This document shows, piece by piece, positions 1 through 64,000 of a stretch of DNA of 64,000 nt. The stretch lies in assembly GCA_965204375.1 (NCBI GenBank), contig OZ241986.1, positions 3,008,001 through 3,072,000 of the forward strand. The letters are read 5' to 3'. This DNA is from Candidatus Latescibacterota bacterium. GTDB lineage: Bacteria > Latescibacterota > UBA2968. The notes beneath the pieces are model-generated. The model had not been told where the DNA came from. It made no database searches and saw only the letters and a program-made list of their open reading frames with translations. The first letter of the stretch is position 1. Every line of letters begins with the position of its first letter. A program made the position numbers and the translations under genes.

Positions 1-1
1 C

Positions 2-352
2 GCCGTGCTCTTGCCCGTAGGCGGCGCATTTCACTCGGCCTTGATGCAACCAGCCGTAACAGCACTGACCGACATACTCGACAATGTGCCATTTGTGCGG
101 GCGCAAATTCCCGTGATCCCCAATGTCACAGCTGAACCCACCTGCGATCCAGACCTGCTCAAAGACCTGCTGATCGAACAAGTTATTTCGCCTGTTCGCT
201 GGACCGAATCCATGCAACGGCTCATAGCACAAGGCATGACCGAAGCCCTCGAAGTGGGGCCAGGCAATGTGCTCAAGAGCCTCCTGCGCCGAATTGACCG
301 AAATATTCCAGTCCACGAAGCTGGCACATTGGAAGCTATTGGACAACTTTAG
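2..352 (+). CDS. fabD: Malonyl-CoA-ACP transacylase, C-terminal part (5' end outside window)
   Basis: LPVGGAFHSALM, QVISPVRW and EVGPGNVL motifs; directly upstream of fabG. Confidence 0.95.
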   Translation, partial: AVLLPVGGAFHSALMQPAVTALTDILDNVPFVRAQIPVIPNVTAEPTCDPDLLKDLLIEQVISPVRWTESMQRLIAQGMTEALEVGPGNVLKSLLRRIDRNIPVHEAGTLEAIGQL

Positions 353-379
353 AGTGTTTAACCGACAGGTAACTATCTC

Positions 380-1126
380 ATGAACCGACTCACAGGTAAA
401 ACAGCCCTTGTAACGGGCGGATCCCGCGGCATTGGCGAGGCCATTGCCCTGCGCCTTGCACGCGAAGGGGCCAACATCGCCGTATGTGCCAGCCAAAGCA
501 CAGAAGCTGCAGAAGCAGTGGCCGAAAAAATCCGCGCACAAGGCCGTGAAGCCCTTGTACAACAGGCCGATGTCTCCAATGCCGAATCTGTTGAAGCCCT
601 TGTAGAGACCGTCCTCGACACCTGGGGCAAAATCGATGTGCTCGTCAACAATGCGGGTATCGCCCGCGACAATTTGTTGATGCGTATGAAAGAAGACGAG
701 TGGGATGCAGTTCTTGACGTCAATCTCAAAGGTGCGTACCATTGTATCAAAGCCGTCACCCGTCCCATGATGAGAGCGCGAACCGGTCGCATCATCAATG
801 TCTCATCGGTCGTAGGGCTCATGGGCAATGCAGGGCAGATCAATTACGCCGCATCCAAATCGGGTCTTATTGGCCTGACCAAATCCGTAGCCAGGGAATT
901 GGCCAGCCGCAATATTACGGCCAACGCCATTGCGCCCGGTTTTATTCCAACGGACATGACCGCCAAACTCAACGACAAAATACAAGAACAGTTGATCGCC
1001 CAGATTCCACTGGGCAAACTCGGCAGTCCCGAAGATGTCGCCGCTGCCGCAGTCTTTCTCGCTTCTGACGACGCGGCCTATATTACCGGACAGGTTCTCG
1101 TTGTCGATGGCGGAATGGTGATGTAA
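380..1126 (+). CDS. fabG: 3-oxoacyl-ACP reductase
   Basis: TGGSRGIG, NNAGI and YAASK SDR motifs; fab operon context. Confidence 0.97.
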   Translation: MNRLTGKTALVTGGSRGIGEAIALRLAREGANIAVCASQSTEAAEAVAEKIRAQGREALVQQADVSNAESVEALVETVLDTWGKIDVLVNNAGIARDNLLMRMKEDEWDAVLDVNLKGAYHCIKAVTRPMMRARTGRIINVSSVVGLMGNAGQINYAASKSGLIGLTKSVARELASRNITANAIAPGFIPTDMTAKLNDKIQEQLIAQIPLGKLGSPEDVAAAAVFLASDDAAYITGQVLVVDGGMVM

Positions 1127-1160
1127 ATAATCACTACACACTAATCACGGAGGGCTTCAC

Positions 1161-1400
1161 ATGACCGATGATATTCAACAAAAAGTTACTGACCTGATCG
1201 TTGACCAACTCGGCGTCGATGCCGATAGCGTCAATGCCGACGCCCATTTTATTGACGATCTGGGCGCAGACTCGCTCGACACAGTCGAACTGGTCATGGC
1301 TTTCGAAGAAGAATTTGACATGGAAATTTCCGATGAAGACGCCGAGAAGCTCGAAACAGTTGGCGATGCCATCGCATACTTAGACGAGCATCTGGATTAA
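1161..1400 (+). CDS. acpP: Acyl carrier protein
   Basis: [14 protein letters not shown] phosphopantetheine motif; GGAGG RBS. Confidence 0.98.
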
Positions 1401-1449
1401 CTCGGAAACTGGAGGCTGGAGATTGGTCCAGTCTCCAGGAGGTCATTTA

Positions 1450-2700
1450 GTGAACAGACAACGCAGAGTGGTCATCACTGGCATGGGCGCACTTGCCCCC
1501 AATGGCAATACCACGAAAAGCTATTGGGAAGCACTGTGCAATGGACAAACAGGTGTTGGCCCCATAACAAAATTTGACGCCACTGATTTCCGCGTGCAGT
1601 TTGCCGCCGAAATCAAAAACTTTGATCCAGCGCACTTTGGCATTGACCGTCGAAGCCAGCGTCGCATAGATCTTTTCGCGCAATACGCCATTGCAGCATC
1701 TGTTCAGGCCGTAGAAAATGCAGGTCTCGATATCAGTAATGAACAGGCAGAACGCATCGGGGTTGTATTTGGCTCGGGCATAGGTGGCATAAAGACGCAT
1801 GAAGACCAGCACGATGCCTACCGCAATGGTGGTCCAAGACGCATCAGTCCACTTTATGTGCCCATGATGATCCCCGATATGTCCGCAGGTCAAGTATCCA
1901 TTTATCTCGGTGCCAAAGGCCCCAACTATACCACCGTCACGGCTTGCGCTTCGGCAGCCCATGCCATTGGCAATGCAGCCCGCGAAATTTGGGACGACGA
2001 AGCCGATATCATGATCACAGGGGGGGCAGAAGCCGCCATTACCCCAATGTCAGTCGGTGGATTTGCCGCGGCACGCGCGCTTTCAACCCGCAACGACGAT
2101 CCCGCGCGAGCCAGTCGCCCCTTTGACGCAGATCGCGATGGGTTTGTAATTGGAGAAGGTGCCGGCGGGCTTGTTTTGGAAGAACTCGAACGCGCAACAC
2201 AACGGGGCGCCACGATCTACGCCGAAGTGGTAGGTTTGGGTTATACCGGAGATGCCTATCACATCACCGATATGGCACCTGGCGGCGAAGGAGGTGCCCG
2301 CGCCTTACGCCGCGCCCTGCGACAGGCGCAGATCAATCCGGAAGACGTGTCTTATATCAACGCACACGGCACATCAACACCCGTGGGCGACCCGCAGGAA
2401 ACAGCCGCCATCAAATCCGCATTTGGCGACCATGCAAAAAAACTCGCCATCAGTTCGACAAAATCCATGACCGGACATCTTTTGGGAGCTTCGGGTGCGA
2501 TTGAAACCATCGCAGCAACGCTATCAGTTCACCACAATGTGGTACCGCCCACGATCAACTATGAAACATCCGACCCAGAATGCGACCTCGATTACGTGCC
2601 CAATGAAGCGCGAGAAATACCCGTTGAAATCGCCATTAGCAACTCCTTTGGCTTCGGGGGTCACAACGCAGTACTCATCCTGCGCAAGTTTCGCAACTAA
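1450..2700 (+). CDS. fabF: 3-oxoacyl-ACP synthase II
   Basis: RRVVITGMG, TACASAAHAIG, NAHGTST, GHLLGA, SNSFGFGGHN; start placed at GTG 1450 behind AGGAGG. Confidence 0.96.
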   Translation: MNRQRRVVITGMGALAPNGNTTKSYWEALCNGQTGVGPITKFDATDFRVQFAAEIKNFDPAHFGIDRRSQRRIDLFAQYAIAASVQAVENAGLDISNEQAERIGVVFGSGIGGIKTHEDQHDAYRNGGPRRISPLYVPMMIPDMSAGQVSIYLGAKGPNYTTVTACASAAHAIGNAAREIWDDEADIMITGGAEAAITPMSVGGFAAARALSTRNDDPARASRPFDADRDGFVIGEGAGGLVLEELERATQRGATIYAEVVGLGYTGDAYHITDMAPGGEGGARALRRALRQAQINPEDVSYINAHGTSTPVGDPQETAAIKSAFGDHAKKLAISSTKSMTGHLLGASGAIETIAATLSVHHNVVPPTINYETSDPECDLDYVPNEAREIPVEIAISNSFGFGGHNAVLILRKFRN

Positions 2701-2711
2701 CGAGACCATGC

Positions 2712-3488
2712 ATGCTACGTGAATTGAAAGGGGGCGGTTTTATCCGACTCGGAACCGTCTTACAAACGATCAGACGTTGGTCCGCAGGTAGCAGAGTGCG
2801 TTCCCAGGAAGAACTCCAACGCAAACTCAGTTACACCTTTTCCAATACCGCTTTACTCGAACAAGCCCTTAAACACCGGTCCCATGTTTACGTCACTCAA
2901 GAAGGCAGCATTGCTTCCAACGAACGCCTGGAATTTTTGGGCGACGCAGTGCTCGATCTCATTGTGACAGAACATCTCTACAATCGATTTAAAAAGAAAA
3001 GAGAAGGCGAACTCACACAGATCAAGTCTCTGCTCGTCAGCAAGGTCGTCCTGGCCGAAAAAGGCCGAAAAATCCAACTCGGAGAATATCTCTATTTGAG
3101 CAAAGAAGAAATCTCATCTGGTGGACGCCAACGCACCTCAATTATCGGCGATGCTTTTGAAGCACTCTTAGGTGCGATTTACCTCGATGGTGGGCTTGAA
3201 GCTGCCCGCTCATTTGTCGAACGCACAATTCTAACCAATGTTGAAGAAATCCTCGCCGACGGCAACTATCTCAACTTCAAAAGCCTGCTTCTCGAACACA
3301 CGCAAAGTACGGGACAGGGCCATCCACGATATCAGCCCATATCCGAAGAAGGCCCAGATCACCGAAAAATTTTCTTTATTGAAGTAACCCTTCAGGGCGA
3401 TCGATTGGGCGAAGGACAAGGGCGCAGTAAAAAAGAAGCCCAACAGATGGCCGCAAAAGACGCGCTCAGACATCTGGGCCTGCACTAA
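2712..3488 (+). CDS. rnc: Ribonuclease III
   Basis: NERLEFLGDAVL signature, DAFEALLGAIYLDGG, C-terminal dsRBD; start uncertain. Confidence 0.95.
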   Translation: MLRELKGGGFIRLGTVLQTIRRWSAGSRVRSQEELQRKLSYTFSNTALLEQALKHRSHVYVTQEGSIASNERLEFLGDAVLDLIVTEHLYNRFKKKREGELTQIKSLLVSKVVLAEKGRKIQLGEYLYLSKEEISSGGRQRTSIIGDAFEALLGAIYLDGGLEAARSFVERTILTNVEEILADGNYLNFKSLLLEHTQSTGQGHPRYQPISEEGPDHRKIFFIEVTLQGDRLGEGQGRSKKEAQQMAAKDALRHLGLH

Positions 3489-3490
3489 CC

Positions 3491-4330
3491 GTGACACAAT
3501 GCGATCCCCCCAAATGGCGTTTCCTGAATACCCAACATGGAAACGCCTTTTTTAATATGGCAGTAGATGAAGCCCTCGTGCGCTCGATAGCAACAGGTGC
3601 TCGGCCCGCATTTCGCGTTTACGGGTGGCAACCGCCCGCGGTCTCCTTTGGGTATGCACAGCGCATCAGCCGCGAAGTCGATGCCCAAAAAGTTCGCGAG
3701 CGCGGTATCGACATTGTCCGTCGTCCCACCGGTGGCCGCGCTGTCTTGCACTGGAACGAACTGACCTACAGCGTTGTCTGCCCTGCCGACAATCCCGTGA
3801 TGGGGGGCAATATCAACGAAGCCTATCGCAAAATCAGCGAAGGCCTCCTATCGGGTATCCGCGCTATCGGCGTTGATGCGACCTTTGAATCCCGTCGCCA
3901 AACACAGCCTTCACCGCGCGGCAAAGAACTCACTGCGCCCTGTTTTACCAGTACGGCGCAATACGAAGTCACATTCAAGGGACGCAAACTCATCGGCAGC
4001 GCGCAACAGCGCATCGGCACAATGCTCTTACAGCACGGATCACTCCTGCTCGGCGCAGAGCACAAACAAATCGCCGATCTTCTGCCCGGCGACAAACCAA
4101 GCCTGCAAAAGCGTTTTGCACGCGAACTCGACCGCCACACCACCTCGCTCTCTGAAGCCCTCGCATACCCCATCAATTTCGACACGGCGGCCACAGCCAT
4201 CCGGCAAGGCATTCAAAATACCTTTAACATCCAACTTGTTGAAGCCTCACTCAGCGAAACAGAAATCGCCGAAACCCAACGCCTTATCGCCGAGAAATAC
4301 GCAACCTATGAATGGAATGACAAGTATTGA
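3491..4330 (+). CDS. Lipoate-protein ligase A / octanoyltransferase LipM family
   Basis: NMAVDEAL, RRPTGGRAVLH and KLIGSAQ motifs. Confidence 0.9.
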   Translation: MTQCDPPKWRFLNTQHGNAFFNMAVDEALVRSIATGARPAFRVYGWQPPAVSFGYAQRISREVDAQKVRERGIDIVRRPTGGRAVLHWNELTYSVVCPADNPVMGGNINEAYRKISEGLLSGIRAIGVDATFESRRQTQPSPRGKELTAPCFTSTAQYEVTFKGRKLIGSAQQRIGTMLLQHGSLLLGAEHKQIADLLPGDKPSLQKRFARELDRHTTSLSEALAYPINFDTAATAIRQGIQNTFNIQLVEASLSETEIAETQRLIAEKYATYEWNDKY

Positions 4331-4739
4331 TTCTTCAAAGACCTGGACCTCGCATCCCCTGCGCGACGAGCCTTTGGCAAAATCTGTTTTACTCGTACTC
4401 ATCATCCTGGGCGTCGCGTTTATTGTCGGCATGAGCTTTCAGAGCATCTCTTTCGCCTTTCTTTCACTCGCATTGCTCACCGCGACGATGACCCGCTATT
4501 TTTTCACAACGCGCTATGTTATCGACGCTCACGGTTTTACCATTTCACATATCGGCACACGCAGGCAATATTTATGGACAAATTTTCGCCGCGCCACACG
4601 CCATCCCGACGGCATCTTCTTAAGTCCTTTTGCCAAACCGCATCGCCTCGACACATTTCGCGGTCAATTCCTGCGCTCGAAAAACCCCGCTGAGATCTAC
4701 CATGTCGTCCAAAAACACATCGCTATTGACCCGGCTTAA
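4308..4739 (+). CDS. Hypothetical membrane protein (2 TM plus a small soluble, possibly PH-like domain)
   Basis: Two hydrophobic helices; overlaps both neighbours as in an operon; start moved from 3873 to ATG 4308 (4317 is an alternative). Confidence 0.7.
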   Translation: MNGMTSIDSSKTWTSHPLRDEPLAKSVLLVLIILGVAFIVGMSFQSISFAFLSLALLTATMTRYFFTTRYVIDAHGFTISHIGTRRQYLWTNFRRATRHPDGIFLSPFAKPHRLDTFRGQFLRSKNPAEIYHVVQKHIAIDPA

Positions 4740-5055
4740 GAATTACTGCGCCCATGCCTTTGCCGTCTCCCCCCCCGAAAGTGCCATCACCGAAGAAGAC
4801 GAAATCCTCGCCGAAAAAGCCGCCGCCTTCATCGTAAGGCGCCGACTCACAGCACCCGCCATTATGTTACTTGAAACCGGGCGACCCTTTAACTATATTG
4901 GCAGCCAACTTTTGACTTTTTTGTCGCCCTTCGTATCTATCATCTTTTCCTCAACAGCTGAGTTTGATCGCTTCACGCGCTTTCTGGAAAAACGGGAAAG
5001 CATTCCCTGCCTCATTCGCCATATTGAAACCCTGGAAAACAAAAACCATGGATAA
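4702..5055 (+). CDS. Hypothetical protein
   Basis: ATG 4702; overlaps the downstream gene; protein-like segment APAIMLLETGRPFNYIGSQ. Confidence 0.7.
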   Translation: MSSKNTSLLTRLKNYCAHAFAVSPPESAITEEDEILAEKAAAFIVRRRLTAPAIMLLETGRPFNYIGSQLLTFLSPFVSIIFSSTAEFDRFTRFLEKRESIPCLIRHIETLENKNHG

Positions 5056-6835
5056 GCTCGACGTCATCATCGCTACCGATTGCGGCAGCACCACGACCAA
5101 AGCCATCTTGATAGAAAAAAAGGGCGATATCTATCGCCAGACCTATCGGGGCGAAGCACCTACCACAGTTGAAGCCCCCTATGAAGACGTCACGCGCGGC
5201 GTGCTCAACGCCATTCAAGAAGTCGAAGAACTCTCTAACAGGCAAATTCTCGACGGCGAAACCATCATCACACCCGCAGAAGATCATCGCGGAGTTGATA
5301 TCTACATTTCCACCAGCAGCGCGGGCGGCGGCCTGCAAATGATGGTCGGCGGCGTCATTCAGGCCATGACCGGCGAAAGCGCGCAGCGTTGCGCCCTCGG
5401 CGCAGGTGCAATTGTCATGGACATTCTCGCGTCCAACGACGGGCGGCAACCCCACGAAAAAATCGAACGCATTCGCCAGTTGCGTCCCGATATGGTACTC
5501 CTTTCGGGCGGCACAGATGGCGGCACCATTTCGCACGTTGTCGAACTGGCCGAATTTATCTCCGCAGCCGACCCCAAACCGCGATTTGGATCGGGATATC
5601 AACTGCCCGTCATCTACGCAGGAAACAAAGATGCCGCACAGGAAATCGAACGCACTCTGGGCGACAAAACAGCCCTCACCATCACGGAAAACATCCGCCC
5701 CACGCTCGAAGAAGAAAACCTCGGACCTGCTCGTCATGTGATCCACGACCTCTTTCTCGAACACGTCATGGCGCAAGCACCGGGCTATCGAAAACTCATC
5801 TCCTGGACAGGCGCACCCATCATGCCCACACCCGGCGCAGTTGGCCTGATGATGCAAACCGTATCCAAACAACAAAATATCAATGTCGTGGGCGTTGACA
5901 TAGGTGGCGCCACCACCGACGTATTCAGCGTCTTTGACGATATCTTCAACCGCACGGTATCTGCCAATCTCGGCATGTCCTACAGCGTATCCAACGTACT
6001 CGCCGAAGCGGGCCTCGACGACGTCATGCGCTGGGTACCTTTCAAAATCGACGAAGCCGACCTGCGAGACCGCATCAAAAACAAAATGATCCGCCCCACC
6101 ACAATTCCGCACATGCTCGAAGAACTTCAGGTCGAACAGGCCATTGCCCGCGAAGCCCTGCGCCTGGCCTTTGTCCAGCACCGCGCACTCGCCGTGGGTC
6201 TCAAAGGCGTACAGGCCGAGCGCACCCTATCCGATGTATTTGACCAATCCGCAGGTGGCGAAAGCCTCATCAAAATGCGCGACCTCGATCTCCTCGTCGG
6301 AAGCGGCGGTGTTCTATCTCACGCCCCGCGTCGAATGCAAACAGCCGCCATGCTCATCGACGCCTTCCAGCCCGAAGGCATCACGCGCCTCGCCGTTGAC
6401 AGCATCTTTATGATGCCACACCTCGGCGTACTTTCATCGGTCAATGAAATCGCCGCTACGCAAGTTTTTGAACGCGACTGCCTCATTTACCTCGGCACGT
6501 GTATCGCACCCATCGCCCAGGGCAAAATAGGCGCGCCCTGTGCACAATACGAAATCGGCCTTCCCGACGGAGCCCAATCCGGCACCCTGAATATTGGCGA
6601 CCTTCTGCACTTCCCCCTCGAAGCAGGTCAGGAAGCACACCTCACCTTACAACCCGAGCGCAACACAGACGCAGGTGCCGGGCCGGGCCGAGAACTGAAC
6701 ACCACCGTCAAAGGGGGCACCGCCGGGCTGATCCTCGACGGACGCGGTCGCCCCATTGTATTTGCCGAAAATCAATCCGAACGCGCCGATCAAATAAGCC
6801 AGTGGAGCGAAACCCTCGACCTCTACCCCCGATAA
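5048..6835 (+). CDS. Glutamate mutase L (GlmL/MutL)-family actin-like ATPase
   Basis: Two ASKHA phosphate motifs DCGSTTTK and VDIGGATTDV, plus SSAGGGL and LLSGGTDGG typical of the GlmL/MutL family; start ATG 5048. Confidence 0.85.
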   Translation: MDKLDVIIATDCGSTTTKAILIEKKGDIYRQTYRGEAPTTVEAPYEDVTRGVLNAIQEVEELSNRQILDGETIITPAEDHRGVDIYISTSSAGGGLQMMVGGVIQAMTGESAQRCALGAGAIVMDILASNDGRQPHEKIERIRQLRPDMVLLSGGTDGGTISHVVELAEFISAADPKPRFGSGYQLPVIYAGNKDAAQEIERTLGDKTALTITENIRPTLEEENLGPARHVIHDLFLEHVMAQAPGYRKLISWTGAPIMPTPGAVGLMMQTVSKQQNINVVGVDIGGATTDVFSVFDDIFNRTVSANLGMSYSVSNVLAEAGLDDVMRWVPFKIDEADLRDRIKNKMIRPTTIPHMLEELQVEQAIAREALRLAFVQHRALAVGLKGVQAERTLSDVFDQSAGGESLIKMRDLDLLVGSGGVLSHAPRRMQTAAMLIDAFQPEGITRLAVDSIFMMPHLGVLSSVNEIAATQVFERDCLIYLGTCIAPIAQGKIGAPCAQYEIGLPDGAQSGTLNIGDLLHFPLEAGQEAHLTLQPERNTDAGAGPGRELNTTVKGGTAGLILDGRGRPIVFAENQSERADQISQWSETLDLYPR

Positions 6836-6870
6836 GAGAAAGAACAAGGCTATGATTTAATTTATTTTTC

Positions 6871-6898
6871 TTGTAAAGTACCCCTCGCATTGTATATT
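6871..6898 (+). promoter_or_regulatory. Putative sigma70 promoter
   Basis: TTGTAA-16-TATATT preceded by an AT-rich tract, 30 bp before ATG 6928. Confidence 0.4.
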
Positions 6899-6927
6899 CC
6901 GTTATCCGTAACCTCAGGTATTACTCT

Positions 6928-8046
6928 ATGGCACACGCATACACACCCGGTCTTCGCGTCACCCCGCAGACCCTTCTGCAACGCCAGCGCCAACTCCCCC
7001 TCAAAGGTGAAGTCGTCGTATCACAAGGCGATAGCGTGACGCGCGATCAGGTCGTTGCCCACACGCACCTGCCCGGCAACGTCACCACCCTCAATCTGGT
7101 CAATATCCTGAGTTGTACGCCAGAAGAATTGCCCAATTACATGCTCAAACGCGAAGGCGACCCCGTCGAAGCCGACGAACCCATTGCCGAAACCCGCCCC
7201 TTCATCAAATGGTTCAAAACCACCGTTAAAGCACCCATTAGTGGCACCCTTGAAAGCATCTCTAAAATTACCGGACAGGTCATTTTTCGCGCGCCGCCCC
7301 GCCCCGTTCAGGTACAGGCATACATCGATGGCAATGTGATAGAAATTCTGCCCGAAGAAGGCGTCGTTATCGAAACCACAGGTGCATTTGTGCAGGGCAT
7401 ATTTGGCGTAGGCGGTGAAACCTGGGGACCTCTGCGCGTCATCTCCGAAGAGCCAGACCAAGTTCTAACCCCCGACCAAATCGACGACTCGTGCGCGGGA
7501 AAAATCGTCGTAGGCGGCAATCTGCTTACCCTCGACGTAATTGACAAAGCGCGGGAAAGCGGTGCCGTGGGCATCATTGGAGGCGGCATCCGAGACGCCG
7601 ATTTGCGCGACCTGCTCGGTTACGACCTCGGCGTAGCCATCACCGGCACCGAGAATATCGGCCTCACCGTTATTGTCACCGAAGGCTTTGGCCCCATCGC
7701 AATGGCGCGCAAAACCTTTGGCATACTGAGCGAAAACAATGGCAAAGAAGCCTCTATCTCGGGTGCCACGCAGATCCGCGCTGGCGTTTTGCGTCCCGAA
7801 ATCATCATTCCAGAATCCACCATCCACGAGCAAGCCGACGAATCCGATAATCCGGGCCTCATCAAAGGGGCACTCCTGCGCGTAATTCGCGCACCCTATT
7901 TTGGCCAGGTGGGCAAAGTCACGGCACTGCCACCCGAATTGCAAACAGTCGAATCCGAAACCCATGTGCGCGTACTCGAAGTAGAATTTGACAATGGCAA
8001 CCGCGCCATTGTCCCGCGCGCCAACGTCGAACTCATCGAAGAGTAA
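6928..8046 (+). CDS. Hypothetical protein with barrel-sandwich-hybrid (lipoyl/biotinyl-like) repeats and a KOW-like C-terminus
   Basis: GEVVVSQGDSV, KREGDPVEADEPIAE and VKAPISGTL segments; VIRAPYFGQVGKV. Confidence 0.8.
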   Translation: MAHAYTPGLRVTPQTLLQRQRQLPLKGEVVVSQGDSVTRDQVVAHTHLPGNVTTLNLVNILSCTPEELPNYMLKREGDPVEADEPIAETRPFIKWFKTTVKAPISGTLESISKITGQVIFRAPPRPVQVQAYIDGNVIEILPEEGVVIETTGAFVQGIFGVGGETWGPLRVISEEPDQVLTPDQIDDSCAGKIVVGGNLLTLDVIDKARESGAVGIIGGGIRDADLRDLLGYDLGVAITGTENIGLTVIVTEGFGPIAMARKTFGILSENNGKEASISGATQIRAGVLRPEIIIPESTIHEQADESDNPGLIKGALLRVIRAPYFGQVGKVTALPPELQTVESETHVRVLEVEFDNGNRAIVPRANVELIEE

Positions 8047-8069
8047 ACGACTCCATCGGGAGATTGCGT

Positions 8070-9275
8070 ATGAGATATTTTTTGTGTTGCATCACACTCG
8101 TGCTTTTTACAGCACAGTTGCATGCACAACAACCCACAGGTGTCAAAGCCGAAGACACCCCCAACGACTCGGGCGGCAGCATCACCGTTGTGTGGAACCG
8201 CGCAGAACTCCCCAACGGGGCAATGTACAAAATTGTAGTCAGCGAATCGGAAACCGGTCCTTTTCACCCCGCAGCCAATATCGACCCATCGGACAATCTG
8301 CAATCCACTGATCCCGGCACTTTTGGACACGGTGTAGAAACATTCCACAAGTTCTTTGCCAGAATCTCCAAATATGTTGATCCCGCCGACTCATCTAAAA
8401 GCATCGCCATAGAAAATGGCAAAACCTATTACGTGCAGGTCATCGCCCAACTCCCTGATGATGAAGTGTTTCCCTCGGCAATCGCAAGTGCAGAGGCTTA
8501 TGAAAATTTCTTTAACACTCTTAAAACCAACAACTTCATTCTCGGCACGATCTTCTCCCTCATCATTTTGATCAGCATTTTCCTCGCCCAAAAACGCGAA
8601 CTCTTCATCCGGCGCATCGCCGGCCTCGAAGCCCTCGACGAAGCCCTCGGCCGCGCCACGGAAATGGGCAAACCCGTGCTCTTTGCACACGGTTTGACGT
8701 CTATGGGCACTGTTTCCACCATTGCAGCAGTCAATGTGCTTTCCCGTGTGGCCAATCGCACTGCCGAATTTAATACCGAATTGCGCGTAGCCAACAACGA
8801 CCCGGTCGTCATGGCCGTGAGTCAGGAAGTCGTCAAAGAATCCTATCTCAACGCAGGTCGTCCCGATGCCTATTCAGAAGACTCAGTCTTTATGGTCGCC
8901 ACCGAACAATTCAGCTATGCCGCAGCCCTCGACGGCATGATGGTGCGCGATAGACCTGCCACCAACATCATGATGGGCTACTTCTTTGCCGAATCTCTGC
9001 TTTTAGCAGAAACCGGCGCATCCATAGGTGCGATTCAAATTGCGGGTACTGACTCCTACACCCAACTGCCCTTTTTCATCACCACCTGCGACTATACGCT
9101 CATGGGCGAAGAACTCTATGCGGCGAGTGCGTATCTCTCCCGCGAACCCAAACTGCTGGGCAGCCTTAAAGGGCAGGACATCGGCAAAGCAGTACTCTTG
9201 ATCGTTATGATTTTGGGCACACTTCTGGCAACCCTCGGAAATCAAACACTCACGCATATTTTCACCGCATATTAG
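8070..9275 (+). CDS. Membrane-anchored protein: FN3-like periplasmic domain plus DUF6754-like domain
   Basis: Signal peptide; AEDTPNDSGGSITVVW...GKTYYVQV; TM; IRRIAGLEALDEALGRATEMGKP; GEELYAASAYLS. Confidence 0.8.
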   Translation: MRYFLCCITLVLFTAQLHAQQPTGVKAEDTPNDSGGSITVVWNRAELPNGAMYKIVVSESETGPFHPAANIDPSDNLQSTDPGTFGHGVETFHKFFARISKYVDPADSSKSIAIENGKTYYVQVIAQLPDDEVFPSAIASAEAYENFFNTLKTNNFILGTIFSLIILISIFLAQKRELFIRRIAGLEALDEALGRATEMGKPVLFAHGLTSMGTVSTIAAVNVLSRVANRTAEFNTELRVANNDPVVMAVSQEVVKESYLNAGRPDAYSEDSVFMVATEQFSYAAALDGMMVRDRPATNIMMGYFFAESLLLAETGASIGAIQIAGTDSYTQLPFFITTCDYTLMGEELYAASAYLSREPKLLGSLKGQDIGKAVLLIVMILGTLLATLGNQTLTHIFTAY

Positions 9276-9289
9276 CAGGGGACTCTTTC

Positions 9290-9949
9290 ATGCTTTTTTT
9301 ACGACGCACACTCCCGCTGATCATCGCCTTTGCAGTGGGCCTGATTGGCATTCTCGTTTTCTATATTCCACACAGCAGTGCCCAATATCTCGAGTATGAA
9401 TTGACAAAATGGGATCGCATTGTCGCTGCTTTTGCTCTGGCATTGGGCATCTATAGCCTGATGCGCTTGCATTGGGGCCGTGTTCGGCGGCAGCAAGCCG
9501 GGTGGGCATATAGCTTTCTCGTTTTCGTCGGTTTCACGGTCATGTCTATTTTTGCCATTTACAACGATGGACACGGTCCTTTCAACCCCCAGGTCGCTGA
9601 ATCAGGGCCATTTGTATGGATGTTTAATAATGTGCAGGTACCAGCCGATGCCACCATGTTTTCCATACTCGCGTTTTTTATCGCATCTGCAGCCTATCGC
9701 ACTTTTCGCGCCCGCACACCCGAAGCAGCAATCCTGCTCGTATCGGCCATCATCGTGATGATCGGTCGTGTGCCTATTGGTGGTCTCATATCCGATTCTA
9801 TACCAGAACTTTCCCAATGGCTCATGGCCGTGCCCAATCTAGCAGCCAAGCGCGGCATCTTGCTCGGTGTCAGTCTCGGCATAGTCGCCACATCACTACG
9901 CATCATCTTTGGCATCGAACGCTCTTATCTCGGCGGAGGTGAAGAATGA
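9290..9949 (+). CDS. Hypothetical multi-TM membrane protein
   Basis: About 6 hydrophobic helices; ATMFSILAFFIASAAYR motif; operon spacing. Confidence 0.85.
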   Translation: MLFLRRTLPLIIAFAVGLIGILVFYIPHSSAQYLEYELTKWDRIVAAFALALGIYSLMRLHWGRVRRQQAGWAYSFLVFVGFTVMSIFAIYNDGHGPFNPQVAESGPFVWMFNNVQVPADATMFSILAFFIASAAYRTFRARTPEAAILLVSAIIVMIGRVPIGGLISDSIPELSQWLMAVPNLAAKRGILLGVSLGIVATSLRIIFGIERSYLGGGEE

Positions 9950-10776
9950 AAGAATTTTTGCTCAATATCGACCGCCGCATCATCTTCATTTTTGTTGCAC
10001 TTGGCGTCATCATTCCCGCGCTCACTTCTTTTAACCTGCCCATCAATCCCACTCCAAATGTGCAGTCTATCTACGACACCATTGAAGAAGTGGGAAAGGA
10101 AAACGGCACCGTCCTCATCTCCTTTGACTACGGTCCCGGCTCCATGCCCGAAGTACAGCCCATGGCCCTTTCGGTGTTGCGCCACTGTTTCAAGCGCAAC
10201 GTCAAAGTAGTGGGCATGTGCCTTTGGCCCCAGGGGGTAGGTTTGGCCCAACAAGCCTTTGATACAACCTCAAAGGAATTGGATGCCGAATACGGTAGCG
10301 ACTATGTCTTTCTCGGATTTAAAACCGGATTCCAATCGGTGGTTGTCAGCATGGGTCACGACTTCCACGGTACTTTCCCTCAAGATTTGCCTGGTAACAA
10401 CACAACCGAATTACCTGTCACCGAAAATATAAAGGGATTGGCGGATTTCGACTATGTGATATGCCTGGCAGCGGGCAATACGCCAGATGGAATATGGATA
10501 CCTTTCGGACAAGAACGCTACAAATTCAAATTTGGCCTCGGCTGTACGGCTGTGATGGCACCTGATCAATTTCCCTACTTGCAGTCGGGCCAAATGAACG
10601 GCATGATGGGGGGATTGGCCGGTGCCGCCGAATACGAAACCCTCGTGCAAGCCTCCGGTACCGCTACTGAAGGCATGCGCCCGCAATCCGTTGTGCATCT
10701 CATCATCATCTTCTTCATCATCCTGGGTAATGTGATGTACTTCCTCTATGGCCGCCCGAAAGGAGGTGCCCAGTGA
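9946..10776 (+). CDS. Hypothetical membrane-anchored protein
   Basis: N- and C-terminal TMs; GMMGGLAGAAEYE motif; ATGA overlap with upstream gene. Confidence 0.85.
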   Translation: MKEFLLNIDRRIIFIFVALGVIIPALTSFNLPINPTPNVQSIYDTIEEVGKENGTVLISFDYGPGSMPEVQPMALSVLRHCFKRNVKVVGMCLWPQGVGLAQQAFDTTSKELDAEYGSDYVFLGFKTGFQSVVVSMGHDFHGTFPQDLPGNNTTELPVTENIKGLADFDYVICLAAGNTPDGIWIPFGQERYKFKFGLGCTAVMAPDQFPYLQSGQMNGMMGGLAGAAEYETLVQASGTATEGMRPQSVVHLIIIFFIILGNVMYFLYGRPKGGAQ

Positions 10777-11504
10777 GCCGCGATCATATAATTTTTATTG
10801 TCTTCTTATTCATCTTTGCCACCATCAATATCTACCTCTTTGGCTCGGGCAGCCTATCTGCGGATTGGACCGGCTTTGGTACGTTTATCGCCGCTGGCAT
10901 TACCCTATCGCTTTATAGCTTTCTCTACAAAGACAACCCCCTCTTTAAATTTGCCGAAAACCTCTATGTGGGTGTAGCTGCCGCATATACACTCAATCAG
11001 ATTTGGTACACCGTGCTTTTGGCCGATGTCGTGAATCCCCTCTCCGAACTCGACAGCGAAAACCTGAGCAATCTATGGCTCATTGTACCCACATTGCTCG
11101 GCCTCTTCATGCTCACCCAACTCTCCTCGGCAAAATTTAGCTGGCTCAGCCGCATTGCATTCGCATTTGTCGTCGGCCTGGGGGCGGGACTGGCTATTCC
11201 ACGTACCATCGCGGCTAACGTTTTGGCCCAACTGGAACCGACCATGCAACCCATAGCAGCTACCTGGGTGGGATTAGACCTGTTTATTATTCTGGTCGGC
11301 GTCGTTACGGTACTCGTCTATTTCTTCTACTCTGTCGAACACACCGGTCCCGTGGGTGTGGCGTCCAAAATTGGTATCTGGTTTCTCATGATCTCGTTTG
11401 GCGCATCATTTGGCTACACCATTATGGCGCGTCTTTCACTACTAATTGGACGCGTCGGGTTCTTGCTCGAAGACTGGCTCGTGCTCCCATTGCCTTATTT
11501 TTAA
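10773..11504 (+). CDS. Hypothetical multi-TM membrane protein
   Basis: YSFLYKDNPLFKFAENLYVG and FGASFGYTIMAR; GTGA overlap; GGAGG RBS. Confidence 0.85.
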   Translation: MSRDHIIFIVFLFIFATINIYLFGSGSLSADWTGFGTFIAAGITLSLYSFLYKDNPLFKFAENLYVGVAAAYTLNQIWYTVLLADVVNPLSELDSENLSNLWLIVPTLLGLFMLTQLSSAKFSWLSRIAFAFVVGLGAGLAIPRTIAANVLAQLEPTMQPIAATWVGLDLFIILVGVVTVLVYFFYSVEHTGPVGVASKIGIWFLMISFGASFGYTIMARLSLLIGRVGFLLEDWLVLPLPYF

Positions 11505-11559
11505 TTAGAAAAAAACGGGAACGTTCAAACCCATATAGAAGTCCAAAGAAAAATCTTAC

Positions 11560-12522
11560 ATGCCCAATTCCGTGCTGACAGTTGACAACCTCCAAACGCA
11601 TTTTCATACAGACAGCGGAACAGCGAGGGCGGTAGATGGCGTATCATTCACGCTCAACAAGGGCAAAACATATGGCCTTGTTGGTGAATCGGGGTGCGGA
11701 AAAAGTGTCACTTCGCTGTCAATCATGCGATTGGTACCTCATCCTGGCCGCATTGAAAGTGGGCATATTTTTTTTCAGGACCGTGACCTGGTATCCCTTT
11801 CAGATACCGAAATGCGCGACATACGCGGCAATGACATTGCCATGATCTTTCAGGAACCCATGACCAGCCTCAACCCTGTTTACACCTGTGGGTTTCAGAT
11901 TGATGAAGCTGTGAGGCGACATCAGGGATTAGAAAAAACAAAAGCGCGAAAAAAAACAGTTGAAATGCTCCACCTCGTGGGCCTGCCCGATCCCGAGCAA
12001 CGCGCAAACGAATACCCGCACCAATTATCGGGCGGGCAACGCCAGCGCGTCATGATCGCCATGGCCCTCTCGTGCAATCCCAAAGTGCTAATTGCGGACG
12101 AACCCACAACAGCACTCGATGTCACCATACAGGCGCAAATCCTGGACCTGTTGTGCGACTTGCAGCAACAACTCGGCATGGCCGTCCTGCTCATCACACA
12201 CGACTTGGGCATTATTGCCGAAGCCGCCGATCAGGTCGCGGTCATGTACGCAGGCAAAATTGTAGAAACCGGACCATCAGACGCGATCTTTCACAACCCC
12301 AAGCATCCCTACACACAGGGCTTACTCGCATCAGTACCCCGTCTGGACATCGCGAACAAGCGCCTCAGAACCATTCCGGGCACAGTGCCCGAAGCCACGC
12401 GATTTCCATCGGGATGTCGATTTGCGGATCGATGTGAAAAGGTCGATTCAATTTGTCGAGAAACCACACCACAACTGCAAACAATTAGCGGCAATCACCA
12501 GACCGCGTGTTGGATGGCATAA
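11560..12522 (+). CDS. Oligopeptide/dipeptide ABC transporter ATPase (OppD/DppD-like)
   Basis: [29 protein letters not shown]-terminal Cys-containing oligo_HPY region. Confidence 0.95.
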
Positions 12523-12534
12523 AGGCGAGAAATA

Positions 12535-13485
12535 GTGCTTCTTCAAGTACAAAATCTAAAAAAACACTACCCCATTTCTCAGGGACTTTGGGGACGCAAC
12601 GCCGGGCATGTCAAAGCAGTAGATGACGTCAGCTTCGATATCTCTCCCGGCGAAACCCTCGGCCTAGTCGGCGAATCCGGATGCGGAAAAACCACAACTG
12701 GACGCGCCATATTGCGCCTTATTGATGCGACATCAGGCACCGTGCGATTCAAAAATACCGACATACTCTCCCTGGGAAAAAAGCAACTTCGAACACTGCG
12801 CCGGCACATGCAAATCATCTTTCAGGACCCTTACGGATCGCTAAACCCCCGCCTCACCATCGGCGGTATCCTCTCGGAACCCCTGAAAATCCACGGCGAC
12901 AAAACAAAAGAGCGAGTCGCCGACCTGCTCAACACCGTGGGCTTATCTCCCGACGTCGCGCGCCGATATCCGCACGAATTTTCCGGTGGACAGCGACAGC
13001 GCATTGGCATTGCCCGCGCATTGGCCGTAAAACCGCAATTCATTGTCGCGGACGAACCCGTATCTGCACTCGACGTATCGATTCAGGCACAAATTGTAAA
13101 CTTGCTCCAAGATTTACAGACTCAGTTTGGCCTCGCCTATCTCTTCATCGCGCACGACCTGAGCGTGGTCAAACACATCTCCAATCGCGTGGCGGTCATG
13201 TACCTGGGCAAAATTGTCGAACTGGCAGAAAGCCAGGAACTCTACGACAATCCGCAACATCCCTATACACGCGCATTGCTCTCATCAATCCCCATACCCG
13301 ATCCGCGCGTCAGGGGATCGCGCACCATTTTAACAGGCGATGTGCCCAGCCCGGTCAACATACCTTCGGGCTGTGCATTTCATCCGCGCTGTCCCGAAGC
13401 AACGCCGGACTGCGCCCACCGCAAACCCGAACTCTTAGACATTGAACCCGGCCACAGCGTGGCCTGTATCTTGCGGCACAATTAG
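12535..13485 (+). CDS. Oligopeptide/dipeptide ABC transporter ATPase (OppF/DppF-like)
   Basis: [40 protein letters not shown]. Confidence 0.95.
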
Positions 13486-13652
13486 AGGCGAATAGACGAA
13501 TAGACGGAGCGATGTACAACTGGCCGCTTCTCAGGCCAGTTCATAGACGAAACGAGGTAGGTTCAGGCCAGTTCATAGACGAATACCGTCCAACCACCCA
13601 AAGTTGTTACGACCCCCGTCGCTGATTCGTAGATTCGTAGATTCGTAGATTC
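13486..13652. repeat. Composite intergenic repeat cluster
   Basis: 21-bp direct repeat TCAGGCCAGTTCATAGACGAA at 13531 and 13563; (GATTCGTA)x3.6 at 13624-13652; CGAATAGA x2 near 13489; hairpin AACTGGCC/GGCCAGTT at 13518-13541. Confidence 0.85.
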
Positions 13653-13678
13653 TCACCCACCATCTCAAGGAGTCATAA

Positions 13679-16600
13679 GTGAAGGTCTTAAAAATATTAA
13701 CGTTGCTGTGTTTCACCGGCCTCGTATCCCACACCGCCCTGGCACAGCCCCCCTCTTTAGGTCCCGCCAAAGCCATTGGAGTTGACCTCGCGAACACCCC
13801 GTTAAACCGTCCGTCTCCCGATCAAAAAAGCTACACGTATTGGACGCCTGAAACAGCCGACGGCTTTTTCCCATCACTTTTGGGGCTGCGTACGGCCAGC
13901 GCGAGAATGATCCGCACCAGATATTTCAATATCTACTTCTCTACTGCCGAAAAAACCGCGCGCCATATTGCCGACTTCTGCGATGAGGTTCTCTCGAATC
14001 TCATGCGCCATTACCCCACCTTTGTCGATCGCATTGCACCCATCCACGTCGTCGTTGACGATCAGGCGGATTATCTGGGCAATGCCTTCGCCGTGTACAG
14101 CGCCAATTACATCCACTTCTGGACCAACCCCATCGACTGGGAAATCCGCGGCACCAGCGACTGGGTACGCAATGTTTTTGTCCATGAACTCGCCCATATC
14201 GTAACTCTGAAAGCCGCCTATAAGGGCTTGCCATTCCAAATTGGCATCGTCAACGCCTCTCGCGCCAATGAAAATCCCGATTTCAGCTTTACACTTGGCC
14301 TGTATCACCTCGCTGTCAACTCGGGTTTTGCCGAAGGCATCGCGCAATACGAAGCCACCCAATACGGCGACGACCGCTGGGACACACACCGCGACATGCT
14401 CCTGCGCATGGCCGCCCTCGAAAATGATTTGCTCTCCCTCCCCAGCATGGGACAACTCGGCGGCAAGGGCAACTACCACGGCGAAATGGTCTATAATCAG
14501 GGATATGCCATGCTCAACTACATTGGCGAACGCTTTAGTCCGAGTGTTGTCAGACAAATTTTTGAACACAGACCCATTATCAACTTCAACTCCTCGCTCA
14601 AAAAAGCCACTGGCGTATCGGCCAAACAACTCTACCGCGACTGGAAAGCGCATATCGAAGAACAATACAGCGCGGTTCAAAGCGACATCCAGGAAGCCGG
14701 CGAACGCGAAGGCGAATTGATCGTCGATAAGGGCAATCTGGACTATCACCCGGTCTATTCTCCGCAAGGCAACAAGCTGGGCTTTATCTCCAACGACGAC
14801 AGCGACTATTTCATCACCGAACTCAAAGTGATGGACCTCACCACCAAAAAAGTCACAAAAATAGCCGACCGCGTCGATAATCGCTTTGTCTGGACAGCCA
14901 GCGGCGACAGCCTGATGTACATCAAAGCCGTAGGCGCGCGTTGGGACATCTTCACCTATGACACAAAAACGAAAAAAGAAACCCGCGTCACTGTGGGGCT
15001 GCGCGGCAAAGACCCCACCCTCTCCCCCGATGGCAAACAAATCGCCTTTGTAACCATGAGAGATGGCACGGCGAACATCGGCCTTGTAAACACCGACGGC
15101 ACCGATGTGCGATACCTCACAAATAACAACGACGCCACACAGTATTTTGGTCCCAAATGGTCGCCCGACGGCAAACACCTGCTCTTCAGCGTATTCCGCA
15201 CGGGCGAAGACCGCGACATTGCCATCATCGACGTGGATGCCACAACCTGGGAAAAGAAAAAAGGCAGGCGTTCGCTAAAAAAAGAGGAAGTTGACACACA
15301 ACTCGACAGCCTCCAGCAGGCAAAAGCCGACAGCCTCAAGGCATTTCCCGACAGCCTCGCCTATGCCAACAATGCCAACTTCAAAGCCATCGTACACTCC
15401 ACAGCCGACGAACGCGACCCTATCTGGCTGCCCGATAGCAGCGGATTTGTCTTCAGTTCGGACCGCACGGGCATCTTCAACCTCTACACCCACGACATGG
15501 CGACCGGAGAACAAAAGCAACTGACCAATGTTGTGGGCGGCGCGTTTTTGCCCACTATTTCTCCCGATGCCAAATATGTGATCTACGCGGGGTATCACGC
15601 AGCAAACTACAACCTCTATCGCATACCCATCTCCGAGGCCGTTGCCGTTGATCCCCCCGAGGGTATTGCGCGAGACTATGCCGAGATTTACACCGGCAAA
15701 TCCATCACCGACCTTCACGACATCGGGCGGTATTCCACGCGCCTCGTCTCCTACGGCATCACACCCATCGCATTGCTGGGCCCCACATTTATCGGCAACC
15801 GATTCGGCCTGGATCAAATCAGCGCGGGATTTCAATGGGCCTGGGGCGACCTGCTCGGCAGCGACGTTTTTGTAACCACCGCCCTGATCGGCAAAAACTT
15901 CAGACGACAACAAGACTTCAACTCGGAATTTGCCTTCTACTACCAGAACAGCCTCACCCCCATTCTATCTGAACAAAGCACCTATGTCCCCCGCATCTTC
16001 TTTGGAGGCAGCAGGCAAACCATCAACAGTATCGTGGATTTGGGCACTGTCCAAACCGTGCGCGATACACTCAGCGGCACACTGATCACCACAAACGACG
16101 AGGGGCAACAGGTTCTAATCCCCAATGTTACGCAGCACTTAGACCTCACGGTTACAGAAGAAGACGATTTCAAGGATGTTTTCTCGGATTTTACGGTAGG
16201 CACCGAAATGGGGGTAGGCCGCGGACACTATTTCAGCCTGGCTTATGGCTACCGCAAGTATTCTGAGAACCTGCACGCCGTCCAGGTCCTTCACGACAGC
16301 TCTCGCGTATTTCAGACCAATTTGGGGACCGGTGCTATTGAAGACATCACCGATCAGATCCCCGGTCCGGGCTATGCATCGCAAGAAACCCTTCTCGACG
16401 ATTTTCTCTACAAAGAACTCGATTTCTTCAAAAGTAACGAATGGATGGGTGGTTGGAGCTACATCACCCTCAAACCCGCAACCGACCTCTACATCAACCC
16501 ATCGGGGGGGCGCGCATTATCCTTCCGCTATCGGCGCATCAATGCAACCGTAATAGATTCACTGGCCCGCACGCCAGATCTGAACGAGGACTTTGTCCCG

Positions 16601-17254
16601 GATGCAATCGGCGAAGACCTGTCACCCGCATTTTTCCGAGGCGATAAAGTCAACGTGGGATTCAACGAATACATCGCCTCCTTCAATGAATTTATCCCGC
16701 TCGTTGGCCGCTCAACACTCGCCCTACAGGTCTTTGGAGCCTACAAAGACAGCTACGTCAAAGAAGTACAACAAGAAGGCGGCACATTTGAAGGCGTATT
16801 CTATTACCCCCTGCGCTATTATCTCGGTGGTCTGGGCACCTTGCGCGGATATCCGTATTTCACAATCGCAGGCGGCAAAGCCCTCTTTGGTCGCACCACG
16901 CTGACCCTGCCCATCTTTAAGCACATCGGTGCGGAACTGCCGCCCCTCTTTTTTGACAAAGTTTACGCCTCGCTCTTCTTTGAGTTTGGCGGCACATCCA
17001 ATGCCGCCAGCATCGGCGATATTTTTGACGTAAATGAAGAAGTACACAGTGGGCGATGGGACAAATTCAAAAACTCTTTCCTATTTGACTACGGTGCCGA
17101 AATCCGATTCCAGATATTTTCACATTACCGCCTACCCATGTTCGGCTATTTCATCGTCGCCCGTCCCACCAAACTCGAAGTCCCAGCCCGCAACAACCCC
17201 GATATCATCGAAGAGGTCAGTGGGACGCGATTCTATTTTGGCCTGTCATTGTAA
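13679..17254 (+). CDS. Outer-membrane protein: zinc metallopeptidase (MA-like) + PD40/TolB-like propeller + Omp85/BamA-type barrel
   Basis: Signal peptide; HELAH...FAEGIAQY; repeated SPDGK/SPQGN; YYLGGLGTLRGY loop motif; ends FYFGLSL. Confidence 0.85.
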   Translation: MKVLKILTLLCFTGLVSHTALAQPPSLGPAKAIGVDLANTPLNRPSPDQKSYTYWTPETADGFFPSLLGLRTASARMIRTRYFNIYFSTAEKTARHIADFCDEVLSNLMRHYPTFVDRIAPIHVVVDDQADYLGNAFAVYSANYIHFWTNPIDWEIRGTSDWVRNVFVHELAHIVTLKAAYKGLPFQIGIVNASRANENPDFSFTLGLYHLAVNSGFAEGIAQYEATQYGDDRWDTHRDMLLRMAALENDLLSLPSMGQLGGKGNYHGEMVYNQGYAMLNYIGERFSPSVVRQIFEHRPIINFNSSLKKATGVSAKQLYRDWKAHIEEQYSAVQSDIQEAGEREGELIVDKGNLDYHPVYSPQGNKLGFISNDDSDYFITELKVMDLTTKKVTKIADRVDNRFVWTASGDSLMYIKAVGARWDIFTYDTKTKKETRVTVGLRGKDPTLSPDGKQIAFVTMRDGTANIGLVNTDGTDVRYLTNNNDATQYFGPKWSPDGKHLLFSVFRTGEDRDIAIIDVDATTWEKKKGRRSLKKEEVDTQLDSLQQAKADSLKAFPDSLAYANNANFKAIVHSTADERDPIWLPDSSGFVFSSDRTGIFNLYTHDMATGEQKQLTNVVGGAFLPTISPDAKYVIYAGYHAANYNLYRIPISEAVAVDPPEGIARDYAEIYTGKSITDLHDIGRYSTRLVSYGITPIALLGPTFIGNRFGLDQISAGFQWAWGDLLGSDVFVTTALIGKNFRRQQDFNSEFAFYYQNSLTPILSEQSTYVPRIFFGGSRQTINSIVDLGTVQTVRDTLSGTLITTNDEGQQVLIPNVTQHLDLTVTEEDDFKDVFSDFTVGTEMGVGRGHYFSLAYGYRKYSENLHAVQVLHDSSRVFQTNLGTGAIEDITDQIPGPGYASQETLLDDFLYKELDFFKSNEWMGGWSYITLKPATDLYINPSGGRALSFRYRRINATVIDSLARTPDLNEDFVPDAIGEDLSPAFFRGDKVNVGFNEYIASFNEFIPLVGRSTLALQVFGAYKDSYVKEVQQEGGTFEGVFYYPLRYYLGGLGTLRGYPYFTIAGGKALFGRTTLTLPIFKHIGAELPPLFFDKVYASLFFEFGGTSNAASIGDIFDVNEEVHSGRWDKFKNSFLFDYGAEIRFQIFSHYRLPMFGYFIVARPTKLEVPARNNPDIIEEVSGTRFYFGLSL

Positions 17255-17271
17255 AGCCATCTCTCGCAATC

Positions 17272-17306
17272 AAGTGCTCCGCCTGTTTATAAGGCGGAGC
17301 ACTTTT
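17272..17306 (+). terminator. Intrinsic terminator
   Basis: AAGTGCTCCGCCT-7-AGGCGGAGCACTT followed by TT. Confidence 0.8.
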
Positions 17307-17316
17307 CGCTATTTTA

Positions 17317-18189
17317 ATGCTTATGTTGCAACTCATCCACGCGATGCGCCCGCGCGAATGGGTCAAAAATGTCTTTGTATTGGCCGCACTCGTTTTTACC
17401 AAACGCATTTTTGAACCCGGCGACCTCCTGCAAGGCAGTCTGGCCTTTCTCTGTTTCTGCCTCATATCTGGCGCAGCGTATCTTTTCAACGACATCCGAG
17501 ACAAAGAAAACGACCACCAGCATCCTCTGAAACGCCACCGCCCGATCGCCTCGGGTGCTCTCCGTGTCTCTGTCGCCGCCATCGCCGCTGTCCTCCTTGC
17601 CCTGATCGCCCTGATCGGGGGATTTTATGTGCACCCCCATTTTGGTATCGTCCTCCTTATCTATGCAGTACTGAACATCGCCTATACGCTGTACCTCAAA
17701 TACATTGTCATCCTCGATGTCATGATCATTGCCTCGGGATTTCTTCTGCGCGCCATCGGCGGTGCAGTGGCGATTCAGGTCGCCATTTCATCCTGGTTCA
17801 TCCTCTGTACCATGCTACTGGCTCTTTTCCTCGGCTTTGCCAAGCGCCGGCATGAACTCGCCCTTCTCGAAGGAGATGCCAGTGCCCACCGCCGCATCCT
17901 CGCAGAATATTCCCCACAATTTCTCGACCAGATGATCGCCATCGTCACAGCCGGCGCACTGGTATCCTACGCACTTTACACCATGTCGCCCGAAGTCATT
18001 GAAAAACTCGGCACCAAATACCTCAACCTCACCATACCCTTTGTAGTTTACGGTATGCTGCGCTACCTCTATCTCATCTACAAAAAAGATGGAGGCGGCA
18101 ATCCCACCTCCACTGTATTAGGCGATTTCCCCCTCCTGATCGCCTGCGCCCTGTGGTTGCTAACTCTGGGTGTGATACTCTACGTCTAA
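17317..18189 (+). CDS. UbiA-family prenyltransferase, decaprenyl-phosphate phosphoribosyltransferase-like
   Basis: MRPREWVKN, NDIRDKENDHQHPLKRHRPIASG, KRRHE; multiple TMs. Confidence 0.9.
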   Translation: MLMLQLIHAMRPREWVKNVFVLAALVFTKRIFEPGDLLQGSLAFLCFCLISGAAYLFNDIRDKENDHQHPLKRHRPIASGALRVSVAAIAAVLLALIALIGGFYVHPHFGIVLLIYAVLNIAYTLYLKYIVILDVMIIASGFLLRAIGGAVAIQVAISSWFILCTMLLALFLGFAKRRHELALLEGDASAHRRILAEYSPQFLDQMIAIVTAGALVSYALYTMSPEVIEKLGTKYLNLTIPFVVYGMLRYLYLIYKKDGGGNPTSTVLGDFPLLIACALWLLTLGVILYV

Positions 18190-18195
18190 CCTCTC

Positions 18196-18228
18196 AGCCG
18201 GTTCGCCACTGAATCGGCTCTTATTTTT
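18196..18228 (+). terminator. Intrinsic terminator
   Basis: AGCCGGTTC-6-GAATCGGCT followed by CTTATTTTT. Confidence 0.6.
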
Positions 18229-18318
18229 ACCCCTGCACGCGAGCATTGTGAAAAGACTTTGTATTTTGTATTTTGAACTCTCTGACAGTTTTTAATCCCT
18301 TCCACAAGGAGTTCCCGA

Positions 18319-19887
18319 ATGGCAGAGCAACCAAATATTTTGCTGATTATGAACGACGATATGGGCTATTCTGATATTGGATGTTACGGAGGCGAGATCC
18401 ACACGCCAAATTTAGATCGGCTTGCAGCCAATGGATTGCGATTCACCCAATTTTACAACACGGCGCGGTGCTGTCCCACGCGGGCATCGCTGCTCACGGG
18501 ATTGCATCCCCATCAAGCCAGTGTGGGACACATGATGGATGACCGGGAATACGAAGGGTATCGGGGCGATCTGAACTTTAAGAGCGTAACCATTGCCGAA
18601 GTACTCAAAACAGTGGGATATGCGACCTATATGAGTGGCAAATGGCATATCACGCGGCATACAGATGCGGATGGCCCCAAACACAGTTGGCCCTGTCAGC
18701 GCGGATTTGATCGCTTTTTTGGCATCATTACCGGTGCCGCCAATTTTTGGAAACCACAAACACTCACGCGAGACAACGAACAAATTACAGTGGATGAATT
18801 TCCAGAGGACTTCTTTTTAACCGATGCCATCAGCGACCAGGCGGCGGATTATATCCGCGAACACGCGCAGACAAACGGAGACCAGCCATTCTTTTTATAC
18901 ACCGCATACACCGCACCCCATTGGCCCTTACACGCACATGATGAAGATATTGCAAAATACAAAAATCGTTTTGCCTCGGGATGGGATCAACTGCGCGAAG
19001 AGCGTCTGGCGCGCATGCGCGAAATGGGCATATTGAAATCCGAATGGGGATTGAGCGACCGCGACCCTTCTCAAGTACCCTGGGAAGAAGCCGACCACAA
19101 GGCGTGGCAGCAACGGCGCATGGAAGTTTATGCCGCCCAGGTTGACCGCATGGATCAGGGCATTGGGCGCATCGTCCAATCCCTCGAAGAGACCGGGCAA
19201 CTGGACAACACCCTGATCGTATTTTTGGCCGACAACGGGGGATGTGCCGAAGAACTGGGAGGCGGCATGCGACGCAGCGCGATTGCCCCGGCCACCACGC
19301 GCGACGGTCGTCCAGTCCAACGCGGCAACGACCCAAACGTAATGCCGGGTGACGAAACGACATATCAGAGCTACGGCGTACCCTGGGCCAATGTATCCAA
19401 CACGCCATTTCGCCTGTACAAGCACTGGGTTCACGAAGGCGGCATTGCAACGCCCTTTATCGTACACTGGCCCGCTCGCGTAACGGATCACGGCGCATTG
19501 CGCGAACAACCCGGCCAACTTACCGATGTCATGGCAACCTGTCTCGATATAGCGGGAGCCGACTATCCCGAAACTTATAATGAGCACAATATCTTGCCGC
19601 TCGAAGGCACCTCATTAACCCCAATTTTTGACAACCGGGACAACGGCAAAGAATATCTAATCTGGGAACACGAAGGCAATGGCGCAATTCGCAAAGGCAA
19701 GTGGAAACTGGTCAAGCGTTACCCGGGCGATTGGGAGCTATACGACATTGAAGCCGACAGATCGGAACTCAACGATCTGGCAAATGACAATGCCGATGTC
19801 GTAGCCGAACTCGCGGCGATCTACGACACCTGGGCAGAGCGGTGCGGGATTGAACCCTGGGACAATATCCTCGCAAAGCGCGGGTAA
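18319..19887 (+). CDS. Arylsulfatase
   Basis: NDDMGYSD, CCPTRASLLTG (CxPxR formylglycine motif), GKWH. Confidence 0.95.
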   Translation: MAEQPNILLIMNDDMGYSDIGCYGGEIHTPNLDRLAANGLRFTQFYNTARCCPTRASLLTGLHPHQASVGHMMDDREYEGYRGDLNFKSVTIAEVLKTVGYATYMSGKWHITRHTDADGPKHSWPCQRGFDRFFGIITGAANFWKPQTLTRDNEQITVDEFPEDFFLTDAISDQAADYIREHAQTNGDQPFFLYTAYTAPHWPLHAHDEDIAKYKNRFASGWDQLREERLARMREMGILKSEWGLSDRDPSQVPWEEADHKAWQQRRMEVYAAQVDRMDQGIGRIVQSLEETGQLDNTLIVFLADNGGCAEELGGGMRRSAIAPATTRDGRPVQRGNDPNVMPGDETTYQSYGVPWANVSNTPFRLYKHWVHEGGIATPFIVHWPARVTDHGALREQPGQLTDVMATCLDIAGADYPETYNEHNILPLEGTSLTPIFDNRDNGKEYLIWEHEGNGAIRKGKWKLVKRYPGDWELYDIEADRSELNDLANDNADVVAELAAIYDTWAERCGIEPWDNILAKRG

Positions 19888-19903
19888 TAAAAAGGAAAAA
19901 ATC

Positions 19904-20659
19904 ATGACACCAACGGATATCACAGATGAAATGCTGGCAACATACCGGCGCGATGGCGTCATAAAAATCCCGCAGATCATCTCGCCGGATGAAGTGGCAA
20001 AATTTCGTCAGGCATCCCTGGATATACTGGAAGCAATGCCAAAAGATCCAAACCGTCCATTTAATCAAAAAGTGAACGTATGGCGAGAAGACGAGGTATT
20101 GCGCAACTTGACGCAACACCCGAATGTCGCCGCAGTCGCAGAAAAAATTGCGGGCGTGCGATTGCGGATCTGGCACGATCACATTTTGGCAAAAATGCCA
20201 GAACTCGAAGTCCCCACAGCATTCCATCAAGACCTGGTGAAATGGCCCTATGATCGCAAGTCCAATGCCCTATCGGCGTGGGTCGCATTGCAAGATACAC
20301 CCGTAGAAATGGGATGCATGTCATTTGTACAGGGATCGCACCAAATGAAAAACGTACCGGACATGGCGACAAATAACCAGGAGGGGTGGCGGGAATTCGC
20401 ACCGGAAATCGCGTGGCGCACCAGAGTAACGCATCCGCTTCAAGCGGGGGATTGCACATTTCATCACGGAATGACATTTCACACCGCGGGACCGAATCAG
20501 ACAGATGATTGGCGGGTGGGATACGTGATTATCTTTGTCGATGCAGCAGCAAAATACACCGGCAAAAAACATGTAGTCACAGATCCCCTGAGACTGGTAC
20601 CCGATACATTGCCACCAGATGATCATTTTCCACCTGTAGCGAAATTTTATGGAGAATAA
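19904..20659 (+). CDS. Phytanoyl-CoA dioxygenase (PhyH) family protein
   Basis: FHQD, WVALQD, GDCTFHHGMTFH; start ATG 19904 after AAGGA. Confidence 0.9.
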   Translation: MTPTDITDEMLATYRRDGVIKIPQIISPDEVAKFRQASLDILEAMPKDPNRPFNQKVNVWREDEVLRNLTQHPNVAAVAEKIAGVRLRIWHDHILAKMPELEVPTAFHQDLVKWPYDRKSNALSAWVALQDTPVEMGCMSFVQGSHQMKNVPDMATNNQEGWREFAPEIAWRTRVTHPLQAGDCTFHHGMTFHTAGPNQTDDWRVGYVIIFVDAAAKYTGKKHVVTDPLRLVPDTLPPDDHFPPVAKFYGE

Positions 20660-20662
20660 AAA

Positions 20663-22087
20663 ATGAGCACCCCCAATATAATTTTAATGATGTGTGACGA
20701 CCTGGGATATGGCGATGTGGGATTTAACGGGAATGAAGTGATCAAAACGCCGAATTTGGACCGGCTGGCGAACAATGGAATCCGATTCACGCGGTTTTAT
20801 GCGGGAGGACCAGTGTGTTCCCCAACGCGGGGAACATGTTTGACCGGGCGGCATTATTTTCGATATGGCGTAACACATGCCAATCGCGGACACTTACCCA
20901 CACAGGAGATAACACTCGCTCGAATGCTAAAATCCTTCGGCTATGCGACCGGACACTTTGGCAAATGGCATCTGGGAACACTGGACCCGAATTATTCGGG
21001 CAAACCCAATCGCGATCCAGCGCGCAACTACGCCCCGCCCTGGGAGCGAGATTACGATGCATCTTTTGCCACAGAGTACGCGGTTCCCACCTGGGATCCA
21101 GCAGTAGATATTAACCAGAGGACCGGAAAGCGTTTGGACCGCCCCTGGGCCTCTCCGTACTACGAAAATGGCGTACTGGCAACGGAAAATCTGGAAGGAT
21201 GCGATTCCCGGGTATTGATGGATCGCGCAATTCCATTTATCGAACAAGCTGTTGAAAATGGCGAGCAATTCCTTACGACAATCTGGTTTCACGCGCCGCA
21301 TAGCCCGGTCGTTGCCGGACCGGAATATCGCGCCATGTACGCCGAATATAGCGAAGATGAACAACACTATTACGGCTGTATCACCGCCATAGACGATCAG
21401 GTAGGGCGATTGTATCACGCATTAGAAGCATGGGGCGTAGCCGACAACACCATGATCTGGTTCTGTTCGGACAACGGGCCAGAAGGCCGCACGGGTCGGA
21501 GTGGCCGCAGCCGGGGATCAACAGGCGGCTTGCGCGGACGAAAACGATCTCTATTTGACGGCGGTGTAGGCGTACCCGCGCTATTGCACTGGCCGGGTCA
21601 TGCAGGACCCGGGCGCGTCGTAGAAATGCCGTGCAGCACACTGGATTACTTCCCCACAATCGCCGAGGTCATGGGATATGAAATACCCGATGCCCGACCA
21701 ATTGACGGCATCAGCCTGATACCGACGATTGAGGGAAACACGACAGAACGCCCCATCACCATTCCATATCGATTCAACAGTCCCAAAAACGCAATGTTTG
21801 GTGCCCCGACCATCTCAATGATCGACAACCGTTATAAATGCTTGACCAACCTGTCGAACAATGGCAGCGAAGATCTGTGTTTTGACATGATTGAAGACCG
21901 TGCAGAAACGACCAATTTGGCGAATGAGCAACGCGAGCGAATGGGACAAACCCGCGAAACCCTGCGCCAATGGCTCCGCTCCTGCGAAGCCAGCCACAAT
22001 GGTGGGGATTACGATGAGGCATTTGAACCGGTCGCGCCATTTGAAGAAGTCACCGGAGACTGGCCCGGAAGAAGAAATAGAAATTAG
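20663..22087 (+). CDS. Sulfatase
   Basis: DDLGYGD, CSPTRGTCLTGR, GKWHLG, SDNG. Confidence 0.95.
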   Translation: MSTPNIILMMCDDLGYGDVGFNGNEVIKTPNLDRLANNGIRFTRFYAGGPVCSPTRGTCLTGRHYFRYGVTHANRGHLPTQEITLARMLKSFGYATGHFGKWHLGTLDPNYSGKPNRDPARNYAPPWERDYDASFATEYAVPTWDPAVDINQRTGKRLDRPWASPYYENGVLATENLEGCDSRVLMDRAIPFIEQAVENGEQFLTTIWFHAPHSPVVAGPEYRAMYAEYSEDEQHYYGCITAIDDQVGRLYHALEAWGVADNTMIWFCSDNGPEGRTGRSGRSRGSTGGLRGRKRSLFDGGVGVPALLHWPGHAGPGRVVEMPCSTLDYFPTIAEVMGYEIPDARPIDGISLIPTIEGNTTERPITIPYRFNSPKNAMFGAPTISMIDNRYKCLTNLSNNGSEDLCFDMIEDRAETTNLANEQRERMGQTRETLRQWLRSCEASHNGGDYDEAFEPVAPFEEVTGDWPGRRNRN

Positions 22088-22096
22088 AGGTACCGA

Positions 22097-23341
22097 ATGG
22101 CAACTCAATTTGGCGATGAACGCGACTGGTTTTTGGAAAAGCGATTTGGTATGTTCGTCCATTGGGGAATTTACGCAATCCCCGGATGGCACGAGCAGCA
22201 CCAGTGGCGCGGACGTATGCCCGCAAATGAATACGTGAAATTAGCCGAGCAATGGAATCCCACAAACTTCAATCCCGACGCGTGGTTAGACCTCGCAGAA
22301 GAAGCCGGGATGCAATACATCATCGTCACAACCAAACACCACGATGGATTCTGCTTGTGGGACACATCACACACGGCATTCAACACAATGAATACGCCGT
22401 ACGGCAAAGACCTGATGGCAATGCTCGCCGATGCGTGTCACAAACGCGATTTCCCCCTGGGCTTCTATTATTCAATTGCCGACTGGCACCACCCCAATTA
22501 CCCCAATCAGGGACGACATCACGAATTGCCCCAACCCAAGCCGGGAGATGATCCCGACTTGATGAAATACCTGGAATTTCTGAAGGCACAGGTATGGGAA
22601 TTGTGTACCCATTACGGAAAACTACACGCATTCTGGTGGGACATGAATGTAGATGAACACTTCGATCCATCCATCAACGCAATGATTCGGTCGCTACAAC
22701 CCGCAGCAGTAATCAACAATCGGGGATTTGATCCCGGTGATTTTGGAACGCCCGAGCGCGATCATGTGCAAGGCATAGATACCCAGCAGTCATTTGAACG
22801 GCTGACCGAAGCGTGTCAATCCGTCGGCATCGAAAGCTGGGGCTATCGGAGAGATGAGGACTATTATACAGACCGCCATTTGATACGAAGCATCGATCGG
22901 TATCTCGCGCGCGACGCAAACTACTTGCTCAACGTAGGCCCCAAACCCGACGGCACAATTCCAGACGCATCCAGACGCATCTTAAAACGCATCGGAAAAT
23001 GGTATCGCGCAGTAGAAGAAGCGGTCAAAGACGTAGAACCCGCGTCGCACCTGACGCGCAATCGCGATATACTATTGACGCGCCGGGACAATGTGATCTA
23101 CGTACATCTGGTAAACGATCCGAGAACAAGCGGGGTAAAACTCGATCCAATTGCAATCGCGCCAAAGAAAGTGACCCTGCTAAACACAGGTGAACCTGTG
23201 GATTTTACGGTGGATCTGGTACCGACCAATCACATAGAGCACAAACCCTATTTGCGATTACAGAACTTGCCAGTGAATAAACTGATCAACACGGTAATAG
23301 TAGTCAAACTCGAATTTGACGAAGTGCCTGATATGTATTAA
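22097..23341 (+). CDS. Alpha-L-fucosidase (GH29)
   Basis: RFGMFVHWG, TTKHHDGFCLWD, WWD nucleophile region, LLNVGP. Confidence 0.93.
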   Translation: MATQFGDERDWFLEKRFGMFVHWGIYAIPGWHEQHQWRGRMPANEYVKLAEQWNPTNFNPDAWLDLAEEAGMQYIIVTTKHHDGFCLWDTSHTAFNTMNTPYGKDLMAMLADACHKRDFPLGFYYSIADWHHPNYPNQGRHHELPQPKPGDDPDLMKYLEFLKAQVWELCTHYGKLHAFWWDMNVDEHFDPSINAMIRSLQPAAVINNRGFDPGDFGTPERDHVQGIDTQQSFERLTEACQSVGIESWGYRRDEDYYTDRHLIRSIDRYLARDANYLLNVGPKPDGTIPDASRRILKRIGKWYRAVEEAVKDVEPASHLTRNRDILLTRRDNVIYVHLVNDPRTSGVKLDPIAIAPKKVTLLNTGEPVDFTVDLVPTNHIEHKPYLRLQNLPVNKLINTVIVVKLEFDEVPDMY

Positions 23342-23346
23342 AACAG

Positions 23347-24369
23347 CTACTCATTCATTGTCTCCAATAGTCGGGCTATTTCCTGTGGCGACGGCAACTG
23401 TCCTTCGAGTTCTTTTGGCAACTGCCTGCTGACATGGTAGGTCGCCACACCAATGGGCTTTCGGGCATCGTGCAGGGCGTATTCGACTACGGTGCGGTTC
23501 TTTTCCTTACACAGGATAATACCGATGGATGAACCTTCACCCTCTTCGCGCACCTGTCGGTCAAGAGCAGTCAAGTAAAACTGCATTTTCCCAACAAACT
23601 CCGGTCGAAATTTTCCGACCTTCAACTCAATCGCTACCAAGCAACGCAGACGACGGTGGAACAACAGCAAGTCAATAAAGAACTCCTCATCACCTACCTC
23701 CAACCGAAACTGGCTTCCCATAAAGGCAAACATCCCTCCCATCGCACGCAGAAAGTCCTCAACACGGGCAATGAGAGCCGTTTCCAGTTCTCTTTCGCTG
23801 TGTTCATCGCCCAATTCGAGAAAGTCAAAAGTATATTCGTCTCGCACCGCCAGTTCAGCCTGTGCGCGGAGTTTTGGCGTCAGGACCTGATCAAAGTTAG
23901 TCTGTCCCAACAAGGACTTTTCATAACTCTGGTTCTCAATTTGATGTATAAGAACATTCTTCGTCCAGCCGAATTTACGGGTCATGCGGATATAAAATTC
24001 CCGTTCCAGCGGGTCCTTGCAGCGTTGAAGGATGAGCAGGTTGTGCGTCCAACCTATTTGTGCAACCAACGGTTGCACTTTTGGCAAATCGCGGTAAAGC
24101 AGGTAAAACTCCCGCATATAGAACACGTTGCGCCGTGAGAATCCACTGACGCCGGGAAATTCGACGCGAAGGTCGTGAGCCAACTGTTCGACAATGGCGT
24201 CTCCATAGGCACCGTCAGCTTGCCGTTCTGCGATCATCCGGCCTATGTCCCAATATAAACCGACCAATTCCTTATTCACTGCTTTGAGTGCCGCATATCG
24301 GGCAGCACGGACGCGCTCCTTCACTTCCGCAAGGAGACCCGCGTAATCTGATGGCATATTCCTACTCAT
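23347..24369 (-). CDS. DUF1016/YhcG-family PD-(D/E)XK nuclease-domain protein
   Basis: LYWDIG, GFSRRN, IDLLLFHRRLRCLVAIELK, SIGIILC; start ATG 24369. Confidence 0.92.
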   Translation of the reverse strand: MSRNMPSDYAGLLAEVKERVRAARYAALKAVNKELVGLYWDIGRMIAERQADGAYGDAIVEQLAHDLRVEFPGVSGFSRRNVFYMREFYLLYRDLPKVQPLVAQIGWTHNLLILQRCKDPLEREFYIRMTRKFGWTKNVLIHQIENQSYEKSLLGQTNFDQVLTPKLRAQAELAVRDEYTFDFLELGDEHSERELETALIARVEDFLRAMGGMFAFMGSQFRLEVGDEEFFIDLLLFHRRLRCLVAIELKVGKFRPEFVGKMQFYLTALDRQVREEGEGSSIGIILCKEKNRTVVEYALHDARKPIGVATYHVSRQLPKELEGQLPSPQEIARLLETMNE

Positions 24370-24396
24370 TGGGCACTCTCCTCTGTATATCAACTT

Positions 24397-24597
24397 CTAT
24401 GAATGGCTTGTAACATCCGGCGGTAGTACCAGAAGTTCCGAAGTGTCATCGACATTTAATTTTTCTTGCTGAAACACGCCTACAACTATTAGATTACTGC
24501 TGCCCAGATATCCAATGGTCAACTTTGGGCTATGATCGAGAAAAATATAACTTTTTGCGTGAAGAGGGTGACGTAAATACAACTTGATGATCATCAT
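24397..24597 (-). pseudogene. Remnant of a phospholipase-D (HKD) nuclease domain
   Basis: KLYLRHPLHAKSYIF...GYLGSSNL...LNVD, as in PLD domains of restriction/SNF2 helicases; only 66 codons. Confidence 0.7.
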
Positions 24598-24637
24598 TTT
24601 TCTTAACTTCTGTTAAAAAATATAAAACAATTTTGTA

Positions 24638-24710
24638 AAATAGAAATTGTGAAAGGTACCGAATGCCAATTCGATTTGGCGATGAACGCGATTGGTTTTA
24701 AAAAAAAGCG
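24638..24710 (+). repeat. Degenerate copy of the fucosidase 5' end (22075-22143)
   Basis: AGGTACCGAATG-CAA-TC-ATTTGGCGATGAACGCGA-TGGTTTT shared; the copy reads MPIRFGDERDWF-stop versus MATQFGDERDWFL. Confidence 0.9.
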
Positions 24711-24724
24711 TGATGGAGTGAAAC

Positions 24725-25681
24725 ATGATGACTATTGGATCAATAGTTCTAGATAAAGCCTTTGAAAAGGCGAGGAGTTCGGTCAGCGAGTCTGTCCGAA
24801 CTCTCCTGGAACACAAGCACCTCTACCAGAGTGTTGAGGTAGACATATCCGTTGACCGTGAAGAGGTCAAAAATTTAGTAGATATGGGTGACGAGTATGC
24901 TACTGAGGATCTCCTCTTTGTCGTTCCGATACATCTGTATGATGAACACATCGATGCCGGATTGGACCACAGCCGCGAGACCTTGGAAGCGGTACCATGG
25001 CGTTTTTGGATTGACCAGCCGGACCCAGGCGACATCAACGGTTCCTCACTGGAGTATAAGTCTCTCGACATTCAACTTCCAGATATCAAGGTTGTATGTG
25101 ACGTCTGCAAAGACACCGTTCAACCGCATAATCCTGTCCGGGTAAACGGACTGGAAGATGGGTTGGCCGCCGAATTGGGGCCCCAGAAACAGATCTTCCT
25201 CTTTTCATATCTGTGCCAGTCGTGCAAACGTGAAAGTGTGATTTACACCGTAAGAAGAGAAGGAAAGAAACTGACGATTGTGGGTAGAAGCCGATTCGAA
25301 TCTGTACCCATACCAGAGACGATCAAGAATCTACCGGAGGCTCGATTCTATCGAGATGCGGTAATTGCTTTCAATACAGGAAGAACCCTGGCATCTCTTT
25401 TTTATTTTCGGACCCTGATAGAGCAGTACTTCCGACGTGTTCTCGCAGTGGATAAGGACGAGAAAATTCGTGGAGAGGATCTTGCGAGAGACTACCGGAA
25501 GCTACTGGATAAAGAATTCCCCATGAAATTTGACACTCTGGGAAACACCTATGACTCCTTGAGCGATGCCTTGCACGCAGCATGTGATGATGAGGCACTA
25601 TACATCAGCGCAAGAGACGACATCGAAAAACATTTTAAAGCCCTTGCTCTTCTCCCCATTTCACAGGCGAATAGAGCGTGA
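24725..25681 (+). CDS. Hypothetical protein: CxxC zinc ribbon plus DUF4145/HEPN-like C-terminus
   Basis: CDVC and CQSC; ASLFYFRTLIEQY...LSDALH; 318-aa ORF. Confidence 0.65.
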   Translation: MMTIGSIVLDKAFEKARSSVSESVRTLLEHKHLYQSVEVDISVDREEVKNLVDMGDEYATEDLLFVVPIHLYDEHIDAGLDHSRETLEAVPWRFWIDQPDPGDINGSSLEYKSLDIQLPDIKVVCDVCKDTVQPHNPVRVNGLEDGLAAELGPQKQIFLFSYLCQSCKRESVIYTVRREGKKLTIVGRSRFESVPIPETIKNLPEARFYRDAVIAFNTGRTLASLFYFRTLIEQYFRRVLAVDKDEKIRGEDLARDYRKLLDKEFPMKFDTLGNTYDSLSDALHAACDDEALYISARDDIEKHFKALALLPISQANRA

Positions 25682-25708
25682 GTGGATATCTCATCTTCGG
25701 AGAGAATC

Positions 25709-26434
25709 ATGCTTGGAGAAATCCAAAATAAAAACGGTGAAAAACTGGATTATACTTTTCACTGTGGAAATGCCGAAAGCAAACACATCGTCGTCCTCGG
25801 CCATGGCGTAACCGGCAACAAAGACAGGCCATTTTTGGTCGCGCTATCACATGCATTGGAAGCCGACGGATTCAACGTCCTCCGTTTCTCTTTTGCTGGC
25901 AATGGAGACTCAGAAGGTCGGTTTGAAGATTCCACCATAACAAAAGAGGTAGAAGATCTGGGTTCAGTCCTGGATGCCTTAAACGGATATACAATCTGTT
26001 ATGCCGGACACAGTATGGGAGGTGCCGTAGGCGTATTGCGGGCGAGCACAGATGCGCGCATTCAACAACTCATCTCTCTCGCCGGCATGGTAGATACAAA
26101 GGGATTTGCACAGCGCGAATTTGGAGATGTCACCCCCGACAAAGGCAACATGTGGGACGACCCGGATTGCCCGCTATCCAGCGCGTATATGGATGACCTG
26201 ACCGCGATTGACACCGTCATAGATCGCGCATCTCAAATCTCGATCCCCTATTTGCTCGTACACGGCACAGAGGACGATGTGGTACCCATTGAAGACTCTC
26301 AGGCAATCTTTGAACAAGCCAACGAACCGAAAGAACTGGTCGTCCTGAACGGAGCAGATCACGTATTCAGCGATGACGCAACCCCCACCATGATACAGGC
26401 CGTTATCAATTGGATTGCAAAACAGGAGTCCTGA
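25709..26434 (+). CDS. Alpha/beta-fold hydrolase
   Basis: HG oxyanion segment, GHSMGG nucleophile elbow, HGTEDDVVP, GADH. Confidence 0.92.
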   Translation: MLGEIQNKNGEKLDYTFHCGNAESKHIVVLGHGVTGNKDRPFLVALSHALEADGFNVLRFSFAGNGDSEGRFEDSTITKEVEDLGSVLDALNGYTICYAGHSMGGAVGVLRASTDARIQQLISLAGMVDTKGFAQREFGDVTPDKGNMWDDPDCPLSSAYMDDLTAIDTVIDRASQISIPYLLVHGTEDDVVPIEDSQAIFEQANEPKELVVLNGADHVFSDDATPTMIQAVINWIAKQES

Positions 26435-27471
26435 TGCCTTATAGAACATACCGAGCCGCGGTAATTGGTCTGGGGATGATCGGCGGTGCTGATCAGGTCT
26501 CAGGAGATGTATTGGGCCAACGCGTAGATGACATGGACGGTACGCATACTTTTGCGTATCAGAACCATCCACGTATCGACCTTGTTGCCGGCTCAAGTCG
26601 CGACCTGGGACGGCGCGAACGCTTTGAAGCGCGCACGGGTGCTGTGACATATGAGAGTTGGCGTGAGATGATCGCCAGCGAAACACTCGATATTGTCAGC
26701 ATAGCGACCTATGCCCCTTTCCACGCGGAAATAGCCATAGCCTGTGCCGAACACGGAATCCCCGTCATCTATTGCGAAAAACCTGCGGCAACCACGGTGG
26801 TAGATGCCCAGCACATGCTCGAAGTGCAAAAACACGGCTTATTGGTCTTTAACCATCAGCGCAGATTTGATCCCAATTACCGCCGACTCAGCGCGCTAAT
26901 TGCCGAAGGAAAACTGGGCACACTCATCTCCGCCTCTCTCCAATGGCCGACGGGACGGTTGGGCAATGTGGGAACCCATGCAATTGACGCCCTCTTGATG
27001 CTCACCGGGCATCGCATCCAATCAGTCTCTGCGACACTTGACCTATCGGGAAGGCCAGATTGCCGCGGCGAGGCATTTCGCGATCCCGGAGGATGGGGTG
27101 TCATGCGTATGGATGGCGAACTAATGGTGACAGTGAGCGCACCCGACTATTCCACGGCACCGCCGCGAACGGAGATCAACGGACATAAAGGACGAGCAAT
27201 TATAGAGGCAAAAGGCATAACACTTGAATACTGGACTGGCGAAACAGAACATTGGCCGCCCCATAAGGATAGCGTTTCCGGGATGGATCGCGCCGTATCG
27301 GAAATCGTTGCCTATCTGGATGATCGCGTCCCATTCTCTTATAACCCCGAAGAAGCTGTCCATACACTCGAAGCCATTGTCGCTTTCCACGCCTCTCACA
27401 AACAAAACGCAGCCTATGTTGATCTCCCCCTATCAGGCAGCGACCGAGAAATTGTCGTGCTAAGCGGATGA
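26434..27471 (+). CDS. Gfo/Idh/MocA oxidoreductase
   Basis: IGLGMIG, YCEKP, NHQRRF, GTHAID; TGATG overlap. Confidence 0.9.
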   Translation: MPYRTYRAAVIGLGMIGGADQVSGDVLGQRVDDMDGTHTFAYQNHPRIDLVAGSSRDLGRRERFEARTGAVTYESWREMIASETLDIVSIATYAPFHAEIAIACAEHGIPVIYCEKPAATTVVDAQHMLEVQKHGLLVFNHQRRFDPNYRRLSALIAEGKLGTLISASLQWPTGRLGNVGTHAIDALLMLTGHRIQSVSATLDLSGRPDCRGEAFRDPGGWGVMRMDGELMVTVSAPDYSTAPPRTEINGHKGRAIIEAKGITLEYWTGETEHWPPHKDSVSGMDRAVSEIVAYLDDRVPFSYNPEEAVHTLEAIVAFHASHKQNAAYVDLPLSGSDREIVVLSG

Positions 27472-27480
27472 AAGGAATCT

Positions 27481-28662
27481 ATGCCGACCATTGGAACACC
27501 GCTTTCACCCACCGCAACCAGAATACTCATGTGTGGCTCTGGCGAATTGGGAAAAGAAGTCGTAATTGAACTCCAGCGCTATGGTGTTGAAGTAATTGCC
27601 GTGGATCGCTATGCCAATGCGCCTGCGATGCAGGTAGCGCATCGGTCGCATGTCATTACCATGCTGGATGGGAATGACATGCGCGAAATCATAGAAAAAG
27701 AACAGCCAGACTTAATCGTACCCGAAATAGAGGCAATCGCCACAGATACACTCGTCGAATTGGAAAAAGAAGGATTCACAGTAATCCCAACAGCCAGAGC
27801 GGCCCGCCTGACAATGAACCGCGAAGGCATTCGCAGATTAGCTGCCGAAGACCTGGGCCTAAAGACCTCGCCCTACCGATTTGCATCAAATGTAGAAGAA
27901 TACCGTGCAGCAGTTCGGGAAATCGGTGTCCCATGTGTCATAAAACCAATCATGAGTTCATCGGGCAAGGGACAAAGCACCGTAAAAAACATGGCCGACG
28001 CCGAAAAATCTTGGACCTATGCCCAGGAAGGAGCGCGTGGCGGTGCAGATGCGGTCATCGTGGAAGGATTTGTAGATTTTGACTATGAAATTACGCTATT
28101 GACCCTGCGCCACGAAGGAGGCACGAGTTTTTGCGCGCCAATAGGACATCGACAGGTAGATGGCGACTATCACGAATCGTGGCAGCCACAGCCAATGAGC
28201 GAGGCTGCACTTGAAGGCGCACAACGGATTGGCAAAGCAATCACCGACGCACTGGGGGGCCGCGGCATATTTGGCGTAGAATTATTTGTAAAAGGCGACG
28301 ACATCTACTTCAGCGAAGTATCACCCCGCCCACATGACACGGGCATGGTAACCATGATCTCGCAAGACCTGTCTGAATTTGCCCTCCATGCACGGGCAAT
28401 TTTGGGATTACCAATTCCGTACATCAAACACCACGGCCCATCTGCTTCGCATGTAATCCTGGTAGAAGGACACTCGCAACAGGTACAATTCGGCAACCTG
28501 AACGCAGCGCTCGCCGAACCCGATACAGAAATCCGCTTATTTGGCAAACCCGAAGTACAGGGGGAACGGCGAATGGGCGTCGTCCTTGCAAGAGGCACAT
28601 CACTGGAAGAAGCGCGCAAAAAGGCAAAAGCAGGAGCGGAAACCGTCAGCATCGCGCTTTGA
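27481..28662 (+). CDS. purT: Formate-dependent phosphoribosylglycinamide formyltransferase
   Basis: [41 protein letters not shown]. Confidence 0.97.
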
Positions 28663-28683
28663 GATATTCTTTAGCCGATATGT

Positions 28684-28714
28684 AAACTGCCGCGCTTATT
28701 GTGCGGCAGTTTTT
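28684..28714. terminator. Bidirectional terminator between convergent genes
   Basis: AAACTGCCGCGC-5-GTGCGGCAGTTT followed by T-run. Confidence 0.8.
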
Positions 28715-28716
28715 GT

Positions 28717-29922
28717 TTACGACAGAATCAGTCCGGCAACAGCATCTTCATTAAGCGTAATACCCAAACCGGGTTTTTCCGTCAGAGTAACATGCCCATT
28801 TTCAAGCGCCAAAGGCTCTGTAAGAAGCTCATTGCCAAAAGGACCGCGCGCAAAACCGCTGGGACATTCAGAGATAAAGCAATTGGGAGTCGCCGCGCCA
28901 ACATGCAGACCCGCCATGAGATGAACAGGAGTACTGGTGCTGACGTGAGACGCCCATGACACGCCAAACACATCGGCCAATTGTGCGATACGCAGCGTTT
29001 CAGAAATACCCCCAGCCCGACAGACATCGGGAAGAATGAGATCGCATTCCTTGTTCAGCAAACGATCTCGCACGACATAGCGGTTGCAGTCCGTCTCCCC
29101 AACAGCGATTCGAACAGAAGTCGATTGGGTCAACTGCCGGTACCCCTGATGATCCTCGGGAAGAAGTGCATCTTCAAACCATTCTACATTGCCGAGATCC
29201 TCGAGCAACCGGACAAAGCGGAGGGCGTCTTTAATATCAAAACCGCCGTGCGCGTCAACCAAAAGCCTGCCGCGGTCTCCCACAGCCCGGGACATCTCGC
29301 GGACCAGATCCATTTGTTCGTCCATCGTCCCGCGTCCACAGGACGTCTTCACCACAGAAAAGCCCTCGTCCAAAACCCTTTCAATCCCCTCACAACGAGA
29401 TTCAATAGTCTGCCCCGGCGTACCCGATGAATACACGGGAATTTGCAAGCGGTAAGGACCGCCGAGCAACCGCCAGATTGGTTCGTTGTAATATTTACCG
29501 CGTATATCCCAAAGCGCGATATCGATCCCCGCAATCGCCTCCAGCGTAAACCCCTGTGTATGGGAGCGCAGGCGCATCGTCGAAAACATGCGCTCCCACA
29601 AAACGTCGATTGAGCGCGGATCCTCCCCGATAAGAACAGGACGCAACAAATCTTCTACAATCGTTTTGACAACGCGAGGCGCAGCCGGAGCATGGGCCTC
29701 GCCAATACCCTCAATACCATTATCTGTACGCACGCGAATAAGCGCTGTCGATCGCCCCGAAGGATAGACACAGAGATGCCGCGTATCGGCTCTGCCCGAA
29801 AAGGACTGTGTGGATTGGGGCGCGACTTGCGGAAATTTTAATCCTGCGGTATCTTCATATCGCGTCGCACCCTGCTGACGAGCGGTGGAGAGAATATCGC
29901 AGGTAATGGAAGTAATTTTCAT
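28717..29922 (-). CDS. Mandelate racemase/muconate lactonizing enzyme family
   Basis: AGIDIALWDIRGK, LLVDA, WFED, AVGE, PDVCRAGGISE, PGLG. Confidence 0.92.
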   Translation of the reverse strand: MKITSITCDILSTARQQGATRYEDTAGLKFPQVAPQSTQSFSGRADTRHLCVYPSGRSTALIRVRTDNGIEGIGEAHAPAAPRVVKTIVEDLLRPVLIGEDPRSIDVLWERMFSTMRLRSHTQGFTLEAIAGIDIALWDIRGKYYNEPIWRLLGGPYRLQIPVYSSGTPGQTIESRCEGIERVLDEGFSVVKTSCGRGTMDEQMDLVREMSRAVGDRGRLLVDAHGGFDIKDALRFVRLLEDLGNVEWFEDALLPEDHQGYRQLTQSTSVRIAVGETDCNRYVVRDRLLNKECDLILPDVCRAGGISETLRIAQLADVFGVSWASHVSTSTPVHLMAGLHVGAATPNCFISECPSGFARGPFGNELLTEPLALENGHVTLTEKPGLGITLNEDAVAGLILS

Positions 29923-30025
29923 TTTCACCTCTTGAGGTGTGTTGTAAAGAAATACGGATGGCTATGAAAATAGAGTGAAAACTCGCTATTTGCAAATTTC
30001 TATCCACACTGTGTAAGAAGATCTG

Positions 30026-30370
30026 ATGAATGCGATTGAAACCCATATTGACCGAGTCACTATCCAGGCCATAACGCGACTGATTGTCGAACGCTTTGAT
30101 CCGGAGCAGATCATTCTCTTCGGCAGCCATGCACGCGGAGAGGCTAACGAGCACAGCGATTTGGATCTGCTGGTCGTGATGCATACAGATGCAGGACAAC
30201 GCCAACACGGCAATCCTATTCGTAGAGCAATTGCCGAGCGTTTCGTGTTGCCCGTTGATATAATTATTCGCTCCCCTGAAGTCTTTGCCGAGCAGAGCAA
30301 TAATCCATATTCCATGATTCACAAGATGCTGGAAGAAGGAGAAGTGGTGTATGAACGGCGAGTCGCCTGA
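30026..30370 (+). CDS. Minimal nucleotidyltransferase (MNT) antitoxin
   Basis: LFGSHARGE...SDLDLLVV...VDI. Confidence 0.9.
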   Translation: MNAIETHIDRVTIQAITRLIVERFDPEQIILFGSHARGEANEHSDLDLLVVMHTDAGQRQHGNPIRRAIAERFVLPVDIIIRSPEVFAEQSNNPYSMIHKMLEEGEVVYERRVA

Positions 30371-30734
30371 ACGGGATTGGTTTGAGAAGGCAGATCAAGA
30401 TTTGGAGATGGCACGTCGGGCATTGGACCCTAAACAGCCTCTACCCGAGATGGCCTGCTATCACGCCCAGCAATGCGCTGAGAAATATCTAAAAGGCTAT
30501 CTAATCGCCCATTCTGTGTCCTTTCGCTTCGTACACGATCTCATTTATCTTACGCAGTTATGTATGGCACAAGATTCGGCCTTTGAGGAACTGATGCCAG
30601 GTGTCGAAATTTTAAACGAATATGGAGCGACAACGCGCTATCCAATGGAAGGCTCTGTGGAGCCTGATATAGAGACAGCCAGGGAGGCGATTCGTCTCGC
30701 CGAACAGGTTGCTGCTTTAGTCATGAAGGGTTAG
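30351..30734 (+). CDS. HEPN-domain protein (MNT-HEPN pair)
   Basis: ACYHAQQCAEKYLKGYL, HDL, TRYP; overlaps the MNT gene. Confidence 0.9.
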   Translation: MNGESPERDWFEKADQDLEMARRALDPKQPLPEMACYHAQQCAEKYLKGYLIAHSVSFRFVHDLIYLTQLCMAQDSAFEELMPGVEILNEYGATTRYPMEGSVEPDIETAREAIRLAEQVAALVMKG

Positions 30735-30752
30735 ACGAGGAGAAAGTGTAAA

Positions 30753-31520
30753 GTGACAATAAAAATACCAAAAAAGGAGGAATGCTTAAAACTGCGAAAA
30801 AGATTGCAGAAAGCAAGATATCAGGTCTTAGAAGACGGAGAAAACTGGCTTGGAATAGCGCAGGCAATTGAGGCAGTGGGAAATGCAATAGCGAAGAAAT
30901 CAAAGGTCGAAACAGGACTGGGCAACTTGAAGAAGGAACTGCAACAACTTGTAAAAGAGTACCACCCAACAACGGGCCAAGGACAATATAAGGCAGAAGA
31001 GGGACCATTTGAGAGCACTTTTGAAAACCTCTTGGAAGAGGTAAGAAAAACACGGAACGACGAGGCACACACGGGAGTGGCAGCACGGTCAGCAGCAAGA
31101 ATAGCAGTCGTAGTAGGAATCTATCTAGAGGACACTTTGATGGCAGCAAGTGGCGCAGATAAGGATGTGAAACCATATATACAAGAAGAGGTAGTGCGAG
31201 CCTACAAATGGCAGAGGCTGGGAGAGTGCAGACGACTGATGCTGACATATTCTTTCTCGTACCTGCCCATAAAGATAGGAACTGAATGGAAAATGTTATC
31301 AGATGTGGACCTGGCAGAATACCTGGCGGTTAAAGGCCCGGAGGGACGGAAGGAGACAGTAGAAGAAGCGATACAAAACCGACTGAACGTAGAAGATGCC
31401 GCCGAAGTGAAACCTACCTACTGCAAGTGGAAAGCTCTTAAAGAAATGGGAGGGAATGCAGCAGTTGTGATGACAGAAGGAGACCTCGTGGGCATCATAA
31501 CCCCATTTGACTTACTTTAG
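30753..31520 (+). CDS. Putative HEPN-CBS fusion protein
   Basis: RNDEAH (Rx4H) motif; C-terminal FSYLPI...GDLVGIITPFDLL CBS-like pair. Confidence 0.65.
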   Translation: MTIKIPKKEECLKLRKRLQKARYQVLEDGENWLGIAQAIEAVGNAIAKKSKVETGLGNLKKELQQLVKEYHPTTGQGQYKAEEGPFESTFENLLEEVRKTRNDEAHTGVAARSAARIAVVVGIYLEDTLMAASGADKDVKPYIQEEVVRAYKWQRLGECRRLMLTYSFSYLPIKIGTEWKMLSDVDLAEYLAVKGPEGRKETVEEAIQNRLNVEDAAEVKPTYCKWKALKEMGGNAAVVMTEGDLVGIITPFDLL

Positions 31521-31561
31521 GAAAGACGCACAGGTACAGGAAAAACAAACAGGAGGATCGC

Positions 31562-32335
31562 ATGCTGAAACAAGTGCTTGCTGTGCTGGTACTCGTAGGC
31601 CTGATTGAAGGGGCATCCATTGAGAAAGCCAAAATGCTGAATACCCACGGCTTGAAAGACGAGGCCAAACAGGAGTTGATAGACGTAATTTTCGGCACGT
31701 CTGGGGGTGAAGCTAAAGCAGATGCCTATTACTATTTGGGAAACATCGCCTTGACAGAGCGCAAGGTCACGGCGGCGATATCGACATGGAGCGAATTAGT
31801 TGAAAAGTATCCCAATTCTAAGCGGGTTGTCGAAGTGCAACAACAGATTGAAGTGTTGAAGGCCGGGCTATCTGATACTCTTGATGTCGTGTTGGAGAAC
31901 GTAACCGCAAATCTCTATTTGAGGAATGCTGAATTTTGGTTGGAAAATTTACGCCCCATTTCCTCAATAGGTATTGACGCCTGGGGGCTACCGCGTAGCG
32001 AGGCGGGATTCAAGTGGTTGGATAAAGTTATTGAGGAATTTCCGGGCACGACTGAAGCAGAAAAGGCGTATAAATACAAATTTTTTCGGTTGGAACTTGA
32101 GGCGGGAGCAAAGATAATAGAGATAAATAAATTGATCTCCCTTTTTGATTCATTTGAAGCTGCATTTCCTAAATCAACCTTGTTGCAAATGTTTCGATTT
32201 CAAATTGCACAACTCTATCTAAGAAGAGAGAATTTTGAAGCGGCTGACCAGTGGCTTAACAAACTCATTGAAGCAGCAGGGGGCGGGGATACATTTTATA
32301 AACAACTTGCTCAATATCGCCTGAAAATTCGGTAA
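31562..32335 (+). CDS. Secreted TPR-like helical protein
   Basis: Signal peptide; repeated ADAYYYLG...ELVEKYPNS and KVIEEFPGT...AEKAY segments; AGGAGG RBS. Confidence 0.75.
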   Translation: MLKQVLAVLVLVGLIEGASIEKAKMLNTHGLKDEAKQELIDVIFGTSGGEAKADAYYYLGNIALTERKVTAAISTWSELVEKYPNSKRVVEVQQQIEVLKAGLSDTLDVVLENVTANLYLRNAEFWLENLRPISSIGIDAWGLPRSEAGFKWLDKVIEEFPGTTEAEKAYKYKFFRLELEAGAKIIEINKLISLFDSFEAAFPKSTLLQMFRFQIAQLYLRRENFEAADQWLNKLIEAAGGGDTFYKQLAQYRLKIR

Positions 32336-32398
32336 ATTGGTCTCTGATCCCTAATCAACACGCTTGCAAGAGAATTTTAATTTTAACAGGAGGTAGCC

Positions 32399-33760
32399 AT
32401 GGTTGAACAATCACATCTATTAAACGACGAAACAATATTGCATTTTATTGCGCGGGGATATTGCGTAGTCAAAACAAGCGTCGCACCACGCATTCACGCA
32501 CAAATACTGACAGATGCAAAAAAAGTCATGGCAGAGGGAAACCCGGGCAATGACATATTGCACGCCGCACCGGGCTTGCGCGAAATTTTTGACGACGAAG
32601 CAATGGTCGGCGCGCTATCGAGTATCCTCGGCGATTCTTATGTGATGCACTGTCACAGGCATTGCCATCGCAATACCGCAGGCACAGAAGGTCGAAATTT
32701 TCATCAGGATGGTTCAACGCGTCGCTTCGCTGGCTGGAGCCGACCGTGGCGGCGGCACCATCGCCCGCGAACAGTCATGGCGATTTGTTATCCACACCAG
32801 ACGCCGATTGAAATGGGACCCACTGGCATAATGCCCGGAACACAGTATTACAGTGCAAAACCGCAAAATGAGTTCGATTACGAATTCCCATTTGCGGTTG
32901 TCGATCCCGGCGATGTATTGCTCGTACATTTTGATTTATGGCATCGCGTATCCAGCAATACGAGCGACCGCGACCGGTACATGATGAAATTTTTATTCAA
33001 ACGCACAGAAGAGCCAACAGCACCGAGCTGGCATACCGCATCGCATTTCGATCCCGATTTCGACACCCTTGCCCACCGGATAAAACCCGACCATCCATCC
33101 GACGTCTTATTGCGCCATCCCCTCGTATGGGAATTTATATGGCGCTGGATGCGCGGTGAACCTCTGCCTGAGTGGGATGATGACGCACCCGTCTCTGTGG
33201 ATGACATGATGCACAACCTGAACAGCGATGATCCAGGTGTCGTGCTAAACGCGACATACGCCCTGGGACGATTGGGCAAACGCGCAGTGCCCACATTGAT
33301 GGACGTATTACTGGGACCAGATGAAGCACTTCGAGAACAAGTACCCGCAGCACTATCAGCAGCAGGTGGCCACGCGGTAGATCCAGTCGTCCAAGCATTG
33401 ACACACTCGGACGACTGGGTGCGCGCAACGGCTGCGGACACTCTGGGCGACATTGGCTTACCAGCCCTCGACGCACTACCCGCCATTCGCAACGCACTCT
33501 CAGACCGCGACGACTGGGTACGCCACAATGCCACGCGCGCATTGACCATCTGGAGCAAAGCTGCCGAAATCACTCGCGATGACTTGCTCACGGCCTTAAA
33601 AGACGCCGAGCCTTTCGTCGGCTTCAATGCATTAACAGCTCTGGAACACATGGACCGCGTTGACGATGCACAGGTACTGCCATTGCTAAAAGCAATGCAA
33701 AACCACAAACACAGCCGACTGCGCTACCAGGTAAACGAAATGCTACAGCGCGTTGCCTGA
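32399..33760 (+). CDS. PhyH-family dioxygenase fused to HEAT repeats
   Basis: FHQDG, GDVLLVHFDLWH; C-terminal DWVRATAADTLG-type repeats. Confidence 0.88.
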   Translation: MVEQSHLLNDETILHFIARGYCVVKTSVAPRIHAQILTDAKKVMAEGNPGNDILHAAPGLREIFDDEAMVGALSSILGDSYVMHCHRHCHRNTAGTEGRNFHQDGSTRRFAGWSRPWRRHHRPRTVMAICYPHQTPIEMGPTGIMPGTQYYSAKPQNEFDYEFPFAVVDPGDVLLVHFDLWHRVSSNTSDRDRYMMKFLFKRTEEPTAPSWHTASHFDPDFDTLAHRIKPDHPSDVLLRHPLVWEFIWRWMRGEPLPEWDDDAPVSVDDMMHNLNSDDPGVVLNATYALGRLGKRAVPTLMDVLLGPDEALREQVPAALSAAGGHAVDPVVQALTHSDDWVRATAADTLGDIGLPALDALPAIRNALSDRDDWVRHNATRALTIWSKAAEITRDDLLTALKDAEPFVGFNALTALEHMDRVDDAQVLPLLKAMQNHKHSRLRYQVNEMLQRVA

Positions 33761-33787
33761 TCAATTGTTAAAAATATGTTACAAGTA

Positions 33788-33816
33788 TTGACTTTTGTGT
33801 TGAATACTTATAATGT
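33788..33816 (+). promoter_or_regulatory. Putative sigma70 promoter
   Basis: TTGACT with TATAAT at 15 bp or TAATGT at 17 bp. Confidence 0.55.
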
Positions 33817-33865
33817 TGCCCGTGCTTGAGACACATTTCCACGTTTCTATTCAGCGAGGACTACA

Positions 33866-34123
33866 ATGGCAGACAAAAAACGGGTTTACTTTCAAGTTCA
33901 GGCTCCCAAAGCAGGTGCGGTTGTCGTATTGGGCGATTTTAACAACTGGGAACAACGGTCTCTGAAACCAAATAAAAAGGGACAATGGAAAACCTGGACA
34001 ACCCTGACACCGGGGCGGTATGAATATCGGTATCAGATCGACGGTGAATGGCGCAACGATCCCGAAGCACCTGCTGTACCCAATGAATTTGGCTCGGAGA
34101 ACAATGTTATGGTCGTAGTATAA
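33866..34123 (+). CDS. Stand-alone glycogen-binding domain (CBM48/AMPK-beta-like)
   Basis: LGDFNNW, LTPGRYEYRYQIDGEWRNDP, NEFGSENN. Confidence 0.92.
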   Translation: MADKKRVYFQVQAPKAGAVVVLGDFNNWEQRSLKPNKKGQWKTWTTLTPGRYEYRYQIDGEWRNDPEAPAVPNEFGSENNVMVVV

Positions 34124-34147
34124 AACCCACTCAAAATTCCAACGCAG

Positions 34148-34186
34148 AATCGCCTGTCCTCTATCTCGGGCAGGCGATTTTTGTTT
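34148..34186 (+). terminator. Intrinsic terminator
   Basis: AATCGCCTGTCC...GGGCAGGCGATT followed by TTTGTTT. Confidence 0.8.
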
Positions 34187-34280
34187 GCCCCCCACTCCCG
34201 TGAATTTTGCCTTTTTTAACACTTTCATATATTTTCTCGTATGCGTATTTTGCACGACCATCGGGCATTGAGGAGGTATA

Positions 34281-35108
34281 ATGTATTCCAAACGCGAGCA
34301 ATTAATTCAAGATGGATACTGTGTATTTGAAAATGTGCTCACCCCCGAAATGGTTGAGCGCACAAACGCAGCATCCAACCGCCTGTTAGACGCGCAAGAC
34401 GCCGAGTATTTTGAGGCACAGAAATCGACGGGAAGTCTGATCAGCATTTACCATGACGACTTTTTTGCCGAACTGGTCACCTGGCCAAAGGCACTCAATG
34501 CTCTGCGAGAAATGGGTTTTGATCACCCCACTTTCTCCTCGGGTTTTATAATCAGCAAACTCCCGCACAGCCCACCCCTATTCTGGCATCAGGACTGGTG
34601 GGGATGGAATGACCCCATCAGCTATGAACCCCTGCCGCAGCAGGTATTTTTAATGTACTACCTCGTAAACACCTCGCGTGAAAACGGGTGTTTGAGATTA
34701 ATCGAAGGTTCGCACTTAAAACGACATCCCCTGCACGACATAACCCCCGAAGCACATACCGAAGATTTGAGACGCGTATCCGATCCAGACCATCCGGCCT
34801 ATCAGTCGTATCCCGACGAGCGCGATGTTCCCGTGCGTGCTGGCGACCTGGTCATTGGCGACTCGCGATTATTGCACAGCGCACACGCCAATAAATCGGA
34901 TCAGCGGCGGACAGTCATCACACTGTGGTATCACCCGATATACAACGAACTACCCGACGGCATGCGCGCCCGCCTGGCGAACCGGCATCCAATACCAGAC
35001 CACTGGTCTGAAGACGCTGCGCAAAAAATCGCGCCCTTAATGCCCCTTTACGAAGGCGAATGTGAAGAGCTCGAATGGAATCGCATTCCCGGACCTGCGT
35101 TGGTGTAA
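34281..35108 (+). CDS. PhyH-family dioxygenase
   Basis: WHQD, ENGCLRLIEGSH, AGDLVIGDSRLLHSAHAN; GAGGAGG RBS. Confidence 0.9.
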   Translation: MYSKREQLIQDGYCVFENVLTPEMVERTNAASNRLLDAQDAEYFEAQKSTGSLISIYHDDFFAELVTWPKALNALREMGFDHPTFSSGFIISKLPHSPPLFWHQDWWGWNDPISYEPLPQQVFLMYYLVNTSRENGCLRLIEGSHLKRHPLHDITPEAHTEDLRRVSDPDHPAYQSYPDERDVPVRAGDLVIGDSRLLHSAHANKSDQRRTVITLWYHPIYNELPDGMRARLANRHPIPDHWSEDAAQKIAPLMPLYEGECEELEWNRIPGPALV

Positions 35109-35127
35109 CAAAAAGAAAAGACAAAAA

Positions 35128-36180
35128 ATGAAAATCGCCGCTCTCATCTCCGGTGGTGTCGATAGTTCCGTGGCTTTGAACATATTAAAAAACGAAGGCC
35201 ACGACCTGACGGCATATTATCTAAAAGTATGGCTCGAAGACGAACTCGCTTTTTTGGGGGAATGTCCCTGGGAAGCCGACCTGAAATTTGTCCGTGCTGT
35301 ATGCGACCAACTCGACGTACCGCTACAAGTAATCTCTCTGCAATCGGAATACCTCGAGCGTGTGGTATCTTATGCACTCGACGAACTGCGCGCTGGACGC
35401 ACACCCAGTCCAGATATATTTTGCAACCAGCGAATCAAATTCGGCGCATTTTTTGACCACATAGACAGCAGCTATGAAAAAGTGGCAACCGGACACTACG
35501 CACAGATCGCACAGATCAACGGAACTTATCATCTAAAATGCGCCCCCGACCCCGTCAAAGATCAGACCTACTTCTTATCCGGCATGTATCAATCGCAGGT
35601 CGCACGGGCATTATTTCCCATCGGGAACATGATGAAAAGCGAAGTGCGCCAACTCGCGCGGGATTTTGACCTGCCAAACCAAGCGCGAAAAGACAGCCAG
35701 GGAATATGTTTCCTGGGCAAAATCAGATATCCAGACTTTATCGCATTTCACCTGGGCGAAAAAAAAGGCGATATTATCGACAGAGAAACCGGACAAATCC
35801 TGGGACCCCATCGGGGCTACTATTATTACACAATTGGACAGCGGTATGGCCTGGGATTGAGCGGAGGCCCCTGGTACGTCGTACAAAAAGATATTGAGTG
35901 CAACATCATCTATGTATCCCACGCCACGAAGCACAAGAAGACATCGCGGAACCAATTTGTCGCGACAAATCCCAATTGGATAGCAGAACCACCAGACAAA
36001 AACGCCCTGCAATTAAAACTACGTCACGGCCCAGAATTGATCAACTGTGAAATCGAAGCAACAGATAACAACCAATTATCCGTAACCATAGCAGAAAAAG
36101 ACTCCGGCATAGCACCCGGACAATTCGCCGTATTTTACGATGGCGACCTCTGCCTCGGAAGTGCGGTAATTGATCACTAA
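35128..36180 (+). CDS. mnmA: tRNA 2-thiouridylase
   Basis: SGGVDSSVA, TPSPDIFCN, ATGHYA, KDQTYFL, DSQGICF, APGQFAVFY. Confidence 0.96.
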   Translation: MKIAALISGGVDSSVALNILKNEGHDLTAYYLKVWLEDELAFLGECPWEADLKFVRAVCDQLDVPLQVISLQSEYLERVVSYALDELRAGRTPSPDIFCNQRIKFGAFFDHIDSSYEKVATGHYAQIAQINGTYHLKCAPDPVKDQTYFLSGMYQSQVARALFPIGNMMKSEVRQLARDFDLPNQARKDSQGICFLGKIRYPDFIAFHLGEKKGDIIDRETGQILGPHRGYYYYTIGQRYGLGLSGGPWYVVQKDIECNIIYVSHATKHKKTSRNQFVATNPNWIAEPPDKNALQLKLRHGPELINCEIEATDNNQLSVTIAEKDSGIAPGQFAVFYDGDLCLGSAVIDH

Positions 36181-36193
36181 AAAAGAGAACATA

Positions 36194-36943
36194 ATGAGCA
36201 TTGAACAGGCGCGTACCGCCGTCGAATCCGGTAATATAGACACTCTAAAGAGACTGATAGCAGAAGATCCGCAACTGGTCAATAAAACCACAGCGGACAA
36301 TCCCCGCACACTTTTGCACACACTTTGCGACTATCCCGCGCACAGACCCAGGTGCCGCGAATCCGCAGAAATTTTGATACGCTCAGGCGCGGATGTCAAT
36401 GCGCGGGCAAAATTCGAAGGAGAAACCGACCCTGGCGAAACACCCATGCACTGGGCAGCCAGCAGTGACGATGCGGAAATGATTGAAGTACTTCTCGATA
36501 GCGGTGCGGAAATCGACATCGATGGCGGGAATATTGCAAACGGCACACCGCTCTGGGAAGCCGTGATATTCGGCATGCAAAACGCAGCGGCAAAGCTAAT
36601 CGAGCGCGGGGCAACCTGCAACCTGATGATCGCTGCCGGCGTGGGGCGGTTCGATCTCGTTGAGAAATTCTTCGATAAGGAAGGCAATATAACGGATCGG
36701 GCGGGCGTCCTTCCGGGATGGACGGAACCCCGGTCTGCGCGAGATTGTATCGACAGTGCCTTCGGAATGGCCTGTCGCAATGGACACCTCGAAACCGCCA
36801 AATGGTTGCTGGGGAAAAAACCGGATATCAACCGCAAAAATCCCGTTGGCGAAACGCCTCTGGATCAAGCTATGGACAGAAAACACACCGAAGTAGCGGA
36901 CTGGTTGATGACAATTGGCGCGAAACGATCCACAGACTTATAA
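36194..36943 (+). CDS. Ankyrin repeat protein
   Basis: GETPMHWAA, GTPLWEA and GETPLDQA repeats. Confidence 0.9.
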   Translation: MSIEQARTAVESGNIDTLKRLIAEDPQLVNKTTADNPRTLLHTLCDYPAHRPRCRESAEILIRSGADVNARAKFEGETDPGETPMHWAASSDDAEMIEVLLDSGAEIDIDGGNIANGTPLWEAVIFGMQNAAAKLIERGATCNLMIAAGVGRFDLVEKFFDKEGNITDRAGVLPGWTEPRSARDCIDSAFGMACRNGHLETAKWLLGKKPDINRKNPVGETPLDQAMDRKHTEVADWLMTIGAKRSTDL

Positions 36944-36969
36944 TGCCATCGCATTCAAGGAAAACCAAC

Positions 36970-37914
36970 ATGAACAGAGTAGGACTGGTTCAACATCCCG
37001 ATTTTCAAAAACACGACACGGGAGGCGCGCATCCCGAGCGTCCCGAGCGACTACAAACACTGCATGCCCATCTGGATGCAACGGGCTTGACAAAAGACCT
37101 CATAACATTCGAACCCCGACATGTCGATACATCCTGGTTGGAAAAAGCGCACACGCCCGAACATATTGCAAATGTAAGAACACGATGCACACAGGGCATC
37201 ACGTACATGGACGATTTTGACACCAGAATCTGTCCGCCATCTTTTGACATAGCCCGACTCGCTGTTGGCGCCACATTTGAAGCCATTGACGCAGTTATGG
37301 ACGCGCGTGTACACACGGCTTTTTGTGCCGTGCGCCCCCCCGGGCACCATGCCGAACGCAATCACGCAATGGGATTTTGTCTATTTAGCAACGCGGTCAT
37401 AGCCGCGCGATATATACAAGAAACATATTCCCTTGAACGCGTGGCAATTGTAGATTGGGACGTGCATCACGGCAATGGCACACAGCACATATTAGAAACC
37501 GACCCCTCGGTATTCTTCTTTAGCATCCACCAATACCCCCATTATCCCGGCACGGGGCGAGCTGACGAAATCGGTATTGGCGAAGGAGAAGGATTCACAC
37601 TAAATGCACCCGTGCCCGCAGGCAGCGATGACGCCGTATATTTGCGCATATTCGACGACGTATTTTTGCCCGCCATGCACACATTTAAACCACAATTTGT
37701 CATTATCTCCGCTGGATTTGACGCGCATCGGTCCGATCCCTTATCGGCCACTCAAGTGACGGAATCCGGTTTTGCCGAAATGACAAAGCGCGTAATGGCT
37801 GTCGCACAAGATCACGCAGAAGGACGGCTGATTTCCCTCCTGGAAGGCGGGTATGATCTGGGCGGCCTCTCGCGCAGCGTCGAATCCCATATAAAGGAAC
37901 TAATGAATGGGTAA
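36970..37914 (+). CDS. Histone deacetylase family protein
   Basis: HPERPER, RPPGHHA, DWDVHHGNGT, SAGFDAH, LEGGY. Confidence 0.95.
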   Translation: MNRVGLVQHPDFQKHDTGGAHPERPERLQTLHAHLDATGLTKDLITFEPRHVDTSWLEKAHTPEHIANVRTRCTQGITYMDDFDTRICPPSFDIARLAVGATFEAIDAVMDARVHTAFCAVRPPGHHAERNHAMGFCLFSNAVIAARYIQETYSLERVAIVDWDVHHGNGTQHILETDPSVFFFSIHQYPHYPGTGRADEIGIGEGEGFTLNAPVPAGSDDAVYLRIFDDVFLPAMHTFKPQFVIISAGFDAHRSDPLSATQVTESGFAEMTKRVMAVAQDHAEGRLISLLEGGYDLGGLSRSVESHIKELMNG

Positions 37915-38794
37915 TACGAAAAAAATTGTAGCATTTCAAGGTGAACGCGGTGCATTTAGCGAAATGGCCGCGCGTTCGTACTTTGGCAAAGACGTCGAAG
38001 TCGTACCGCAACGCAATTTCTCCGCTCTGTTTGCCGCAGTCGAACACGAAGAGTGTACACACGGCATGGTACCCATTGAAAACTCATTGATGGGCAGCAT
38101 TCACGAAAACTACGACCACCTGTCAGCTCACCATTTACAGATCGTCGGCGAACTGAAGTTGCGCATCGTACACAATCTAATTGTAAATCCCGGGGTAAAA
38201 TTAGAAGACATCCGCCATATCTATTCCCAGGCACCTGCACTGGCGCAGTGTACACAATTCACTGCATCTCTGCCACAAGCCGAAACAATTATGACCTCCG
38301 ATACCGCAGGAGCCGTAAAGGCTTTAAAAACATCGGGCGCCCGCGATGCCGCTGCAATAGCGAGTGCCCAGGCAGCCTGGGATTACGATCTGGAAATTTT
38401 GCAGGTGGGCATTGAAGACGACCATCAAAACTACACGCGATTTTTAGTCGTCACATCCGAAGCGCTATCACTTGAAAATCCAGACATCCAAATGCCCGCA
38501 AAAACATCGATCGTATTCGCCATGAAAAATGTGCCCGGCGCATTATTTAAAAGCCTGAGCGTATTTGCATTGCGCGACCTCAACCTGCTCAAAATCGAAT
38601 CTCGGCCCCTTGCGGGCAAACCCTGGGAATACGCCTTCTCGCTCGACTTTGAGGGCCATATCCGTCAAGAACCCTGCGCCCGCGCCATTGAACACCTGCG
38701 CGAAATCGCCACCTTTGTAAAAATCCTCGGCTCTTATCGACAAGGGGACATGGTCGAAGGCAAAGTTTGGAAACGTACAAAAAGTAAAGTATGA
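37907..38794 (+). CDS. pheA: Prephenate dehydratase
   Basis: FQGERGAFSE, PIENS, NYTRF, ACT domain with KIESRP. Confidence 0.94.
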   Translation: MGNTKKIVAFQGERGAFSEMAARSYFGKDVEVVPQRNFSALFAAVEHEECTHGMVPIENSLMGSIHENYDHLSAHHLQIVGELKLRIVHNLIVNPGVKLEDIRHIYSQAPALAQCTQFTASLPQAETIMTSDTAGAVKALKTSGARDAAAIASAQAAWDYDLEILQVGIEDDHQNYTRFLVVTSEALSLENPDIQMPAKTSIVFAMKNVPGALFKSLSVFALRDLNLLKIESRPLAGKPWEYAFSLDFEGHIRQEPCARAIEHLREIATFVKILGSYRQGDMVEGKVWKRTKSKV

Positions 38795-38805
38795 AAGGAC
38801 CTTAC

Positions 38806-40932
38806 ATGGCAAGCCAAAGATATGAAAATCTGTATGCACAAATAGAAACATCGCTACGAGAAAAACCAAAACGCACACAACTCTACAACGCAGTCAAACG
38901 GGCGCGAGATGCCCGGCGCACGGCGATTGATATTTTGCCACAAGGAGAGGCATTTCGCAAAGAAGTCCGCGACATCAAAGTACGGTGCTTGCACAACCTG
39001 GACGACCTGGTCAATCAATTTGCCGCAAAAGTCGAATCGCGCGGGGCAAAAGTCTTTCTCGCACAAGACGGTGCTGCTGCGATTGACTATATCTTAAAAC
39101 TATCAGCAGAAAAAAACGCCGAAACAGTGGCAAAATCAAAATCGCTAACAAGCGAAGAAATCGAAGTCAATCACCCGCTGGAAGACGCCGGCTTAGAAGT
39201 CATAGAAACTGACCTCGGCGAGCTTATTATCCAAAAAGTCCACGAAAAACCATTCCATCTGGTATTTCCCGCCGTCCATAAAACCGCCGTTGAAGTAGCC
39301 GAAATATTTAAAAAAGAAACAGGCGAAGACGTCCCTAACGATGTAGATGCAATTATGAAAATCGTGCGCAAATACCTGCGACCGATCTTTCTCAACGCCG
39401 ACATCGGCATGACAGGCGCGAATGTGGGCGTTGCCGAATCGGGCACAATTCTAATCGAAACCAACGAAGGCAATGCCCGTCTGGTATCGAGCATACCCGA
39501 TGTACACATCTGCATTATGGGACGCGAAAAAGTAGTGGAAACAGTAGAAGATGCATTGCAAATGATGCTGGCGCATCCGGTCAGCGCTGTCGGACAACAT
39601 ACGACAACCTATGTGACGTGGATGAGTGGGAGATCACCTCTGGGACAGGGCAAGGGACGCGCACCGCGGGAATCGCATATCATCATCCTGGACAATGGTC
39701 GCACCAGGATGCAAGAAGATCCCCTGTTTTCAGACGCACTCAACTGCATCCGCTGCGGCGCCTGCATGAATATCTGCCCGACATACGGCGTAGTCGGCGG
39801 CCATGCATTTGGATACATATACCCCGGACCGATTGGCATACCCTGGACAGCTGAAGTTCACGGCGTGGATAAAGCCGGCGACTTCGCCCCACTGTGTATT
39901 TCGTGTGGATTGTGCAAAGAAATATGCCCGGCAGAAATCGACATCCCCATGATGATAGCCGGGGTAAAAGACCGCGACAGCGAAGTCAATCCGCATCCGC
40001 GCGTCAACAAAATGCTGATGGCCGCTGAAAAAGCCGCAAAAATGAGCAGCTTGACAGCACCCATATCCAATTGGATGATGGACAATGGACTGGTGCGATG
40101 GGCAATGGAAAAAGTGATGGGCATTGATCGACGCCGTCAGCTACCCAAATTCAGTCGAAAAACACTCGTAAAACGCTTCGCAAAACGCGGGCCATCTCCC
40201 GCATCGAATCCCGTTCGCAAAGTAGCCTTTTTCACAGACCTATTTGCCAATTACAACGACCCCGACCTGGGAATGGCGGCAATTGAACGCCTGGAAGCAC
40301 TCGGTTGCGAAGTCATCATCCCCCCGCAAAAAAGCAGCGGATACCCCTATATCGGGTACGGTGACCTGAAAAACGCGAAAAAAACTGCACGCGAAAACGT
40401 GGATCTCCTCCTCCCCTATATAAATCAAGGCTATGAAGTGGTTGCAACAGAACCCACAGCAACGTATTGCCTGAAAATCTCATACCCCAAATTACTCGAT
40501 AAAGCAGACGACGCTGTCTCTGTCGCCGAGCACACATACGAATTTTTCGAGTTCCTCTCTCTACTCGAAAGCGATATTTCAGATGAAGAGCAAAATGCCC
40601 TGCGCGGACGCGCATTTGGATTCCACATCCCCTGCCACCAGCGTCCTCTGGGAGCGGGAGAACACGCAATGGCATTCTTGCGCCAGCGCGGTGCAGACGT
40701 CGCCCTCATCGAAACGGGTACCTGCTGTGGTATGGCGGGAACATTTGGCCTGAAAGCCGGACCCCTCGGTTACGAACTCGCACAGGCTGTTGGAGAACCG
40801 CTCTTCGAAGGCTTTCGCGAAGCCGATGTGGAAGCCATCGTAACAGAAAGTAGCGTATGCGCCATCCACCTCTCAGAAGGAACCGAACTTGAAGTCTGGC
40901 ATCCCTTAAACCTGCTTCGTCTCCTAAAGTAG
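38806..40932 (+). CDS. LutB-like LUD/4Fe-4S protein fused to CCG (GlpC-like) domains
   Basis: ETDLGE, NEGNARL, CIRCGACMNICP, CISCGLCKEICP, HIPCH, CCGMAGTFG. Confidence 0.9.
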   Translation: MASQRYENLYAQIETSLREKPKRTQLYNAVKRARDARRTAIDILPQGEAFRKEVRDIKVRCLHNLDDLVNQFAAKVESRGAKVFLAQDGAAAIDYILKLSAEKNAETVAKSKSLTSEEIEVNHPLEDAGLEVIETDLGELIIQKVHEKPFHLVFPAVHKTAVEVAEIFKKETGEDVPNDVDAIMKIVRKYLRPIFLNADIGMTGANVGVAESGTILIETNEGNARLVSSIPDVHICIMGREKVVETVEDALQMMLAHPVSAVGQHTTTYVTWMSGRSPLGQGKGRAPRESHIIILDNGRTRMQEDPLFSDALNCIRCGACMNICPTYGVVGGHAFGYIYPGPIGIPWTAEVHGVDKAGDFAPLCISCGLCKEICPAEIDIPMMIAGVKDRDSEVNPHPRVNKMLMAAEKAAKMSSLTAPISNWMMDNGLVRWAMEKVMGIDRRRQLPKFSRKTLVKRFAKRGPSPASNPVRKVAFFTDLFANYNDPDLGMAAIERLEALGCEVIIPPQKSSGYPYIGYGDLKNAKKTARENVDLLLPYINQGYEVVATEPTATYCLKISYPKLLDKADDAVSVAEHTYEFFEFLSLLESDISDEEQNALRGRAFGFHIPCHQRPLGAGEHAMAFLRQRGADVALIETGTCCGMAGTFGLKAGPLGYELAQAVGEPLFEGFREADVEAIVTESSVCAIHLSEGTELEVWHPLNLLRLLK

Positions 40933-40973
40933 GCACCTCCTGTCCTGAAATTGAAGACAGTTTTAAAAAAAAC

Positions 40974-41012
40974 TTGCATTTTAATCCAAGTGTATTATAT
41001 TAGTAATACAGT
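40974..41012 (+). promoter_or_regulatory. Promoter with YtrA-type GntR operator
   Basis: TTGCAT -35; palindrome TGTATTA-6-TAATACA (40991-41010) overlapping the -10, upstream of the GntR gene. Confidence 0.75.
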
Positions 41013-41037
41013 AATTCACTTGTTGAGAGAATACCTC

Positions 41038-41433
41038 ATGTTGATCTCGATTGACCATCACAATGGCATACCCGTTTTTCGCCAGATTATCGACCAGGTG
41101 AAATTCCACGTAGCCAGCGGGCTACTCGCGCCGGGCGACGAACTGCCCTCCACCCGCGCGTTATCGGGACAACTGGGACTCAATCCAATGACAGTGAGCA
41201 AAGCGTACAGCCTGTTGGAAGCAGAGGGATTAGTCGAGCGGCGGCGCGGACGACCTTTAACCGTAAAACCCTTACGAGATCAGACCGTACACGCCGAAAA
41301 GCTGTCACAACTCAAACCACAACTCACACAATTGGCAACAATGGTTCGGCAGTTGGGGGTTGATCGGACGGAAGTCTTAGATCTTTTCCTCTCCATCTTA
41401 GATACCCTGGAGGAAGATAATGATGGCACATGA
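41038..41433 (+). CDS. GntR (YtrA subfamily) transcriptional regulator
   Basis: PVFRQI, GDELPSTRALS, NPMTVSKAY; short C-terminus; precedes ABC genes. Confidence 0.93.
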   Translation: MLISIDHHNGIPVFRQIIDQVKFHVASGLLAPGDELPSTRALSGQLGLNPMTVSKAYSLLEAEGLVERRRGRPLTVKPLRDQTVHAEKLSQLKPQLTQLATMVRQLGVDRTEVLDLFLSILDTLEEDNDGT

Positions 41434-42313
41434 CCAGACATCTGTATTTGAAGCCACATCACTGACCAAAAAATTCGGCGACACCGTAGCTCTCAATTCC
41501 GTAACGCTCTCTCTTGGAGCGCATCGCGTAATTGGATTGATCGGGCGCAATGGCGGGGGCAAAACCACCTTAATCCAGCACATGATCGGCCTGTATTTGC
41601 CCACAGAGGGAACGTGTAAAACACTGGGACGCGCGTGCGATCAGTTGGGCGCAAACGAGCTATCGCGCATAGGCGTGGTCCATCAGGAAAACCGCTTTTT
41701 TGAATGGATGACCGTCAAACAGCATCTGCGCTACGTGTCCTCATTTTACGAGGTATGGGACCGCGACCTGGAATCACACCTGCTGCGAGAACTCGAACTG
41801 GAAACATCCGCACGCGTGGGCAATTTGTCTTCGGGTAACATGCAAAAATTGGGAATCATACTGGCAGTGTGTCATCATCCCGAGCTATTGATCTTAGATG
41901 AGCCAGTCAGTGGCCTGGACCCCATAGCGCGGGAGACATTGTTGAAATTTCTAATGACACTCTTGGCTGAAGACGAAAACACAATCGTAATCTCCTCACA
42001 CATTCTGCGGGACATCGAAAAAATAGTAGATTGGGTCGTATGCCTCGACGAAGGCAGGATCAAAGCCGACAAATCTCTGGACGATCTGCACCAGACCTAC
42101 GCAAAGTGGACAGTCACGGGAAACAACCTGCCCCAGCAATTTTCTGAGCCCTATATCCTGTCGCAAACAGTGAACGGGATACAGGCACAATTGATCGTCA
42201 ATCAGACACTGGGCAATGCAGATCAATTCAAGCGGACTTATCAGGCTGATATCACCAGTCAGTCCCTGAACCTCGACCAGCTATTTCCCATCCTGATTCG
42301 GGAGGGTGCGTAA
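41420..42313 (+). CDS. ABC transporter ATP-binding protein (YtrB-like)
   Basis: GRNGGGKT, LSSGN, LILDEP, ISSH. Confidence 0.93.
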   Translation: MMAHDQTSVFEATSLTKKFGDTVALNSVTLSLGAHRVIGLIGRNGGGKTTLIQHMIGLYLPTEGTCKTLGRACDQLGANELSRIGVVHQENRFFEWMTVKQHLRYVSSFYEVWDRDLESHLLRELELETSARVGNLSSGNMQKLGIILAVCHHPELLILDEPVSGLDPIARETLLKFLMTLLAEDENTIVISSHILRDIEKIVDWVVCLDEGRIKADKSLDDLHQTYAKWTVTGNNLPQQFSEPYILSQTVNGIQAQLIVNQTLGNADQFKRTYQADITSQSLNLDQLFPILIREGA

Positions 42314-43779
42314 TGGGTATCTCTCCATTTTTCACATTTTTGCGAAGCCCTGTTTACATTCTCATCGCATTTTTTGCATATCTGTTGCTCGCTCATGTCT
42401 GGATGTCTTCCCAAGCAGATCGAATCTCTGTATTCGTTTTGTTTTTCTTTCTTAAATTTTGGGGTGGGATAATCGGCAGCATCGTAGGGGAGAACCAGTA
42501 TCGGATGCTCACATGGACCCTGCCACATTTTCGCAAGCGTCTAATGATCTGGTCGATAATTGTCGGGTTGTTTTCCGTTATAGCGTGGACAGTCGCGCTG
42601 ACTTCTGCACCCCTCAATGCGTCCTGGTCAACGATTTTGCTGGTAAATTTGGGCCTCTATTGTATCGGATTTGCCCTTTCAGGAGGTTGGAGTTTTGGTA
42701 TCCAGCACCCCGGATTGGCTTCCAGGTGCCGGAGCCTCATCGTATTCCTGGGACTGGCATTAGCCTATTTGTGGCCAGGAGTGCTCGCTTTTGGAGAGCA
42801 ACAAAAATTGGGATTGGCTCTCATTGCATTCGTTATCGCAATTGGAGCTTATTATTTTGCCTTTAACCAGACAACTTTTCGGAGGAAACCATTTTCTTTA
42901 GTTCTTCCAGTGCGTTTAACCCTTTTTCCTCCAACCCAGGAGCTTTGGAAAAAAAATAGATTGAACAGGCGAAAGGCGAGTACCAGGGTATGGCATCTCG
43001 ATCACATCGGTACAGGCACCTTCAATTGGCTGCGTGCTGGTCAGTATGAAAACAGCGGTGCAGGCAGGGGGAGATGGCCGCTATGGCCGCTGTCCGCGTT
43101 TCCTGCAGTATTGGCAATGGTATTCTTTTTTTTTGGCATGACGACAGAGTTGTTCGGGATGTTGGGTCGATCTCCTTATGATTTTGAGACGCTATCAAAA
43201 ATGATTTATCACATGATTTTTTATTTTGACTCCAAGGTCGACGGGGATATATTCGCTACAGTGTTTTTCGGCATTTGTATGCATCTTTTTATTCCTCCTA
43301 CTTCACTGAAAAGAGGGTATGTCTATCCACTTTCTCGCACCCAGCGGATGTGGATTCGGTATAGCAGTTTGCTGGTGCAAAATATTTCTTTTTTTGTAGC
43401 ATCTATTCTGGTATTGGGCGTTCTGGGCATCCTGGCGGGAGCCAAGATCGGGTTTGTGTCTGAAGGAGAGGTTTCCCTGGGAATACTCTGTGTCCTTGGG
43501 TGGTGGGTCGTTCTTTTTCCAATATTTCAGTGGTTGCAAGTCAAATATGACCTGTATAATTTTCAAAGAACGCGGCAACAGATAGGCGGGATGGTTTTTC
43601 TGATCCTGGTCCTGATTTTGTCTCTTGTATTCACTGGTTTTACCAGTCTGATGCGTATCCGATATCCCGATCTTGTACTGACCTATGAAGTGCCGATCCT
43701 TTTTGTCTGTTTTATTCTCTTGCAATGGTTCTTATTGGCTCGGCTCAAACGGTATTATGCCACACAGGATCTGGTTTAG
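42313..43779 (+). CDS. Multi-TM membrane protein, probable ABC permease
   Basis: About 12 hydrophobic segments; TAATG coupling to the ATPase gene. Confidence 0.8.
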   Translation: MGISPFFTFLRSPVYILIAFFAYLLLAHVWMSSQADRISVFVLFFFLKFWGGIIGSIVGENQYRMLTWTLPHFRKRLMIWSIIVGLFSVIAWTVALTSAPLNASWSTILLVNLGLYCIGFALSGGWSFGIQHPGLASRCRSLIVFLGLALAYLWPGVLAFGEQQKLGLALIAFVIAIGAYYFAFNQTTFRRKPFSLVLPVRLTLFPPTQELWKKNRLNRRKASTRVWHLDHIGTGTFNWLRAGQYENSGAGRGRWPLWPLSAFPAVLAMVFFFFGMTTELFGMLGRSPYDFETLSKMIYHMIFYFDSKVDGDIFATVFFGICMHLFIPPTSLKRGYVYPLSRTQRMWIRYSSLLVQNISFFVASILVLGVLGILAGAKIGFVSEGEVSLGILCVLGWWVVLFPIFQWLQVKYDLYNFQRTRQQIGGMVFLILVLILSLVFTGFTSLMRIRYPDLVLTYEVPILFVCFILLQWFLLARLKRYYATQDLV

Positions 43780-44067
43780 TAACCGTGAGTTTTAAAGTGT
43801 GCGATGCGTTCAACGCAAATTTCGTAGGACAAAAAGCATAATTTTTGTACAATTATGCACATAAGCATTTGTTTTCTCATAGGTTTTTTAATTTTTTATA
43901 CACGGTGATTACTCCCAACGGTAGAGCAGTTGGGCTTCTTGGCGGTCAAGCCACCTGACTTTGTAATCCCAAAGTCAATATGTTTATCGCAGCATTGAGA
44001 TCTCTGTCTGCTGTATAGCCACACTTTTTGCACACGTATGTATTTCTATACCTAAAAAATAACGTGT

Positions 44068-47000
44068 ATGTTTGAAAACGGAACGATTCTCGACAAAAAA
44101 TATCAAATCCAGGCGCACCTGGGATCCGGGGGCATGGGCGAAGTCTATCGGGTTTTGGACCTGGAGCAAAGTCAGGAGTGTGCGCTCAAAATTTTGAATA
44201 CCATGGTGGATCAGAAGGCTGTGCATCGCCGCTTTCACAGAGAATTTCAAGTGTTGAACAGATTCCAGCACCCGCGCCTGGTACGCACGTATGCCTGGGG
44301 ATTTGCCGAAGAGCGTCCCTATTTTACAATGGAATATTTGCCCGGAAATACATTAGAAAAAATAATTGCCGATCATGCACGTTTAGGGCAATTCCGGACG
44401 TCTCACTTTTTCGATTTGATACAACAAATTGCTGATGGATTGGCATATATCCACGCGCAGGGTGCGGTGCATCGCGATCTCAAACCGTCCAATATTATGG
44501 TTTTGGAAACAGAAGAGGGGATCGAAACCACGATTCTGGATATGGGACTGGCCAAACTCAGGCATCTGCATAGCGTTTCCATTACGCAGACGGGCACAGC
44601 CATTGGCACGGCAGAATATATGTCGCCAGAGCAGGGTAAGGGACTCTGGGTGGATCACCGGTCGGATATATACTCATTGGGTGTGATTTTATACGAGATG
44701 CTCACGGGTGTACCACCCTTTTCTGGACAAAACCCAATATCTGTTATCATGAAGCATATTCGCGAGTCCCCGCCACCCCTGGATGAAGTCAATATCGCGA
44801 TTCCCGAACAGACGCAACAAATTGTGCTGAAGTTGCTGGCAAAGGAGTCTGTTGATCGCTATCAGTCGGCAGAAGAGGTGGTACGAGCCTTACCATCGAG
44901 ATTTGTACTACCCGATGACATGCAGCGCGATGTGCAAAGAAAAGTCATGCGGCCGCAATTTGTCGGGCGCGAATCCGAAACGAAGATATTGCGCGCCATG
45001 CTGAAGGATGTACAGGCTTGCGAGCAACGCGTGGTTCTGATCTCTGGTGAGTCTGGTGTGGGAAAAACGAGACTAATTGAGGAACTATTGGGCGACGCTT
45101 TGATCCATGACTTTCTGTGTTTGAAAGGCGCAGGCCAGGAAGAGGGCGGACAAATATACGGTGCGTTGATCAATGCTTTTCAAGGAATGACTGATTCGAT
45201 GGAAAGGGTTCCCGATTCTGTAGAATCAGACAAATTTTCTATTATGGAGCACTGGTTGCAGTTATTAAAGCGTCTGCAGCAGAAACAACCCATTGTGTTG
45301 TGTTTGGAAGATATTCAATGGGTGGATGAATTGACCCTGGAATTTTTACAGTATGTATTGCGTGATCCAGAACCGTGCCCGTTCTTATTATGCCTGACTT
45401 GTCGATGGTCTAACCTGGAACCGCTTCCAGAAGAAATTAAAAATTTTATACACAGCAATGCATTTGCCAAGGCGACTCAGATTCGGTTGAAAAATCTGCC
45501 ACAAGAAGCATCGGGATATTTAGCGGCGTCAATGTTGGGTGAACGATCCATACCGTCCGATGCATTGCAAACTCTATTCAGAGAAACGGGTGGGTTGCCC
45601 TTGTTTGTCGTGGAGGCGGTGCGGACACTGGTGAATGCCGACGTGGTTCGACAGAATGTGCCCGGCGATTGGCAGTGGGGAGAATTTCCCGAAACTTTGT
45701 TATCCGATGATATTTCAGAGATTTTGCACAGGCGCATAGCTACCCTTCCTGTGGTGCAACAGCGGGTGCTGGAATACGCCTGTGTTTTTCTAAATGACTT
45801 TTCTTTTGAGTTATTGGCAGCGGTTTGGCGCGGTGATGAATTAGAACTACTGGATATGCTGGACGACCTGATTGCAGAAGGACTTTTAGCACCTTGTGGA
45901 GAAACTGAAGATCAATATCGATTTTCACAGGAATTGTGTCGGCAGGCAATTTACGATCACATGCAAGATGTAAGACGGCGTCTGTTACATCGAGAAATTG
46001 GCAATATTTTGGAAAAGACGAAAGACGCGGAAGAATTGATAGAAGAACTGGCGGATCATTTTGCGGCAGCAAAAGAACGAGATAAGGCTGTGAAATATAC
46101 GCTTCTATCAGGCAAAAAGGCATTGGAAAAACATTCTTATCGCCAGGCATTGATGAGATTTGAGGCTGTACGGGACTGGGTAGCGAATGACGCCTTTGAA
46201 TCACCTGCAGATACTATTGATTTTTTGTGCGATTATGCAGATACGCTGCGTAACTGCGGTCAGCACAATAAAGCATTGGAACTTTTAGAGGAGGCACAGG
46301 CGTTATTGCCCGATGATCGGAAAGATTTGAAAGCGCGTATTTTGAATCGTGAAGGTGTTATTTACAGCTTGCTTCAACACAGGGAAATTGCTGAAGAATA
46401 TATGCTGGAGGCATTGCAGCTTTATCGTGAACTCGGTGATCTTGAGGGTGAAATTCAGACATTGGATAGTTTGGTTTATTTATGCGATGTGTCAGAACGG
46501 CACGAAGAAGCAATAGCGTATATGCGTCAAAAAATAGAGAAACATCATATGCTGGGAGATCCGCAAAACAGAGCTTTTATACAAGGGCGAGAAGGCCAGA
46601 CTGCATTAATGGAATTTCGCTTTGAGACAGCCAAAGAACATCTAAAAGCTGCAGTAAAAACATCTCAAAGACTTGGATTTGAACACTATCGTATTAGGGC
46701 ACTCAATTTACTTCAAAGAGTATATTTTTATCTCGGTGATCTCAATCGAGCAGAAGCCCTTTGCCATGAAGTCATCTGTGAGTGGCAAAAACGAGGCGAT
46801 GTGTATTGGGAAGCAATGAATCTTCTCTGGTTGGGAGAGTTAGCACTGGAACGAGATGATTTTACAGAAGCATTGGAATATGCCGAGATTTCGGTAGAGA
46901 GATTTTTGGAAACACCGCGAAGAGATTATGTCTATCGCGCTTATGCGATTGCGGCAACGGCTGCGGCGAGAATGAGAGATACAGAGACAGCACTGGAATG

Positions 47001-48870
47001 GGCAGAAAAAGCCAGTGAAGGTGTACAGCAAACATCGGGTATGTACACGGGCATATTGCCCCTGGTGCATTGTGGTATTGGTGTTGCTTTGGCTAAAGCA
47101 GGACGGATTGCTGAAGCTGAAGAGGCTTTTGAGCAGGCGATTGAATGCCGAAAAGAATCCAAAGGCGACAACTGGGCGCGTGCGCTACTGATGGCAGGGG
47201 AGTTTTATCTCAATTGCGATGATATGGCAAAAGCACAAGCACATCTCAAAGCGGCAAAACAGGCGTTTGAAGAAATGGAAATGTCTTATTTTCAAGAGAA
47301 AATACAGGTATTATTGAATCAATCAGGGGAATCTTCTCACGACAGTGATACTGCATCCGATTCTGAGATTTCAGTCGATACGTTGTCCGTTGATCGCTTG
47401 CGCTTGCTTTACGATATGAGCCGGGAATTGACAACAGAGCGCGATGTCAAAGTATTATTGGATCGAATTTTGGGTAATTTGTTAGCTGTTTATCCAGCAG
47501 AGCGCGTGCTTGTTGCGATTAAAAATGAGACCCCAAAAGGCTTTGTGGTCGATGCTGTGCGCTACCACAATGTAGAAGCAGATGATGCAGAAGCTCTGAG
47601 TCGGGGTATTATTCGCTGCGTTATTGAGACAAATGAGCCCATTTTGAGCATTGATGCCCAGACAGACGACAGGCTCAATCAATATCAAAGCGTAATAGAC
47701 TATCACATTCGGTCTGTATTGTGCGTGCCCGTATTCCATCTGAATGAAGGTGTGATGGGTGCGCTATATGTGGATCATCGCGGTATAGGCAACGCATTTT
47801 CTCAAGAAGATCAGACATTTTTACAGGCATTTGCAAATCTGGTGGGTGTCGCACTGGTCAATGCGAGAATGTACGAACAATTGGAAGAAAAAGCGCGATA
47901 TTTGCAGCAACAGGTCGAAAAACGATATCAGCTTGACGATCTGGTCGGGCAAAGCGATGCTATGCAGGCGATCTACCGGCTTATAGAACGCGCTGCGAAG
48001 AGTGATATTCCCGTGCTTATTCAAGGTGAAACAGGTACAGGCAAAGAATTAGCTGCGCGCGCCATACACTACAATAGTACACGCAAAGACCAGCCATTTT
48101 TGTCGCAAAATTGTGCTGCTCTTTCACCAGATTTATTGCAGAGTGAGTTGTTTGGGCACAAAAAAGGCGCGTTTACAGGAGCAACTGAAGATCATAAGGG
48201 GATTTTTGAAGCGGCTGATGGCGGTACGGTTTTTCTCGATGAAATCGCCGATGCTCCCCCACCGTTGCAAAGGAGTCTGTTGCGGGTGTTGCAAGAAGGA
48301 GAGGTGCGGCGCGTGGGCGAAACAGTGAATCGCGCAGTGGATATACGCATTATTGCAGCGACCAATCGAGACTTAAAACAGGAAGTTGCAAAAGGCTTTT
48401 TCCGCGAAGATTTGTATTATCGGTTGCACGGGATTCAGATCGATATGCCGCCTTTGCGAGAACATATTGAAGATGTGCCGTTATTGGCCGAACATCTGCT
48501 CACCCGAGCAAAAGAAGATGCAAACAAGTCGGTTGGGGGACTGACAGTGGGTGCAATCAGGGCGCTCACAAGCTATGACTGGCCTGGCAATGTGCGCGAG
48601 TTGGAGAATAAGATTCGGCGTGCGGTTGCATTGGCAGAAGAAGGTGGTGAAATCACGTCCAATTTGTTTTCGGAAGCTGTCGGCTACACGACGTCGGATG
48701 TCCCTGTCGGATACCAGGGACATTTACAAGATCGTGTTCGGGAATATGAGAAATGGTTGATTATGGATGCTCTCGAGAAATACGAGGGCAATATTACGCA
48801 TACGGCTAAAGAATTAGGGATAACGCGCGCTGGATTGCAGAAAAAGATCAATCGTTTGGAGTTGAGATAG
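44068..48870 (+). CDS. Ser/Thr kinase - STAND AAA - TPR - GAF - sigma54 activator (AAA+, Fis-type HTH)
   Basis: GSGGMG, HRDLKPSN, DMG, GTAEYMSPE; GESGVGKT/LEDIQW; TPR-like helices; SVLCVP...GALYVD; GETGTGKE, GAFTGA, FLDEI, FREDLYYRL; HTH. Confidence 0.93.
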   Translation: MFENGTILDKKYQIQAHLGSGGMGEVYRVLDLEQSQECALKILNTMVDQKAVHRRFHREFQVLNRFQHPRLVRTYAWGFAEERPYFTMEYLPGNTLEKIIADHARLGQFRTSHFFDLIQQIADGLAYIHAQGAVHRDLKPSNIMVLETEEGIETTILDMGLAKLRHLHSVSITQTGTAIGTAEYMSPEQGKGLWVDHRSDIYSLGVILYEMLTGVPPFSGQNPISVIMKHIRESPPPLDEVNIAIPEQTQQIVLKLLAKESVDRYQSAEEVVRALPSRFVLPDDMQRDVQRKVMRPQFVGRESETKILRAMLKDVQACEQRVVLISGESGVGKTRLIEELLGDALIHDFLCLKGAGQEEGGQIYGALINAFQGMTDSMERVPDSVESDKFSIMEHWLQLLKRLQQKQPIVLCLEDIQWVDELTLEFLQYVLRDPEPCPFLLCLTCRWSNLEPLPEEIKNFIHSNAFAKATQIRLKNLPQEASGYLAASMLGERSIPSDALQTLFRETGGLPLFVVEAVRTLVNADVVRQNVPGDWQWGEFPETLLSDDISEILHRRIATLPVVQQRVLEYACVFLNDFSFELLAAVWRGDELELLDMLDDLIAEGLLAPCGETEDQYRFSQELCRQAIYDHMQDVRRRLLHREIGNILEKTKDAEELIEELADHFAAAKERDKAVKYTLLSGKKALEKHSYRQALMRFEAVRDWVANDAFESPADTIDFLCDYADTLRNCGQHNKALELLEEAQALLPDDRKDLKARILNREGVIYSLLQHREIAEEYMLEALQLYRELGDLEGEIQTLDSLVYLCDVSERHEEAIAYMRQKIEKHHMLGDPQNRAFIQGREGQTALMEFRFETAKEHLKAAVKTSQRLGFEHYRIRALNLLQRVYFYLGDLNRAEALCHEVICEWQKRGDVYWEAMNLLWLGELALERDDFTEALEYAEISVERFLETPRRDYVYRAYAIAATAAARMRDTETALEWAEKASEGVQQTSGMYTGILPLVHCGIGVALAKAGRIAEAEEAFEQAIECRKESKGDNWARALLMAGEFYLNCDDMAKAQAHLKAAKQAFEEMEMSYFQEKIQVLLNQSGESSHDSDTASDSEISVDTLSVDRLRLLYDMSRELTTERDVKVLLDRILGNLLAVYPAERVLVAIKNETPKGFVVDAVRYHNVEADDAEALSRGIIRCVIETNEPILSIDAQTDDRLNQYQSVIDYHIRSVLCVPVFHLNEGVMGALYVDHRGIGNAFSQEDQTFLQAFANLVGVALVNARMYEQLEEKARYLQQQVEKRYQLDDLVGQSDAMQAIYRLIERAAKSDIPVLIQGETGTGKELAARAIHYNSTRKDQPFLSQNCAALSPDLLQSELFGHKKGAFTGATEDHKGIFEAADGGTVFLDEIADAPPPLQRSLLRVLQEGEVRRVGETVNRAVDIRIIAATNRDLKQEVAKGFFREDLYYRLHGIQIDMPPLREHIEDVPLLAEHLLTRAKEDANKSVGGLTVGAIRALTSYDWPGNVRELENKIRRAVALAEEGGEITSNLFSEAVGYTTSDVPVGYQGHLQDRVREYEKWLIMDALEKYEGNITHTAKELGITRAGLQKKINRLELR

Positions 48871-48881
48871 ACGTTGAACAG

Positions 48882-49004
48882 GTGCATCCAACTGTATGCA
48901 GCAGTGCATCCAGCTATATGCACTTGTATATCCTTATATAATTCAGATATTTATGTCTATTTTATTTAAAACAGGCGATTACAGGTGCATCCTGCCGTAT
49001 GCAC
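48882..49004. promoter_or_regulatory. Three palindromic enhancer (UAS) sites GTGCAT-N8-ATGCA(C)
   Basis: GTGCATCCAACTGTATGCAG (48882), GTGCATCCAGCTATATGCAC (48904), GTGCATCCTGCCGTATGCAC (48985), about 110-230 bp upstream of a sigma54 promoter. Confidence 0.8.
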
Positions 49005-49068
49005 TTGCGCCTGAATCTCGCAGATGTAGCACAAACAATTCTTAAATTTTATCTCCTTGTTTTTCAAT

Positions 49069-49096
49069 CACTTGAGCACATTCAAGTGTTTTTTTT
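49069..49096 (+). terminator. Terminator-like hairpin insulating the sigma54 promoter
   Basis: CACTTGA-6-TCAAGTG followed by an 8-T run; overlaps an IHF-like site at 49062-49074. Confidence 0.55.
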
Positions 49097-49112
49097 ATGA
49101 TAGGGAGATCTT

Positions 49113-49128
49113 TGGCACGGATCTTGCA
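49113..49128 (+). promoter_or_regulatory. Sigma54 (-24/-12) promoter
   Basis: TGGCACGGATCTTGCA matches consensus TGGCACG-N4-TTGC with GG-N10-GC spacing. Confidence 0.9.
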
Positions 49129-49182
49129 CTATAAAAAGGACAAATCGTTATGGCACAGAATTTTCCATTAAAGGAGGATAAC

Positions 49183-49362
49183 ATGGCAACACGACGCAAG
49201 TTGACTTTGATCAATGGGACGATAGATCAAGAAGGTAGCATCCTTATGTATCAGACTGTGGATAGTTTTGAAATTGGGAGCTGTGAACCTGGTTGGGTAA
49301 CCGTTCCCCCCCTGCCCTTTCCAGATGATGACGATTGGGACGATTTTGAACAGGCTGAGTGA
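49183..49362 (+). CDS. Putative RiPP precursor peptide (59 aa, single Cys)
   Basis: AAGGAGGA RBS; MATRRKLTLINGTIDQEGSILMYQTVDSFEIGSCEPGWVTVPPLPFPDDDDWDDFEQAE; lies between the sigma54 promoter and the RRE-rSAM gene. Confidence 0.8.
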   Translation: MATRRKLTLINGTIDQEGSILMYQTVDSFEIGSCEPGWVTVPPLPFPDDDDWDDFEQAE

Positions 49363-49383
49363 TTTACTTTTAGGGAGTGTGCT

Positions 49384-50814
49384 ATGCTATGCATTCAGAA
49401 ATGTGACATGCATCTTTTTCAAACTGAAGAGCAAAAACAGCCTGTTGCCTATCAGGTTGAGACGGGTCTGTTTTTTGAACTGGACCCCCTTTTCAAATCA
49501 ATTTTAGAATGTTGCGAGGGCTTGTCTGCTTCACAGGTTGTCCAGATGCTGGTCGGCCAATACGAGGCAGAAGAAGTTGTCGAAGCCATCGAGGAACTGG
49601 CTCAGGTGGGGTTGATTTCAGATGGTGCACTACCTGTAGTGCCCAATGTGCCGACGACAGAAGGGGTGGCAGCCTGTGGCGTATCGCAGACAGACCGTTT
49701 GCAGGTGTCGTTGCACGTTTCGCATACGTGCAATATTCAGTGTGCTTATTGCTTTGCCCACGGTGGGGATTACGGCGGCAAGGCCATGCTGATGCAACCC
49801 GATGTTGCCAAGCAAGCTATTCGATGGATCATCACCGAGGCTCAGGTGTTCGGGCGTTGCCAGATTGATTTTTTTGGCGGGGAGCCGCTTTTGAACTTTC
49901 CACTGTTGCAGAAGCTCGTTCCGTTTGCCAGGTCTCTGGGAGCGCGATTAGGTGTGCAGGTGGGATTTGGCATTGTGACCAATGGCACGTTGTTGACCGA
50001 AGAGATGAAGCAGTTTTTGGTTGATGAAAAGTTTCAGATTAAGGTCAGCCTGGATGGTGGGCGTAAAACACAGGACCGGATTCGCAAGTTTCACAATGGT
50101 TCTGGTACTTATGATGTTGTGGCAAAAAATGTGAAAAAGCTGACTGCTGAGGCACCTGAGCGCGTGTATTTGCAAGCCATTATGACCGCGTATGATATGG
50201 ATGAAGATCGGATTGCCGATGAGTTGCGTTCTCTGGGTAGTGAAAATGCGCTCATCGGTCCCGCTGTTGTCTCCCCGGATGCGCCTTATGCCATTCGAGA
50301 AGAACACCTGCCCGTTTTGAAGCAACAGATTTACAAGCGGAGCAGGCGTGCGCTCAAAGCCATTTTAAACGGTGAAGAGAGTGAGGAGTTTGATCCGAGG
50401 ATTCAAAAATTGCTGACGCGCCAGAAATCGTGTCACGGGTGTCTCGGCGGTAAGCAGTATCTGGCTGTTGCAGCAGACGGGTCGATTTATTTTTGCTCGA
50501 GTTTGGCCGATGCACCCGAGTTTAAGATGGGTGATGTGTTTGCGGGTATTGACCGCGAAAAGCAGCAGCATTTTGACACTCAGTTCAATGTGAATAATCG
50601 TCCTGAGTGCAAAACCTGCTGGGCGTGCAACTTGTGTGGTGGCGGATGTCTTTGGGATGCGCGCACGACGACGGGTGATCCGATGTATCCCAACCCGGTT
50701 GCTTGTGAACAGACGCGCTATCGCTATGAACTGGCGATGGAGATGTGTATGGAAATTGCAGAAGTGGATGCGTCTTTGTTGCAGCGACGATATGATCTGG
50801 AAGTGGTATCATAA
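49384..50814 (+). CDS. Radical SAM/SPASM peptide maturase with N-terminal RRE (PapB/QhpD/CteB-like)
   Basis: PqqD-like N-terminus; CNIQCAYC; FFGGEPLLN; VSLDG; SPASM C...C...CKTCWACNLCGGGC...C. Confidence 0.92.
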   Translation: MLCIQKCDMHLFQTEEQKQPVAYQVETGLFFELDPLFKSILECCEGLSASQVVQMLVGQYEAEEVVEAIEELAQVGLISDGALPVVPNVPTTEGVAACGVSQTDRLQVSLHVSHTCNIQCAYCFAHGGDYGGKAMLMQPDVAKQAIRWIITEAQVFGRCQIDFFGGEPLLNFPLLQKLVPFARSLGARLGVQVGFGIVTNGTLLTEEMKQFLVDEKFQIKVSLDGGRKTQDRIRKFHNGSGTYDVVAKNVKKLTAEAPERVYLQAIMTAYDMDEDRIADELRSLGSENALIGPAVVSPDAPYAIREEHLPVLKQQIYKRSRRALKAILNGEESEEFDPRIQKLLTRQKSCHGCLGGKQYLAVAADGSIYFCSSLADAPEFKMGDVFAGIDREKQQHFDTQFNVNNRPECKTCWACNLCGGGCLWDARTTTGDPMYPNPVACEQTRYRYELAMEMCMEIAEVDASLLQRRYDLEVVS

Positions 50815-50848
50815 GCAAAGAAGTTCTGATGAAAAACTGGTATCCAAT

Positions 50849-50900
50849 ACGGCATCCAAATGGGGATGATAACGCCCTGTTAGATGCCGTTTATTTTGTT
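50849..50900 (+). terminator. Long imperfect hairpin/terminator after the rSAM gene
   Basis: ACGGCATCCAAA-TGGG...CCC-TG-TTTAGATGCCGT followed by TTATTTTGTT. Confidence 0.65.
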
Positions 50901-50933
50901 TCTTTAGGTGGGAGTCTCGACAGATTGTGAGTG

Positions 50934-51926
50934 ATGGGAGAAATATATCAATCAAAAAAATCCGGCCTCAATAAATGGTCGCTCATTGGACAGCATTCCT
51001 CACTCTTAGACGTGCAAAAGCGCGCGTACCGCGTGGCGAATAGCGAATTGCCCGTCAACATCAGTGGAGAAACTGGCACGGGCAAAGAATTACTCGCCCG
51101 TTATATCCACGAAATGAGTCACCGCAACAGGGGACCCTTTGTAACCGTTGACTGTGGCGTACTCTCTTCTGAAATGTCTCGCAGCGAGTTATTTGGACAT
51201 ATTCGAGGTGCTTTCACCGGCGCCAGCGAAACGCGCACCGGACTGGTTGAATCTGCCCAGGGCGGCACACTATTCCTCGATGAAGTAGGCGAATTGCCCT
51301 CCAACCTCCAGTTGCAATTGCTACGCCTGGTACAGGAACAGGAATTTCGCCGGGTAGGCGAAGCATCCATGCGCCGGTCCGACGTGCGCTTAATCACTGC
51401 GACACACTGCAACTTGCGAAAAATGGTGCGAAAAGGAACATTTCGAGAAGACCTCTATTACCGCTTAAGTGTCGTACCTCTAAAATTGCCACCCCTGCGG
51501 AAGCGACTGAGCGATTTACCGCTTTTAGTCGCGCATTTTTGCCAGGAAATGAAAGGATACAATCGCGCGTTTTCCCCCGAAGTGATTCAAAGGATGTCGC
51601 GTTATGCCTGGCCTGGCAATGTTCGGGAACTACAACACGAAGTCGCCCGATTGATGGTCATGGCCGAAGGTAAAATTATCCGCGTATCCGACCTGCGCCC
51701 TCGCATTCGAGGAGCAAAAGCCGAGGTTGATGTATTTGACCTGCCGTTCAAAGAAGCCAGACAACTCGCGAACAGCCGGTTTATGCGAGAGTATCTCGAC
51801 AGAGCTTTGCAGCGAACACAGGGCAATGTAACCCAGGCAGCGCAACAATGCGGAATTGGCCGACAGTATTTCCAATTGCGTATGTCCGAACACGGGCTAA
51901 AGTCGGCATATTACAAGAAAAAATAA
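50934..51926 (+). CDS. Sigma54-dependent activator lacking a sensory domain (AAA+ and HTH only)
   Basis: GETGTGKE about 45 aa from the start, GAFTGA, FLDEV, FREDLYYRL, WPGNVREL, GNVTQAAQQCGIGR. Confidence 0.92.
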   Translation: MGEIYQSKKSGLNKWSLIGQHSSLLDVQKRAYRVANSELPVNISGETGTGKELLARYIHEMSHRNRGPFVTVDCGVLSSEMSRSELFGHIRGAFTGASETRTGLVESAQGGTLFLDEVGELPSNLQLQLLRLVQEQEFRRVGEASMRRSDVRLITATHCNLRKMVRKGTFREDLYYRLSVVPLKLPPLRKRLSDLPLLVAHFCQEMKGYNRAFSPEVIQRMSRYAWPGNVRELQHEVARLMVMAEGKIIRVSDLRPRIRGAKAEVDVFDLPFKEARQLANSRFMREYLDRALQRTQGNVTQAAQQCGIGRQYFQLRMSEHGLKSAYYKKK

Positions 51927-51954
51927 CACCTCTCCCATCAGGTGTTAAACGATA

Positions 51955-51988
51955 AAAAACGTCAATGGGTTTTTCCATTGACGTTTTT
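51955..51988. terminator. Intrinsic terminator
   Basis: AAAAACGTCAATGG-6-CCATTGACGTTTTT. Confidence 0.85.
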
Positions 51989-52015
51989 CCTTGCAGGGTG
52001 TTTCTTGAGCGTATC

Positions 52016-55000
52016 ATGCAATACATCGCCGACATACACCTGCACTCGCGCTTTGCCCGCGCAACCAGCAAAACCCTGAACCCCGAAAACCTGTATCGGT
52101 GGAGCCTCATCAAAGGTCTGACCGTGGTGGGCACCGGAGACTTCACCCATCCGGTATGGTTTGAAGAATTGCGCGATCAACTCGAACCCGCCGAAGAAGG
52201 GTTATATCAATTGCGCCCAGACCTCAGGCGAGGCATAGACGCCGAGTTGCCACAAGCCTGCCGAGGACAAATGCGATTTGTGCTCTCGGTCGAAATCAGT
52301 CTCATCTACAAAAAAAACGACAAAACCAGAAAAATACATCACGTCGTCACAATGCCGAGTTTTGACGCTGCGGCGCGTTTAAATGCGCGACTCGGCGCAA
52401 TAGGCAACCTGAAATCCGATGGACGCCCCATTCTTGGCCTGGACAGCCGGGACCTGGTAGAAATTTGTCTGGAAGCGTGTGACGAGGTACTCTTCATACC
52501 CGCCCACATCTGGACCCCTCATTTTGCGGTCCTGGGCGCGAGTTCCGGATTTGACACCCTCGAAGAATGTTTTGAAGACATGCTCCCCCACATCTTCGCC
52601 GTAGAAACCGGCCTGTCCTCCGACCCGCCGATGAACTGGCGCCTATCCATGCTGGACAACTACGCAATCGTCTCCAATTCAGACGCCCACTCCCCGCAAA
52701 AACTCGCCCGAGAAGCCACCTGCTTTAACACAGAATTATCATTCCGCGGGATGTACGACGCATTAAAAGACCGCGACCCAACGCGCTTCACGGGCACCCT
52801 GGAATTTTATCCCGAAGAAGGCAAATATCACTTTGACGGACACAGAAAATGCGATATATGCTGGAAACCCGTACAAACCCTCGACGCAAACGAAATCTGC
52901 CCGGTATGCGGCCGCAAATTGACCGTTGGCGTACTCCACCGCGTTGAAAAACTCGCAGACCGCGCAGAAGGCGACCGCCCCGACGTGGCGATGCCCTTTG
53001 AAAATCTGATCCCACTATCGGAAATCATCGGCTCAGTCCTCCAGGTGGGACCCACCAGCAAGCGCGTACAAACCGTGTACGAGCAAATGCTATCAACACA
53101 CGGGGCAGAATTGAAAATCCTGCGCGAACTGCCCATCGAAGAAATCGCAAAAACCGGAGACCCCCTCATCGCCGAAGGCATCCGACGCATGCGCGAAGGA
53201 GAAGTTCACATAGACCCGGGATACGACGGCGTGTACGGAAAAATTCAAGTCTTCTCCGACGAAGACCGCGCACGTCTGAGCGGACAGGAATCGCTATTTA
53301 ACATACCAGCCGAGGAGCCTTCGAAAGAGAAAGCAGAGAACGCGAGCCTGGACAAGAACACAGAAAACTCAATAGCCAAAGATCCTCCCTTCACACTTCC
53401 CACTTCTCACTTCACACTTCTCACTTCCCACCAGCAAGCAGCCGTAACAATGGAAAAAGGTCCCGTCATCGTAACAGCGGGACCCGGCACAGGAAAAACG
53501 CGGGTACTCACCCATCGCGTAATCGACCTGATCCAGAACCGCGGCGTATCGCCAGCTTCTGTGATGGCCGTAACATTTACCAATCGCGCCGCAACTGAAA
53601 TGTGGGAGCGCATTGTATCACTATCCTCGGGAGGAGAAGAACTCGTCCCAATGCGCGTGGGCACATTCCACCGCCTATCACTGGACCTCCTGCGAGAATA
53701 CGCCCCCGAGCGATTGGGCGCAATAGCCGACCGAGGAGAAGCCCGTGCCGTCTTACAGGAAGCAATCGCCGACATCGACACCGAAATATCGGTCGATGAC
53801 GCGCTCTCCCAGATCTCGCTATGCAAAGCCCAGGGACATGAAACACCCGACATCACCGACACCGAACTCCAAACCATTTACACAAATTATCAACATCGCC
53901 TGACCGCTTATGACCTCATGGACTTTGACGACATCTTGCTCATCCTCCACGACGTGCTCTGCGGCGACATTTTACAAACAGTCCAGGCGCGTTTTTCCCA
54001 TATACTCGTCGATGAATTTCAGGATGTCAACGCCGTACAGTACGCACTAATTCAAAAATTAGCTGGGGATGGCTCGGGCCTCTTTGTCATCGGCGACCCC
54101 GATCAAGCCATCTACGGTTTTCGGGGCGCGAGCGCGGGATATTTTACACAATTAAAAGCGGACTTTCCCCACGCGAACGAAGTAATCCTACAACAATCAT
54201 ATCGCTCCACCCCACAGATCATTTCCGCAGCATCCAGCCTGCTTCGCGGGCGATCGTACGTCCCCGTAAGAGAAAACGGTCCTAAACTGAGCGCCTTATC
54301 CACACCGGGCGAAACCGGCGAAGGCATCGCCATCGTAGAAGAAATCTCCCGAATGGTTGGCGGCGCAGATTTATTGCAAGCCAACGAAGAAGGCAAACGC
54401 AGCCTGGACGACTTCGCCGTCTTATTCCGCACCGGACGCCAGGCAGACGCCCTGGAAGCGTGCTTCTTACAGGCGGGGATTCCCTACCGCGTCGTCGGGC
54501 AGAAAAATTATCTGGACGCGGCCTCAGTACAGCATGCACTATCGTTTTTTAAGTGCATCCTGCGGGATGACATTTCCAGCACCCCAACCACCAGAGATAT
54601 AACCGACCTCCTCTCCATCCCCGCATTTGACCCCGGACGGGAAGCGCGCGCATCAATACGCCAGCAAATTCAAAACAACGCGCTATCGGACGCTGTGCAG
54701 GAAAAATGGGACGCCGCGATGGAAGCTGTAGATCGCTTCCGCGATGAAACATCTCACCTATCGCCTTCCGAACGCATAGCAAAATGGACAGAAGAATTTG
54801 CGACATCAGACGATATCGACCTTGAGCGATTGAGCCTATTGGCTCAGGGCGTGGATACCATCGCAGAGCTATTGGACATCATCACCCTGGGACAGGATGG
54901 CGATTTCGTACGTCGTGGAAAAATTGCGCGTCCCGAAGCCGTCACACTCATGACCTTGCATGCGTCCAAGGGCCTGGAATTCCCCGTGGTATTTATCTGT

Positions 55001-55249
55001 GGGGTTGAGGAAGGATTGATCCCGCACGCCGAAGCGGATATCGAAGAAGAGAAGCGCCTATTTTTTGTCGGCATAACCCGCGGACAAGACGAAGTGATCT
55101 TGACCCGCGCCCGAAGCCGCAGGCGATTTGGCGAACGCATCGCACCCGAAATATCGCGCTTTGTAGCCGATATCCCCGAAGACGTCATCGACTTTGTCGA
55201 TCTGCGAACTGAAAGACGCAAACCCGCCGAACAACTATCCCTATTTTAA
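52016..55249 (+). CDS. Endonuclease Q (PHP-fold) fused to UvrD/PcrA helicase
   Basis: ADIHLHSRF, GTGDFTHP, PAHIWTP, ETGLSSD, SNSDAHS, GKYHFDGHRKC...CPVC; then AGPGTGKT, VDEFQD, GDPDQAIYGFRGA, TLHASKGLEF. Confidence 0.93.
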   Translation: MQYIADIHLHSRFARATSKTLNPENLYRWSLIKGLTVVGTGDFTHPVWFEELRDQLEPAEEGLYQLRPDLRRGIDAELPQACRGQMRFVLSVEISLIYKKNDKTRKIHHVVTMPSFDAAARLNARLGAIGNLKSDGRPILGLDSRDLVEICLEACDEVLFIPAHIWTPHFAVLGASSGFDTLEECFEDMLPHIFAVETGLSSDPPMNWRLSMLDNYAIVSNSDAHSPQKLAREATCFNTELSFRGMYDALKDRDPTRFTGTLEFYPEEGKYHFDGHRKCDICWKPVQTLDANEICPVCGRKLTVGVLHRVEKLADRAEGDRPDVAMPFENLIPLSEIIGSVLQVGPTSKRVQTVYEQMLSTHGAELKILRELPIEEIAKTGDPLIAEGIRRMREGEVHIDPGYDGVYGKIQVFSDEDRARLSGQESLFNIPAEEPSKEKAENASLDKNTENSIAKDPPFTLPTSHFTLLTSHQQAAVTMEKGPVIVTAGPGTGKTRVLTHRVIDLIQNRGVSPASVMAVTFTNRAATEMWERIVSLSSGGEELVPMRVGTFHRLSLDLLREYAPERLGAIADRGEARAVLQEAIADIDTEISVDDALSQISLCKAQGHETPDITDTELQTIYTNYQHRLTAYDLMDFDDILLILHDVLCGDILQTVQARFSHILVDEFQDVNAVQYALIQKLAGDGSGLFVIGDPDQAIYGFRGASAGYFTQLKADFPHANEVILQQSYRSTPQIISAASSLLRGRSYVPVRENGPKLSALSTPGETGEGIAIVEEISRMVGGADLLQANEEGKRSLDDFAVLFRTGRQADALEACFLQAGIPYRVVGQKNYLDAASVQHALSFFKCILRDDISSTPTTRDITDLLSIPAFDPGREARASIRQQIQNNALSDAVQEKWDAAMEAVDRFRDETSHLSPSERIAKWTEEFATSDDIDLERLSLLAQGVDTIAELLDIITLGQDGDFVRRGKIARPEAVTLMTLHASKGLEFPVVFICGVEEGLIPHAEADIEEEKRLFFVGITRGQDEVILTRARSRRRFGERIAPEISRFVADIPEDVIDFVDLRTERRKPAEQLSLF
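53389..53430 (+). repeat. Heptamer tandem repeat (CTTCNCA)x6 in the interdomain linker
   Basis: CTTCACA CTTCCCA CTTCTCA CTTCACA CTTCTCA CTTCCCA, 42 bp. Confidence 0.9.
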
Positions 55250-56551
55250 AATATCGAGCATCTCGTGTACGGCGTTGTGAATGCGGTCTTCTGTATCTTC
55301 AACAAATGGACCCGTGCGTTTCCAGTGTTGCTGATTGAACCAGACCTCGTAGCCCCCTTCTGGAATCTGCCGTTTAACGGGAATATAACCGACAATATCA
55401 TTTGTATAAGCCGCCACCAGAAGATTGTCAAAAAAAGGCGCCAGTTCTCTCTTCAAACGCAACCCGTGCTCCACATTCATCTCCGCGGCAAGCCCAACAA
55501 TAGCCAGCGCATTTCCAAAACGCACCGTCTGGATCTCAAACGGAAAACTGGTCGCAACGGGAATATTGTTTTCAACGCTCTCGAACAAATGTTGCGCCCA
55601 TGCCCGCACATATTCCGAACCGGCGTCCAGGCTGGACGTGACGAGATCCATATCAATGGGTTCGGTCTCTATATTCAGAATCGTCTGCGCAATAGAAATC
55701 GGACCGCTTATGGGCTGCAGGTCTTGCGAAGCGAGTACCCGGGTAACGGATTCCCCCAATTCGACGCCAATATCGCGGATCTCATCCACCTCCCGCTGAA
55801 CAAAAACATTTGACATCGGATCGACGGGCTTCGTCTTCTGATCTCCGGCACAACCCTGCAAAAAACAAGTCGCGGTATCGGGATACACCGCTTCGATATG
55901 GTCATAAGCAAAACACACGTAATCCCCCCCAATAAGTGTCCCACTGCGGCTGGTAGGGTGACAGGCATAGCTGAAAATAACACACCGCACCTCGCCTTCT
56001 GGAGATTCAACTGCAATAACCGGAACATCGTGGTCGTGAGGCACTTCCAAAGAGGGCACCCACTCCACACCGCCTTTCCCATCTGGCTTGCGACGGGACC
56101 TCGCGATATCACAACTCCCCGTACCAAAACCAAGGCGTGCGGGAGACCGATCTTCCCAGGCTGTTTTTGCACACTTTGCGACATTTTCAAAAAGATCTTC
56201 GAGATAATCGTCATCCAGTTCCCCGTGCCGCTCCCTGTCCATCTCCCGGATACAGGGACCACAATGCGTATGCGAACCATTGAGAATAACATGCGCCGGA
56301 TCAATACCCGTAGCCGCGTTAATTCTGCTTCTCACCTCTTCCGTCTGCTCGTAAAAACCCAGAATCTCGGCACCGACAATAAGCAACGGCGTCTCACCAT
56401 CGTCTATCGCAACCGCGGTAGCCTTTAAAGGATGATAAACTTCAGTAGAAGGCTCCTGCCGCGCCGCGAACCCGGCCAAAAAAATCCCCACGGGCGGGGT
56501 AATATCGACCGTGCCGACGCCGACTTGATAGGTATGATTGGAAGATGACAT
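55241..56551 (-). CDS. Neutral/alkaline ceramidase-like hydrolase
   Basis: DITPP, SHTHCGP, YACHPT, FLQGCAGD, GYIP...EGGYE. Confidence 0.85.
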   Translation of the reverse strand: MSSSNHTYQVGVGTVDITPPVGIFLAGFAARQEPSTEVYHPLKATAVAIDDGETPLLIVGAEILGFYEQTEEVRSRINAATGIDPAHVILNGSHTHCGPCIREMDRERHGELDDDYLEDLFENVAKCAKTAWEDRSPARLGFGTGSCDIARSRRKPDGKGGVEWVPSLEVPHDHDVPVIAVESPEGEVRCVIFSYACHPTSRSGTLIGGDYVCFAYDHIEAVYPDTATCFLQGCAGDQKTKPVDPMSNVFVQREVDEIRDIGVELGESVTRVLASQDLQPISGPISIAQTILNIETEPIDMDLVTSSLDAGSEYVRAWAQHLFESVENNIPVATSFPFEIQTVRFGNALAIVGLAAEMNVEHGLRLKRELAPFFDNLLVAAYTNDIVGYIPVKRQIPEGGYEVWFNQQHWKRTGPFVEDTEDRIHNAVHEMLDILK

Positions 56552-56563
56552 AACATATATTCC

Positions 56564-57697
56564 TCATAAGAATCGCGTGATCTGATATGCATCAATCTCT
56601 GTCGCAAGATCTTTCCCCAGAACCAGATCCGCGATCAGTTTACCGCTATAAGGACCGAGTTGCAAGCCCGTGGGACCGTGCCCGGTCGCGAGATAAATAT
56701 TTCGAATATTGGGAACAGGCCCCAGCACTGGCAAATGGTCCTCCGTGTAAGGACGCAGCCCAACCCGAATCTCGCGCACCTCTGCCTGCGCCAGACCGGG
56801 CGCAACCCGCAGAGCCTCTGCGAGAACCTCGAGTACCCCTGCAGCAGTAGTGCGCGCCCCAAAACCCGATCCCGTCTCCCGCGTTGCCCCCACAACCACG
56901 CGACCATCCGGCCAGGGAACCATATAGTGACCGCGTATCGCGCTAATAATGGGCCAAGACGACGTATCCGTATCCCCCAGACCCAGATGGATAATCTGAC
57001 CGCGCTGAGGCTCAACAGGAATATGAACGCCAAGCTGATCCCCAAATGCCTGCGACCAGGCCCCACCCGCGATAACAACCTTACCGGCAGAGATCGTTTC
57101 CCCATCTGTAATAACGCCCGTAACCGAATTATTCTGAATACACAACTGATCAACCCCAGCGTATTTAACCGCAAGCCCCTTCGCCTCCGCGGCTCGATGC
57201 AGAGCAGCCGACAGAAGCCGACCATCCACGCGGGCGGCATCGCGGTAGTAAATCGCACCGCGCACATCTCCCAGAGCGGGAAAACGCCTGCGCGCCTCAT
57301 CCGAAGAAATCTCGTACAAATCTTCCTCAGCGGGTTCACCGCGTTGATCCCGGCGATTGAAAATATGTTGCCGCGCAATAGCAAAGGACTCTATCTCATC
57401 ATAAGAAACAGCGACGAGCATCATCCCACAAGTTGCAAAACCCGTCTCTCCATCCTGTTCCGCTTGCAAATTATCCACCAATTGTGGGTAATATTCGGAA
57501 GCAAACGCAGCCAAACGCAACCAGGGATCCGGATCGCGGGTATTGGTAGCAGGCGAAAGAATACCCGCCCCTGCATCCGTAGCGCGCCCCACATCCCTCC
57601 TGTCAACGAGCAGGGTCTTCGCCCCATCACACACCAGATGATAGGCAGTAGATGTCCCAACAACACCACCGCCGATAACAATAGCGTCATAAGTCAT
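56564..57697 (-). CDS. FAD-dependent oxidoreductase (DAO/glycine oxidase family)
   Basis: IVIGGGVVG, AGAGIL, PQRGQ, GLRP, TGHG. Confidence 0.92.
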   Translation of the reverse strand: MTYDAIVIGGGVVGTSTAYHLVCDGAKTLLVDRRDVGRATDAGAGILSPATNTRDPDPWLRLAAFASEYYPQLVDNLQAEQDGETGFATCGMMLVAVSYDEIESFAIARQHIFNRRDQRGEPAEEDLYEISSDEARRRFPALGDVRGAIYYRDAARVDGRLLSAALHRAAEAKGLAVKYAGVDQLCIQNNSVTGVITDGETISAGKVVIAGGAWSQAFGDQLGVHIPVEPQRGQIIHLGLGDTDTSSWPIISAIRGHYMVPWPDGRVVVGATRETGSGFGARTTAAGVLEVLAEALRVAPGLAQAEVREIRVGLRPYTEDHLPVLGPVPNIRNIYLATGHGPTGLQLGPYSGKLIADLVLGKDLATEIDAYQITRFL

Positions 57698-57717
57698 TTT
57701 TTCATCTCTTTCCGTAA

Positions 57718-58560
57718 TTATCCCGACAGCCCCCAAATCTCAGCCGCGGTCCCGCCCAGAATGCGTTCTATATCCCCATCCGCAAGAAAGGGCAGCCCCT
57801 CGCGAATAAGGCGGAGTTCATCGGCAAGCGTGGGCCAATTGTGTTCGACCCGATGATGCCCAGGATAACCAGTCCCCCAGACTGTGCGCTGTGCCGTAAA
57901 AACCGCCAGCGCCGCCTCAATATAGGGATGAACATCCTCGTACGGATGAACTTTTTGCGAACGCCCAGCGACATCCGAGAGTTTAAAAAACACATTATCA
58001 AAACGCGCCAGATCCAGCACAGGCTGATAATCCGCAAGCGGGCGGTCTATCTGCGGGTATCCCATGTGGTCCAAAATGAGAACCGTATCCGGACACCGCT
58101 GAGCAATCGCGGCGACCTGATCCGCATCTTCGGGCCGCAAATGAAACTGGATAACAGCATCGAGAGCCGCGATCTCTTCCCACATCGGACCGTTCTGCTC
58201 CGTAAGCAGAATCTTTTCATCGGGATAGTACATCGGATGCAAGCGAAACCCAACCAGACCGCGCTCCCGAACCCAGTAGCGCACCTGCTCGGCATTATCG
58301 GGATCCTGGGGATCAACAAGACCATGCCCGACAAACCGATCTGGGTAGCGAACCACCGAGTCCGCGATATAACCGTTATCCCAAGTGGACCAACTCGTTT
58401 GCACGAGCACAGTCCAATCCACCCCCTCGGCATCCATATCGGCCAAAAGTTCCTCGGCAGTACCCGGCTCATCCGGATAGCTATTCCAGGTCGGTGCAGT
58501 GGGACCAACCGGATACTTATCCGAAATTTCCCAGATGTGAACGTGCGTATCGACAATCAT
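57718..58560 (-). CDS. Amidohydrolase_2 family protein
   Basis: VDTHVHIW, ILDHMGYP, FKLS, WGTGYP. Confidence 0.9.
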   Translation of the reverse strand: MIVDTHVHIWEISDKYPVGPTAPTWNSYPDEPGTAEELLADMDAEGVDWTVLVQTSWSTWDNGYIADSVVRYPDRFVGHGLVDPQDPDNAEQVRYWVRERGLVGFRLHPMYYPDEKILLTEQNGPMWEEIAALDAVIQFHLRPEDADQVAAIAQRCPDTVLILDHMGYPQIDRPLADYQPVLDLARFDNVFFKLSDVAGRSQKVHPYEDVHPYIEAALAVFTAQRTVWGTGYPGHHRVEHNWPTLADELRLIREGLPFLADGDIERILGGTAAEIWGLSG

Positions 58561-58630
58561 AAAGAAATCCTAAGTGATGTAACCACGCCTCTGAATCTAT
58601 CCCAACAGGACGTTTCATCAAGGGAGCAAC

Positions 58631-58963
58631 CTAAGTGGAATGACTCATTTGCAGTTTGTTTTCCCGTGTTTCTATCGAAAATTTAAATCCTAATCCATGT
58701 AGAATTTTGCCCATCGTGTTGAGTTGCGGATTTCCATTCTCAGAAAGGGCTTTATAAAGTCCCTCACGGGTCAGGCTAACGCGCTCGGCTAACTTAGACA
58801 TGCCACCTTGTGCCTCTGCGACATCTCTCACCGCCAGTAAAAACGCCTCTATATCCCCATTTTGCTCATAATCCTCAAGAGCAACGGAAAGATATATCTT
58901 CGCGTCCTCTGGATCGCGTAGCTGCTCAATGTGATAGTCTTTGAAGTCTCTATATTTACTCAT
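58631..58963 (-). CDS. Addiction-module antidote (HI1420-like HTH antitoxin)
   Basis: GMSKLAE...REGLYKALSENGNP...LGF. Confidence 0.9.
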   Translation of the reverse strand: MSKYRDFKDYHIEQLRDPEDAKIYLSVALEDYEQNGDIEAFLLAVRDVAEAQGGMSKLAERVSLTREGLYKALSENGNPQLNTMGKILHGLGFKFSIETRENKLQMSHST

Positions 58964-59288
58964 TTTCTGACTCCCTTGAATTATGTTCTTTCCAGTCTGC
59001 TTTTGCCTTTTCTATATCTCGACTTTGCGAACCTTTATCACCGCCTCGCAATAGCAAAATGGTATCATCTGCTATTCGGCCAAAGTAAATCCGGTACCCT
59101 GCACCAAACTGCAACCGAAATTCAAATACACCGTCTCCCACTAAGCGATAATCGCCTAAATTCCCAGTTTCTTGAACTCGTCTCAGGCGACTTCGGATTC
59201 TGGCAACCGTCACTTTATCCCTGATATGAGAAAGCCACTCCGTAAAAGGTTCTGTTCCATTTGGGTTATGATATATTTTTACGTCCAT
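58956..59288 (-). CDS. RelE/ParE-family addiction-module toxin (HI1419-like)
   Basis: PFTEWL, GNLGD, VGDGVFEFR, GAGYRIYF, GGDKGSQSRDI. Confidence 0.92.
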   Translation of the reverse strand: MDVKIYHNPNGTEPFTEWLSHIRDKVTVARIRSRLRRVQETGNLGDYRLVGDGVFEFRLQFGAGYRIYFGRIADDTILLLRGGDKGSQSRDIEKAKADWKEHNSRESENE

Positions 59289-59294
59289 AATATA

Positions 59295-59323
59295 ATTGTA
59301 AACTATAGTTCACAAATTGTCAA
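59295..59323 (-). promoter_or_regulatory. Consensus sigma70 promoter with palindromic operator; probably leaderless transcript
   Basis: TTGACA-17-TACAAT on the minus strand with ATG 6 nt downstream; TGTAAACTA|TAGTTCACA palindrome at 59297-59314. Confidence 0.8.
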
Positions 59324-59380
59324 AGAAAAGTCTCTCGATACAGTTTTCATAAGTCAGGTAACGCACTTCTACCAAAAACC

Positions 59381-59413
59381 AAAAGCCCGATGGATCAGTG
59401 TACCATCGGGCTT
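59381..59413. repeat. Palindromic REP/terminator-like element, copy 1
   Basis: AAGCCCGATGG-ATCAGTGTA-CCATCGGGCTT. Confidence 0.75.
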
Positions 59414-59455
59414 AGTCATAGAGTTTGAGGGATGTGCATAATTCATATAATCGCG

Positions 59456-60361
59456 TCACGCATCCAACGCTTGCTCAAATGCCTCAAGGCTGGACACCTG
59501 AATCGCCGTACGATGCAACTGCTTCAGACGGTGCAAATCTTCAATAGCGGCAATGCGTGTGGATAGAGGGTGCGCTTCGCGCAAGTCAAATCGAATCTCC
59601 AACACTTCGAGGATATCTTCGAGCGTGCTTTTTCTTTCGCCCTGCTCAATACCTTGCTCAATACCTTGCTCAATACCCAGTTGCTTAATGTATTGTGCAA
59701 ATGATGATTCGCGCATAATAGCATCCATAAGACCCTCCTGTAATAGAATACGATTGATCAGTATCGGATCATACTCTAACCCACTCAATATCATCAACCT
59801 ACCCAAAAAGTCAACCTTTATTGATTCATCCACCCGCAGAGCATTCGTCGCGTCAACACAGTGACGCAACCAGGCCTCTGAATCTATCCCAGCAGGATGT
59901 TTCATCAAGGGGACGAATGGAAACAAGCCCGAAGGTCCGCCATCTATAATCTCCTGTCCTTCTATCTCACTCAGCCGAACCACTGTGTATTCTATCACAA
60001 CGTGACGGCCGGATATTTCCTGAATAAAGTGCCCCGGATCGCGCCGACCTGCATTGCGCCGCAAATAGATCACACTGGAATAAATCGGCAGGTCATGCTG
60101 CTCTATCGCACGTATAATGTAGCCTGCCATGCGGAGCGGCATAGATGGATCGTCAGTGGTTTGAAACTCGTGATGTATCAATGCCTCCTTGCCCGCGATA
60201 TGGACGCGGATGAGGCTATCGGTATATCGTGTTTCAACCGTGGTTTGCTCTGTGTCGAGTATGTCGAGGACTTCTACATCGTCCTGTCCAAATGTGAGTC
60301 GGATAAAGTCTTTTGGATAGGTCTGGATGAGATGTTTGGAGATGGTGTCATATTCGGCCAT
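59456..60361 (-). CDS. Rpn/YhgA-like (recombination-promoting nuclease family) protein
   Basis: TDSLI...HHEFQT, MPLRMAGY, GIEQGIEQGIEQG repeats (12-bp DNA repeats at 59643-59677), C-terminal helical domain. Confidence 0.85.
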   Translation of the reverse strand: MAEYDTISKHLIQTYPKDFIRLTFGQDDVEVLDILDTEQTTVETRYTDSLIRVHIAGKEALIHHEFQTTDDPSMPLRMAGYIIRAIEQHDLPIYSSVIYLRRNAGRRDPGHFIQEISGRHVVIEYTVVRLSEIEGQEIIDGGPSGLFPFVPLMKHPAGIDSEAWLRHCVDATNALRVDESIKVDFLGRLMILSGLEYDPILINRILLQEGLMDAIMRESSFAQYIKQLGIEQGIEQGIEQGERKSTLEDILEVLEIRFDLREAHPLSTRIAAIEDLHRLKQLHRTAIQVSSLEAFEQALDA

Positions 60362-60677
60362 GTGGAATGCCCTGAGTCTGATGGGTGAATTTTATCAGAC
60401 ACAAAGCAAATATCGCGCCAACATCTCAGAATGGCGCGATAAATTATATGGACAGAAGCTCAAGTGCCCCTCATCATGCTTTTAATATGCTATATTGCGC
60501 CCTTAACTTGAATGTACGGATCGCCTTTGGAGGCACATGCAAACGGAACGCACCTGAATATAAAAGTGTACGTTTTGATCCATGAATGATGGGCTATCGT
60601 GAAAGATTTTTACATTAAAAAAATAGCGGTCTGCCGAGAATCGGCCTCCCGCGCTGTGCTCAATGGATTTTTTTATC

Positions 60678-61549
60678 TCATCCATACGTCCACTCACGTT
60701 GAAACCCCTGCTGTTCTGCAATTGACATGAGAGGTTTCAATGTTCTGTGATAGGCACATTTCAATTTTTCAAAATCCAGAGTGTCCTCGGGCTTATCAAT
60801 ATGCAAGTCGGTAATATAAGGCTCCACATCCTTTTCCCATTTGTTATTGCTAAAACTGTCTCGGGCGATAGATAGCGCAGCGCAGTAAGTCTCAGCTAAG
60901 CGGTCAATATATGTTTCCGATGGGAAATGATCACTTTTAGATCTATTTGCATGGGGATCAACGGGAATTAGATTCCACAACTGATTGTGCGCTACAAATT
61001 TCCAGGGCAAAAAATGATCCAAATCATAACTGTGATCCAGATTGTTTTCCGTGTAAATACACCGGATATCCGTTTCGTCAATAACAGTATCCCAGAATCT
61101 TCGCTGTGCATTGAGAGACTCCCTCCGATCTGGAGGAAACAATTTCCGCGTCACAGCAGGAATACCCGGATTGCGTCGCTGCATATAATCTGCCCAGTAC
61201 CACAGTGTCCAACCCTCAAGAATTGTTAGATGTTGCTCTAAATAAGCGATCCAGTCTGGATGCAAAAAGATACATTGTCAATAGGTGGGATCAATTCCAA
61301 AGCTGAAGAAATTTTGTCCTGAGTACCAAATGAAAGTCTGAAAAAGACCTGTGGATACCAGGCAGTAACCAGCATCTCAATCTCTATATCTTTCAAAAGG
61401 ATACCGTTATCAATCTCTAAATTTCTATCCTTTAGCAAAGTCAGTAGCGAAAAGAAAAAGAGATACTTGTATGAATTGGTCGTATGCCTGAATAATCCGC
61501 TCAGTGTCGCAATATCAAGTTGATCTGAATGTGGTAATTGCTGAGTCAT
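60678..61549 (-). pseudogene. HNH endonuclease split by a frameshift and probable internal deletion
   Basis: N-terminal half (TTNSYKY...AWYP) at 61238-61549 and C-terminal half (CIYT...LDHFLPW...WNLIP...NRSKSD) at 60678-61265 are in different frames. Confidence 0.8.
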
Positions 61550-61572
61550 AGGAGATCATTCCATTACAGATG

Positions 61573-61812
61573 TCAGACTTTACCACCCGTGCCAGAAGGC
61601 ACTGCACTATTTTCTTTCGTGACGCGAATCAAAAATCGCAGTGCCTCATTCACAGACTCTGCATCTGGAAACACCTCGGCAACATCAGGCGCTAACTGGA
61701 CAACGGATCTACCAAAGTGCTTGCGCTCAGGCCCAACTTTTCTCACCTGCAAGGCTCGCAAATCATACTCTGGCCGAAGTTCATCCTGTGTTGTTTTCTC
61801 ATCCTTCCTCAT
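61573..61812 (-). CDS. BrnA-like antitoxin
   Basis: DELRPEYD, LAPDVAEVFPDAESVNEALR; overlaps the BrnT gene. Confidence 0.8.
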   Translation of the reverse strand: MRKDEKTTQDELRPEYDLRALQVRKVGPERKHFGRSVVQLAPDVAEVFPDAESVNEALRFLIRVTKENSAVPSGTGGKV

Positions 61813-62077
61813 AAGCTTGTCTCTCCTTGCGGGTTGTTTCTCTTGCATTAATCAAACGAATCACATCTTCGCGCTCAGCGTATGATACAATTAACAAACG
61901 ACCGAGCTTTGATTGTCCGACGATAATATAACGATGCTCATCATAAGAGTGGTCGGGATCGTAGAAATCAACATAAAGTGCATCTTCAAAGACAGTTTTT
62001 GCTTCATCAAATGCCACACCGTGCTTTGACAGATTCGCGGCTGCTTTGTTCTCATCCCACTCAAATCCCATTGACAT
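61799..62077 (-). CDS. BrnT-family toxin
   Basis: FEWDENKAAANLSKHGVAF, DPDHS, RLINAR. Confidence 0.92.
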   Translation of the reverse strand: MSMGFEWDENKAAANLSKHGVAFDEAKTVFEDALYVDFYDPDHSYDEHRYIIVGQSKLGRLLIVSYAEREDVIRLINARETTRKERQAYEEG

Positions 62078-62135
62078 AAGCCTAAAACCCGATATATCAG
62101 AGAGATCGCTCCCTGCGCTTCAGCGATCAAAATTG

Positions 62136-62462
62136 TCATTTTAGTGTGTCGGACATTTCTACAATTCTATCAATGAGTGGGCGATAAGTCGAGTTGTGCA
62201 AATGTTCCTTGTACCATTCCGAAAATGTTCCTGCTTCTAAGTGTTCTTGAATCATTCGATTTTCTTCCAGTAATGTCCATAGATTATGGGTAGCTCGGTT
62301 ACAACAGCCATAGATGCGGTTTGCTTTAAGACCATTTATCCCATATTGTTGACAGGCGGGACATTGACATTCTATCAATCTTTTCCATTCTTGTTGACTT
62401 GGCTTGCGTATTTTCCAATTACCAAGTTCAGCTACTGCACGATCTCCAATGCCCGTTAGGCA
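62136..62462 (-). pseudogene. C-terminal fragment of a tRNA-guanine transglycosylase-like (TGT/DpdA-like) protein
   Basis: CQCPAC-x(22)-HN zinc motif; open frame runs back to a stop at 62463-62465 with no credible start. Confidence 0.6.
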
Positions 62463-62530
62463 CTAATCAATATACTCAAGGGGTTGAGATTCCACAAGTT
62501 GACAGGTATATCAATAAACGGCTAAAAAAT

Positions 62531-62568
62531 AAAAGCCCGATGAATAACTGATCCACCGAGCTTTTTTT
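62531..62568. repeat. Palindromic REP/terminator-like element, copy 2 (inverted relative to 59381)
   Basis: AAAGCCCGATGAATAACTGATCCACCGAGCTTT; its reverse complement aligns with copy 1; lies downstream of the ABC permease gene. Confidence 0.7.
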
Positions 62569-62585
62569 AATTTCACTATCCCAAT

Positions 62586-64000
62586 CTACTCATGCCGCAA
62601 CGCTTCCACAGGATTGGACAGCGCCGCGCGAAGGGCGTGAAAACTCACGGTAAACAACGCAATTGCCAATGCGACTGCGCCACTCAAAACAAATATCCAC
62701 CACGAAAGATCCGTGCGATAGACAAACCCATCCAGCCAACTACGCATCGCAAAATACGCAACCGGCCAGGCAAACAGATTCGCAACCAAAACCATAATTG
62801 CAAATGTCCTACAAATCAGCATCACAATATTCGAAACACTCGCACCCAAAACCTTTCGCACCCCAATCTCTTTCACACGCTGCTCAACGGCAAATGCAGC
62901 AAGGCCAAAAAGGCCCATACACGCGAGCAAAATCGCCATCCCCGAAGAGAGCAATGTCAGCGCCTGCGCCCGTTGTTCTGCAGAATACATATATTCAAAT
63001 TGCTGGTCCCACATCATATAATCAAACGGCTGATCTGCAGGAGCGAAACGCTTCCAGGTCTCTTCAAAAAAAGCGAGCGTCTCTTCCAGACCCTCGGTTT
63101 TGACGCGCGCGCCCAGATTGTAAAACTGCTGGTGTCGAATCGTCAGCGCAATAGGACCAATTTCCTCTCGTAGCGGACTGAAGTGAAAATCTTTCACCAC
63201 GCCAATCACCGTCCCCTTTCGATTCCTCTCCCGATCAACCCACTCAAAAGACTTGCCAATAGGATCATCCCAACCGAGCCGCTCAACTGCTGTTTCATTG
63301 ATGATAAAAGCCTTCGACGTGTCCGTGGAAAACGCAATCGGATCAAATTTGCGTCCTTCTACCAGTTCAATTTGAAACACATCGAGATAATCTTCATCAA
63401 CCTCCAGAAGCGGCATGCGCCAGTCCGTGCCCTCGTGACCCTCTGCCCGAATGGTTCGGATAATACCCCCACTCCAACCAACCCGCCAGCGATAAGCCGT
63501 TGCCTCAAGCGCATTTGGATGGGCAAGGAATGCCTCTTTCACCGTAGCATAACGGGCAGCGAGCTTTTGACCCGGATCTAATTTCGTTTCCTGGTCGAGA
63601 ACAAATATGGGCATGAGTACCATCTGCTCCATATTAAGACCCAGGTGCTTATTTTTAATATAATCGAGTTGCTGATAGATCACCCCCGTACTCGCAAGCA
63701 GGGTAATAGAAATTGCAAACTGCACGACCACCAACCCCTTTCGGATCCACTGCCCCCGAGAACCCGAGCGAAACGTCCCCTTTAGCGTCTCTGTGGGTTC
63801 ATACGCCGAAAGAAAAAATGCGGGATAAATACCGGCAAATAGCCCGACGATTATGGCAATACCAATCAAAACAAATGCGAGTACAGGATCGCTCGACAAA
63901 TTCAACTTGATCTGCTTGTAGAAAAACGCGTTAAACTCGGGAAGCACGAGTTCGACAGCACTAAGCGCGAGCACAAGCGCAATCAATGCCGTGAGAACAG
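62586..64000 (-). CDS. MacB/FtsX-family ABC transporter permease, C-terminal part (5' end outside window)
   Basis: LVVVQFAIS, GVVKDFH, LACMGLFGL, KEIGVRKVLGAS, NPVEALRHE. Confidence 0.93.
   Translation of the reverse strand, partial: VLTALIALVLALSAVELVLPEFNAFFYKQIKLNLSSDPVLAFVLIGIAIIVGLFAGIYPAFFLSAYEPTETLKGTFRSGSRGQWIRKGLVVVQFAISITLLASTGVIYQQLDYIKNKHLGLNMEQMVLMPIFVLDQETKLDPGQKLAARYATVKEAFLAHPNALEATAYRWRVGWSGGIIRTIRAEGHEGTDWRMPLLEVDEDYLDVFQIELVEGRKFDPIAFSTDTSKAFIINETAVERLGWDDPIGKSFEWVDRERNRKGTVIGVVKDFHFSPLREEIGPIALTIRHQQFYNLGARVKTEGLEETLAFFEETWKRFAPADQPFDYMMWDQQFEYMYSAEQRAQALTLLSSGMAILLACMGLFGLAAFAVEQRVKEIGVRKVLGASVSNIVMLICRTFAIMVLVANLFAWPVAYFAMRSWLDGFVYRTDLSWWIFVLSGAVALAIALFTVSFHALRAALSNPVEALRHE

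Follow-up and report, generated by a model that had tools for sequence, protein, structure and literature searches.

In a 64,000-nucleotide stretch of DNA from a Candidatus Latescibacterota bacterium (hereafter the window), an ATPase of the GlmL/MutL family is encoded beside a four-protein membrane unit rather than beside a mutase. This arrangement is widespread in little-studied bacteria and suggests a membrane machine, driven by ATP, that has yet to be described and may be a new kind of transporter. The parts, g1 to g8 in Table 1, very probably belong to one system. Our preferred interpretation of g2–g8, held tentatively and with a little less than even confidence, is that of a shared cytoplasmic ATPase motor serving interchangeable membrane units, most likely as a transporter.

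Table 1. Positions of the module genes and their immediate neighbours in the window.
Feature	Position	Strand	Description
g1	4308-4739	+	Accessory; two TM helices, then small soluble domain, weakly bPH/YcxB-like
g2	4702-5055	+	Helical, 117 aa, with a single hydrophobic or amphipathic segment; may be an adaptor between the ATPase and the cassette
g3	5048-6835	+	595 aa; GlmL/MutL-family actin-fold (ASKHA) ATPase by sequence
g4	6928-8046	+	Barrel-sandwich hybrid, swivel and KOW/SH3; obligate partner of the ATPase
g5	8070-9275	+	Signal peptide, variable outside Ig/FN3-like domain, TM, cytoplasmic Rossmann domain (DUF6754), TM
g6	9290-9949	+	Six-TM, N-terminus inside; outside loop TM3-4 takes large variable inserts
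g7	9946-10776	+	TM, outside-facing alpha/beta domain (about 31-248), TM; predicted topology
g8	10773-11504	+	Polytopic membrane protein, 7-8 hydrophobic segments
Lipoate-protein ligase family gene (PF21948)	3491-4330	+	Neighbour outside core; overlaps g1 by 23 bp
oppD/oppF, oligopeptide ABC ATPases	11560-13485	+	Neighbours outside core

All eight reading frames are open, and the tight coupling that had been proposed for them is borne out in both coordinates and overlaps, the latter measuring 38 bp at 4702, 8 bp at 5048 and 4 bp at each of 9946 and 10773, with gaps of 92, 23 and 14 bp between the other module genes (an alternative start for g5, a TTG at 8064, is possible). The description as an eight-gene module stands for g2–g8, but g1 is an accessory, present in 29 of 80 related loci. 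Codon position 3 holds most of the differences from the two closest loci in every gene, with g1 the least constrained (17 of 41 differences at that position against locus L001). With the ligase gene overlapping its 5′ end and oppD/oppF following 55 bp after its 3′ end, the cluster is not isolated; in L003, L004, L010 and L012 the matching OppABC genes sit between g3 and g4. A candidate internal promoter at 6871–6898 (9/12 match) was rejected; nine such sites were found against 11.1±3.6 expected, and it is not conserved in L002.

The 80 related loci, each covering up to 10 kb on either side of g4, are the closest of at least 567 and constitute a biased sample. Within them g3, g4 and the whole g5–g8 cassette occur together in 33 of the 45 loci whose two flanks each reach 7 kb or more, and in 40 of the 80 overall. 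The full set is found under about ten phylum labels, which bears out the suggestion in the original prediction that comparable clusters exist in further little-known lineages, and the neighbourhood check proposed there gave co-occurrence across phyla and through rearrangements, the linkage surviving five different gene orders (L039, L043, L058, L060 and L065). Natural fusions join g3 to g4 in 2 of 270 homologues (P0146 and P0225); a search for fusions joining the ATPase side to the membrane side found none. In three loci (L033, L049 and L079) the whole cassette is duplicated, at 39–51% identity, around a single g3/g4, which speaks for a shared ATPase of the kind that ECF group II transporters have. 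No copy of g4 was found in the plasmid collection. Nitrifiers, anammox bacteria and heterotrophs are all among the hosts, and so wide a range of lifestyles would suit a housekeeping role in the envelope as well.

The ATPase g3 matches Pfam MutL (PF13941) with 422 bits in a profile search, against a cut-off of 27, and scores beneath all three NCBIfam cut-offs for GlmL-type proteins (NF040745, 220.5 against 475; NF040744, 201.8 against 600; TIGR01319, 156.8 against 204.05). Its phosphate-1, phosphate-2 and adenosine motifs are intact, which places it in Pfam MutL and the ASKHA superfamily; D11-x-G-S-T-T-T-K, D284-I-G-G-A-T-T-D and S419-G-G are invariant in all 57 members, and the core is 75% conserved. 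A Walker A pattern appears in 1 of 63 g3 and 0 of 82 g4 sequences, and is conserved nowhere in g2–g8. Homology to mutase-linked GlmL runs across 419 columns, with canonical GlmL aligning only to residues 7–476 and a C-terminal extension providing g3 with some 115 additional residues. Judged by its sequence, g3 is a non-canonical GlmL, for which ATP hydrolysis can be predicted. The known GlmL/MutL (NF040745, TIGR01319) and Or-4 (NF040744) proteins share PF13941 with it, at 28–33% identity over about 400–500 aa, as well as the phosphate-1, phosphate-2 and PTP motifs; they are, however, paired with GlmS/GlmE or OraS/OraE, whereas g3 is paired with g4 (including the fusions) and g5–g8, and occupies a branch of its own. 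An insert in g3 mimicking GlmS was considered and rejected (hhalign probability ≤5%, with only five reference rows).

The original prediction had remarked that the window holds no mutase subunits, and tblastn searches with GlmS, GlmE, Mal, OraS and OraE, together with Pfam searches of 55 window ORFs, agree. It had also taken the role of GlmL as a reactivating ATPase to be established; the support is softer than that, since the one passage located on it (PMC4682846) does name the protein a reactivation chaperone but cites work on diol dehydratase. Could g3 nonetheless be the ordinary reactivase of a B12 mutase encoded elsewhere, its proximity to membrane genes being inherited synteny? All 57 members match GlmL models, and 12 of the 45 well-flanked loci have no cassette nearby (eight with g4 alone, four with g3 and g4, with or without g2), as such an account would allow. 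We nevertheless think it very doubtful: besides the sub-threshold scores, a long branch in the tree separates the g3 group from five mutase-linked GlmL/Or-4 proteins, and all 80 loci are free of glutamate- and ornithine-mutase subunits out to 10 kb from g4, whereas control mutase-linked genes sit inside mutase operons in 5/5 fetched records. The fusion partner g4 is, moreover, absent from the mutase operons of the control GlmL/Or-4 records, and the linkage to the cassette outlasts rearrangement.

Described beforehand as a barrel-sandwich-hybrid protein, g4 does contain that domain in its model (pLDDT 93.6; about residues 51–123), but also a β/β/α swivel (about 130–297), which is RraA/enzyme-I-like, and a KOW/SH3 domain (about 308–372). 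Structure matches (VIA) reached Z 9.1 to EI 2wqd, 8.7 to RraA and 7.8 to the NqrA barrel. The barrel-sandwich carries an exposed hydrophobic hairpin (F/L-F/I-G/K-L/W-F at its tip), at which no conserved lipoyl or biotinyl lysine was found (K at position 90 in 40/112 sequences and at 97 in 43/112), nor was a conserved histidine of the phosphohistidine swivel type found within residues 130–297. DdrA is not among the top fold matches listed for g4, although the swivel fold is present, and no vWA, DdrA or transporter fold is among the structure matches listed; neither absence excludes anything.

For g5, previously called an FN3 and DUF6754-like protein, the second half of the description can be strengthened and the first is weakly supported: it is a true member of DUF6754 (PF20539; 381 bits against a cut-off of 27, with 53/53 members above it), and the FN3 region gives Big_5 at E 0.043 in the window segment and fn3 at E 0.003 in one homologue, both below cut-off. 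Mean identity to the window protein is 29% in the outside domain against 64% in DUF6754, and L012, L065 and the third of the L033 copies lack the outside domain. In the model (pLDDT 86.7) DUF6754 forms a six-stranded Rossmann domain, with fold matches to Sir2Af2 (Z 11.9, rmsd 3.5, 140 aligned), MthK RCK (Z 10.1, 3.1, 115) and transhydrogenase dIII (Z 9.5, 3.1, 134); matches of this sort are common to Rossmann folds in general, 202 chains reaching Z ≥8 and many folds tying at Z 9–10 in a wide search.

Two of these three Rossmann types gate membrane channels, in keeping with the shared-motor transporter. Alternatively, the cassette might be a transmembrane sensor or gated channel with an RCK-like g5, the ATPase pair acting as a nucleotide-state switch or signalling output. 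The many RCK/TrkA-N entries in the DUF6754 fold lists, the variable outside domains and the KOW domain of g4 would fit; the RCK entries, though, score level with Rossmann folds of unrelated families and lower than Sir2, and no conserved regulator or kinase lies nearby, such that we consider this quite improbable. Transhydrogenase and the RCK-bearing K+ transporters (Ktr/Trk/MthK) do possess a similar membrane-attached cytoplasmic Rossmann fold (Z 9.5–10.1), but the matches are generic, at 9–13% identity, and no PntA/B or TrkH-type membrane subunit was detected in the module.

It is also conceivable, if unlikely, that g5–g8 form a membrane-bound cofactor enzyme, possibly handling a corrinoid or nucleotide through the Rossmann domain of g5, with g3 and g4 as its reactivase split between two genes. 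Diol dehydratase reactivase has just such an ASKHA-plus-swivel architecture, and here the homology of g3 to GlmL and the swivel of g4 would supply both elements; of the 181 residues of DUF6754, 37 are invariant and weakly enriched at the C-terminal ends of strands (12/42 positions against 7/42 at the N-terminal ends), and in 16/80 loci a lipoyl-enzyme gene is found no more than 300 bp away. In this reactivase, DdrAB of diol/glycerol dehydratase, the ASKHA ATPase works with a β/β/α swivel; in the module the swivel resides within g4, whose chain is either separate or fused to the C-terminus of the ATPase, and a membrane cassette is present. No dehydratase was seen in the annotated loci. Set against an enzyme of this kind, no subunit contains a cofactor motif, whether the base-off B12 motif DxHxxG (0/56 g5 and 0/50 g7 sequences) or a conserved CxxC, DUF6754 has no conserved histidine, g4 lacks the phosphohistidine and conserved lipoyl lysine mentioned above, and no riboswitch, cobalamin type included, accompanies the module in 25 loci or the window. 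A single, unrelated T-box was seen at L064.

The topology of g5–g8 is predicted from hydropathy and charge. In g6, six TM peaks are separated by loops of which 2–3 and 4–5 are basic, and each of the 120 long homologues listed is interrupted by an insert at about residue 95, the soluble domain of g7 being inserted into this outside loop in four of them. Across the outside parts, inserts are FN3-like, FG-GAP, TPR or FHA, reaching about 400 aa in planctomycetes. The g7 protein has two TM peaks and finds only unnamed Atlas clusters, including some from Fidelibacterota and Chloroflexota; g8 conserves D54, N55, E62, H190, R220 and R227, with no consistent Pfam match among 44 members and no usable named Atlas match. 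In both g6 and g8 the TM segments contain or adjoin conserved charged or polar residues; a conserved cysteine was found in neither protein, and CxxC occurs in 0–4 sequences per family. Of the two small proteins, g1 (two TM peaks) matches bPH_6, bPH_7 or YcxB beneath cut-off in 3/19 homologues, and g2, present in 48/80 loci, usually overlaps or directly precedes g3 and sits with g5–g8 in L043. No Pfam or NCBIfam match was obtained for g2, and no fusion of it to other parts occurs among 7999 candidates of 302–2000 aa, the latter being weak evidence. Profiles of g2, g3 and g5–g8 have no significant solved relatives in the PDB.

That no subunit matches a known transporter (PDB profiles, and the Atlas for g8) is a point against transport, as is the failure to detect the inverted-paralogue symmetry typical of transporters: a pairing of g5 with g7 and g6 with g8, suggested by element order judged by eye, gave hhalign probabilities of 0.3 and 0.7% and profile scores (30 against 34±5 and 37 against 37±6) that did not exceed nulls made by reversal or block shuffling. 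Internal repeats in g8 or g6 were likewise unsupported. The absence of a riboswitch to mark a substrate, the 12 well-flanked loci without a nearby cassette, the lack of fusions across the two sides and the generic nature of the Rossmann matches also count against transport. Complex prediction for part of g5 with g6 and g8, with g7 as partner, scored 0.52, against 0.69 for a control in which g5 was replaced and g6/g8 were kept, and carries weight in neither direction.

An envelope role could alternatively be served by one system that is not a transporter, with the ATPase as a remodelling chaperone or scaffold for an assembly or export platform, and the outside domains binding envelope partners or clients; MoxR/Bat modules and PilM/GspL-type actin-fold alignment proteins offer parallels in logic. 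The linkage and fusion data apply equally here, the FN3-like, FG-GAP and TPR inserts are typical protein-binding domains, and the exposed hairpin of g4 would fit too. The neighbours are also congenial, in that TonB-dependent receptor or PorV-like genes adjoin the module or a lone g4 in several lineages, and there are housekeeping surroundings (fab-rnc, gap-pgk-tpi, plsY). We regard such a platform as somewhat unlikely, however, as no vWA, pilin or secretin partner occurs in the loci examined, and cassette paralogues sharing one ATPase, together with the intramembrane polar residues, better suit substrate handling.

Amongst known transporters, the ABC and ECF systems resemble the module in that a single ATPase unit serves a set of paralogous membrane units whose outer parts vary and whose inner parts are conserved, but theirs is a P-loop ATPase whilst g3 has the actin fold, and the membrane subunits match no ABC/ECF family consistently. 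Rnf and Nqr offer a second likeness, the barrel-sandwich of g4 resembling RnfC/NqrA (Z 7.5–7.8) and both having two subunits of about six TM; the module, by contrast, has no conserved Cys or Fe-S motifs in its membrane subunits and no flavoprotein or ferredoxin genes. Searches of titles and abstract openings for DUF6754, the family identifiers and the ASKHA combination returned nothing describing the module, with subscription literature falling mostly outside their reach.

Returning to the shared-motor transporter, we speculate on how it might work. The motor module would comprise the actin-fold ATPase g3 bound to g4, with g2 probably as adaptor, and the membrane module the four subunits g5–g6–g7–g8 in the inner membrane, with g6 and g8 as its core, specificity being set by the outward-facing g7 and the variable outside domains of g5 and g6, and the conserved Rossmann domain of g5 facing the cytoplasm. 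Binding and hydrolysis of ATP by g3 may then serve to ‘grip’ and release this Rossmann domain, much as has been proposed for mutase-linked GlmL, which would lever its B12 enzyme apart, so that the core would alternate between outward- and inward-open states and move a small solute, at first guess an amino-acid- or cofactor-type molecule; a single motor could serve several paralogous membrane units in this way. The contact between motor and g5, transport itself and the substrate are all inferred.

No transporter is known to draw its energy from an actin-fold ATPase. It is possible, though on balance we lean against it, that the module belongs to a class of its own among primary active transporters or membrane motors, one that runs on an actin-fold (ASKHA) ATPase in place of a P-loop, P-type or rotary one, reaches about ten bacterial phyla and works with interchangeable membrane units of four subunits each. 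If so, this would be a new ATP-coupling principle at membranes, and the ATPase family would be a broader one, with mutase-linked GlmL as a specialised branch of it or a sister to it. The module supplies a shared context for DUF6754 and five unannotated families, and the soluble g3–g4 pair, or its natural fusion, is a handle for assaying the biochemistry of the GlmL family. Finally, for many proteins annotated as ‘glutamate mutase L’ (those of Nitrospirota, anammox Planctomycetota, Latescibacterota and Zixibacteria among them), the name should not be taken as evidence of glutamate fermentation.

The genes g1-g8 (g1 an accessory gene, g2-g8 the module proper) are embedded in a longer same-strand run, and the overlaps between them that the original prediction had listed are present among the eight ORFs, in which third codon positions account for most of the differences from the two nearest loci. 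A genome scan confirmed at least 567 relatives of g4 (the partner of the ATPase g3), the best 80 of which were analysed as loci (the L numbers below); the nearest of these 80 are Latescibacterota records, with g4 identities of 95% and 84%, and that phylum is the probable origin of the window. Many of the 80 lie on short contigs; 45 of them, the well-flanked subset, have 7 kb or more to either side.

Beside g4, among these best 80 of at least 567, g3 is found at 62 loci, g2 at 48 and g1 at 29, whilst the membrane-protein genes g5, g6, g7 and g8 (the ‘cassette’) are found at 50, 46, 45 and 42 respectively. The well-flanked subset has g3 with a complete cassette at 33 of its 45 loci (22 of these having all eight genes), g3 with no cassette nearby at four and g4 alone at eight. 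The set g3, g4 and g5-g8 occurs at 40 of the best 80, labelled as Latescibacterota, Gemmatimonadota, Eisenbacteria, Zixibacteria, Nitrospirota, Planctomycetota, Bdellovibrionota, Synergistota, Bacillota and Fermentibacterota. Gene order is altered in L039, L043, L058, L060 and L065 (g2 being grouped with the cassette in L043), with the parts of the module still together. Co-occurrence in other genomes, put forward originally as a check, holds in 33 of the 45 well-flanked loci, over some ten labels and in five altered orders, and we consider it very likely that the module's parts constitute one system.

The ATPase g3 matches the Pfam MutL (GlmL) family at 422 bits, with weak additional matches to the hydantoinase and BcrAD actin-fold families, and all 57 aligned members share its phosphate-1, phosphate-2 and adenosine motifs without variation. 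It fails to reach the cut-off of any of the three NCBIfam GlmL models; mutase-linked GlmL aligns to residues 7-476 only, with some 115 C-terminal residues of g3 lying beyond; and a long branch (support 100) parts 58 module g3 proteins from five mutase-linked proteins in a FastTree tree that has no outgroup, joins long branches and includes these five references only. All five references sit within glutamate- or ornithine-mutase operons, whereas none of the 80 loci around g4 (the best 80 of at least 567) has such an operon: tblastn with GlmS, GlmE, Mal, OraS and OraE, covering these loci (1.26 Mb in all), gave no match. Nor was a B12 mutase subunit found in the 64,000-nt window, in agreement with the original prediction. 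g3 is a member of PF13941 and, judged by sequence, neither canonical GlmL nor Or-4, its counterpart in ornithine-aminomutase operons. Family membership would suit an ordinary reactivase serving a distant mutase, but the tree and the lack of glutamate- and ornithine-mutase subunits at the 80 loci speak against it, and we consider it very improbable indeed. As to canonical function, PMC4682846 describes MutL/GlmL as a chaperone for reactivation and refers to studies of diol dehydratase (PMC5597319, PMC5167688, PMC3958899 and PMC2667541 giving general background only). A membrane cofactor enzyme together with its reactivase is a reading that we regard as unlikely; no B12, Fe-S or P-loop motif was found in any subunit.

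The family of the partner g4 is large and has no name (at least 8000 candidates scored, all passing; 2514 representatives passed at 50% identity). Two of the 270 homologues listed are proteins in which full-length g3 and g4 are fused; identity to g3 is 61% in one and 52% in the other. Its predicted model (pLDDT 93.6) combines a barrel-sandwich hybrid resembling that of NqrA/RnfC, a swivel domain resembling that of RraA or PTS enzyme I, and a KOW/SH3 domain, each matched moderately (Z 7.5-9.5). The conserved lipoyl Lys of carrier relatives and the conserved swivel His of phospho-His relatives were not found in g4, which has a hydrophobic hairpin tip and the nearly invariant motif G-x-T-Q-x-R-A-G-x-x-R-P-E. 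The module falls outside the ABC/ECF, Rnf/Nqr, lipoyl-carrier and phospho-His systems. Three g4 homologues (P0017, P0019, P0020) carry an additional N-terminal domain (precomputed Pfam PF07238, which we take to be PilZ), hinting at c-di-GMP control.

For g5, hydropathy and charge predict a signal peptide and then an outside domain and a cytoplasmic domain, each followed by a TM; they also predict six TMs (N-in) for g6, an outside domain between two TMs for g7, and 7-8 segments for g8. Sequence searches found no solved relative for any cassette subunit, and the only consistent Pfam family among them is DUF6754, the cytoplasmic part of g5, predicted to be a six-stranded Rossmann domain (pLDDT 86.7) whose fold matches are all generic (Sir2Af2, Z 11.9; RCK, 10.1; transhydrogenase dIII, 9.5). 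A sensor or gated channel could be read into the RCK match, generic as it is, and strikes us as highly unlikely. In all 120 long g6 homologues listed (174 found) the predicted outside loop is interrupted by an insert; some inserts bear FG-GAP, TPR, FHA or FN3-like domains and in four of the 120 the insert is the g7 domain. Because the g7 domain and other inserts occupy this loop, g7 is tied to g6 and an outside location is supported; FHA domains are usually cytoplasmic, and their presence in a loop predicted to lie outside is a small inconsistency. An envelope assembly platform would accommodate such domains; we think it rather unlikely.

The genes flanking the module are lineage-specific. At 16 of the 80 loci, in several lineages, a lipoyl-enzyme gene (ligase, LipA, glycine cleavage, E1-beta) is no more than 300 bp away, and peptide ABC and TonB-receptor genes are recurrent neighbours; as raw counts with no null model, these are leads.

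Features of the module, its neighbourhood and the rest of the window
Location	Strand	Feature
Window 3491-4330; L015, L016, L022, L024, L027, L030, L041, L044, L049, L051, L072, L074 and others		Lipoyl-related neighbours (lipoate ligase, lipoyl synthase, glycine-cleavage, 2-oxoacid dehydrogenase)
5' of g1-g8	same as g1-g8	fabG-acpP-fabF-rnc and lipoate-ligase gene
Window 4308-11504	+	g1-g8, eight ORFs
3' of g1-g8	same as g1-g8	oppD-oppF
Window 11560-13485		OppDF alone kept beside module
L003, L004, L010, L012		OppABC inserted between g3 and g4; OppDF 3' of g8
Window 13679-17254		Secreted protein of 1191 aa with a peptidase-MA-like part, a WD40/TolB propeller part and a probable C-terminal barrel; near module in close relatives too
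L026, L032, L052, L059, L069, L071		PorV-like gene at most 22 bp after g4, where cassette lies elsewhere (6 loci)
L028, L035, L054, L058, L078		Conserved unannotated protein of about 270 aa between g3 and g4; signal peptide, C-terminal TM
L072:9933-11487 (Nitrospirales)		Two Tll0287-like genes between g4 and g5
L007:12789-14803		g7 only, tandem duplicate, 62% identity
L033:19297-19941		His-rich 214-aa membrane protein between g5 and g6 of third cassette; single case; no Pfam match; resembling a Ni/Co permease by eye
Window 44068-51926		Low-GC stretch: 1600-aa Ser/Thr kinase-AAA-sigma54 activator fusion, radical SAM protein, second sigma54 activator; possible peptide-modification or acquired locus
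Window 51965-55249		UvrD-like helicase; long N-terminal region with no Pfam match at E 1e-5, resembling PHP-type phosphoesterase by eye
Window 58631-62077	-	Toxin-antitoxin and mobile-type gene cluster (addiction antidote, BrnT, HNH)

The function we infer for the module is solute transport, quite possible but tentative. Against it, we found no homology to known transporters, no inverted symmetry, no riboswitch and no fusion joining the ATPase half to the membrane half, and about a quarter of the 45 well-flanked loci are split. A literature search, thin in its coverage of subscription journals, found no published description of the module, whose architecture appears undescribed and widespread. 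L033, L049 and L079 have two complete or nearly complete cassettes (39-51% identity) per single g3/g4, and mean identity to the window proteins is 29% for the g5 outside domain and 47% for the g7 domain, against 64% for DUF6754 and 75% for the g3 core. With a single ATPase pair, whole-cassette paralogues, and parts that vary outside and are conserved inside, the simplest account is a ‘shared motor’, in which the one pair would act on interchangeable membrane units through the Rossmann domain of g5.

Follow-up and report, generated by a model that had tools for sequence, protein, structure and literature searches.

A candidate sigma54-driven RiPP module of Latescibacterota with a precursor peptide that covaries with TPR repeats of its activator

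In a genome of Candidatus Latescibacterota, we found a small peptide whose hypervariable loop covaries with TPR residues 730-929 of the giant activator encoded next to it (kinEBP), with no other part of this regulator, and not with the adjacent radical SAM enzyme (rSAM). The genes lie in the window, a stretch of 64,000 nucleotides (GCA_965204375.1 OZ241986.1:3008001-3072000). We regard it as an evenly balanced proposition that they represent a sigma54-driven RiPP module of Latescibacterota in which the peptide acts as ligand for the TPR sensor encoded beside it.

Gene order and conservation of the module

The interval 44068-51926 holds, on the plus strand and in this order, kinEBP, palindromes, -24/-12 promoter, peptide gene, rSAM gene, terminator and a second activator gene, EBP2. 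The features in and directly upstream of it are listed below.

40951..43779, +, GntR regulator, ABC ATPase and 488-aa polytopic membrane protein, directly upstream of the module (Pfam)
44068..48870, +, kinEBP, a 1600-aa Ser/Thr-kinase / STAND NTPase / TPR / GAF / sigma54 AAA+ / Fis-type HTH activator (Pfam)
46255..46854, +, codons of the covarying TPR block (residues 730-929), the least conserved part of kinEBP
48882-48900, 48904-48923 and 48985-49004, +, three palindromes GTGCATCC-N5-TATGCA(C), read from the sequence, predicted activator sites
49040..49096, +, conserved A/T-rich block TTTTATCTC..TTTTTCAA, then a hairpin and a T8 run
49069-49088, +, the hairpin, CACTTGAG-loop-TTCAAGTG (fold -7.6 kcal/mol, z -2.25)
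49113..49128, +, sigma54 -24/-12 promoter TGGCACGGATCTTGCA, by consensus match
49172-49177, +, ribosome-binding site AGGAGG, five bases before the peptide ATG
49183..49362, +, precursor peptide, 59 aa with one Cys (ORF with ATG at 49183)
49384..50814, +, RRE - radical SAM - SPASM peptide maturase, 476 aa (Pfam)
50849..50905, +, hairpin with U-rich tail, likely terminator (fold -20.7 kcal/mol, z -2.2)
50931..51926, +, EBP2, a sensor-less sigma54 activator with AAA+, lid and HTH only (Pfam)

The first-pass annotation had described a kinase-STAND-TPR-GAF activator, three upstream palindromes, a -24/-12 promoter, a peptide gene with a strong ribosome-binding site, an RRE-rSAM-SPASM gene, a terminator and a sensor-less activator. 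All of these were recovered at their places, with every kinEBP domain matched in Pfam. Its reading of the genes as a sigma54-controlled peptide and rSAM module with a dedicated activator is likewise supported, as the -24/-12 element is kept, rpoN is present and the palindromes are specific to the locus.

It had also expected similar regulators beside homologous rSAM genes, and an activator gene lies directly 5' of the rSAM gene in 13 of the 14 related loci with at least 1 kb of sequence upstream of rSAM, all from Latescibacterota. Ten of these activators are intact from kinase through HTH; the gene is split over two reading frames in locus L012, interrupted in L005 and cut off by the contig end in L087. 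The linkage is still seen where the regulators are only 40% and the rSAMs 53% identical (L008, L010). Activator, palindromes, hairpin, -24/-12 promoter, peptide and rSAM occur in identical order in 10 close loci, and L008, L010 and L087 carry a diverged version of the activator-to-rSAM order; because of this recurrence, the layout is beyond chance. A second copy of the module is located 550 kb away in the same 6.34-Mb genome, and its kinEBP paralogue is 82% identical. Judging from these neighbourhoods, the conserved unit is the trio of kinEBP, peptide and rSAM, alongside which no protease, exporter, importer or immunity gene is conserved.

Relatives of the module genes were present in contigs of four metatranscriptome runs from four studies, one contig joining promoter region, peptide gene and rSAM start; these contigs indicate presence in RNA libraries only. 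Family members were found here in sponge- and coral-labelled data.

Control region between kinEBP and the peptide gene

The three palindromes sit 110-230 bp upstream of the promoter. The pattern TGCATCC-N4-7-TATGCA occurs three times in the genome, each time at one of these palindromes, and the palindrome positions are kept in 10 loci. In the second copies, both half-sites are altered together (GTGTAT..TACAC). HTH residue 1591 of kinEBP shifts with the half-sites, being Q in 6/6 GTGCAT loci and H or Y in the others.

Within the promoter, GGCACG and TTGC are invariant in all 10 aligned loci. The strict sigma54 consensus has 39 sites in the genome, where base composition predicts about 6, and the genome encodes rpoN (413 bits, cut-off 277). 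The -24/-12 site, the upstream palindromes and rpoN together are the promoter setting of an enhancer-binding protein, with activity predicted. The A/T-rich block and hairpin just 5' of the -24 element are kept in 10/10 close loci, and the hairpin-plus-T-run has five genome copies, all about 20 nt upstream of GGCAC-N5-TTGC. We infer that this element is the terminator of the activator gene, a site for a bending protein, or both; three HU/IHF-family genes are encoded in the genome, none reaching the himA cut-off.

Domain architecture of kinEBP

Six Pfam regions were assigned in kinEBP.

Residues 12-271, Pkinase (E 7.8e-49)
Residues 297-436, AAA_16 (E 5.3e-25)
Residues 720-1030, TPR_12 / TPR_MalT
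Residues 1128-1263, GAF (E 1.5e-13)
Residues 1292-1458, Sigma54_activat (E 1.2e-73)
Residues 1557-1596, HTH_8 (E 7.9e-11)

The family comprises 461 database proteins at E<=1e-100. Among 52 homologues, the kinase residues K41, HRDLKPSN (135-142) and D158xG160 and the Walker A stretch G327-K333 are invariant; in the GAFTGA sigma54-contact motif (1367-1372), most residues are invariant and the rest nearly so. The catalytic motifs of kinEBP are therefore intact. An AAA+ sigma54 domain with GAFTGA and an HTH place kinEBP among the enhancer-binding proteins, and a P-loop NTPase followed by a repeat sensor domain is the arrangement of MalT-like STAND NTPases. AAA_16 scored 89 bits (cut-off 32.6) and TPR_12 64.7 bits (cut-off 30.1), and TPR_MalT, with 36.8 bits, stayed below its cut-off of 45.

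The AF2 model of the TPR block is all-helical (pLDDT 89.8). The nearest solved folds to the modelled TPR domain are the peptide-binding LGN TPR and MalT domain III (1hz4; E 1e-6, TMq 0.59). The LGN TPR holds extended peptides.

Precursor peptide and maturase

The peptide consists of a conserved N-terminal part (RRKLTLINGxxDxEGxI), an invariant Cys34, a hypervariable loop (C+1..C+6), an invariant VPPLPFP and an acidic DDDDWDDF tail. Its family has 198 database hits, every one unnamed or annotated as 'hypothetical'. In 120 aligned members, the Cys is always present (single in 106, two Cys in 14), column entropy is 0 at L7, L9, N11, G12, C34, P42, F46 and P47 and reaches 2.3-2.9 bits at C+1, C+4, C+5 and C+6, and no conserved Asp occurs at C+4.

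Between the end of the peptide gene and the start of the rSAM gene lie 21 nt. The maturase gave three Pfam matches.

Residues 21-78, PqqD/RRE (21.7 bits, just below the cut-off of 23.4)
Residues 112-256, Radical_SAM
Residues 353-413, SPASM (24.2 bits, cut-off 21.5)

PF05402 is recorded for several homologues. The CX3CX2C cysteines (C116/C120/C123) and seven SPASM cysteines (C353, C371, C409, C412, C418, C422 and C441) are the same in all 41 family members compared. With this motif, a seven-Cys SPASM, an N-terminal RRE and an adjacent small gene, the enzyme has the sequence features of a generic rSAM-SPASM RiPP maturase.

The best NCBIfam models were SCIFF, QhpD, nif11 (245 bits) and PapB, the nearest curated models being thioether formers without exception; the maturase fell below every curated NCBIfam cut-off by a wide margin. 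It was rejected as a SCIFF maturase (TIGR03974; 257 bits against 425, and a peptide with one or two Cys, not six in about 45 residues), as QhpD (251 bits against 453, with no dehydrogenase subunit genes among the neighbours) and as a PapB-type ranthipeptide maturase (NF047865; 226 bits against 340, with a single Cys and no repeated Cys-X3-Asp). Its family stands as a clade of its own next to the thioether maturases SCIFF, QhpD and PapB, 39-92% identical internally and about 30% identical to SCIFF maturases. The nearest solved structure is the SCIFF maturase CteB (5wgg), which aligns over residues 22-452 with 206 bits.

The SCIFF/ranthipeptide (CteA-CteB, PapA-PapB) and QhpC-QhpD systems thus resemble the module in having an RRE-rSAM-SPASM gene directly after a small Cys-containing substrate, and CteB in particular aligns over the full length. 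In contrast, SCIFF peptides carry six Cys and PapA a CxxxD series, compared with one invariant Cys here, and the curated cut-offs are all missed; the chemistry here is predicted. By analogy with these enzymes, we infer a crosslink in the peptide (-2 Da). To our knowledge, none of these systems is controlled by sigma54 or by a kinase-STAND activator. The earlier statement that no characterised RiPP has this layout agrees with our search, which returned no named family and no describing paper.

The second rank of QhpD among the models raises the possibility that some enzyme carries the peptide as a crosslinked small subunit or as a protein-derived cofactor, as quinohemoprotein amine dehydrogenase does with QhpC. 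A unit with neither protease nor exporter, and a peptide largely conserved apart from a short loop, would fit this idea. However, the score is far below 453, which no match in the genome reaches, and neither genomic context has a conserved partner enzyme next to the trio, QhpA/B-like or otherwise. A hypervariable loop that tracks the sensor domain of a regulator would also be unexpected in a structural subunit, and we consider this explanation highly improbable.

Covariation of the peptide loop with the TPR block

Regulators and peptides were compared in 25 pairs, namely nine physically linked loci and 16 database pairs. In the nine linked loci, loop distances correlated with those of kinEBP residues 701-900 (Mantel r 0.58, p 0.001), compared with r -0.20 to 0.16 for all other kinEBP domains. 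The 16 database pairs, in which peptide and regulator are joined solely by both records reporting one unique contig size, replicated the correlation on their own for residues 730-929 (r 0.71, p 0.0002). With 50-aa windows over the 25 pairs, the four windows in 730-929 gave r 0.36, 0.30, 0.56 and 0.27 (each p<=0.001), and all other windows, in 1-729 (24 pairs) and 930-1600, gave r -0.06 to 0.13, none significant.

In the 24 pairs left when L012 is omitted, the whole block correlated with the loop at r 0.562 (p 0.0002; partial r 0.563), against r 0.059 for the remaining 1400 kinEBP residues. The nearest neighbour by block had the same loop class in 16/24 cases, compared with 6/24 by the rest of kinEBP; shuffled labels averaged 4.9 such cases and never gave more than 14. 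The top covarying columns in each helix are spaced i/i+3/i+4/i+7 (760/764/768, 837/840/844 and 857/861/864). Between rSAM and the loop, no covariation was detected in 10 loci (r 0.06, p 0.38).

The leader (r 0.42) and tail (r 0.34) of the peptide also track the TPR block; what the data establish is therefore a shared history of peptide gene and TPR block. Peptide and block come in matched specificity types, and these types pass from locus to locus while the remainder of the locus follows a different course. As the 25 pairs fall into about five loop classes (at least five), few independent events lie behind the covariation. Short of proof, selection for matching appears to be the best explanation of the shared history.

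The same data bear on a more conventional interpretation, in which the genes form an ordinary regulated RiPP cluster: kinEBP would sense another cue through its TPR, GAF or kinase domain and induce an exported antimicrobial or similar peptide, and the covariation would be a by-product of two fast-evolving segments that keep old polymorphism as recombination homogenises the rest. The tracking of the block by leader and tail is in keeping with it, as is a loop pN/pS of 0.91, not above 1. Hypervariable cores on conserved leaders, such as the loop seen here, are common in antimicrobial RiPPs, and RiPP clusters as a rule have a pathway-specific regulator next to them. Natural-product genes under sigma54 control have been described in the literature (PMC7910581).

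Against a by-product, windows 1080-1129, 1480-1529 and 1530-1579 lie nearer to the peptide gene and are similarly diverged (mean distance 0.20-0.25), yet uncorrelated (r -0.03 to 0.08), and the 1400-residue remainder is rich in signal but reaches only r 0.06. For two separated segments to keep one history although the 2.2 kb between them has an unrelated one, selection for matching is needed. An ordinary cluster would also sit uneasily with the lack of a protease or immunity gene conserved with the trio. We consider this interpretation rather unlikely.

Covariation shows recognition and not its purpose, and kinEBP might alternatively be a biosynthetic partner, its TPR block holding the precursor as a substrate or scaffold instead of a regulatory ligand; the N-terminal kinase could then phosphorylate the precursor, for instance, or the block could pass it on to rSAM. 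Class III/IV lanthipeptide synthetases contain kinase domains that work on the precursor peptide; the kinase catalytic residues of kinEBP are invariant in 52/52 homologues, and the peptide has conserved Ser28, Tyr23 and Thr residues. However, Ser/Thr within the loop are not conserved, the kinase domain (residues 1-300) does not covary with the peptide (r -0.04 to 0.09), and rSAM carries an RRE itself. Fusion to a STAND NTPase, GAF and sigma54 AAA+/HTH is the architecture of a regulator, and a biosynthetic role seems improbable to us.

Neighbouring genes in the two genomic contexts

EBP2 has the AAA+ sigma54 domain (Sigma54_activat, E 1.3e-64), GAFTGA motif and HTH of an enhancer-binding protein, with a recognition helix that differs from that of kinEBP; no second sigma54 promoter was found near it. 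It follows rSAM in 6 of the 16 loci having downstream sequence (the window, L001, L004, L006, L007 and L012), is confined to the genomic context that also has a UvrD-like gene, and is missing next to the genome's second copy. Flanking by two enhancer-binding proteins, by which the first-pass annotation had named the system, does not define it; on the loci compared, EBP2 is a neighbour in one context and lies outside the conserved unit. The second context has a GT2 and a methyltransferase-like gene as neighbours.

The absence of a dedicated exporter holds within 44068-51926; the GntR-ABC unit lies directly upstream. Its membrane protein has about 14 hydrophobic segments, the membrane gene next to the ABC ATPase is doubled in L001, L007 and L012, and the GntR regulator weakly resembles PmtR (46.9 bits against a cut-off of 200). 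The unit is a possible but unproven peptide exporter. Its position beside one copy would suit an ordinary cluster, but it is limited to first-context loci and missing from second copies and distant loci.

Proposed mechanism and related systems

Here, we propose a model for the reading in which the peptide is the ligand of the TPR sensor. The Fis-type HTH of kinEBP would bind the three palindromes just past its own stop codon, and the assembled AAA+ ring would open the sigma54 promoter; the hairpin and T-run between them probably block read-through. Peptide and rSAM genes would be transcribed as one unit ending at the post-rSAM hairpin. From homology to CteB, QhpD and PapB, the conserved N-terminal part of the peptide would serve as docking site for the enzyme, which would most likely make a single thioether crosslink from Cys34. 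TPR repeats 730-929 would then read the peptide, which may stay at full length since the unit encodes no protease. If kinEBP works like MalT-type STAND switches, binding of the ligand may drive oligomerisation and switch the activator on, resulting in autoinduction; the opposite sign of feedback is also possible. Peptide feedback on the TPR/STAND sensor had been suggested from the sequence alone, and the covariation now lends it indirect support.

Several known systems share parts of this model. In streptococcal Rgg/SHP systems, a cytoplasmic TPR transcription factor stands beside a small peptide gene and a radical-SAM operon (PMC13361665, PMC9389541). The rSAM operons of streptide and relatives thereby resemble the module in placing a TPR regulator beside a peptide gene and rSAM; here, the covarying peptide is the predicted substrate of rSAM itself, and the receptor would be a 1600-aa kinase-STAND-GAF-sigma54 activator from a different phylum. 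The Rgg regulator works with sigma70, and it senses a distinct short pheromone, SHP, instead of the peptide that the rSAM modifies.

RRNPP systems typically show specificity types of receptor and peptide, and the covariation of block and loop (r 0.56) is a comparable co-diversification, with receptor-peptide binding putative. The first-pass annotation had favoured an intracellular signal or effector over an exported antibiotic; such type-like co-diversification is at least as typical of exported signals, and one context has the ABC unit close by. Neither context contains a signal peptide, protease or Opp genes for secretion, processing and re-import. kinEBP was rejected as a member of the RRNPP protein family, from which it differs in architecture and HTH type, but it may work like an RRNPP receptor. 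In two of three genomes, paralogous systems share nearly the same loop, a pattern more easily explained by cross-talk or gene conversion than by strict insulation.

In nisin/NisRK and subtilin/SpaRK, a modified ribosomal peptide induces its own biosynthetic operon, as we propose here; those systems use a membrane histidine kinase, a response regulator and an extracellular peptide, whereas the candidate receptor here is cytoplasmic and fused to the activator. MalT and the TOMM kinase/cyclase fusion protein (TIGR03903) share with kinEBP an NTPase domain followed by a TPR-like sensor. MalT has a LuxR-type HTH, sigma70 dependence and a sugar ligand, unlike the sigma54 AAA+ / Fis-type HTH of kinEBP. 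TIGR03903 denotes a kinase-STAND protein whose NCBIfam name refers to a RiPP system link; it has a cyclase domain and no sigma54 module, and its match to kinEBP residues 379-707 (299 bits) is below the cut-off of 706. We know of no peptide ligand described for either.

A more specific form of our model is pherotype-like signalling outside Firmicutes, in which an rSAM-crosslinked peptide would be sensed type-specifically by the TPR groove of kinEBP and drive its own operon. We hold this form tentatively, as possible but doubtful.

Significance

If the ligand model is true, one system would bring together rSAM-SPASM maturation of RiPPs, STAND switches gated by a ligand and the enhancer-binding proteins of sigma54, a combination absent from the papers that our searches returned. 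The peptide would then be the first one put forward as ligand of a STAND or sigma54 activator. The maturase represents an uncharacterised rSAM clade with a one-Cys substrate. The matched peptide/TPR types (at least five loop classes in 25 pairs) are a natural set that makes a recognition code testable by swapping, and they could act as orthogonal peptide-inducible switches. Should the pherotype-like form hold, kinEBP would be the first peptide-gated STAND/enhancer-binding protein, with a recognition code common to hundreds of Latescibacterota strains. The module offers a function-level handle on this uncultured phylum.

Gene organization of the locus

Five features on the plus strand were recognized at the locus from the ORF map and translations, and the sequence of the spacer between the first two genes was read for control elements.

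Features of the locus (window positions, ORF map and translation; spacer elements by sequence reading)
44068–48870, plus strand, ORF of 1600 aa, kinase/STAND/TPR/GAF/sigma54 activator (kinEBP)
between the kinEBP and peptide ORFs, plus strand, spacer of 312 nt (ORF map)
first in the spacer, plus strand, three palindromes GTGCATCC-N5-TATGCA(C)
3' of the palindromes, plus strand, A/T-rich block
3' of the A/T-rich block, plus strand, hairpin with a T8 run
49113–49128, plus strand, sigma54 -24/-12 promoter TGGCACGGATCTTGCA
five bases 5' of the peptide ATG, plus strand, AGGAGG
49183–49362, plus strand, ORF of 59 aa, one-Cys peptide
49384–50814, plus strand, ORF of 476 aa, RRE-rSAM-SPASM maturase (rSAM)
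50931–51926, plus strand, ORF of 331 aa, sensor-less sigma54 activator (EBP2)

Domains of kinEBP (Pfam)
residues 12–271, Pkinase
residues 297–436, AAA_16 (STAND-type NTPase)
residues about 720–1030, TPR
residues 1128–1263, GAF
residues 1292–1458, Sigma54_activat
C-terminal to the AAA+ domain, AAA lid
residues 1557–1596, HTH_8

In an alignment of 52 homologues of kinEBP, the kinase residues (K41, HRDLKPSN at 135–142, D158xG160) and the Walker A motif (G327–K333) did not vary, and most residues were unvarying in the GAFTGA loop, the part that contacts sigma54. According to Pfam, EBP2 consists of an AAA+ sigma54 module, a lid and an HTH, and nothing else. By fold computation, a U-rich-tailed hairpin lies 3' of the rSAM gene, and EBP2 is followed by two strong hairpins. 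Since the ORF map, Pfam and the spacer reading returned the parts listed in the first-pass annotation (activator, palindromes, -24/-12 promoter, peptide, rSAM, terminator and second activator), its description was accurate.

The first codons of a 1094-aa ORF at 51965–55249 overlap the two hairpins 3' of EBP2, and its UvrD-helicase domains begin only at residue 487, so either translation may begin at a more internal codon or the first 480 residues may form a domain that has no name. Two other interpretations of the region were rejected. The GC content is slightly lower over 42–50 kb (kinEBP 0.46, rSAM 0.50, genome 0.51) and delimits no clear compositional island, and the PADLOC matches that might indicate a defence system reflect generic domains, of the kinase and RtcR/PspF AAA+ types.

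Conservation and genomic contexts of the three-gene unit

The rSAM family comprised about 60 members among the matches listed in a large protein collection (39–92% identity, 316–1019 bits), below which matches fell to SCIFF-type maturases at ~30% identity. Scanning a single genome for each species identified 12 loci (L001–L012), all titled Latescibacterota or Latescibacteria, and JGI metagenomes yielded four more (L086–L089). Taxon labels disagree for the same proteins: NCBI names are Gemmatimonadota/Gemmatimonadetes or Candidatus Poribacteria, against Latescibacterota in the species-collection records. Gene order was determined by tblastn and ORF reading. In L001–L007 and L012, kinEBP, peptide and rSAM (the trio) occur in identical order. 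The more distant L008 and L010 have a regulator 40% and an rSAM 53–55% identical to those of the window, and their peptides keep the LINGxxDxxGxI start and contain two Cys. In L087 (rSAM 44% identical), a palindrome comes after an activator C-terminus, then a hairpin and T-run of the kind found in the window and a weaker -24/-12 element (TGGTAT-N5-TTGT); a one-Cys peptide of 56 aa follows, with the rSAM and another rSAM behind it.

Sequence extends for 1 kb or more 5' of the rSAM in 14 loci, and an activator lay directly upstream of the gene in 13 of them. Ten of these activators were intact; the others were split over two reading frames near residue 430 (L012, near 5953–5974), deprived of the TPR region (residues ~608–1018) by an insert with two opposite-strand ORFs (L005:6534–7862), or truncated at a contig end (L087). 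The exception, L011, has a transposase fragment (DDE) 5' of an rSAM lying in two reading frames (L011:9398–11385). L005, L012 and L011 look decayed or mis-assembled.

The window's own genome carries a second trio copy (C1:3606751–3613506, minus strand), whose regulator, peptide and rSAM are 82%, 83% and 94% identical. The palindromes of this copy are of the GTGTAT type; a GT2 glycosyltransferase lies upstream of it, a methyltransferase-like gene of 294 aa lies downstream, and its surroundings lack EBP2 and the ABC genes. Two contexts were distinguished. The first, that of the window, has GntR, ABC ATPase and membrane protein genes upstream and EBP2 and the UvrD-like gene downstream. The second (own paralogue, L002, L003 and L005) has a family-2 glycosyltransferase upstream; its downstream 294-aa gene gave no Pfam match, and its nearest Atlas clusters were Methyltransf_24 (score 0.96). 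EBP2 followed the rSAM in 6 of the 16 loci with downstream sequence, in the first context only, so that, as judged from gene order, the conserved unit is the trio and not two activators around a peptide. The initial picture of a RiPP flanked by two enhancer-binding proteins was therefore abandoned, with EBP2 as a bystander.

No protease, exporter or importer travelled with the trio in the loci compared. The 488-aa membrane protein beside the ABC ATPase (window 40951–43779) matches neither Pfam nor NCBIfam models, and is doubled in L001, L007 and L012 as tandem paralogues ~82% and ~66% identical to that of the window. We considered it as a fast-evolving partner of the peptide; the 65–71% matches proved to be a second paralogue type beside the 82–83% type, so this idea was dropped. 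The GntR protein of the first context weakly resembles PmtR (46.9 bits against a cut-off of 200), the regulator of a peptide-export ABC system. A second rSAM-SPASM gene (~25% identity) is present in the distant loci L009, L010 (11545–13026), L011 and L087 (2597–3892), and farther downstream in L089; its best model was QhpD (195 bits), and in L010 it is followed by a glycosyltransferase-like gene. Trio versions with a second rSAM may produce a doubly modified peptide.

The maturase and its candidate substrate

Pfam recognized a radical SAM core and a SPASM domain in the 476-aa rSAM, and PqqD/RRE matched its residues 21–78 weakly. The CX3CX2C motif (C116, C120, C123) and the complete seven-Cys SPASM pattern (C353, C371, C409, C412, C418, C422, C441) did not vary in 41 family members. 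Its best curated models were thioether-forming maturases throughout, each far under its cut-off.

Best NCBIfam models for the rSAM
SCIFF, 257 bits, cut-off 425
QhpD, 251 bits, cut-off 453
nif11, 245 bits, cut-off 519
PapB, 226 bits, cut-off 340

The closest solved structure was the SCIFF maturase CteB (5wgg; 206 bits, residues 22–452), and the window's genome contained no QhpD-level match. These comparisons place the enzyme in a distinct, unnamed clade within the SCIFF/QhpD/nif11/PapB group, and by homology its most likely chemistry is thioether formation from the peptide Cys.

The rSAM is strongly conserved, with 469 sequences in a single 90% cluster; by contrast, the peptide contains a hypervariable loop. 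The peptide has 198 relatives in the collection, none with a functional name. Among 120 aligned members, M1, L7, L9, N11, G12, Cys34, P42, F46 and P47 did not vary, G18, V41, P45 and the acidic DDDDWDDF tail were nearly unvarying, and 106 had a single Cys. Entropy reached 2.3–2.9 bits at C+1, C+4, C+5 and C+6, counted from Cys34. The peptide combines a conserved scaffold and a short hypervariable loop (C+1 to C+6), which comes directly after the sole reactive residue. The loop had a pN/pS ratio of 0.91; the leader gave 0.43 and VPPLPFP 0.14. We did not retain positive selection as an explanation of the loop, as a ratio not exceeding 1 is no proof of diversifying selection; the value fits relaxed or mixed selection. 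Loops were nearly alike in two of the three two-copy genomes (EPGWVT/EPGWIA and DPYSFA/EPYTFA).

Four metatranscriptome runs, each from a different study (X20–X23; labelled sponge, sponge, coral and one coded organism), yielded contigs with relatives of the regulator, peptide and rSAM genes (window 43800–52000) at 85–95% likeness. These contigs indicate presence in RNA libraries only; they are silent on transcript start, strand and level, and uncovered stretches mean nothing. Several of them lose similarity precisely across the 3' half of the peptide gene, where its variability would lead one to expect this.

Control region of the peptide gene

The 6.34-Mb genome contains 39 sites of strict sigma54 consensus where base composition predicts about 6, and rpoN was found. 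The palindrome motif had three matches genome-wide, every one in this spacer. Enriched promoters, the presence of rpoN and confined palindromes make kinEBP look like a dedicated regulator of this single promoter. No sigma54-like site with up to two mismatches was detected in the intergenic stretches near EBP2.

When the spacers of 10 close loci were aligned, the three palindromes kept their positions, the A/T-rich block and the hairpin with its T-run recurred, and GGCACG and TTGC did not vary. In the second-context copies, both palindrome half-sites shift in step, from GTGCAT..ATGCAC to GTGTAT..TACAC. Residue 1591, in the HTH of kinEBP, was Q in all six GTGCAT loci, H in the own paralogue and L002, and Y in L003, which has mixed sites. 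This joint change, which amounts to just one or two evolutionary events, fits kinEBP's own HTH as the candidate reader of the palindromes, and is consistent with two trio copies being kept apart at the DNA level within one genome.

The hairpin is not private to the trio. It belongs to a cassette of ~95 nt (A/T block, CACTTGAG-loop-TTCAAGTG hairpin, T-run and sigma54 site) with five copies in the genome, and lies ~20 nt upstream of the sigma54 site in all five.

Cassette copies
window 49040–49128
G000:C1:3608448
G000:C1:4433771 (L167)
G000:C1:4462143 (L168)
G000:C1:5164103 (L169)

Two copies belong to the trios and three head other operons: one with a REC-type activator, a 62-aa peptide and a 586-aa rSAM-SPASM protein, one with a REC-type activator, a 67-aa peptide and a 566-aa protein without family, and one with a Sel1-repeat protein. 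The genome thus seems to hold several small-peptide operons under sigma54. The cassette is a candidate terminator of the upstream activator gene, a candidate bending-protein site, or both; the genome has three HU/IHF family genes, none over the himA cut-off.

Covariation of the peptide loop with the TPR domain

The least conserved stretch of kinEBP was residues 801–900, in the TPR domain. Across nine physically linked loci, loop distance correlated with that of residues 701–900 (Mantel r 0.58, p 0.001), and r lay between -0.20 and 0.16 for every other kinEBP domain. We added 16 peptide-regulator pairs from the database, matched on the same unique length of their contigs (12 kb to 524 kb), in which no regulator exceeds 88% identity to any from the nine loci. 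In 50-aa windows over the 25 pairs, the correlation was significant in four windows only, from 730 to 929 (r 0.36, 0.30, 0.56 and 0.27; each p ≤ 0.001). Residues 1–729 (24 pairs) and 930–1600 gave r between -0.06 and 0.13, and these null windows include ones as diverged as the 730–929 block and closer to the peptide gene. With L012 left out (24 pairs), the block as a whole gave r 0.562 (p 0.0002; partial r 0.563) and the remaining 1400 residues gave 0.059. The nearest neighbour by block shared the loop class in 16 of 24 pairs and that by the rest of the protein in 6 of 24; with shuffled labels the mean was 4.9 and the maximum 14. The 16 database pairs by themselves replicated the correlation (r 0.71, p 0.0002), and the control, rSAM against loop, gave r 0.06 (p 0.38, 10 loci).

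Loop and block types cut across both genomic contexts. PSG/PGD loops occur in L002, from the second context, and in L004 and L012, from the first, and go with a common F866, K867, W877, Y858 and R760; the RPFPVS (L001) and SPTPIA (L003) loops share another block. The loop of the window is of an EPGW type and that of L006 of a PY type. The top co-varying columns (760, 762, 764, 768, 826, 832, 837, 838, 840, 858, 861, 866, 867 and 877) map to four helices of an all-helical model of high confidence (pLDDT 89.8), and in each helix their i/i+3/i+4/i+7 spacing marks a single face. The closest solved folds were MalT domain III and the TPR of LGN/Pins, in whose channel extended peptides are bound.

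The peptide leader (r 0.42) and tail (r 0.34) likewise follow the block; the data thus show that the peptide gene in full and the TPR block have a history in common, apart from the 2.2 kb between them. The main rival explanation is that the trio is a regulated RiPP cluster of the ordinary kind and that such covariation has no functional cause. The pairs amount to about five classes, and co-folding of the peptide with kinEBP 690–1100 scored 0.00 in both runs, without verdict or controls, which speaks neither for nor against binding. We consider the ordinary-cluster rival rather unlikely.

A proposed feedback circuit

The most economical reading is a feedback circuit between kinEBP and the peptide. 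In this model, kinEBP would occupy its three upstream palindromes; occupation of the TPR sensor would lead its STAND and AAA+ modules to assemble, after which the sigma54 promoter would fire. The peptide would then be produced, crosslinked at Cys34 and bound as the ligand of the kinEBP TPR, closing the loop. The precedent of MalT suggests activation as the sign of the feedback, and additional signals may enter through the kinase and GAF domains. It had been proposed that the peptide feeds back on the TPR/STAND sensor or on the second activator; this interpretation is supported in part, as covariation with the block lends feedback on the TPR sensor real, indirect support.

Sigma54 control of polyketide and non-ribosomal peptide genes has been reported (PMC7910581). 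Main texts of open-access articles and bioRxiv preprints yielded no sigma54- or STAND-controlled rSAM peptide system and no Latescibacterota RiPPs. Receptor-ligand types that are matched and exchangeable are typical of signals between cells. As proposed, the trio would work like RRNPP, Rgg/SHP and autoinduced lantibiotic systems, but is a member of none of these classes, because its receptor is a STAND/sigma54 activator, its candidate ligand is the rSAM's own substrate, and its phylum differs from theirs.

Follow-up and report, generated by a model that had tools for sequence, protein, structure and literature searches.

In this study, we identified a short gene in a Latescibacterota genome; its product is probably a cyclised, strain-specific signalling peptide of a so far undescribed kind. 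The reading that we favour, with a probability of about one half, is that it belongs to an undescribed family of ranthipeptide-like RiPPs with a single thioether and that its variable loop is read by its own regulator. The gene is part of a conserved unit of three genes, which encode a regulator of ~1600 residues, the peptide and a radical-SAM (rSAM) maturase. Within the window (the whole 64-kb stretch of DNA that was analysed), these genes and the ribosome-binding site of the peptide gene are located as follows:

44068..48870, + strand: regulator, 1600 residues, with Ser/Thr kinase, STAND-type NTPase (AAA_16), TPR (MalT-like), GAF and sigma-54 AAA+ parts and a Fis-type HTH
49171..49177, + strand: ribosome-binding site AAGGAGG, 5 nt upstream of the ATG at 49183
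49183..49362, + strand: open reading frame of the peptide precursor, 59 residues plus stop
49384..50814, + strand: maturase, 476 residues, with a PqqD-like (RRE) N-terminus, a radical-SAM core and a SPASM domain, 21 nt 3' of the peptide gene

The reality of the peptide gene, the synteny of the unit, the conservation pattern, the promoter architecture and the co-variation between peptide and regulator were all computed directly. Translation of 49183-49362 gave a 59-residue peptide and bore out the original prediction, with Cys34 as its sole Cys and with Glu30, Glu35 and Trp38 at the positions given; after the variable part the peptide continues with PPLPFP and DDDDWDDFEQAE, and its Asp run begins 14 residues C-terminal of Cys34. 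An alternative, earlier ATG at 49150 opens a frame of 70 aa in the mechanical ORF list. We favour 49183 as the start because of the spacing of AAGGAGG, the stop codons found upstream in relatives, and an AGGAG-type site and ATG that are kept at the equivalent place in 36 of 36 loci examined. Since a stop codon lies 7-9 codons 5' of the equivalent Met in many related loci, the N-terminal extension of the 70 aa frame would be unreadable there. At E<=1 the peptide has 198 homologues, of which the best 120 were listed, and the homologues, the purifying selection on the flanks of the variable part and the promoter together place the gene beyond chance. No match at E<=0.01 was obtained for the peptide among NCBIfam and Pfam models, and a look-up in the ESM Atlas returned no usable match.

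Contigs that are 88-99% like the locus were found in four runs of RNA libraries from sponge and coral samples (three studies). In three of these runs, again from three studies, one contig fits the peptide leader, skips the variable part and the tail, and resumes at the beginning of the rSAM gene. All such contigs come from relatives and start 5' of the predicted promoter, and the libraries may contain DNA; they are not counted here as proof of transcription. RNA-library contigs of relatives fit both flanks of the variable part and skip that part itself.

The layout of the peptide was examined in 145 distinct homologous sequences, and dN/dS was calculated from 33 genes. It consists of a leader, an invariant Cys, a hypervariable six-residue cassette and a conserved follower that is Pro-rich and acidic:

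49183..49281, + strand: leader, residues 1-33, with L7, L9, N11 and G12 invariant
49282..49284, + strand: codon of Cys34, invariant in 145/145 distinct homologues
49285..49302, + strand: hypervariable cassette, residues 35-40, here EPGWVT, with column entropies of 1.3-2.9 bits
49303..49323, + strand: Pro-rich block VPPLPFP, residues 41-47, dN/dS 0.12
49324..49362, + strand: acidic-aromatic tail, residues 48-59, plus stop, dN/dS 0.21

Cys34, whose conservation had been named beforehand as a test of the prediction, was thus retained without exception; both Cys codons are in use with zero replacement changes. In the leader, dN/dS was 0.34 over residues 1-29 and rose to 0.46 over residues 30-33. 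The cassette reached 0.95, compared with 0.12-0.34 in its flanks, and consists of recurrent discrete types with constrained positions: +2 from Cys34 is P or S in 132 of the 145 homologues (Pro alone in 90), +3 is G in 107, and at +5 (Val39 here) one of I, F, P, V, L or T occurs in 143. Behind it, the Pro-rich block is strongly constrained (V41 143/145, P42 145/145, P45 143/145, F46 145/145, P47 145/145), and the tail keeps D49 (144/145), W52 (127/138) and F55 (131/145). A double-glycine cleavage site before the Cys was considered, as GG occurs there in about half of the members, and was rejected since many others read I-C, H-C or L-C.

More distant maturases (42-56% identity) are still preceded by a short precursor with a leader of the L-x-[IV]-N-[GA] type, or with I-N-R instead in two distant loci. 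These distant subfamilies likewise keep one core Cys, which is followed by a Pro- and aromatic-rich stretch. The acidic tail to which the original prediction drew attention is conserved and constrained at genus level; it was not found in the distant subfamilies, in which the tails are neutral or basic. The original prediction likened the leader to those of PapA, SCIFF and QhpC; the SCIFF precursors from the fetched loci have a different leader and six Cys.

The idea that the peptide is a precursor of RiPP type gained support from its neighbour, as 21 nt downstream begins a PqqD-like/radical-SAM/SPASM enzyme that resembles SCIFF, QhpD, nif11 and PapB maturases. Its three radical-SAM Cys (C116, C120 and C123; CX3CX2C) and seven SPASM Cys (C353, C371, C409, C412, C418, C422 and C441) are conserved in genus-level, distant and SCIFF-type maturases. 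An additional Cys415 is present in this enzyme, and Arg or Lys takes its place in 32/32 other genus-level copies as well as in distant and SCIFF-type maturases. The Pfam models Radical_SAM and SPASM both exceed their cut-offs, and PqqD matches residues 21-78 (E 2.5e-4) with 21.7 bits, slightly short of its cut-off of 23.4. The best solved relative is CteB (5wgg, E 9e-60), which aligns over residues 22-452 including the N-terminal domain, and identity with SCIFF-type maturases is 28-33%. The top family match is the SCIFF maturase model TIGR03974 (257.4 bits, cut-off 425), followed by QhpD (TIGR03906, 251.3 bits, cut-off 453), the nif11 maturase model (245 bits) and PapB (NF047865, 226.2 bits, cut-off 340). 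Thus, the maturase is nearest to ranthipeptide maturases, yet it remains under every curated family cut-off.

The RRE/radical-SAM/SPASM enzyme would bind the conserved leader and use Cys34 for one sulfur-to-carbon (thioether) bridge to an acceptor a few positions downstream, which would enclose the variable cassette in a small ring. The likeliest acceptors would be the residue at +5 (Val39 here) and the nearly invariant Val41 at +7, with Trp38 excluded. The acceptor is a guess from spacing and composition; +5 was proposed because the thioether of CteA runs from Cys to i+5. In CrpA/CrpC of methanogens, a ranthisynthase-like SPASM enzyme acts on motifs where the Cys comes first and the acceptor follows 3-4 residues later (ACAGM, CAVD and CPLVL), according to the accessible text of PMC13692751. 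As some of these motifs end in the non-acidic residues Met or Leu, acidic acceptors are not required.

Two other kinds of chemistry should be weighed against this thioether. The original prediction had taken Trp38, or Glu30 in a reverse Glu-x3-Cys link, as the partner of Cys34. Both residues are present in this copy and Glu30 is common; however, position 38 is W in only 51 of 145 homologues, position 35 is E in only 33, and position 30 is E in 119, K in 18 and G in 7. Because the partner residues are not conserved, neither Cys34-Trp38 nor Glu30-x3-Cys34 qualifies as the defining crosslink of the family. Furthermore, maturase identity is 89-94% even among loci without these residues, and aromatic residues sit elsewhere in the distant subfamilies, so that a product defined by either link is very improbable. 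We are only slightly less sceptical of the possibility that the enzyme oxidises the lone Cys without any bridge, for instance into a formylglycine-like aldehyde, which is the reaction of anaerobic sulfatase-maturating SPASM enzymes on a single Cys. The single target Cys, Pro at +2 in 90/145 and the rank of anSME as second-best solved relative (4k36, E 1.7e-17) would suit such an oxidation. The sulfatase motif for formylglycine formation is C-x-P-x-R, but Arg at +4 is found in only 10/145 homologues, the anaerobic sulfatase-maturating model TIGR03942 gives 114.8 bits (cut-off 349) against 226-257 for thioether-forming maturases, and the N-terminal domain is of the leader-binding type and homologous to that of CteB.

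The arrangement of the three genes is well preserved. The peptide gene is located directly 5' of the maturase gene in 23 of 24 loci of one set and in all 32 whole genus-level loci of another, and a regulator homologue immediately precedes the peptide gene in 32 of 34 genus-level loci; the two without it have <700 nt of upstream DNA. The regulator is also upstream in 4/4 distant loci (L070-L073). The trio is present again at a second locus of the same genome and occurs in 25 of the 168 Latescibacterota genomes searched, with 1-3 copies per genome. Neighbours of the locus include regulators, a helicase fusion and an ABC transporter; in the loci examined, no conserved protease, dedicated exporter or immunity gene adjoins the trio, and therefore secretion and re-sensing are without genetic support. 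PADLOC detected no known defence system; its matches were only generic ones to kinase, RtcR-type AAA+ and viperin-type radical-SAM domains.

A sigma-54-type control region was found between the regulator and peptide genes:

48882-48901 (one mismatch), 48904-48923 and 48985-49004, + strand: three palindromes GTGCAT-N8-ATGCAC, putative upstream activator sites (UAS)
49069..49098, + strand: terminator-like hairpin with an 8-bp stem and a T8 tail, separating the regulator gene from the promoter
49113..49128, + strand: sigma-54 (-24/-12) promoter TGGCAC-N5-TTGCA, 55 nt 5' of the start codon

The promoter is the sole exact TGGCAC-N5-TTGCW site in the window (0.18 expected; 15 of 100 shuffles give at least one). 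The GG-N10-GC pattern is kept at the same distance in 36/36 loci, 29 of them by the first pattern and the remaining 7 reading TTGCG. Similarly, all three palindrome matches of the window fall within 48882-49004 (0.21 expected), and the whole 6.34-Mb genome holds three exact sites, two of them at the peptide locus. Together with the linked AAA+ activator and its HTH, the GG-N10-GC promoter and the upstream palindromes complete the features predicted for a sigma-54-type operon. Loci with GTGCAT half-sites carry GLQKK in the HTH of the regulator in 13/13 cases, and those with GTGTA-type half-sites in 0/10. This match amounts to one independent contrast on well-supported branches and three on all branches, and is thus unable to reach significance, because related loci share ancestry. 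The palindrome of the hairpin (49069-49088) was also considered as a regulator site and was rejected; it is better read as a terminator because the T8 tail directly follows. This palindrome is kept in most loci, and its stem occurs at four places of the genome, two of which are peptide loci; at the other two (L106 and L107) a sigma-54-type promoter directly follows the stem.

TIGR03903 matches residues 379-707 of the regulator (E 5.5e-89), with a score of 299 against a cut-off of 706, and the MalT-like TPR model scores 36.8 bits in the regulator and 47.5 in the paralogue (cut-off 45). The TPR part of STAND proteins is the ligand sensor, and in this family the divergence of a 100-residue segment within it follows the cassette. 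Cassette distance correlated with the distance over residues 801-900 of the regulator (Mantel r 0.40, p 0.0005, n=28), compared with r of -0.01 to 0.18 for the other 100-residue windows of the regulator and r of about 0 for the rSAM; the same TPR segment gave r 0.06 with the leader and r -0.03 with the tail. When any single cassette class was dropped, r stayed at 0.35-0.47. The six cassette classes need 11 changes on the tree of the TPR segment and 19 on the rSAM tree, whereas shuffled cassette labels need 18 on average and 14 at minimum. No co-variation of the leader with the RRE was seen (Mantel r -0.18). With regard to copies within one genome, 9-10 of 33 rSAM copies have their nearest neighbour in the same genome versus 0-2 of 20-26 for regulator domains. 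The maturase is therefore partly homogenised between copies inside a genome, a pattern consistent with an enzyme that can be exchanged between cassettes, unlike the regulator. On the other hand, other C-terminal parts of the regulator need 12-13 changes and the regulator tree contains class-rich clades; because the cassette classes also follow the whole regulator tree, plain co-inheritance of regulator and cassette could, along with rSAM gene conversion, account for much of the correlation. In addition, the TPR segment is the most variable part of the regulator and thus has the most statistical power. A predicted complex of regulator residues 640-1290 (TPR plus GAF) with the peptide scored 0.00 without controls, which speaks neither for nor against binding.

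Since the cassette changes with the TPR sensor segment and not with the enzyme, the peptide is probably a ligand of its own regulator. The peptide and maturase genes would be transcribed from the sigma-54 promoter, which the kinase/STAND/TPR/GAF activator may turn on via the palindromes just upstream, and the modified peptide might then act on this regulator in a type-specific (pherotype-like) loop of autoinduction or self-recognition. The crosslink, export of any kind and binding of either DNA or the peptide by the regulator are inferred only. A more specific version, which we put forward tentatively, is that each trio forms a private circuit in which an interchangeable rSAM rings the loop and the TPR sensor of the activator reads only its own loop type, whereupon the activator drives its own sigma-54 promoter through its own type of palindrome. 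Equally tentatively, up to three mutually orthogonal circuits could coexist in one genome and would provide pherotype or kin recognition outside Firmicutes by means of an rSAM-cyclised peptide and a STAND receptor.

Two other roles for the peptide were considered. It might be a secreted competition peptide (a bacteriocin-like ranthipeptide) whose core diversifies in an arms race, with the regulator only timing production and the TPR sensing something else. Bioactive RiPPs usually have a hypervariable core flanked by conserved parts for recognition, and PMC12426817 contains similar wording. The cassette has a dN/dS of 0.95, and several cassettes per genome occur among many co-occurring relatives. 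However, an exporter, a leader protease and an immunity gene are not conserved beside the trio, the 19-residue follower is under purifying selection, which is unexpected for a discarded part, and the cassette follows the regulator segment rather than the enzyme; we consider this role unlikely. Somewhat less likely still is a small modified protein that stays inside the cell, as in the cases of SCIFF and QhpC, and binds a protein partner through its Pro-rich/acidic tail while the cassette is unconstrained. The minimal trio without export genes and the strong constraint on tail and Pro-rich block agree with such a protein, and a cassette dN/dS near 1 suits relaxed constraint as well as diversifying selection. 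Yet distant subfamilies keep the trio without the acidic tail, the cassette types are discrete and constrained at +2, +3 and +5, and the cassette co-varies with the TPR segment.

To our knowledge, the ranthipeptides described so far are Cys-rich, their cores hardly vary, and few of them have a known biological role. The present family departs from them by its single-Cys substrate, by a variable loop between two conserved parts and by the sensor-regulator that always travels along. The link of loop type to a sensor segment, and of palindrome type to a DNA-binding helix, turns the role of such a peptide into a testable hypothesis. The family also offers a potential small and tolerant cyclisation scaffold, in which many loop sequences are served by one enzyme, and a first lead to what the very large kinase/STAND/sigma-54 regulators do in uncultured Latescibacterota. 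Among the listings, abstracts and passages seen in full-text searches of journals open without subscription, no description of the peptide family was found. Clusters called 'ranthipeptide' by antiSMASH in sponge-associated Latescibacterota genomes, as given in the accessible text of PMC12993501, may correspond to trio loci.

Among known systems, SCIFF (CteA/CteB, TIGR03974) shares the unit of precursor and enzyme without export genes and the three-part architecture of the enzyme. Its precursors (loci L077-L093) contain six Cys in ~45 residues and a nearly invariant core, whereas the Latescibacterota peptide combines a single Cys with a core that is hypervariable and a follower that is long. 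The maturase type is also shared with freyrasin (PapA/PapB) and other ranthipeptides; the PapA motif consists of repeated C-x3-D units, which are absent from our peptide with its one Cys, and the Cys-rich core with several Cys-acceptor pairs of the described ranthipeptides is not seen in its 59 residues. QhpD is an enzyme of related type, but its substrate QhpC has several Cys instead of one, and no amine-dehydrogenase genes of the quinohemoprotein type were found nearby. The rSAM of that system makes Cys-to-Asp/Glu thioethers and the modified QhpC product stays intracellular (accessible text of PMC13692751). CrpA, likened here by description, differs in being a 29-kDa protein substrate with several sites.

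With regard to the regulator, MalT-type STAND regulators have the same succession of a P-loop NTPase and a MalT-like TPR region. TIGR03903 (Haft's 'TOMM system kinase/cyclase fusion protein') is a family that takes its name from an association with RiPP clusters, although the output of our regulator is a sigma-54 AAA+ part plus HTH and not a cyclase. RRNPP receptors and staphylococcal Agr are peptide pheromone systems with type-specific variants, and there is a likeness in logic to them: a TPR-bearing regulator has a small peptide gene next to it, discrete variable peptide types follow the sensor part of the receptor, and the trio is predicted to activate its own promoter. The Latescibacterota system is distinguished from both by a 1600-residue kinase/STAND/GAF/sigma-54 activator in place of an RRNPP protein, by a peptide that is presumably rSAM-modified and by a trio without linked export or import genes.

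The conserved unit of this locus is a trio of genes encoding a regulator, a short precursor peptide and a radical-SAM maturase. Features of the locus are as follows (window coordinates):

40951-43779: GntR regulator, ABC ATPase and a 488-residue protein of no known family, directly 5' of the regulator
44068-48870 (+): regulator, 1600 residues, upstream of the peptide (kinase/NTPase/TPR/GAF/sigma-54/HTH domains)
49069-49098: terminator-like hairpin with a T8 tail
49113-49128: predicted sigma-54 promoter, TGGCAC-N5-TTGCA
49183-49362 (+): precursor peptide, MATRRKLTLINGTIDQEGSILMYQTVDSFEIGSCEPGWVTVPPLPFPDDDDWDDFEQAE
49384-50814 (+): maturase, 476 residues, starting 21 nt after the peptide stop
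50931-51926: sigma-54 activator without sensor domain, 331 residues (AAA+ plus HTH), downstream of the maturase
51965-55249: PHP-domain/UvrD-helicase fusion, 1094 residues, after the 331-residue activator

The translation agreed with the original prediction in that Cys34 is the sole Cys and all residues named there are at their positions. An alternative upstream ATG at 49150 opens the same frame in a mechanical ORF list. An AAGGAGG sequence lies 5 nt 5' of the ATG at 49183, the ribosome-binding site and ATG are kept in all 36 loci examined, and a stop codon is often present 7-9 codons before the start Met in related loci. RNA-library contigs of relatives span the peptide locus, and prove little on transcription from the predicted start.

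The peptide search yielded 198 proteins (E<=1) out of 199 candidates; the best 120 of these 198, combined with peptides read from the fetched loci, made up a set of 181 records, 145 of them distinct in sequence. Cys34 was invariant (145/145), L7, L9, N11 and G12 were kept in the leader, and the block after the cassette (the six residues following Cys34) was near-fixed (V41 143/145, P42 145/145, P45 143/145, F46 145/145, P47 145/145 and D49 144/145). The cassette itself was hypervariable, with P (49), E (33) or A (19) at +1 and W (51), D (18) or P (16) at +4, and partly restricted at +2 (P/S in 132/145), +3 (G in 107/145) and +5 (I, F, P, V, L or T in 143/145). By pooled Nei-Gojobori estimates from 33 genes, dN/dS is 0.95 in the cassette, as against 0.34 in the leader, 0.21 in the acidic tail and 0.12 in the Pro-rich block; all changes at the Cys codon are synonymous. 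The invariant Cys34, the near-fixed block and the low dN/dS of the flanks show that the peptide gene is real and constrained. Trp38 and Glu35, which had been proposed as partners of Cys34, are present in 51/145 and 33/145 sequences and are thus no family features; Glu30, the other proposed partner, is present in 119/145 and was not counted as one either.

Domain searches of the maturase revealed a radical-SAM core and a SPASM domain, as well as a PqqD-like N-terminal stretch just below the Pfam cut-off (21.7 vs 23.4 bits). Its best NCBIfam match was the SCIFF maturase (257 bits, cut-off 425), and the models for QhpD (251 vs 453), the nif11-peptide maturase (245 vs 519) and PapB (226 vs 340) also scored below their cut-offs, so that none was reached among these best matches. 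The best solved relative was CteB (5wgg; E 9e-60, residues 22-452 aligned). Three radical-SAM Cys and seven SPASM Cys were conserved across all maturase groups compared. A further Cys in the window's enzyme, Cys415 (50626-50628), lies between SPASM C412 and C418; this residue is Arg in 32/32 other genus-level maturases and in distant copies, and Arg or Lys in SCIFF-type enzymes. A sequencing error could explain it, as could a genuine substitution near an auxiliary cluster.

Among the matches listed, the records of relatives are named Candidatus Latescibacterota MAGs, with a few older ones labelled Gemmatimonadetes or Poribacteria. The maturase was detected at E<=1e-80 in 25 of the 168 phylum genomes searched (6/49 genera), and one to three copies occur in 15/20 other genomes of the genus. 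A second locus in the window's genome encodes a paralogous peptide of 62 residues (83% identity) and a maturase with 94% identity; there the order regulator-peptide-enzyme is kept and the outer neighbours differ. A DDE transposase (DDE_Tnp_1_4) is present two genes downstream of this second pair (locus L008, 6380-7738, reverse strand). The peptide gene was directly 5' of the maturase in 23/24 loci of a first genus set, the one miss being a truncated contig, and in 32/32 whole genus-level loci of a second set. A regulator homologue was located upstream in 32/34 genus-level loci (in both exceptions <700 nt of sequence is available upstream) and in 4/4 distant loci; 24 regulators were whole, contig ends cut two, and six were truncated or divided between two frames. 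These six loci (L048, L049, L050, L056, L060 and L065) retain intact peptide and maturase genes; the regulator defects may reflect circuits in decay or misassembly of long-read MAGs. No protease or exporter common to the loci was found in the neighbourhoods examined.

In loci sharing the genomic position, an ORF of comparable length (465-493 residues) occupies the place of the 488-residue protein, and other copies lack one; the 488-residue protein thus lies outside the conserved trio. The sensor-less activator is also 3' of the maturase in approximately 12 related loci and absent in others; where present, a ~1090-1110-residue ORF is usually next. An ankyrin-repeat protein is encoded at 36170-36943 amid genes of ordinary metabolism; eukaryote-like repeat proteins of this kind have often been noted in host-associated bacteria.

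Before maturases that are 42-56% identical to the window's enzyme, we also found a short precursor whose start is likewise basic and carries an L-x-[IV]-N-[GA]-type leader motif (I-N-R in two loci); one core Cys follows, then a Pro- and aromatic-rich stretch, one group reading C-x-W-P-x-F-P-x-L-P-P-P. What the subfamilies share is the leader, the single Cys with a turn-prone segment behind it and, in most cases, a hydrophobic residue at +7. The distant tails are neutral or basic, and only the genus-level family has the acidic tail. In one locus (L097, reverse strand, ~1195-1502) the precursor is apparently split, with the leader in one frame and the Cys core in another; it is intact in the close relative L098.

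The predicted promoter is the sole exact match in the window (expected 0.18), and a GG-N10-GC element lies at the same distance in 36/36 loci (29 by the first pattern; the seven misses read TTGCG). Between the regulator stop codon and the promoter are three GTGCAT-N8-ATGCAC palindromes, followed 3' by the hairpin; these are all 3 window matches (expected 0.21), and the genome has three exact sites, two of them at this locus. In other loci GTGTAT, GTGTAA or AGTGTA half-sites replace GTGCAT. The regulator combines a Ser/Thr kinase, an AAA_16 STAND-type NTPase, TPRs including a MalT-like stretch, GAF, sigma-54 AAA+ and a Fis-type HTH, whose helix contains GLQKK in 13/13 GTGCAT loci vs 0/10 GTGTA-type loci. 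On the regulator tree this match amounts to one independent contrast on well-supported branches and three on all branches, a consistent pattern and no statistical proof. We infer that the peptide-maturase operon is activated by the neighbouring regulator.

The 8-bp-stem hairpin with T-run was observed at four places of the window's genome, two of them the peptide loci: besides 49069-49098, these are G000:C1:3608488, 4462142 and 5164102 (loci L105-L107). Both non-peptide places read have a sigma-54-type promoter ~25 nt after the hairpin. In one case an NtrC-type response regulator precedes the pair and an ORF of 67 residues comes next; in the other, a Sel1-repeat protein follows. The combination looks like a shared terminator-promoter unit.

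The regulator is most variable at residues ~800-900, within the TPR region (24-29 loci). Cassette distance correlated with this stretch (Mantel r 0.40, p 0.0005; 0.35-0.47 with any one cassette class left out), compared with -0.01 to 0.18 for other 100-residue regulator windows and about 0 for the maturase; the same stretch gave r 0.06 with the leader and -0.03 with the tail. When six cassette classes were mapped on trees, 11 changes were needed for the TPR stretch, 12 for the rest of the TPRs, 13 for GAF-to-HTH, 16 for the NTPase and 19 for the maturase (shuffled labels: mean 18, minimum 14). Same-genome maturase copies were mutually nearest in 9-10/33 cases, regulator domains in 0-2 of 20-26. 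The loci analyzed are related to one another, joint inheritance of regulator and cassette could account for much of the signal, and the TPR stretch has the most statistical power because most variation is there. Our reading is that the maturase is probably interchangeable and partly homogenised between copies, and that regulator and cassette appear to form lasting pairs.

At the sequence level, these data indicate a precursor of leader, Cys, variable loop and follower, a predicted thioether-type maturase with an RRE-like domain, a predicted sigma-54 promoter with putative activator sites in the palindromes, and co-variation of regulator and cassette. In the proposed mechanism, the maturase would bind the leader and link Cys34 to a residue further downstream, so that the loop is closed. 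The acceptor would most likely be +5, because CteB's family makes a Cys-to-i+5 link and the composition at +5 is restricted; Val41 at +7 is the alternative. Non-acidic acceptors have precedent in CrpA (PMC13692751). The regulator would read the modified loop by its TPR sensor and switch on the peptide-maturase operon.

Among known systems, antiSMASH-based surveys have listed 'ranthipeptide' clusters in sponge Latescibacterota, with no further description in the part of the source available (PMC12993501). No family model matched the peptide in NCBIfam and Pfam searches, and no description of the peptide family or of the trio was found in open-access texts and preprints; within these, a single-Cys variable-loop precursor with a STAND/sigma-54 partner is undescribed. 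SCIFF precursors read from real loci differ from the window peptide. The enzyme groups with ranthipeptide maturases, yet below the cut-off of every named family, and the type of chemistry is probably already known.
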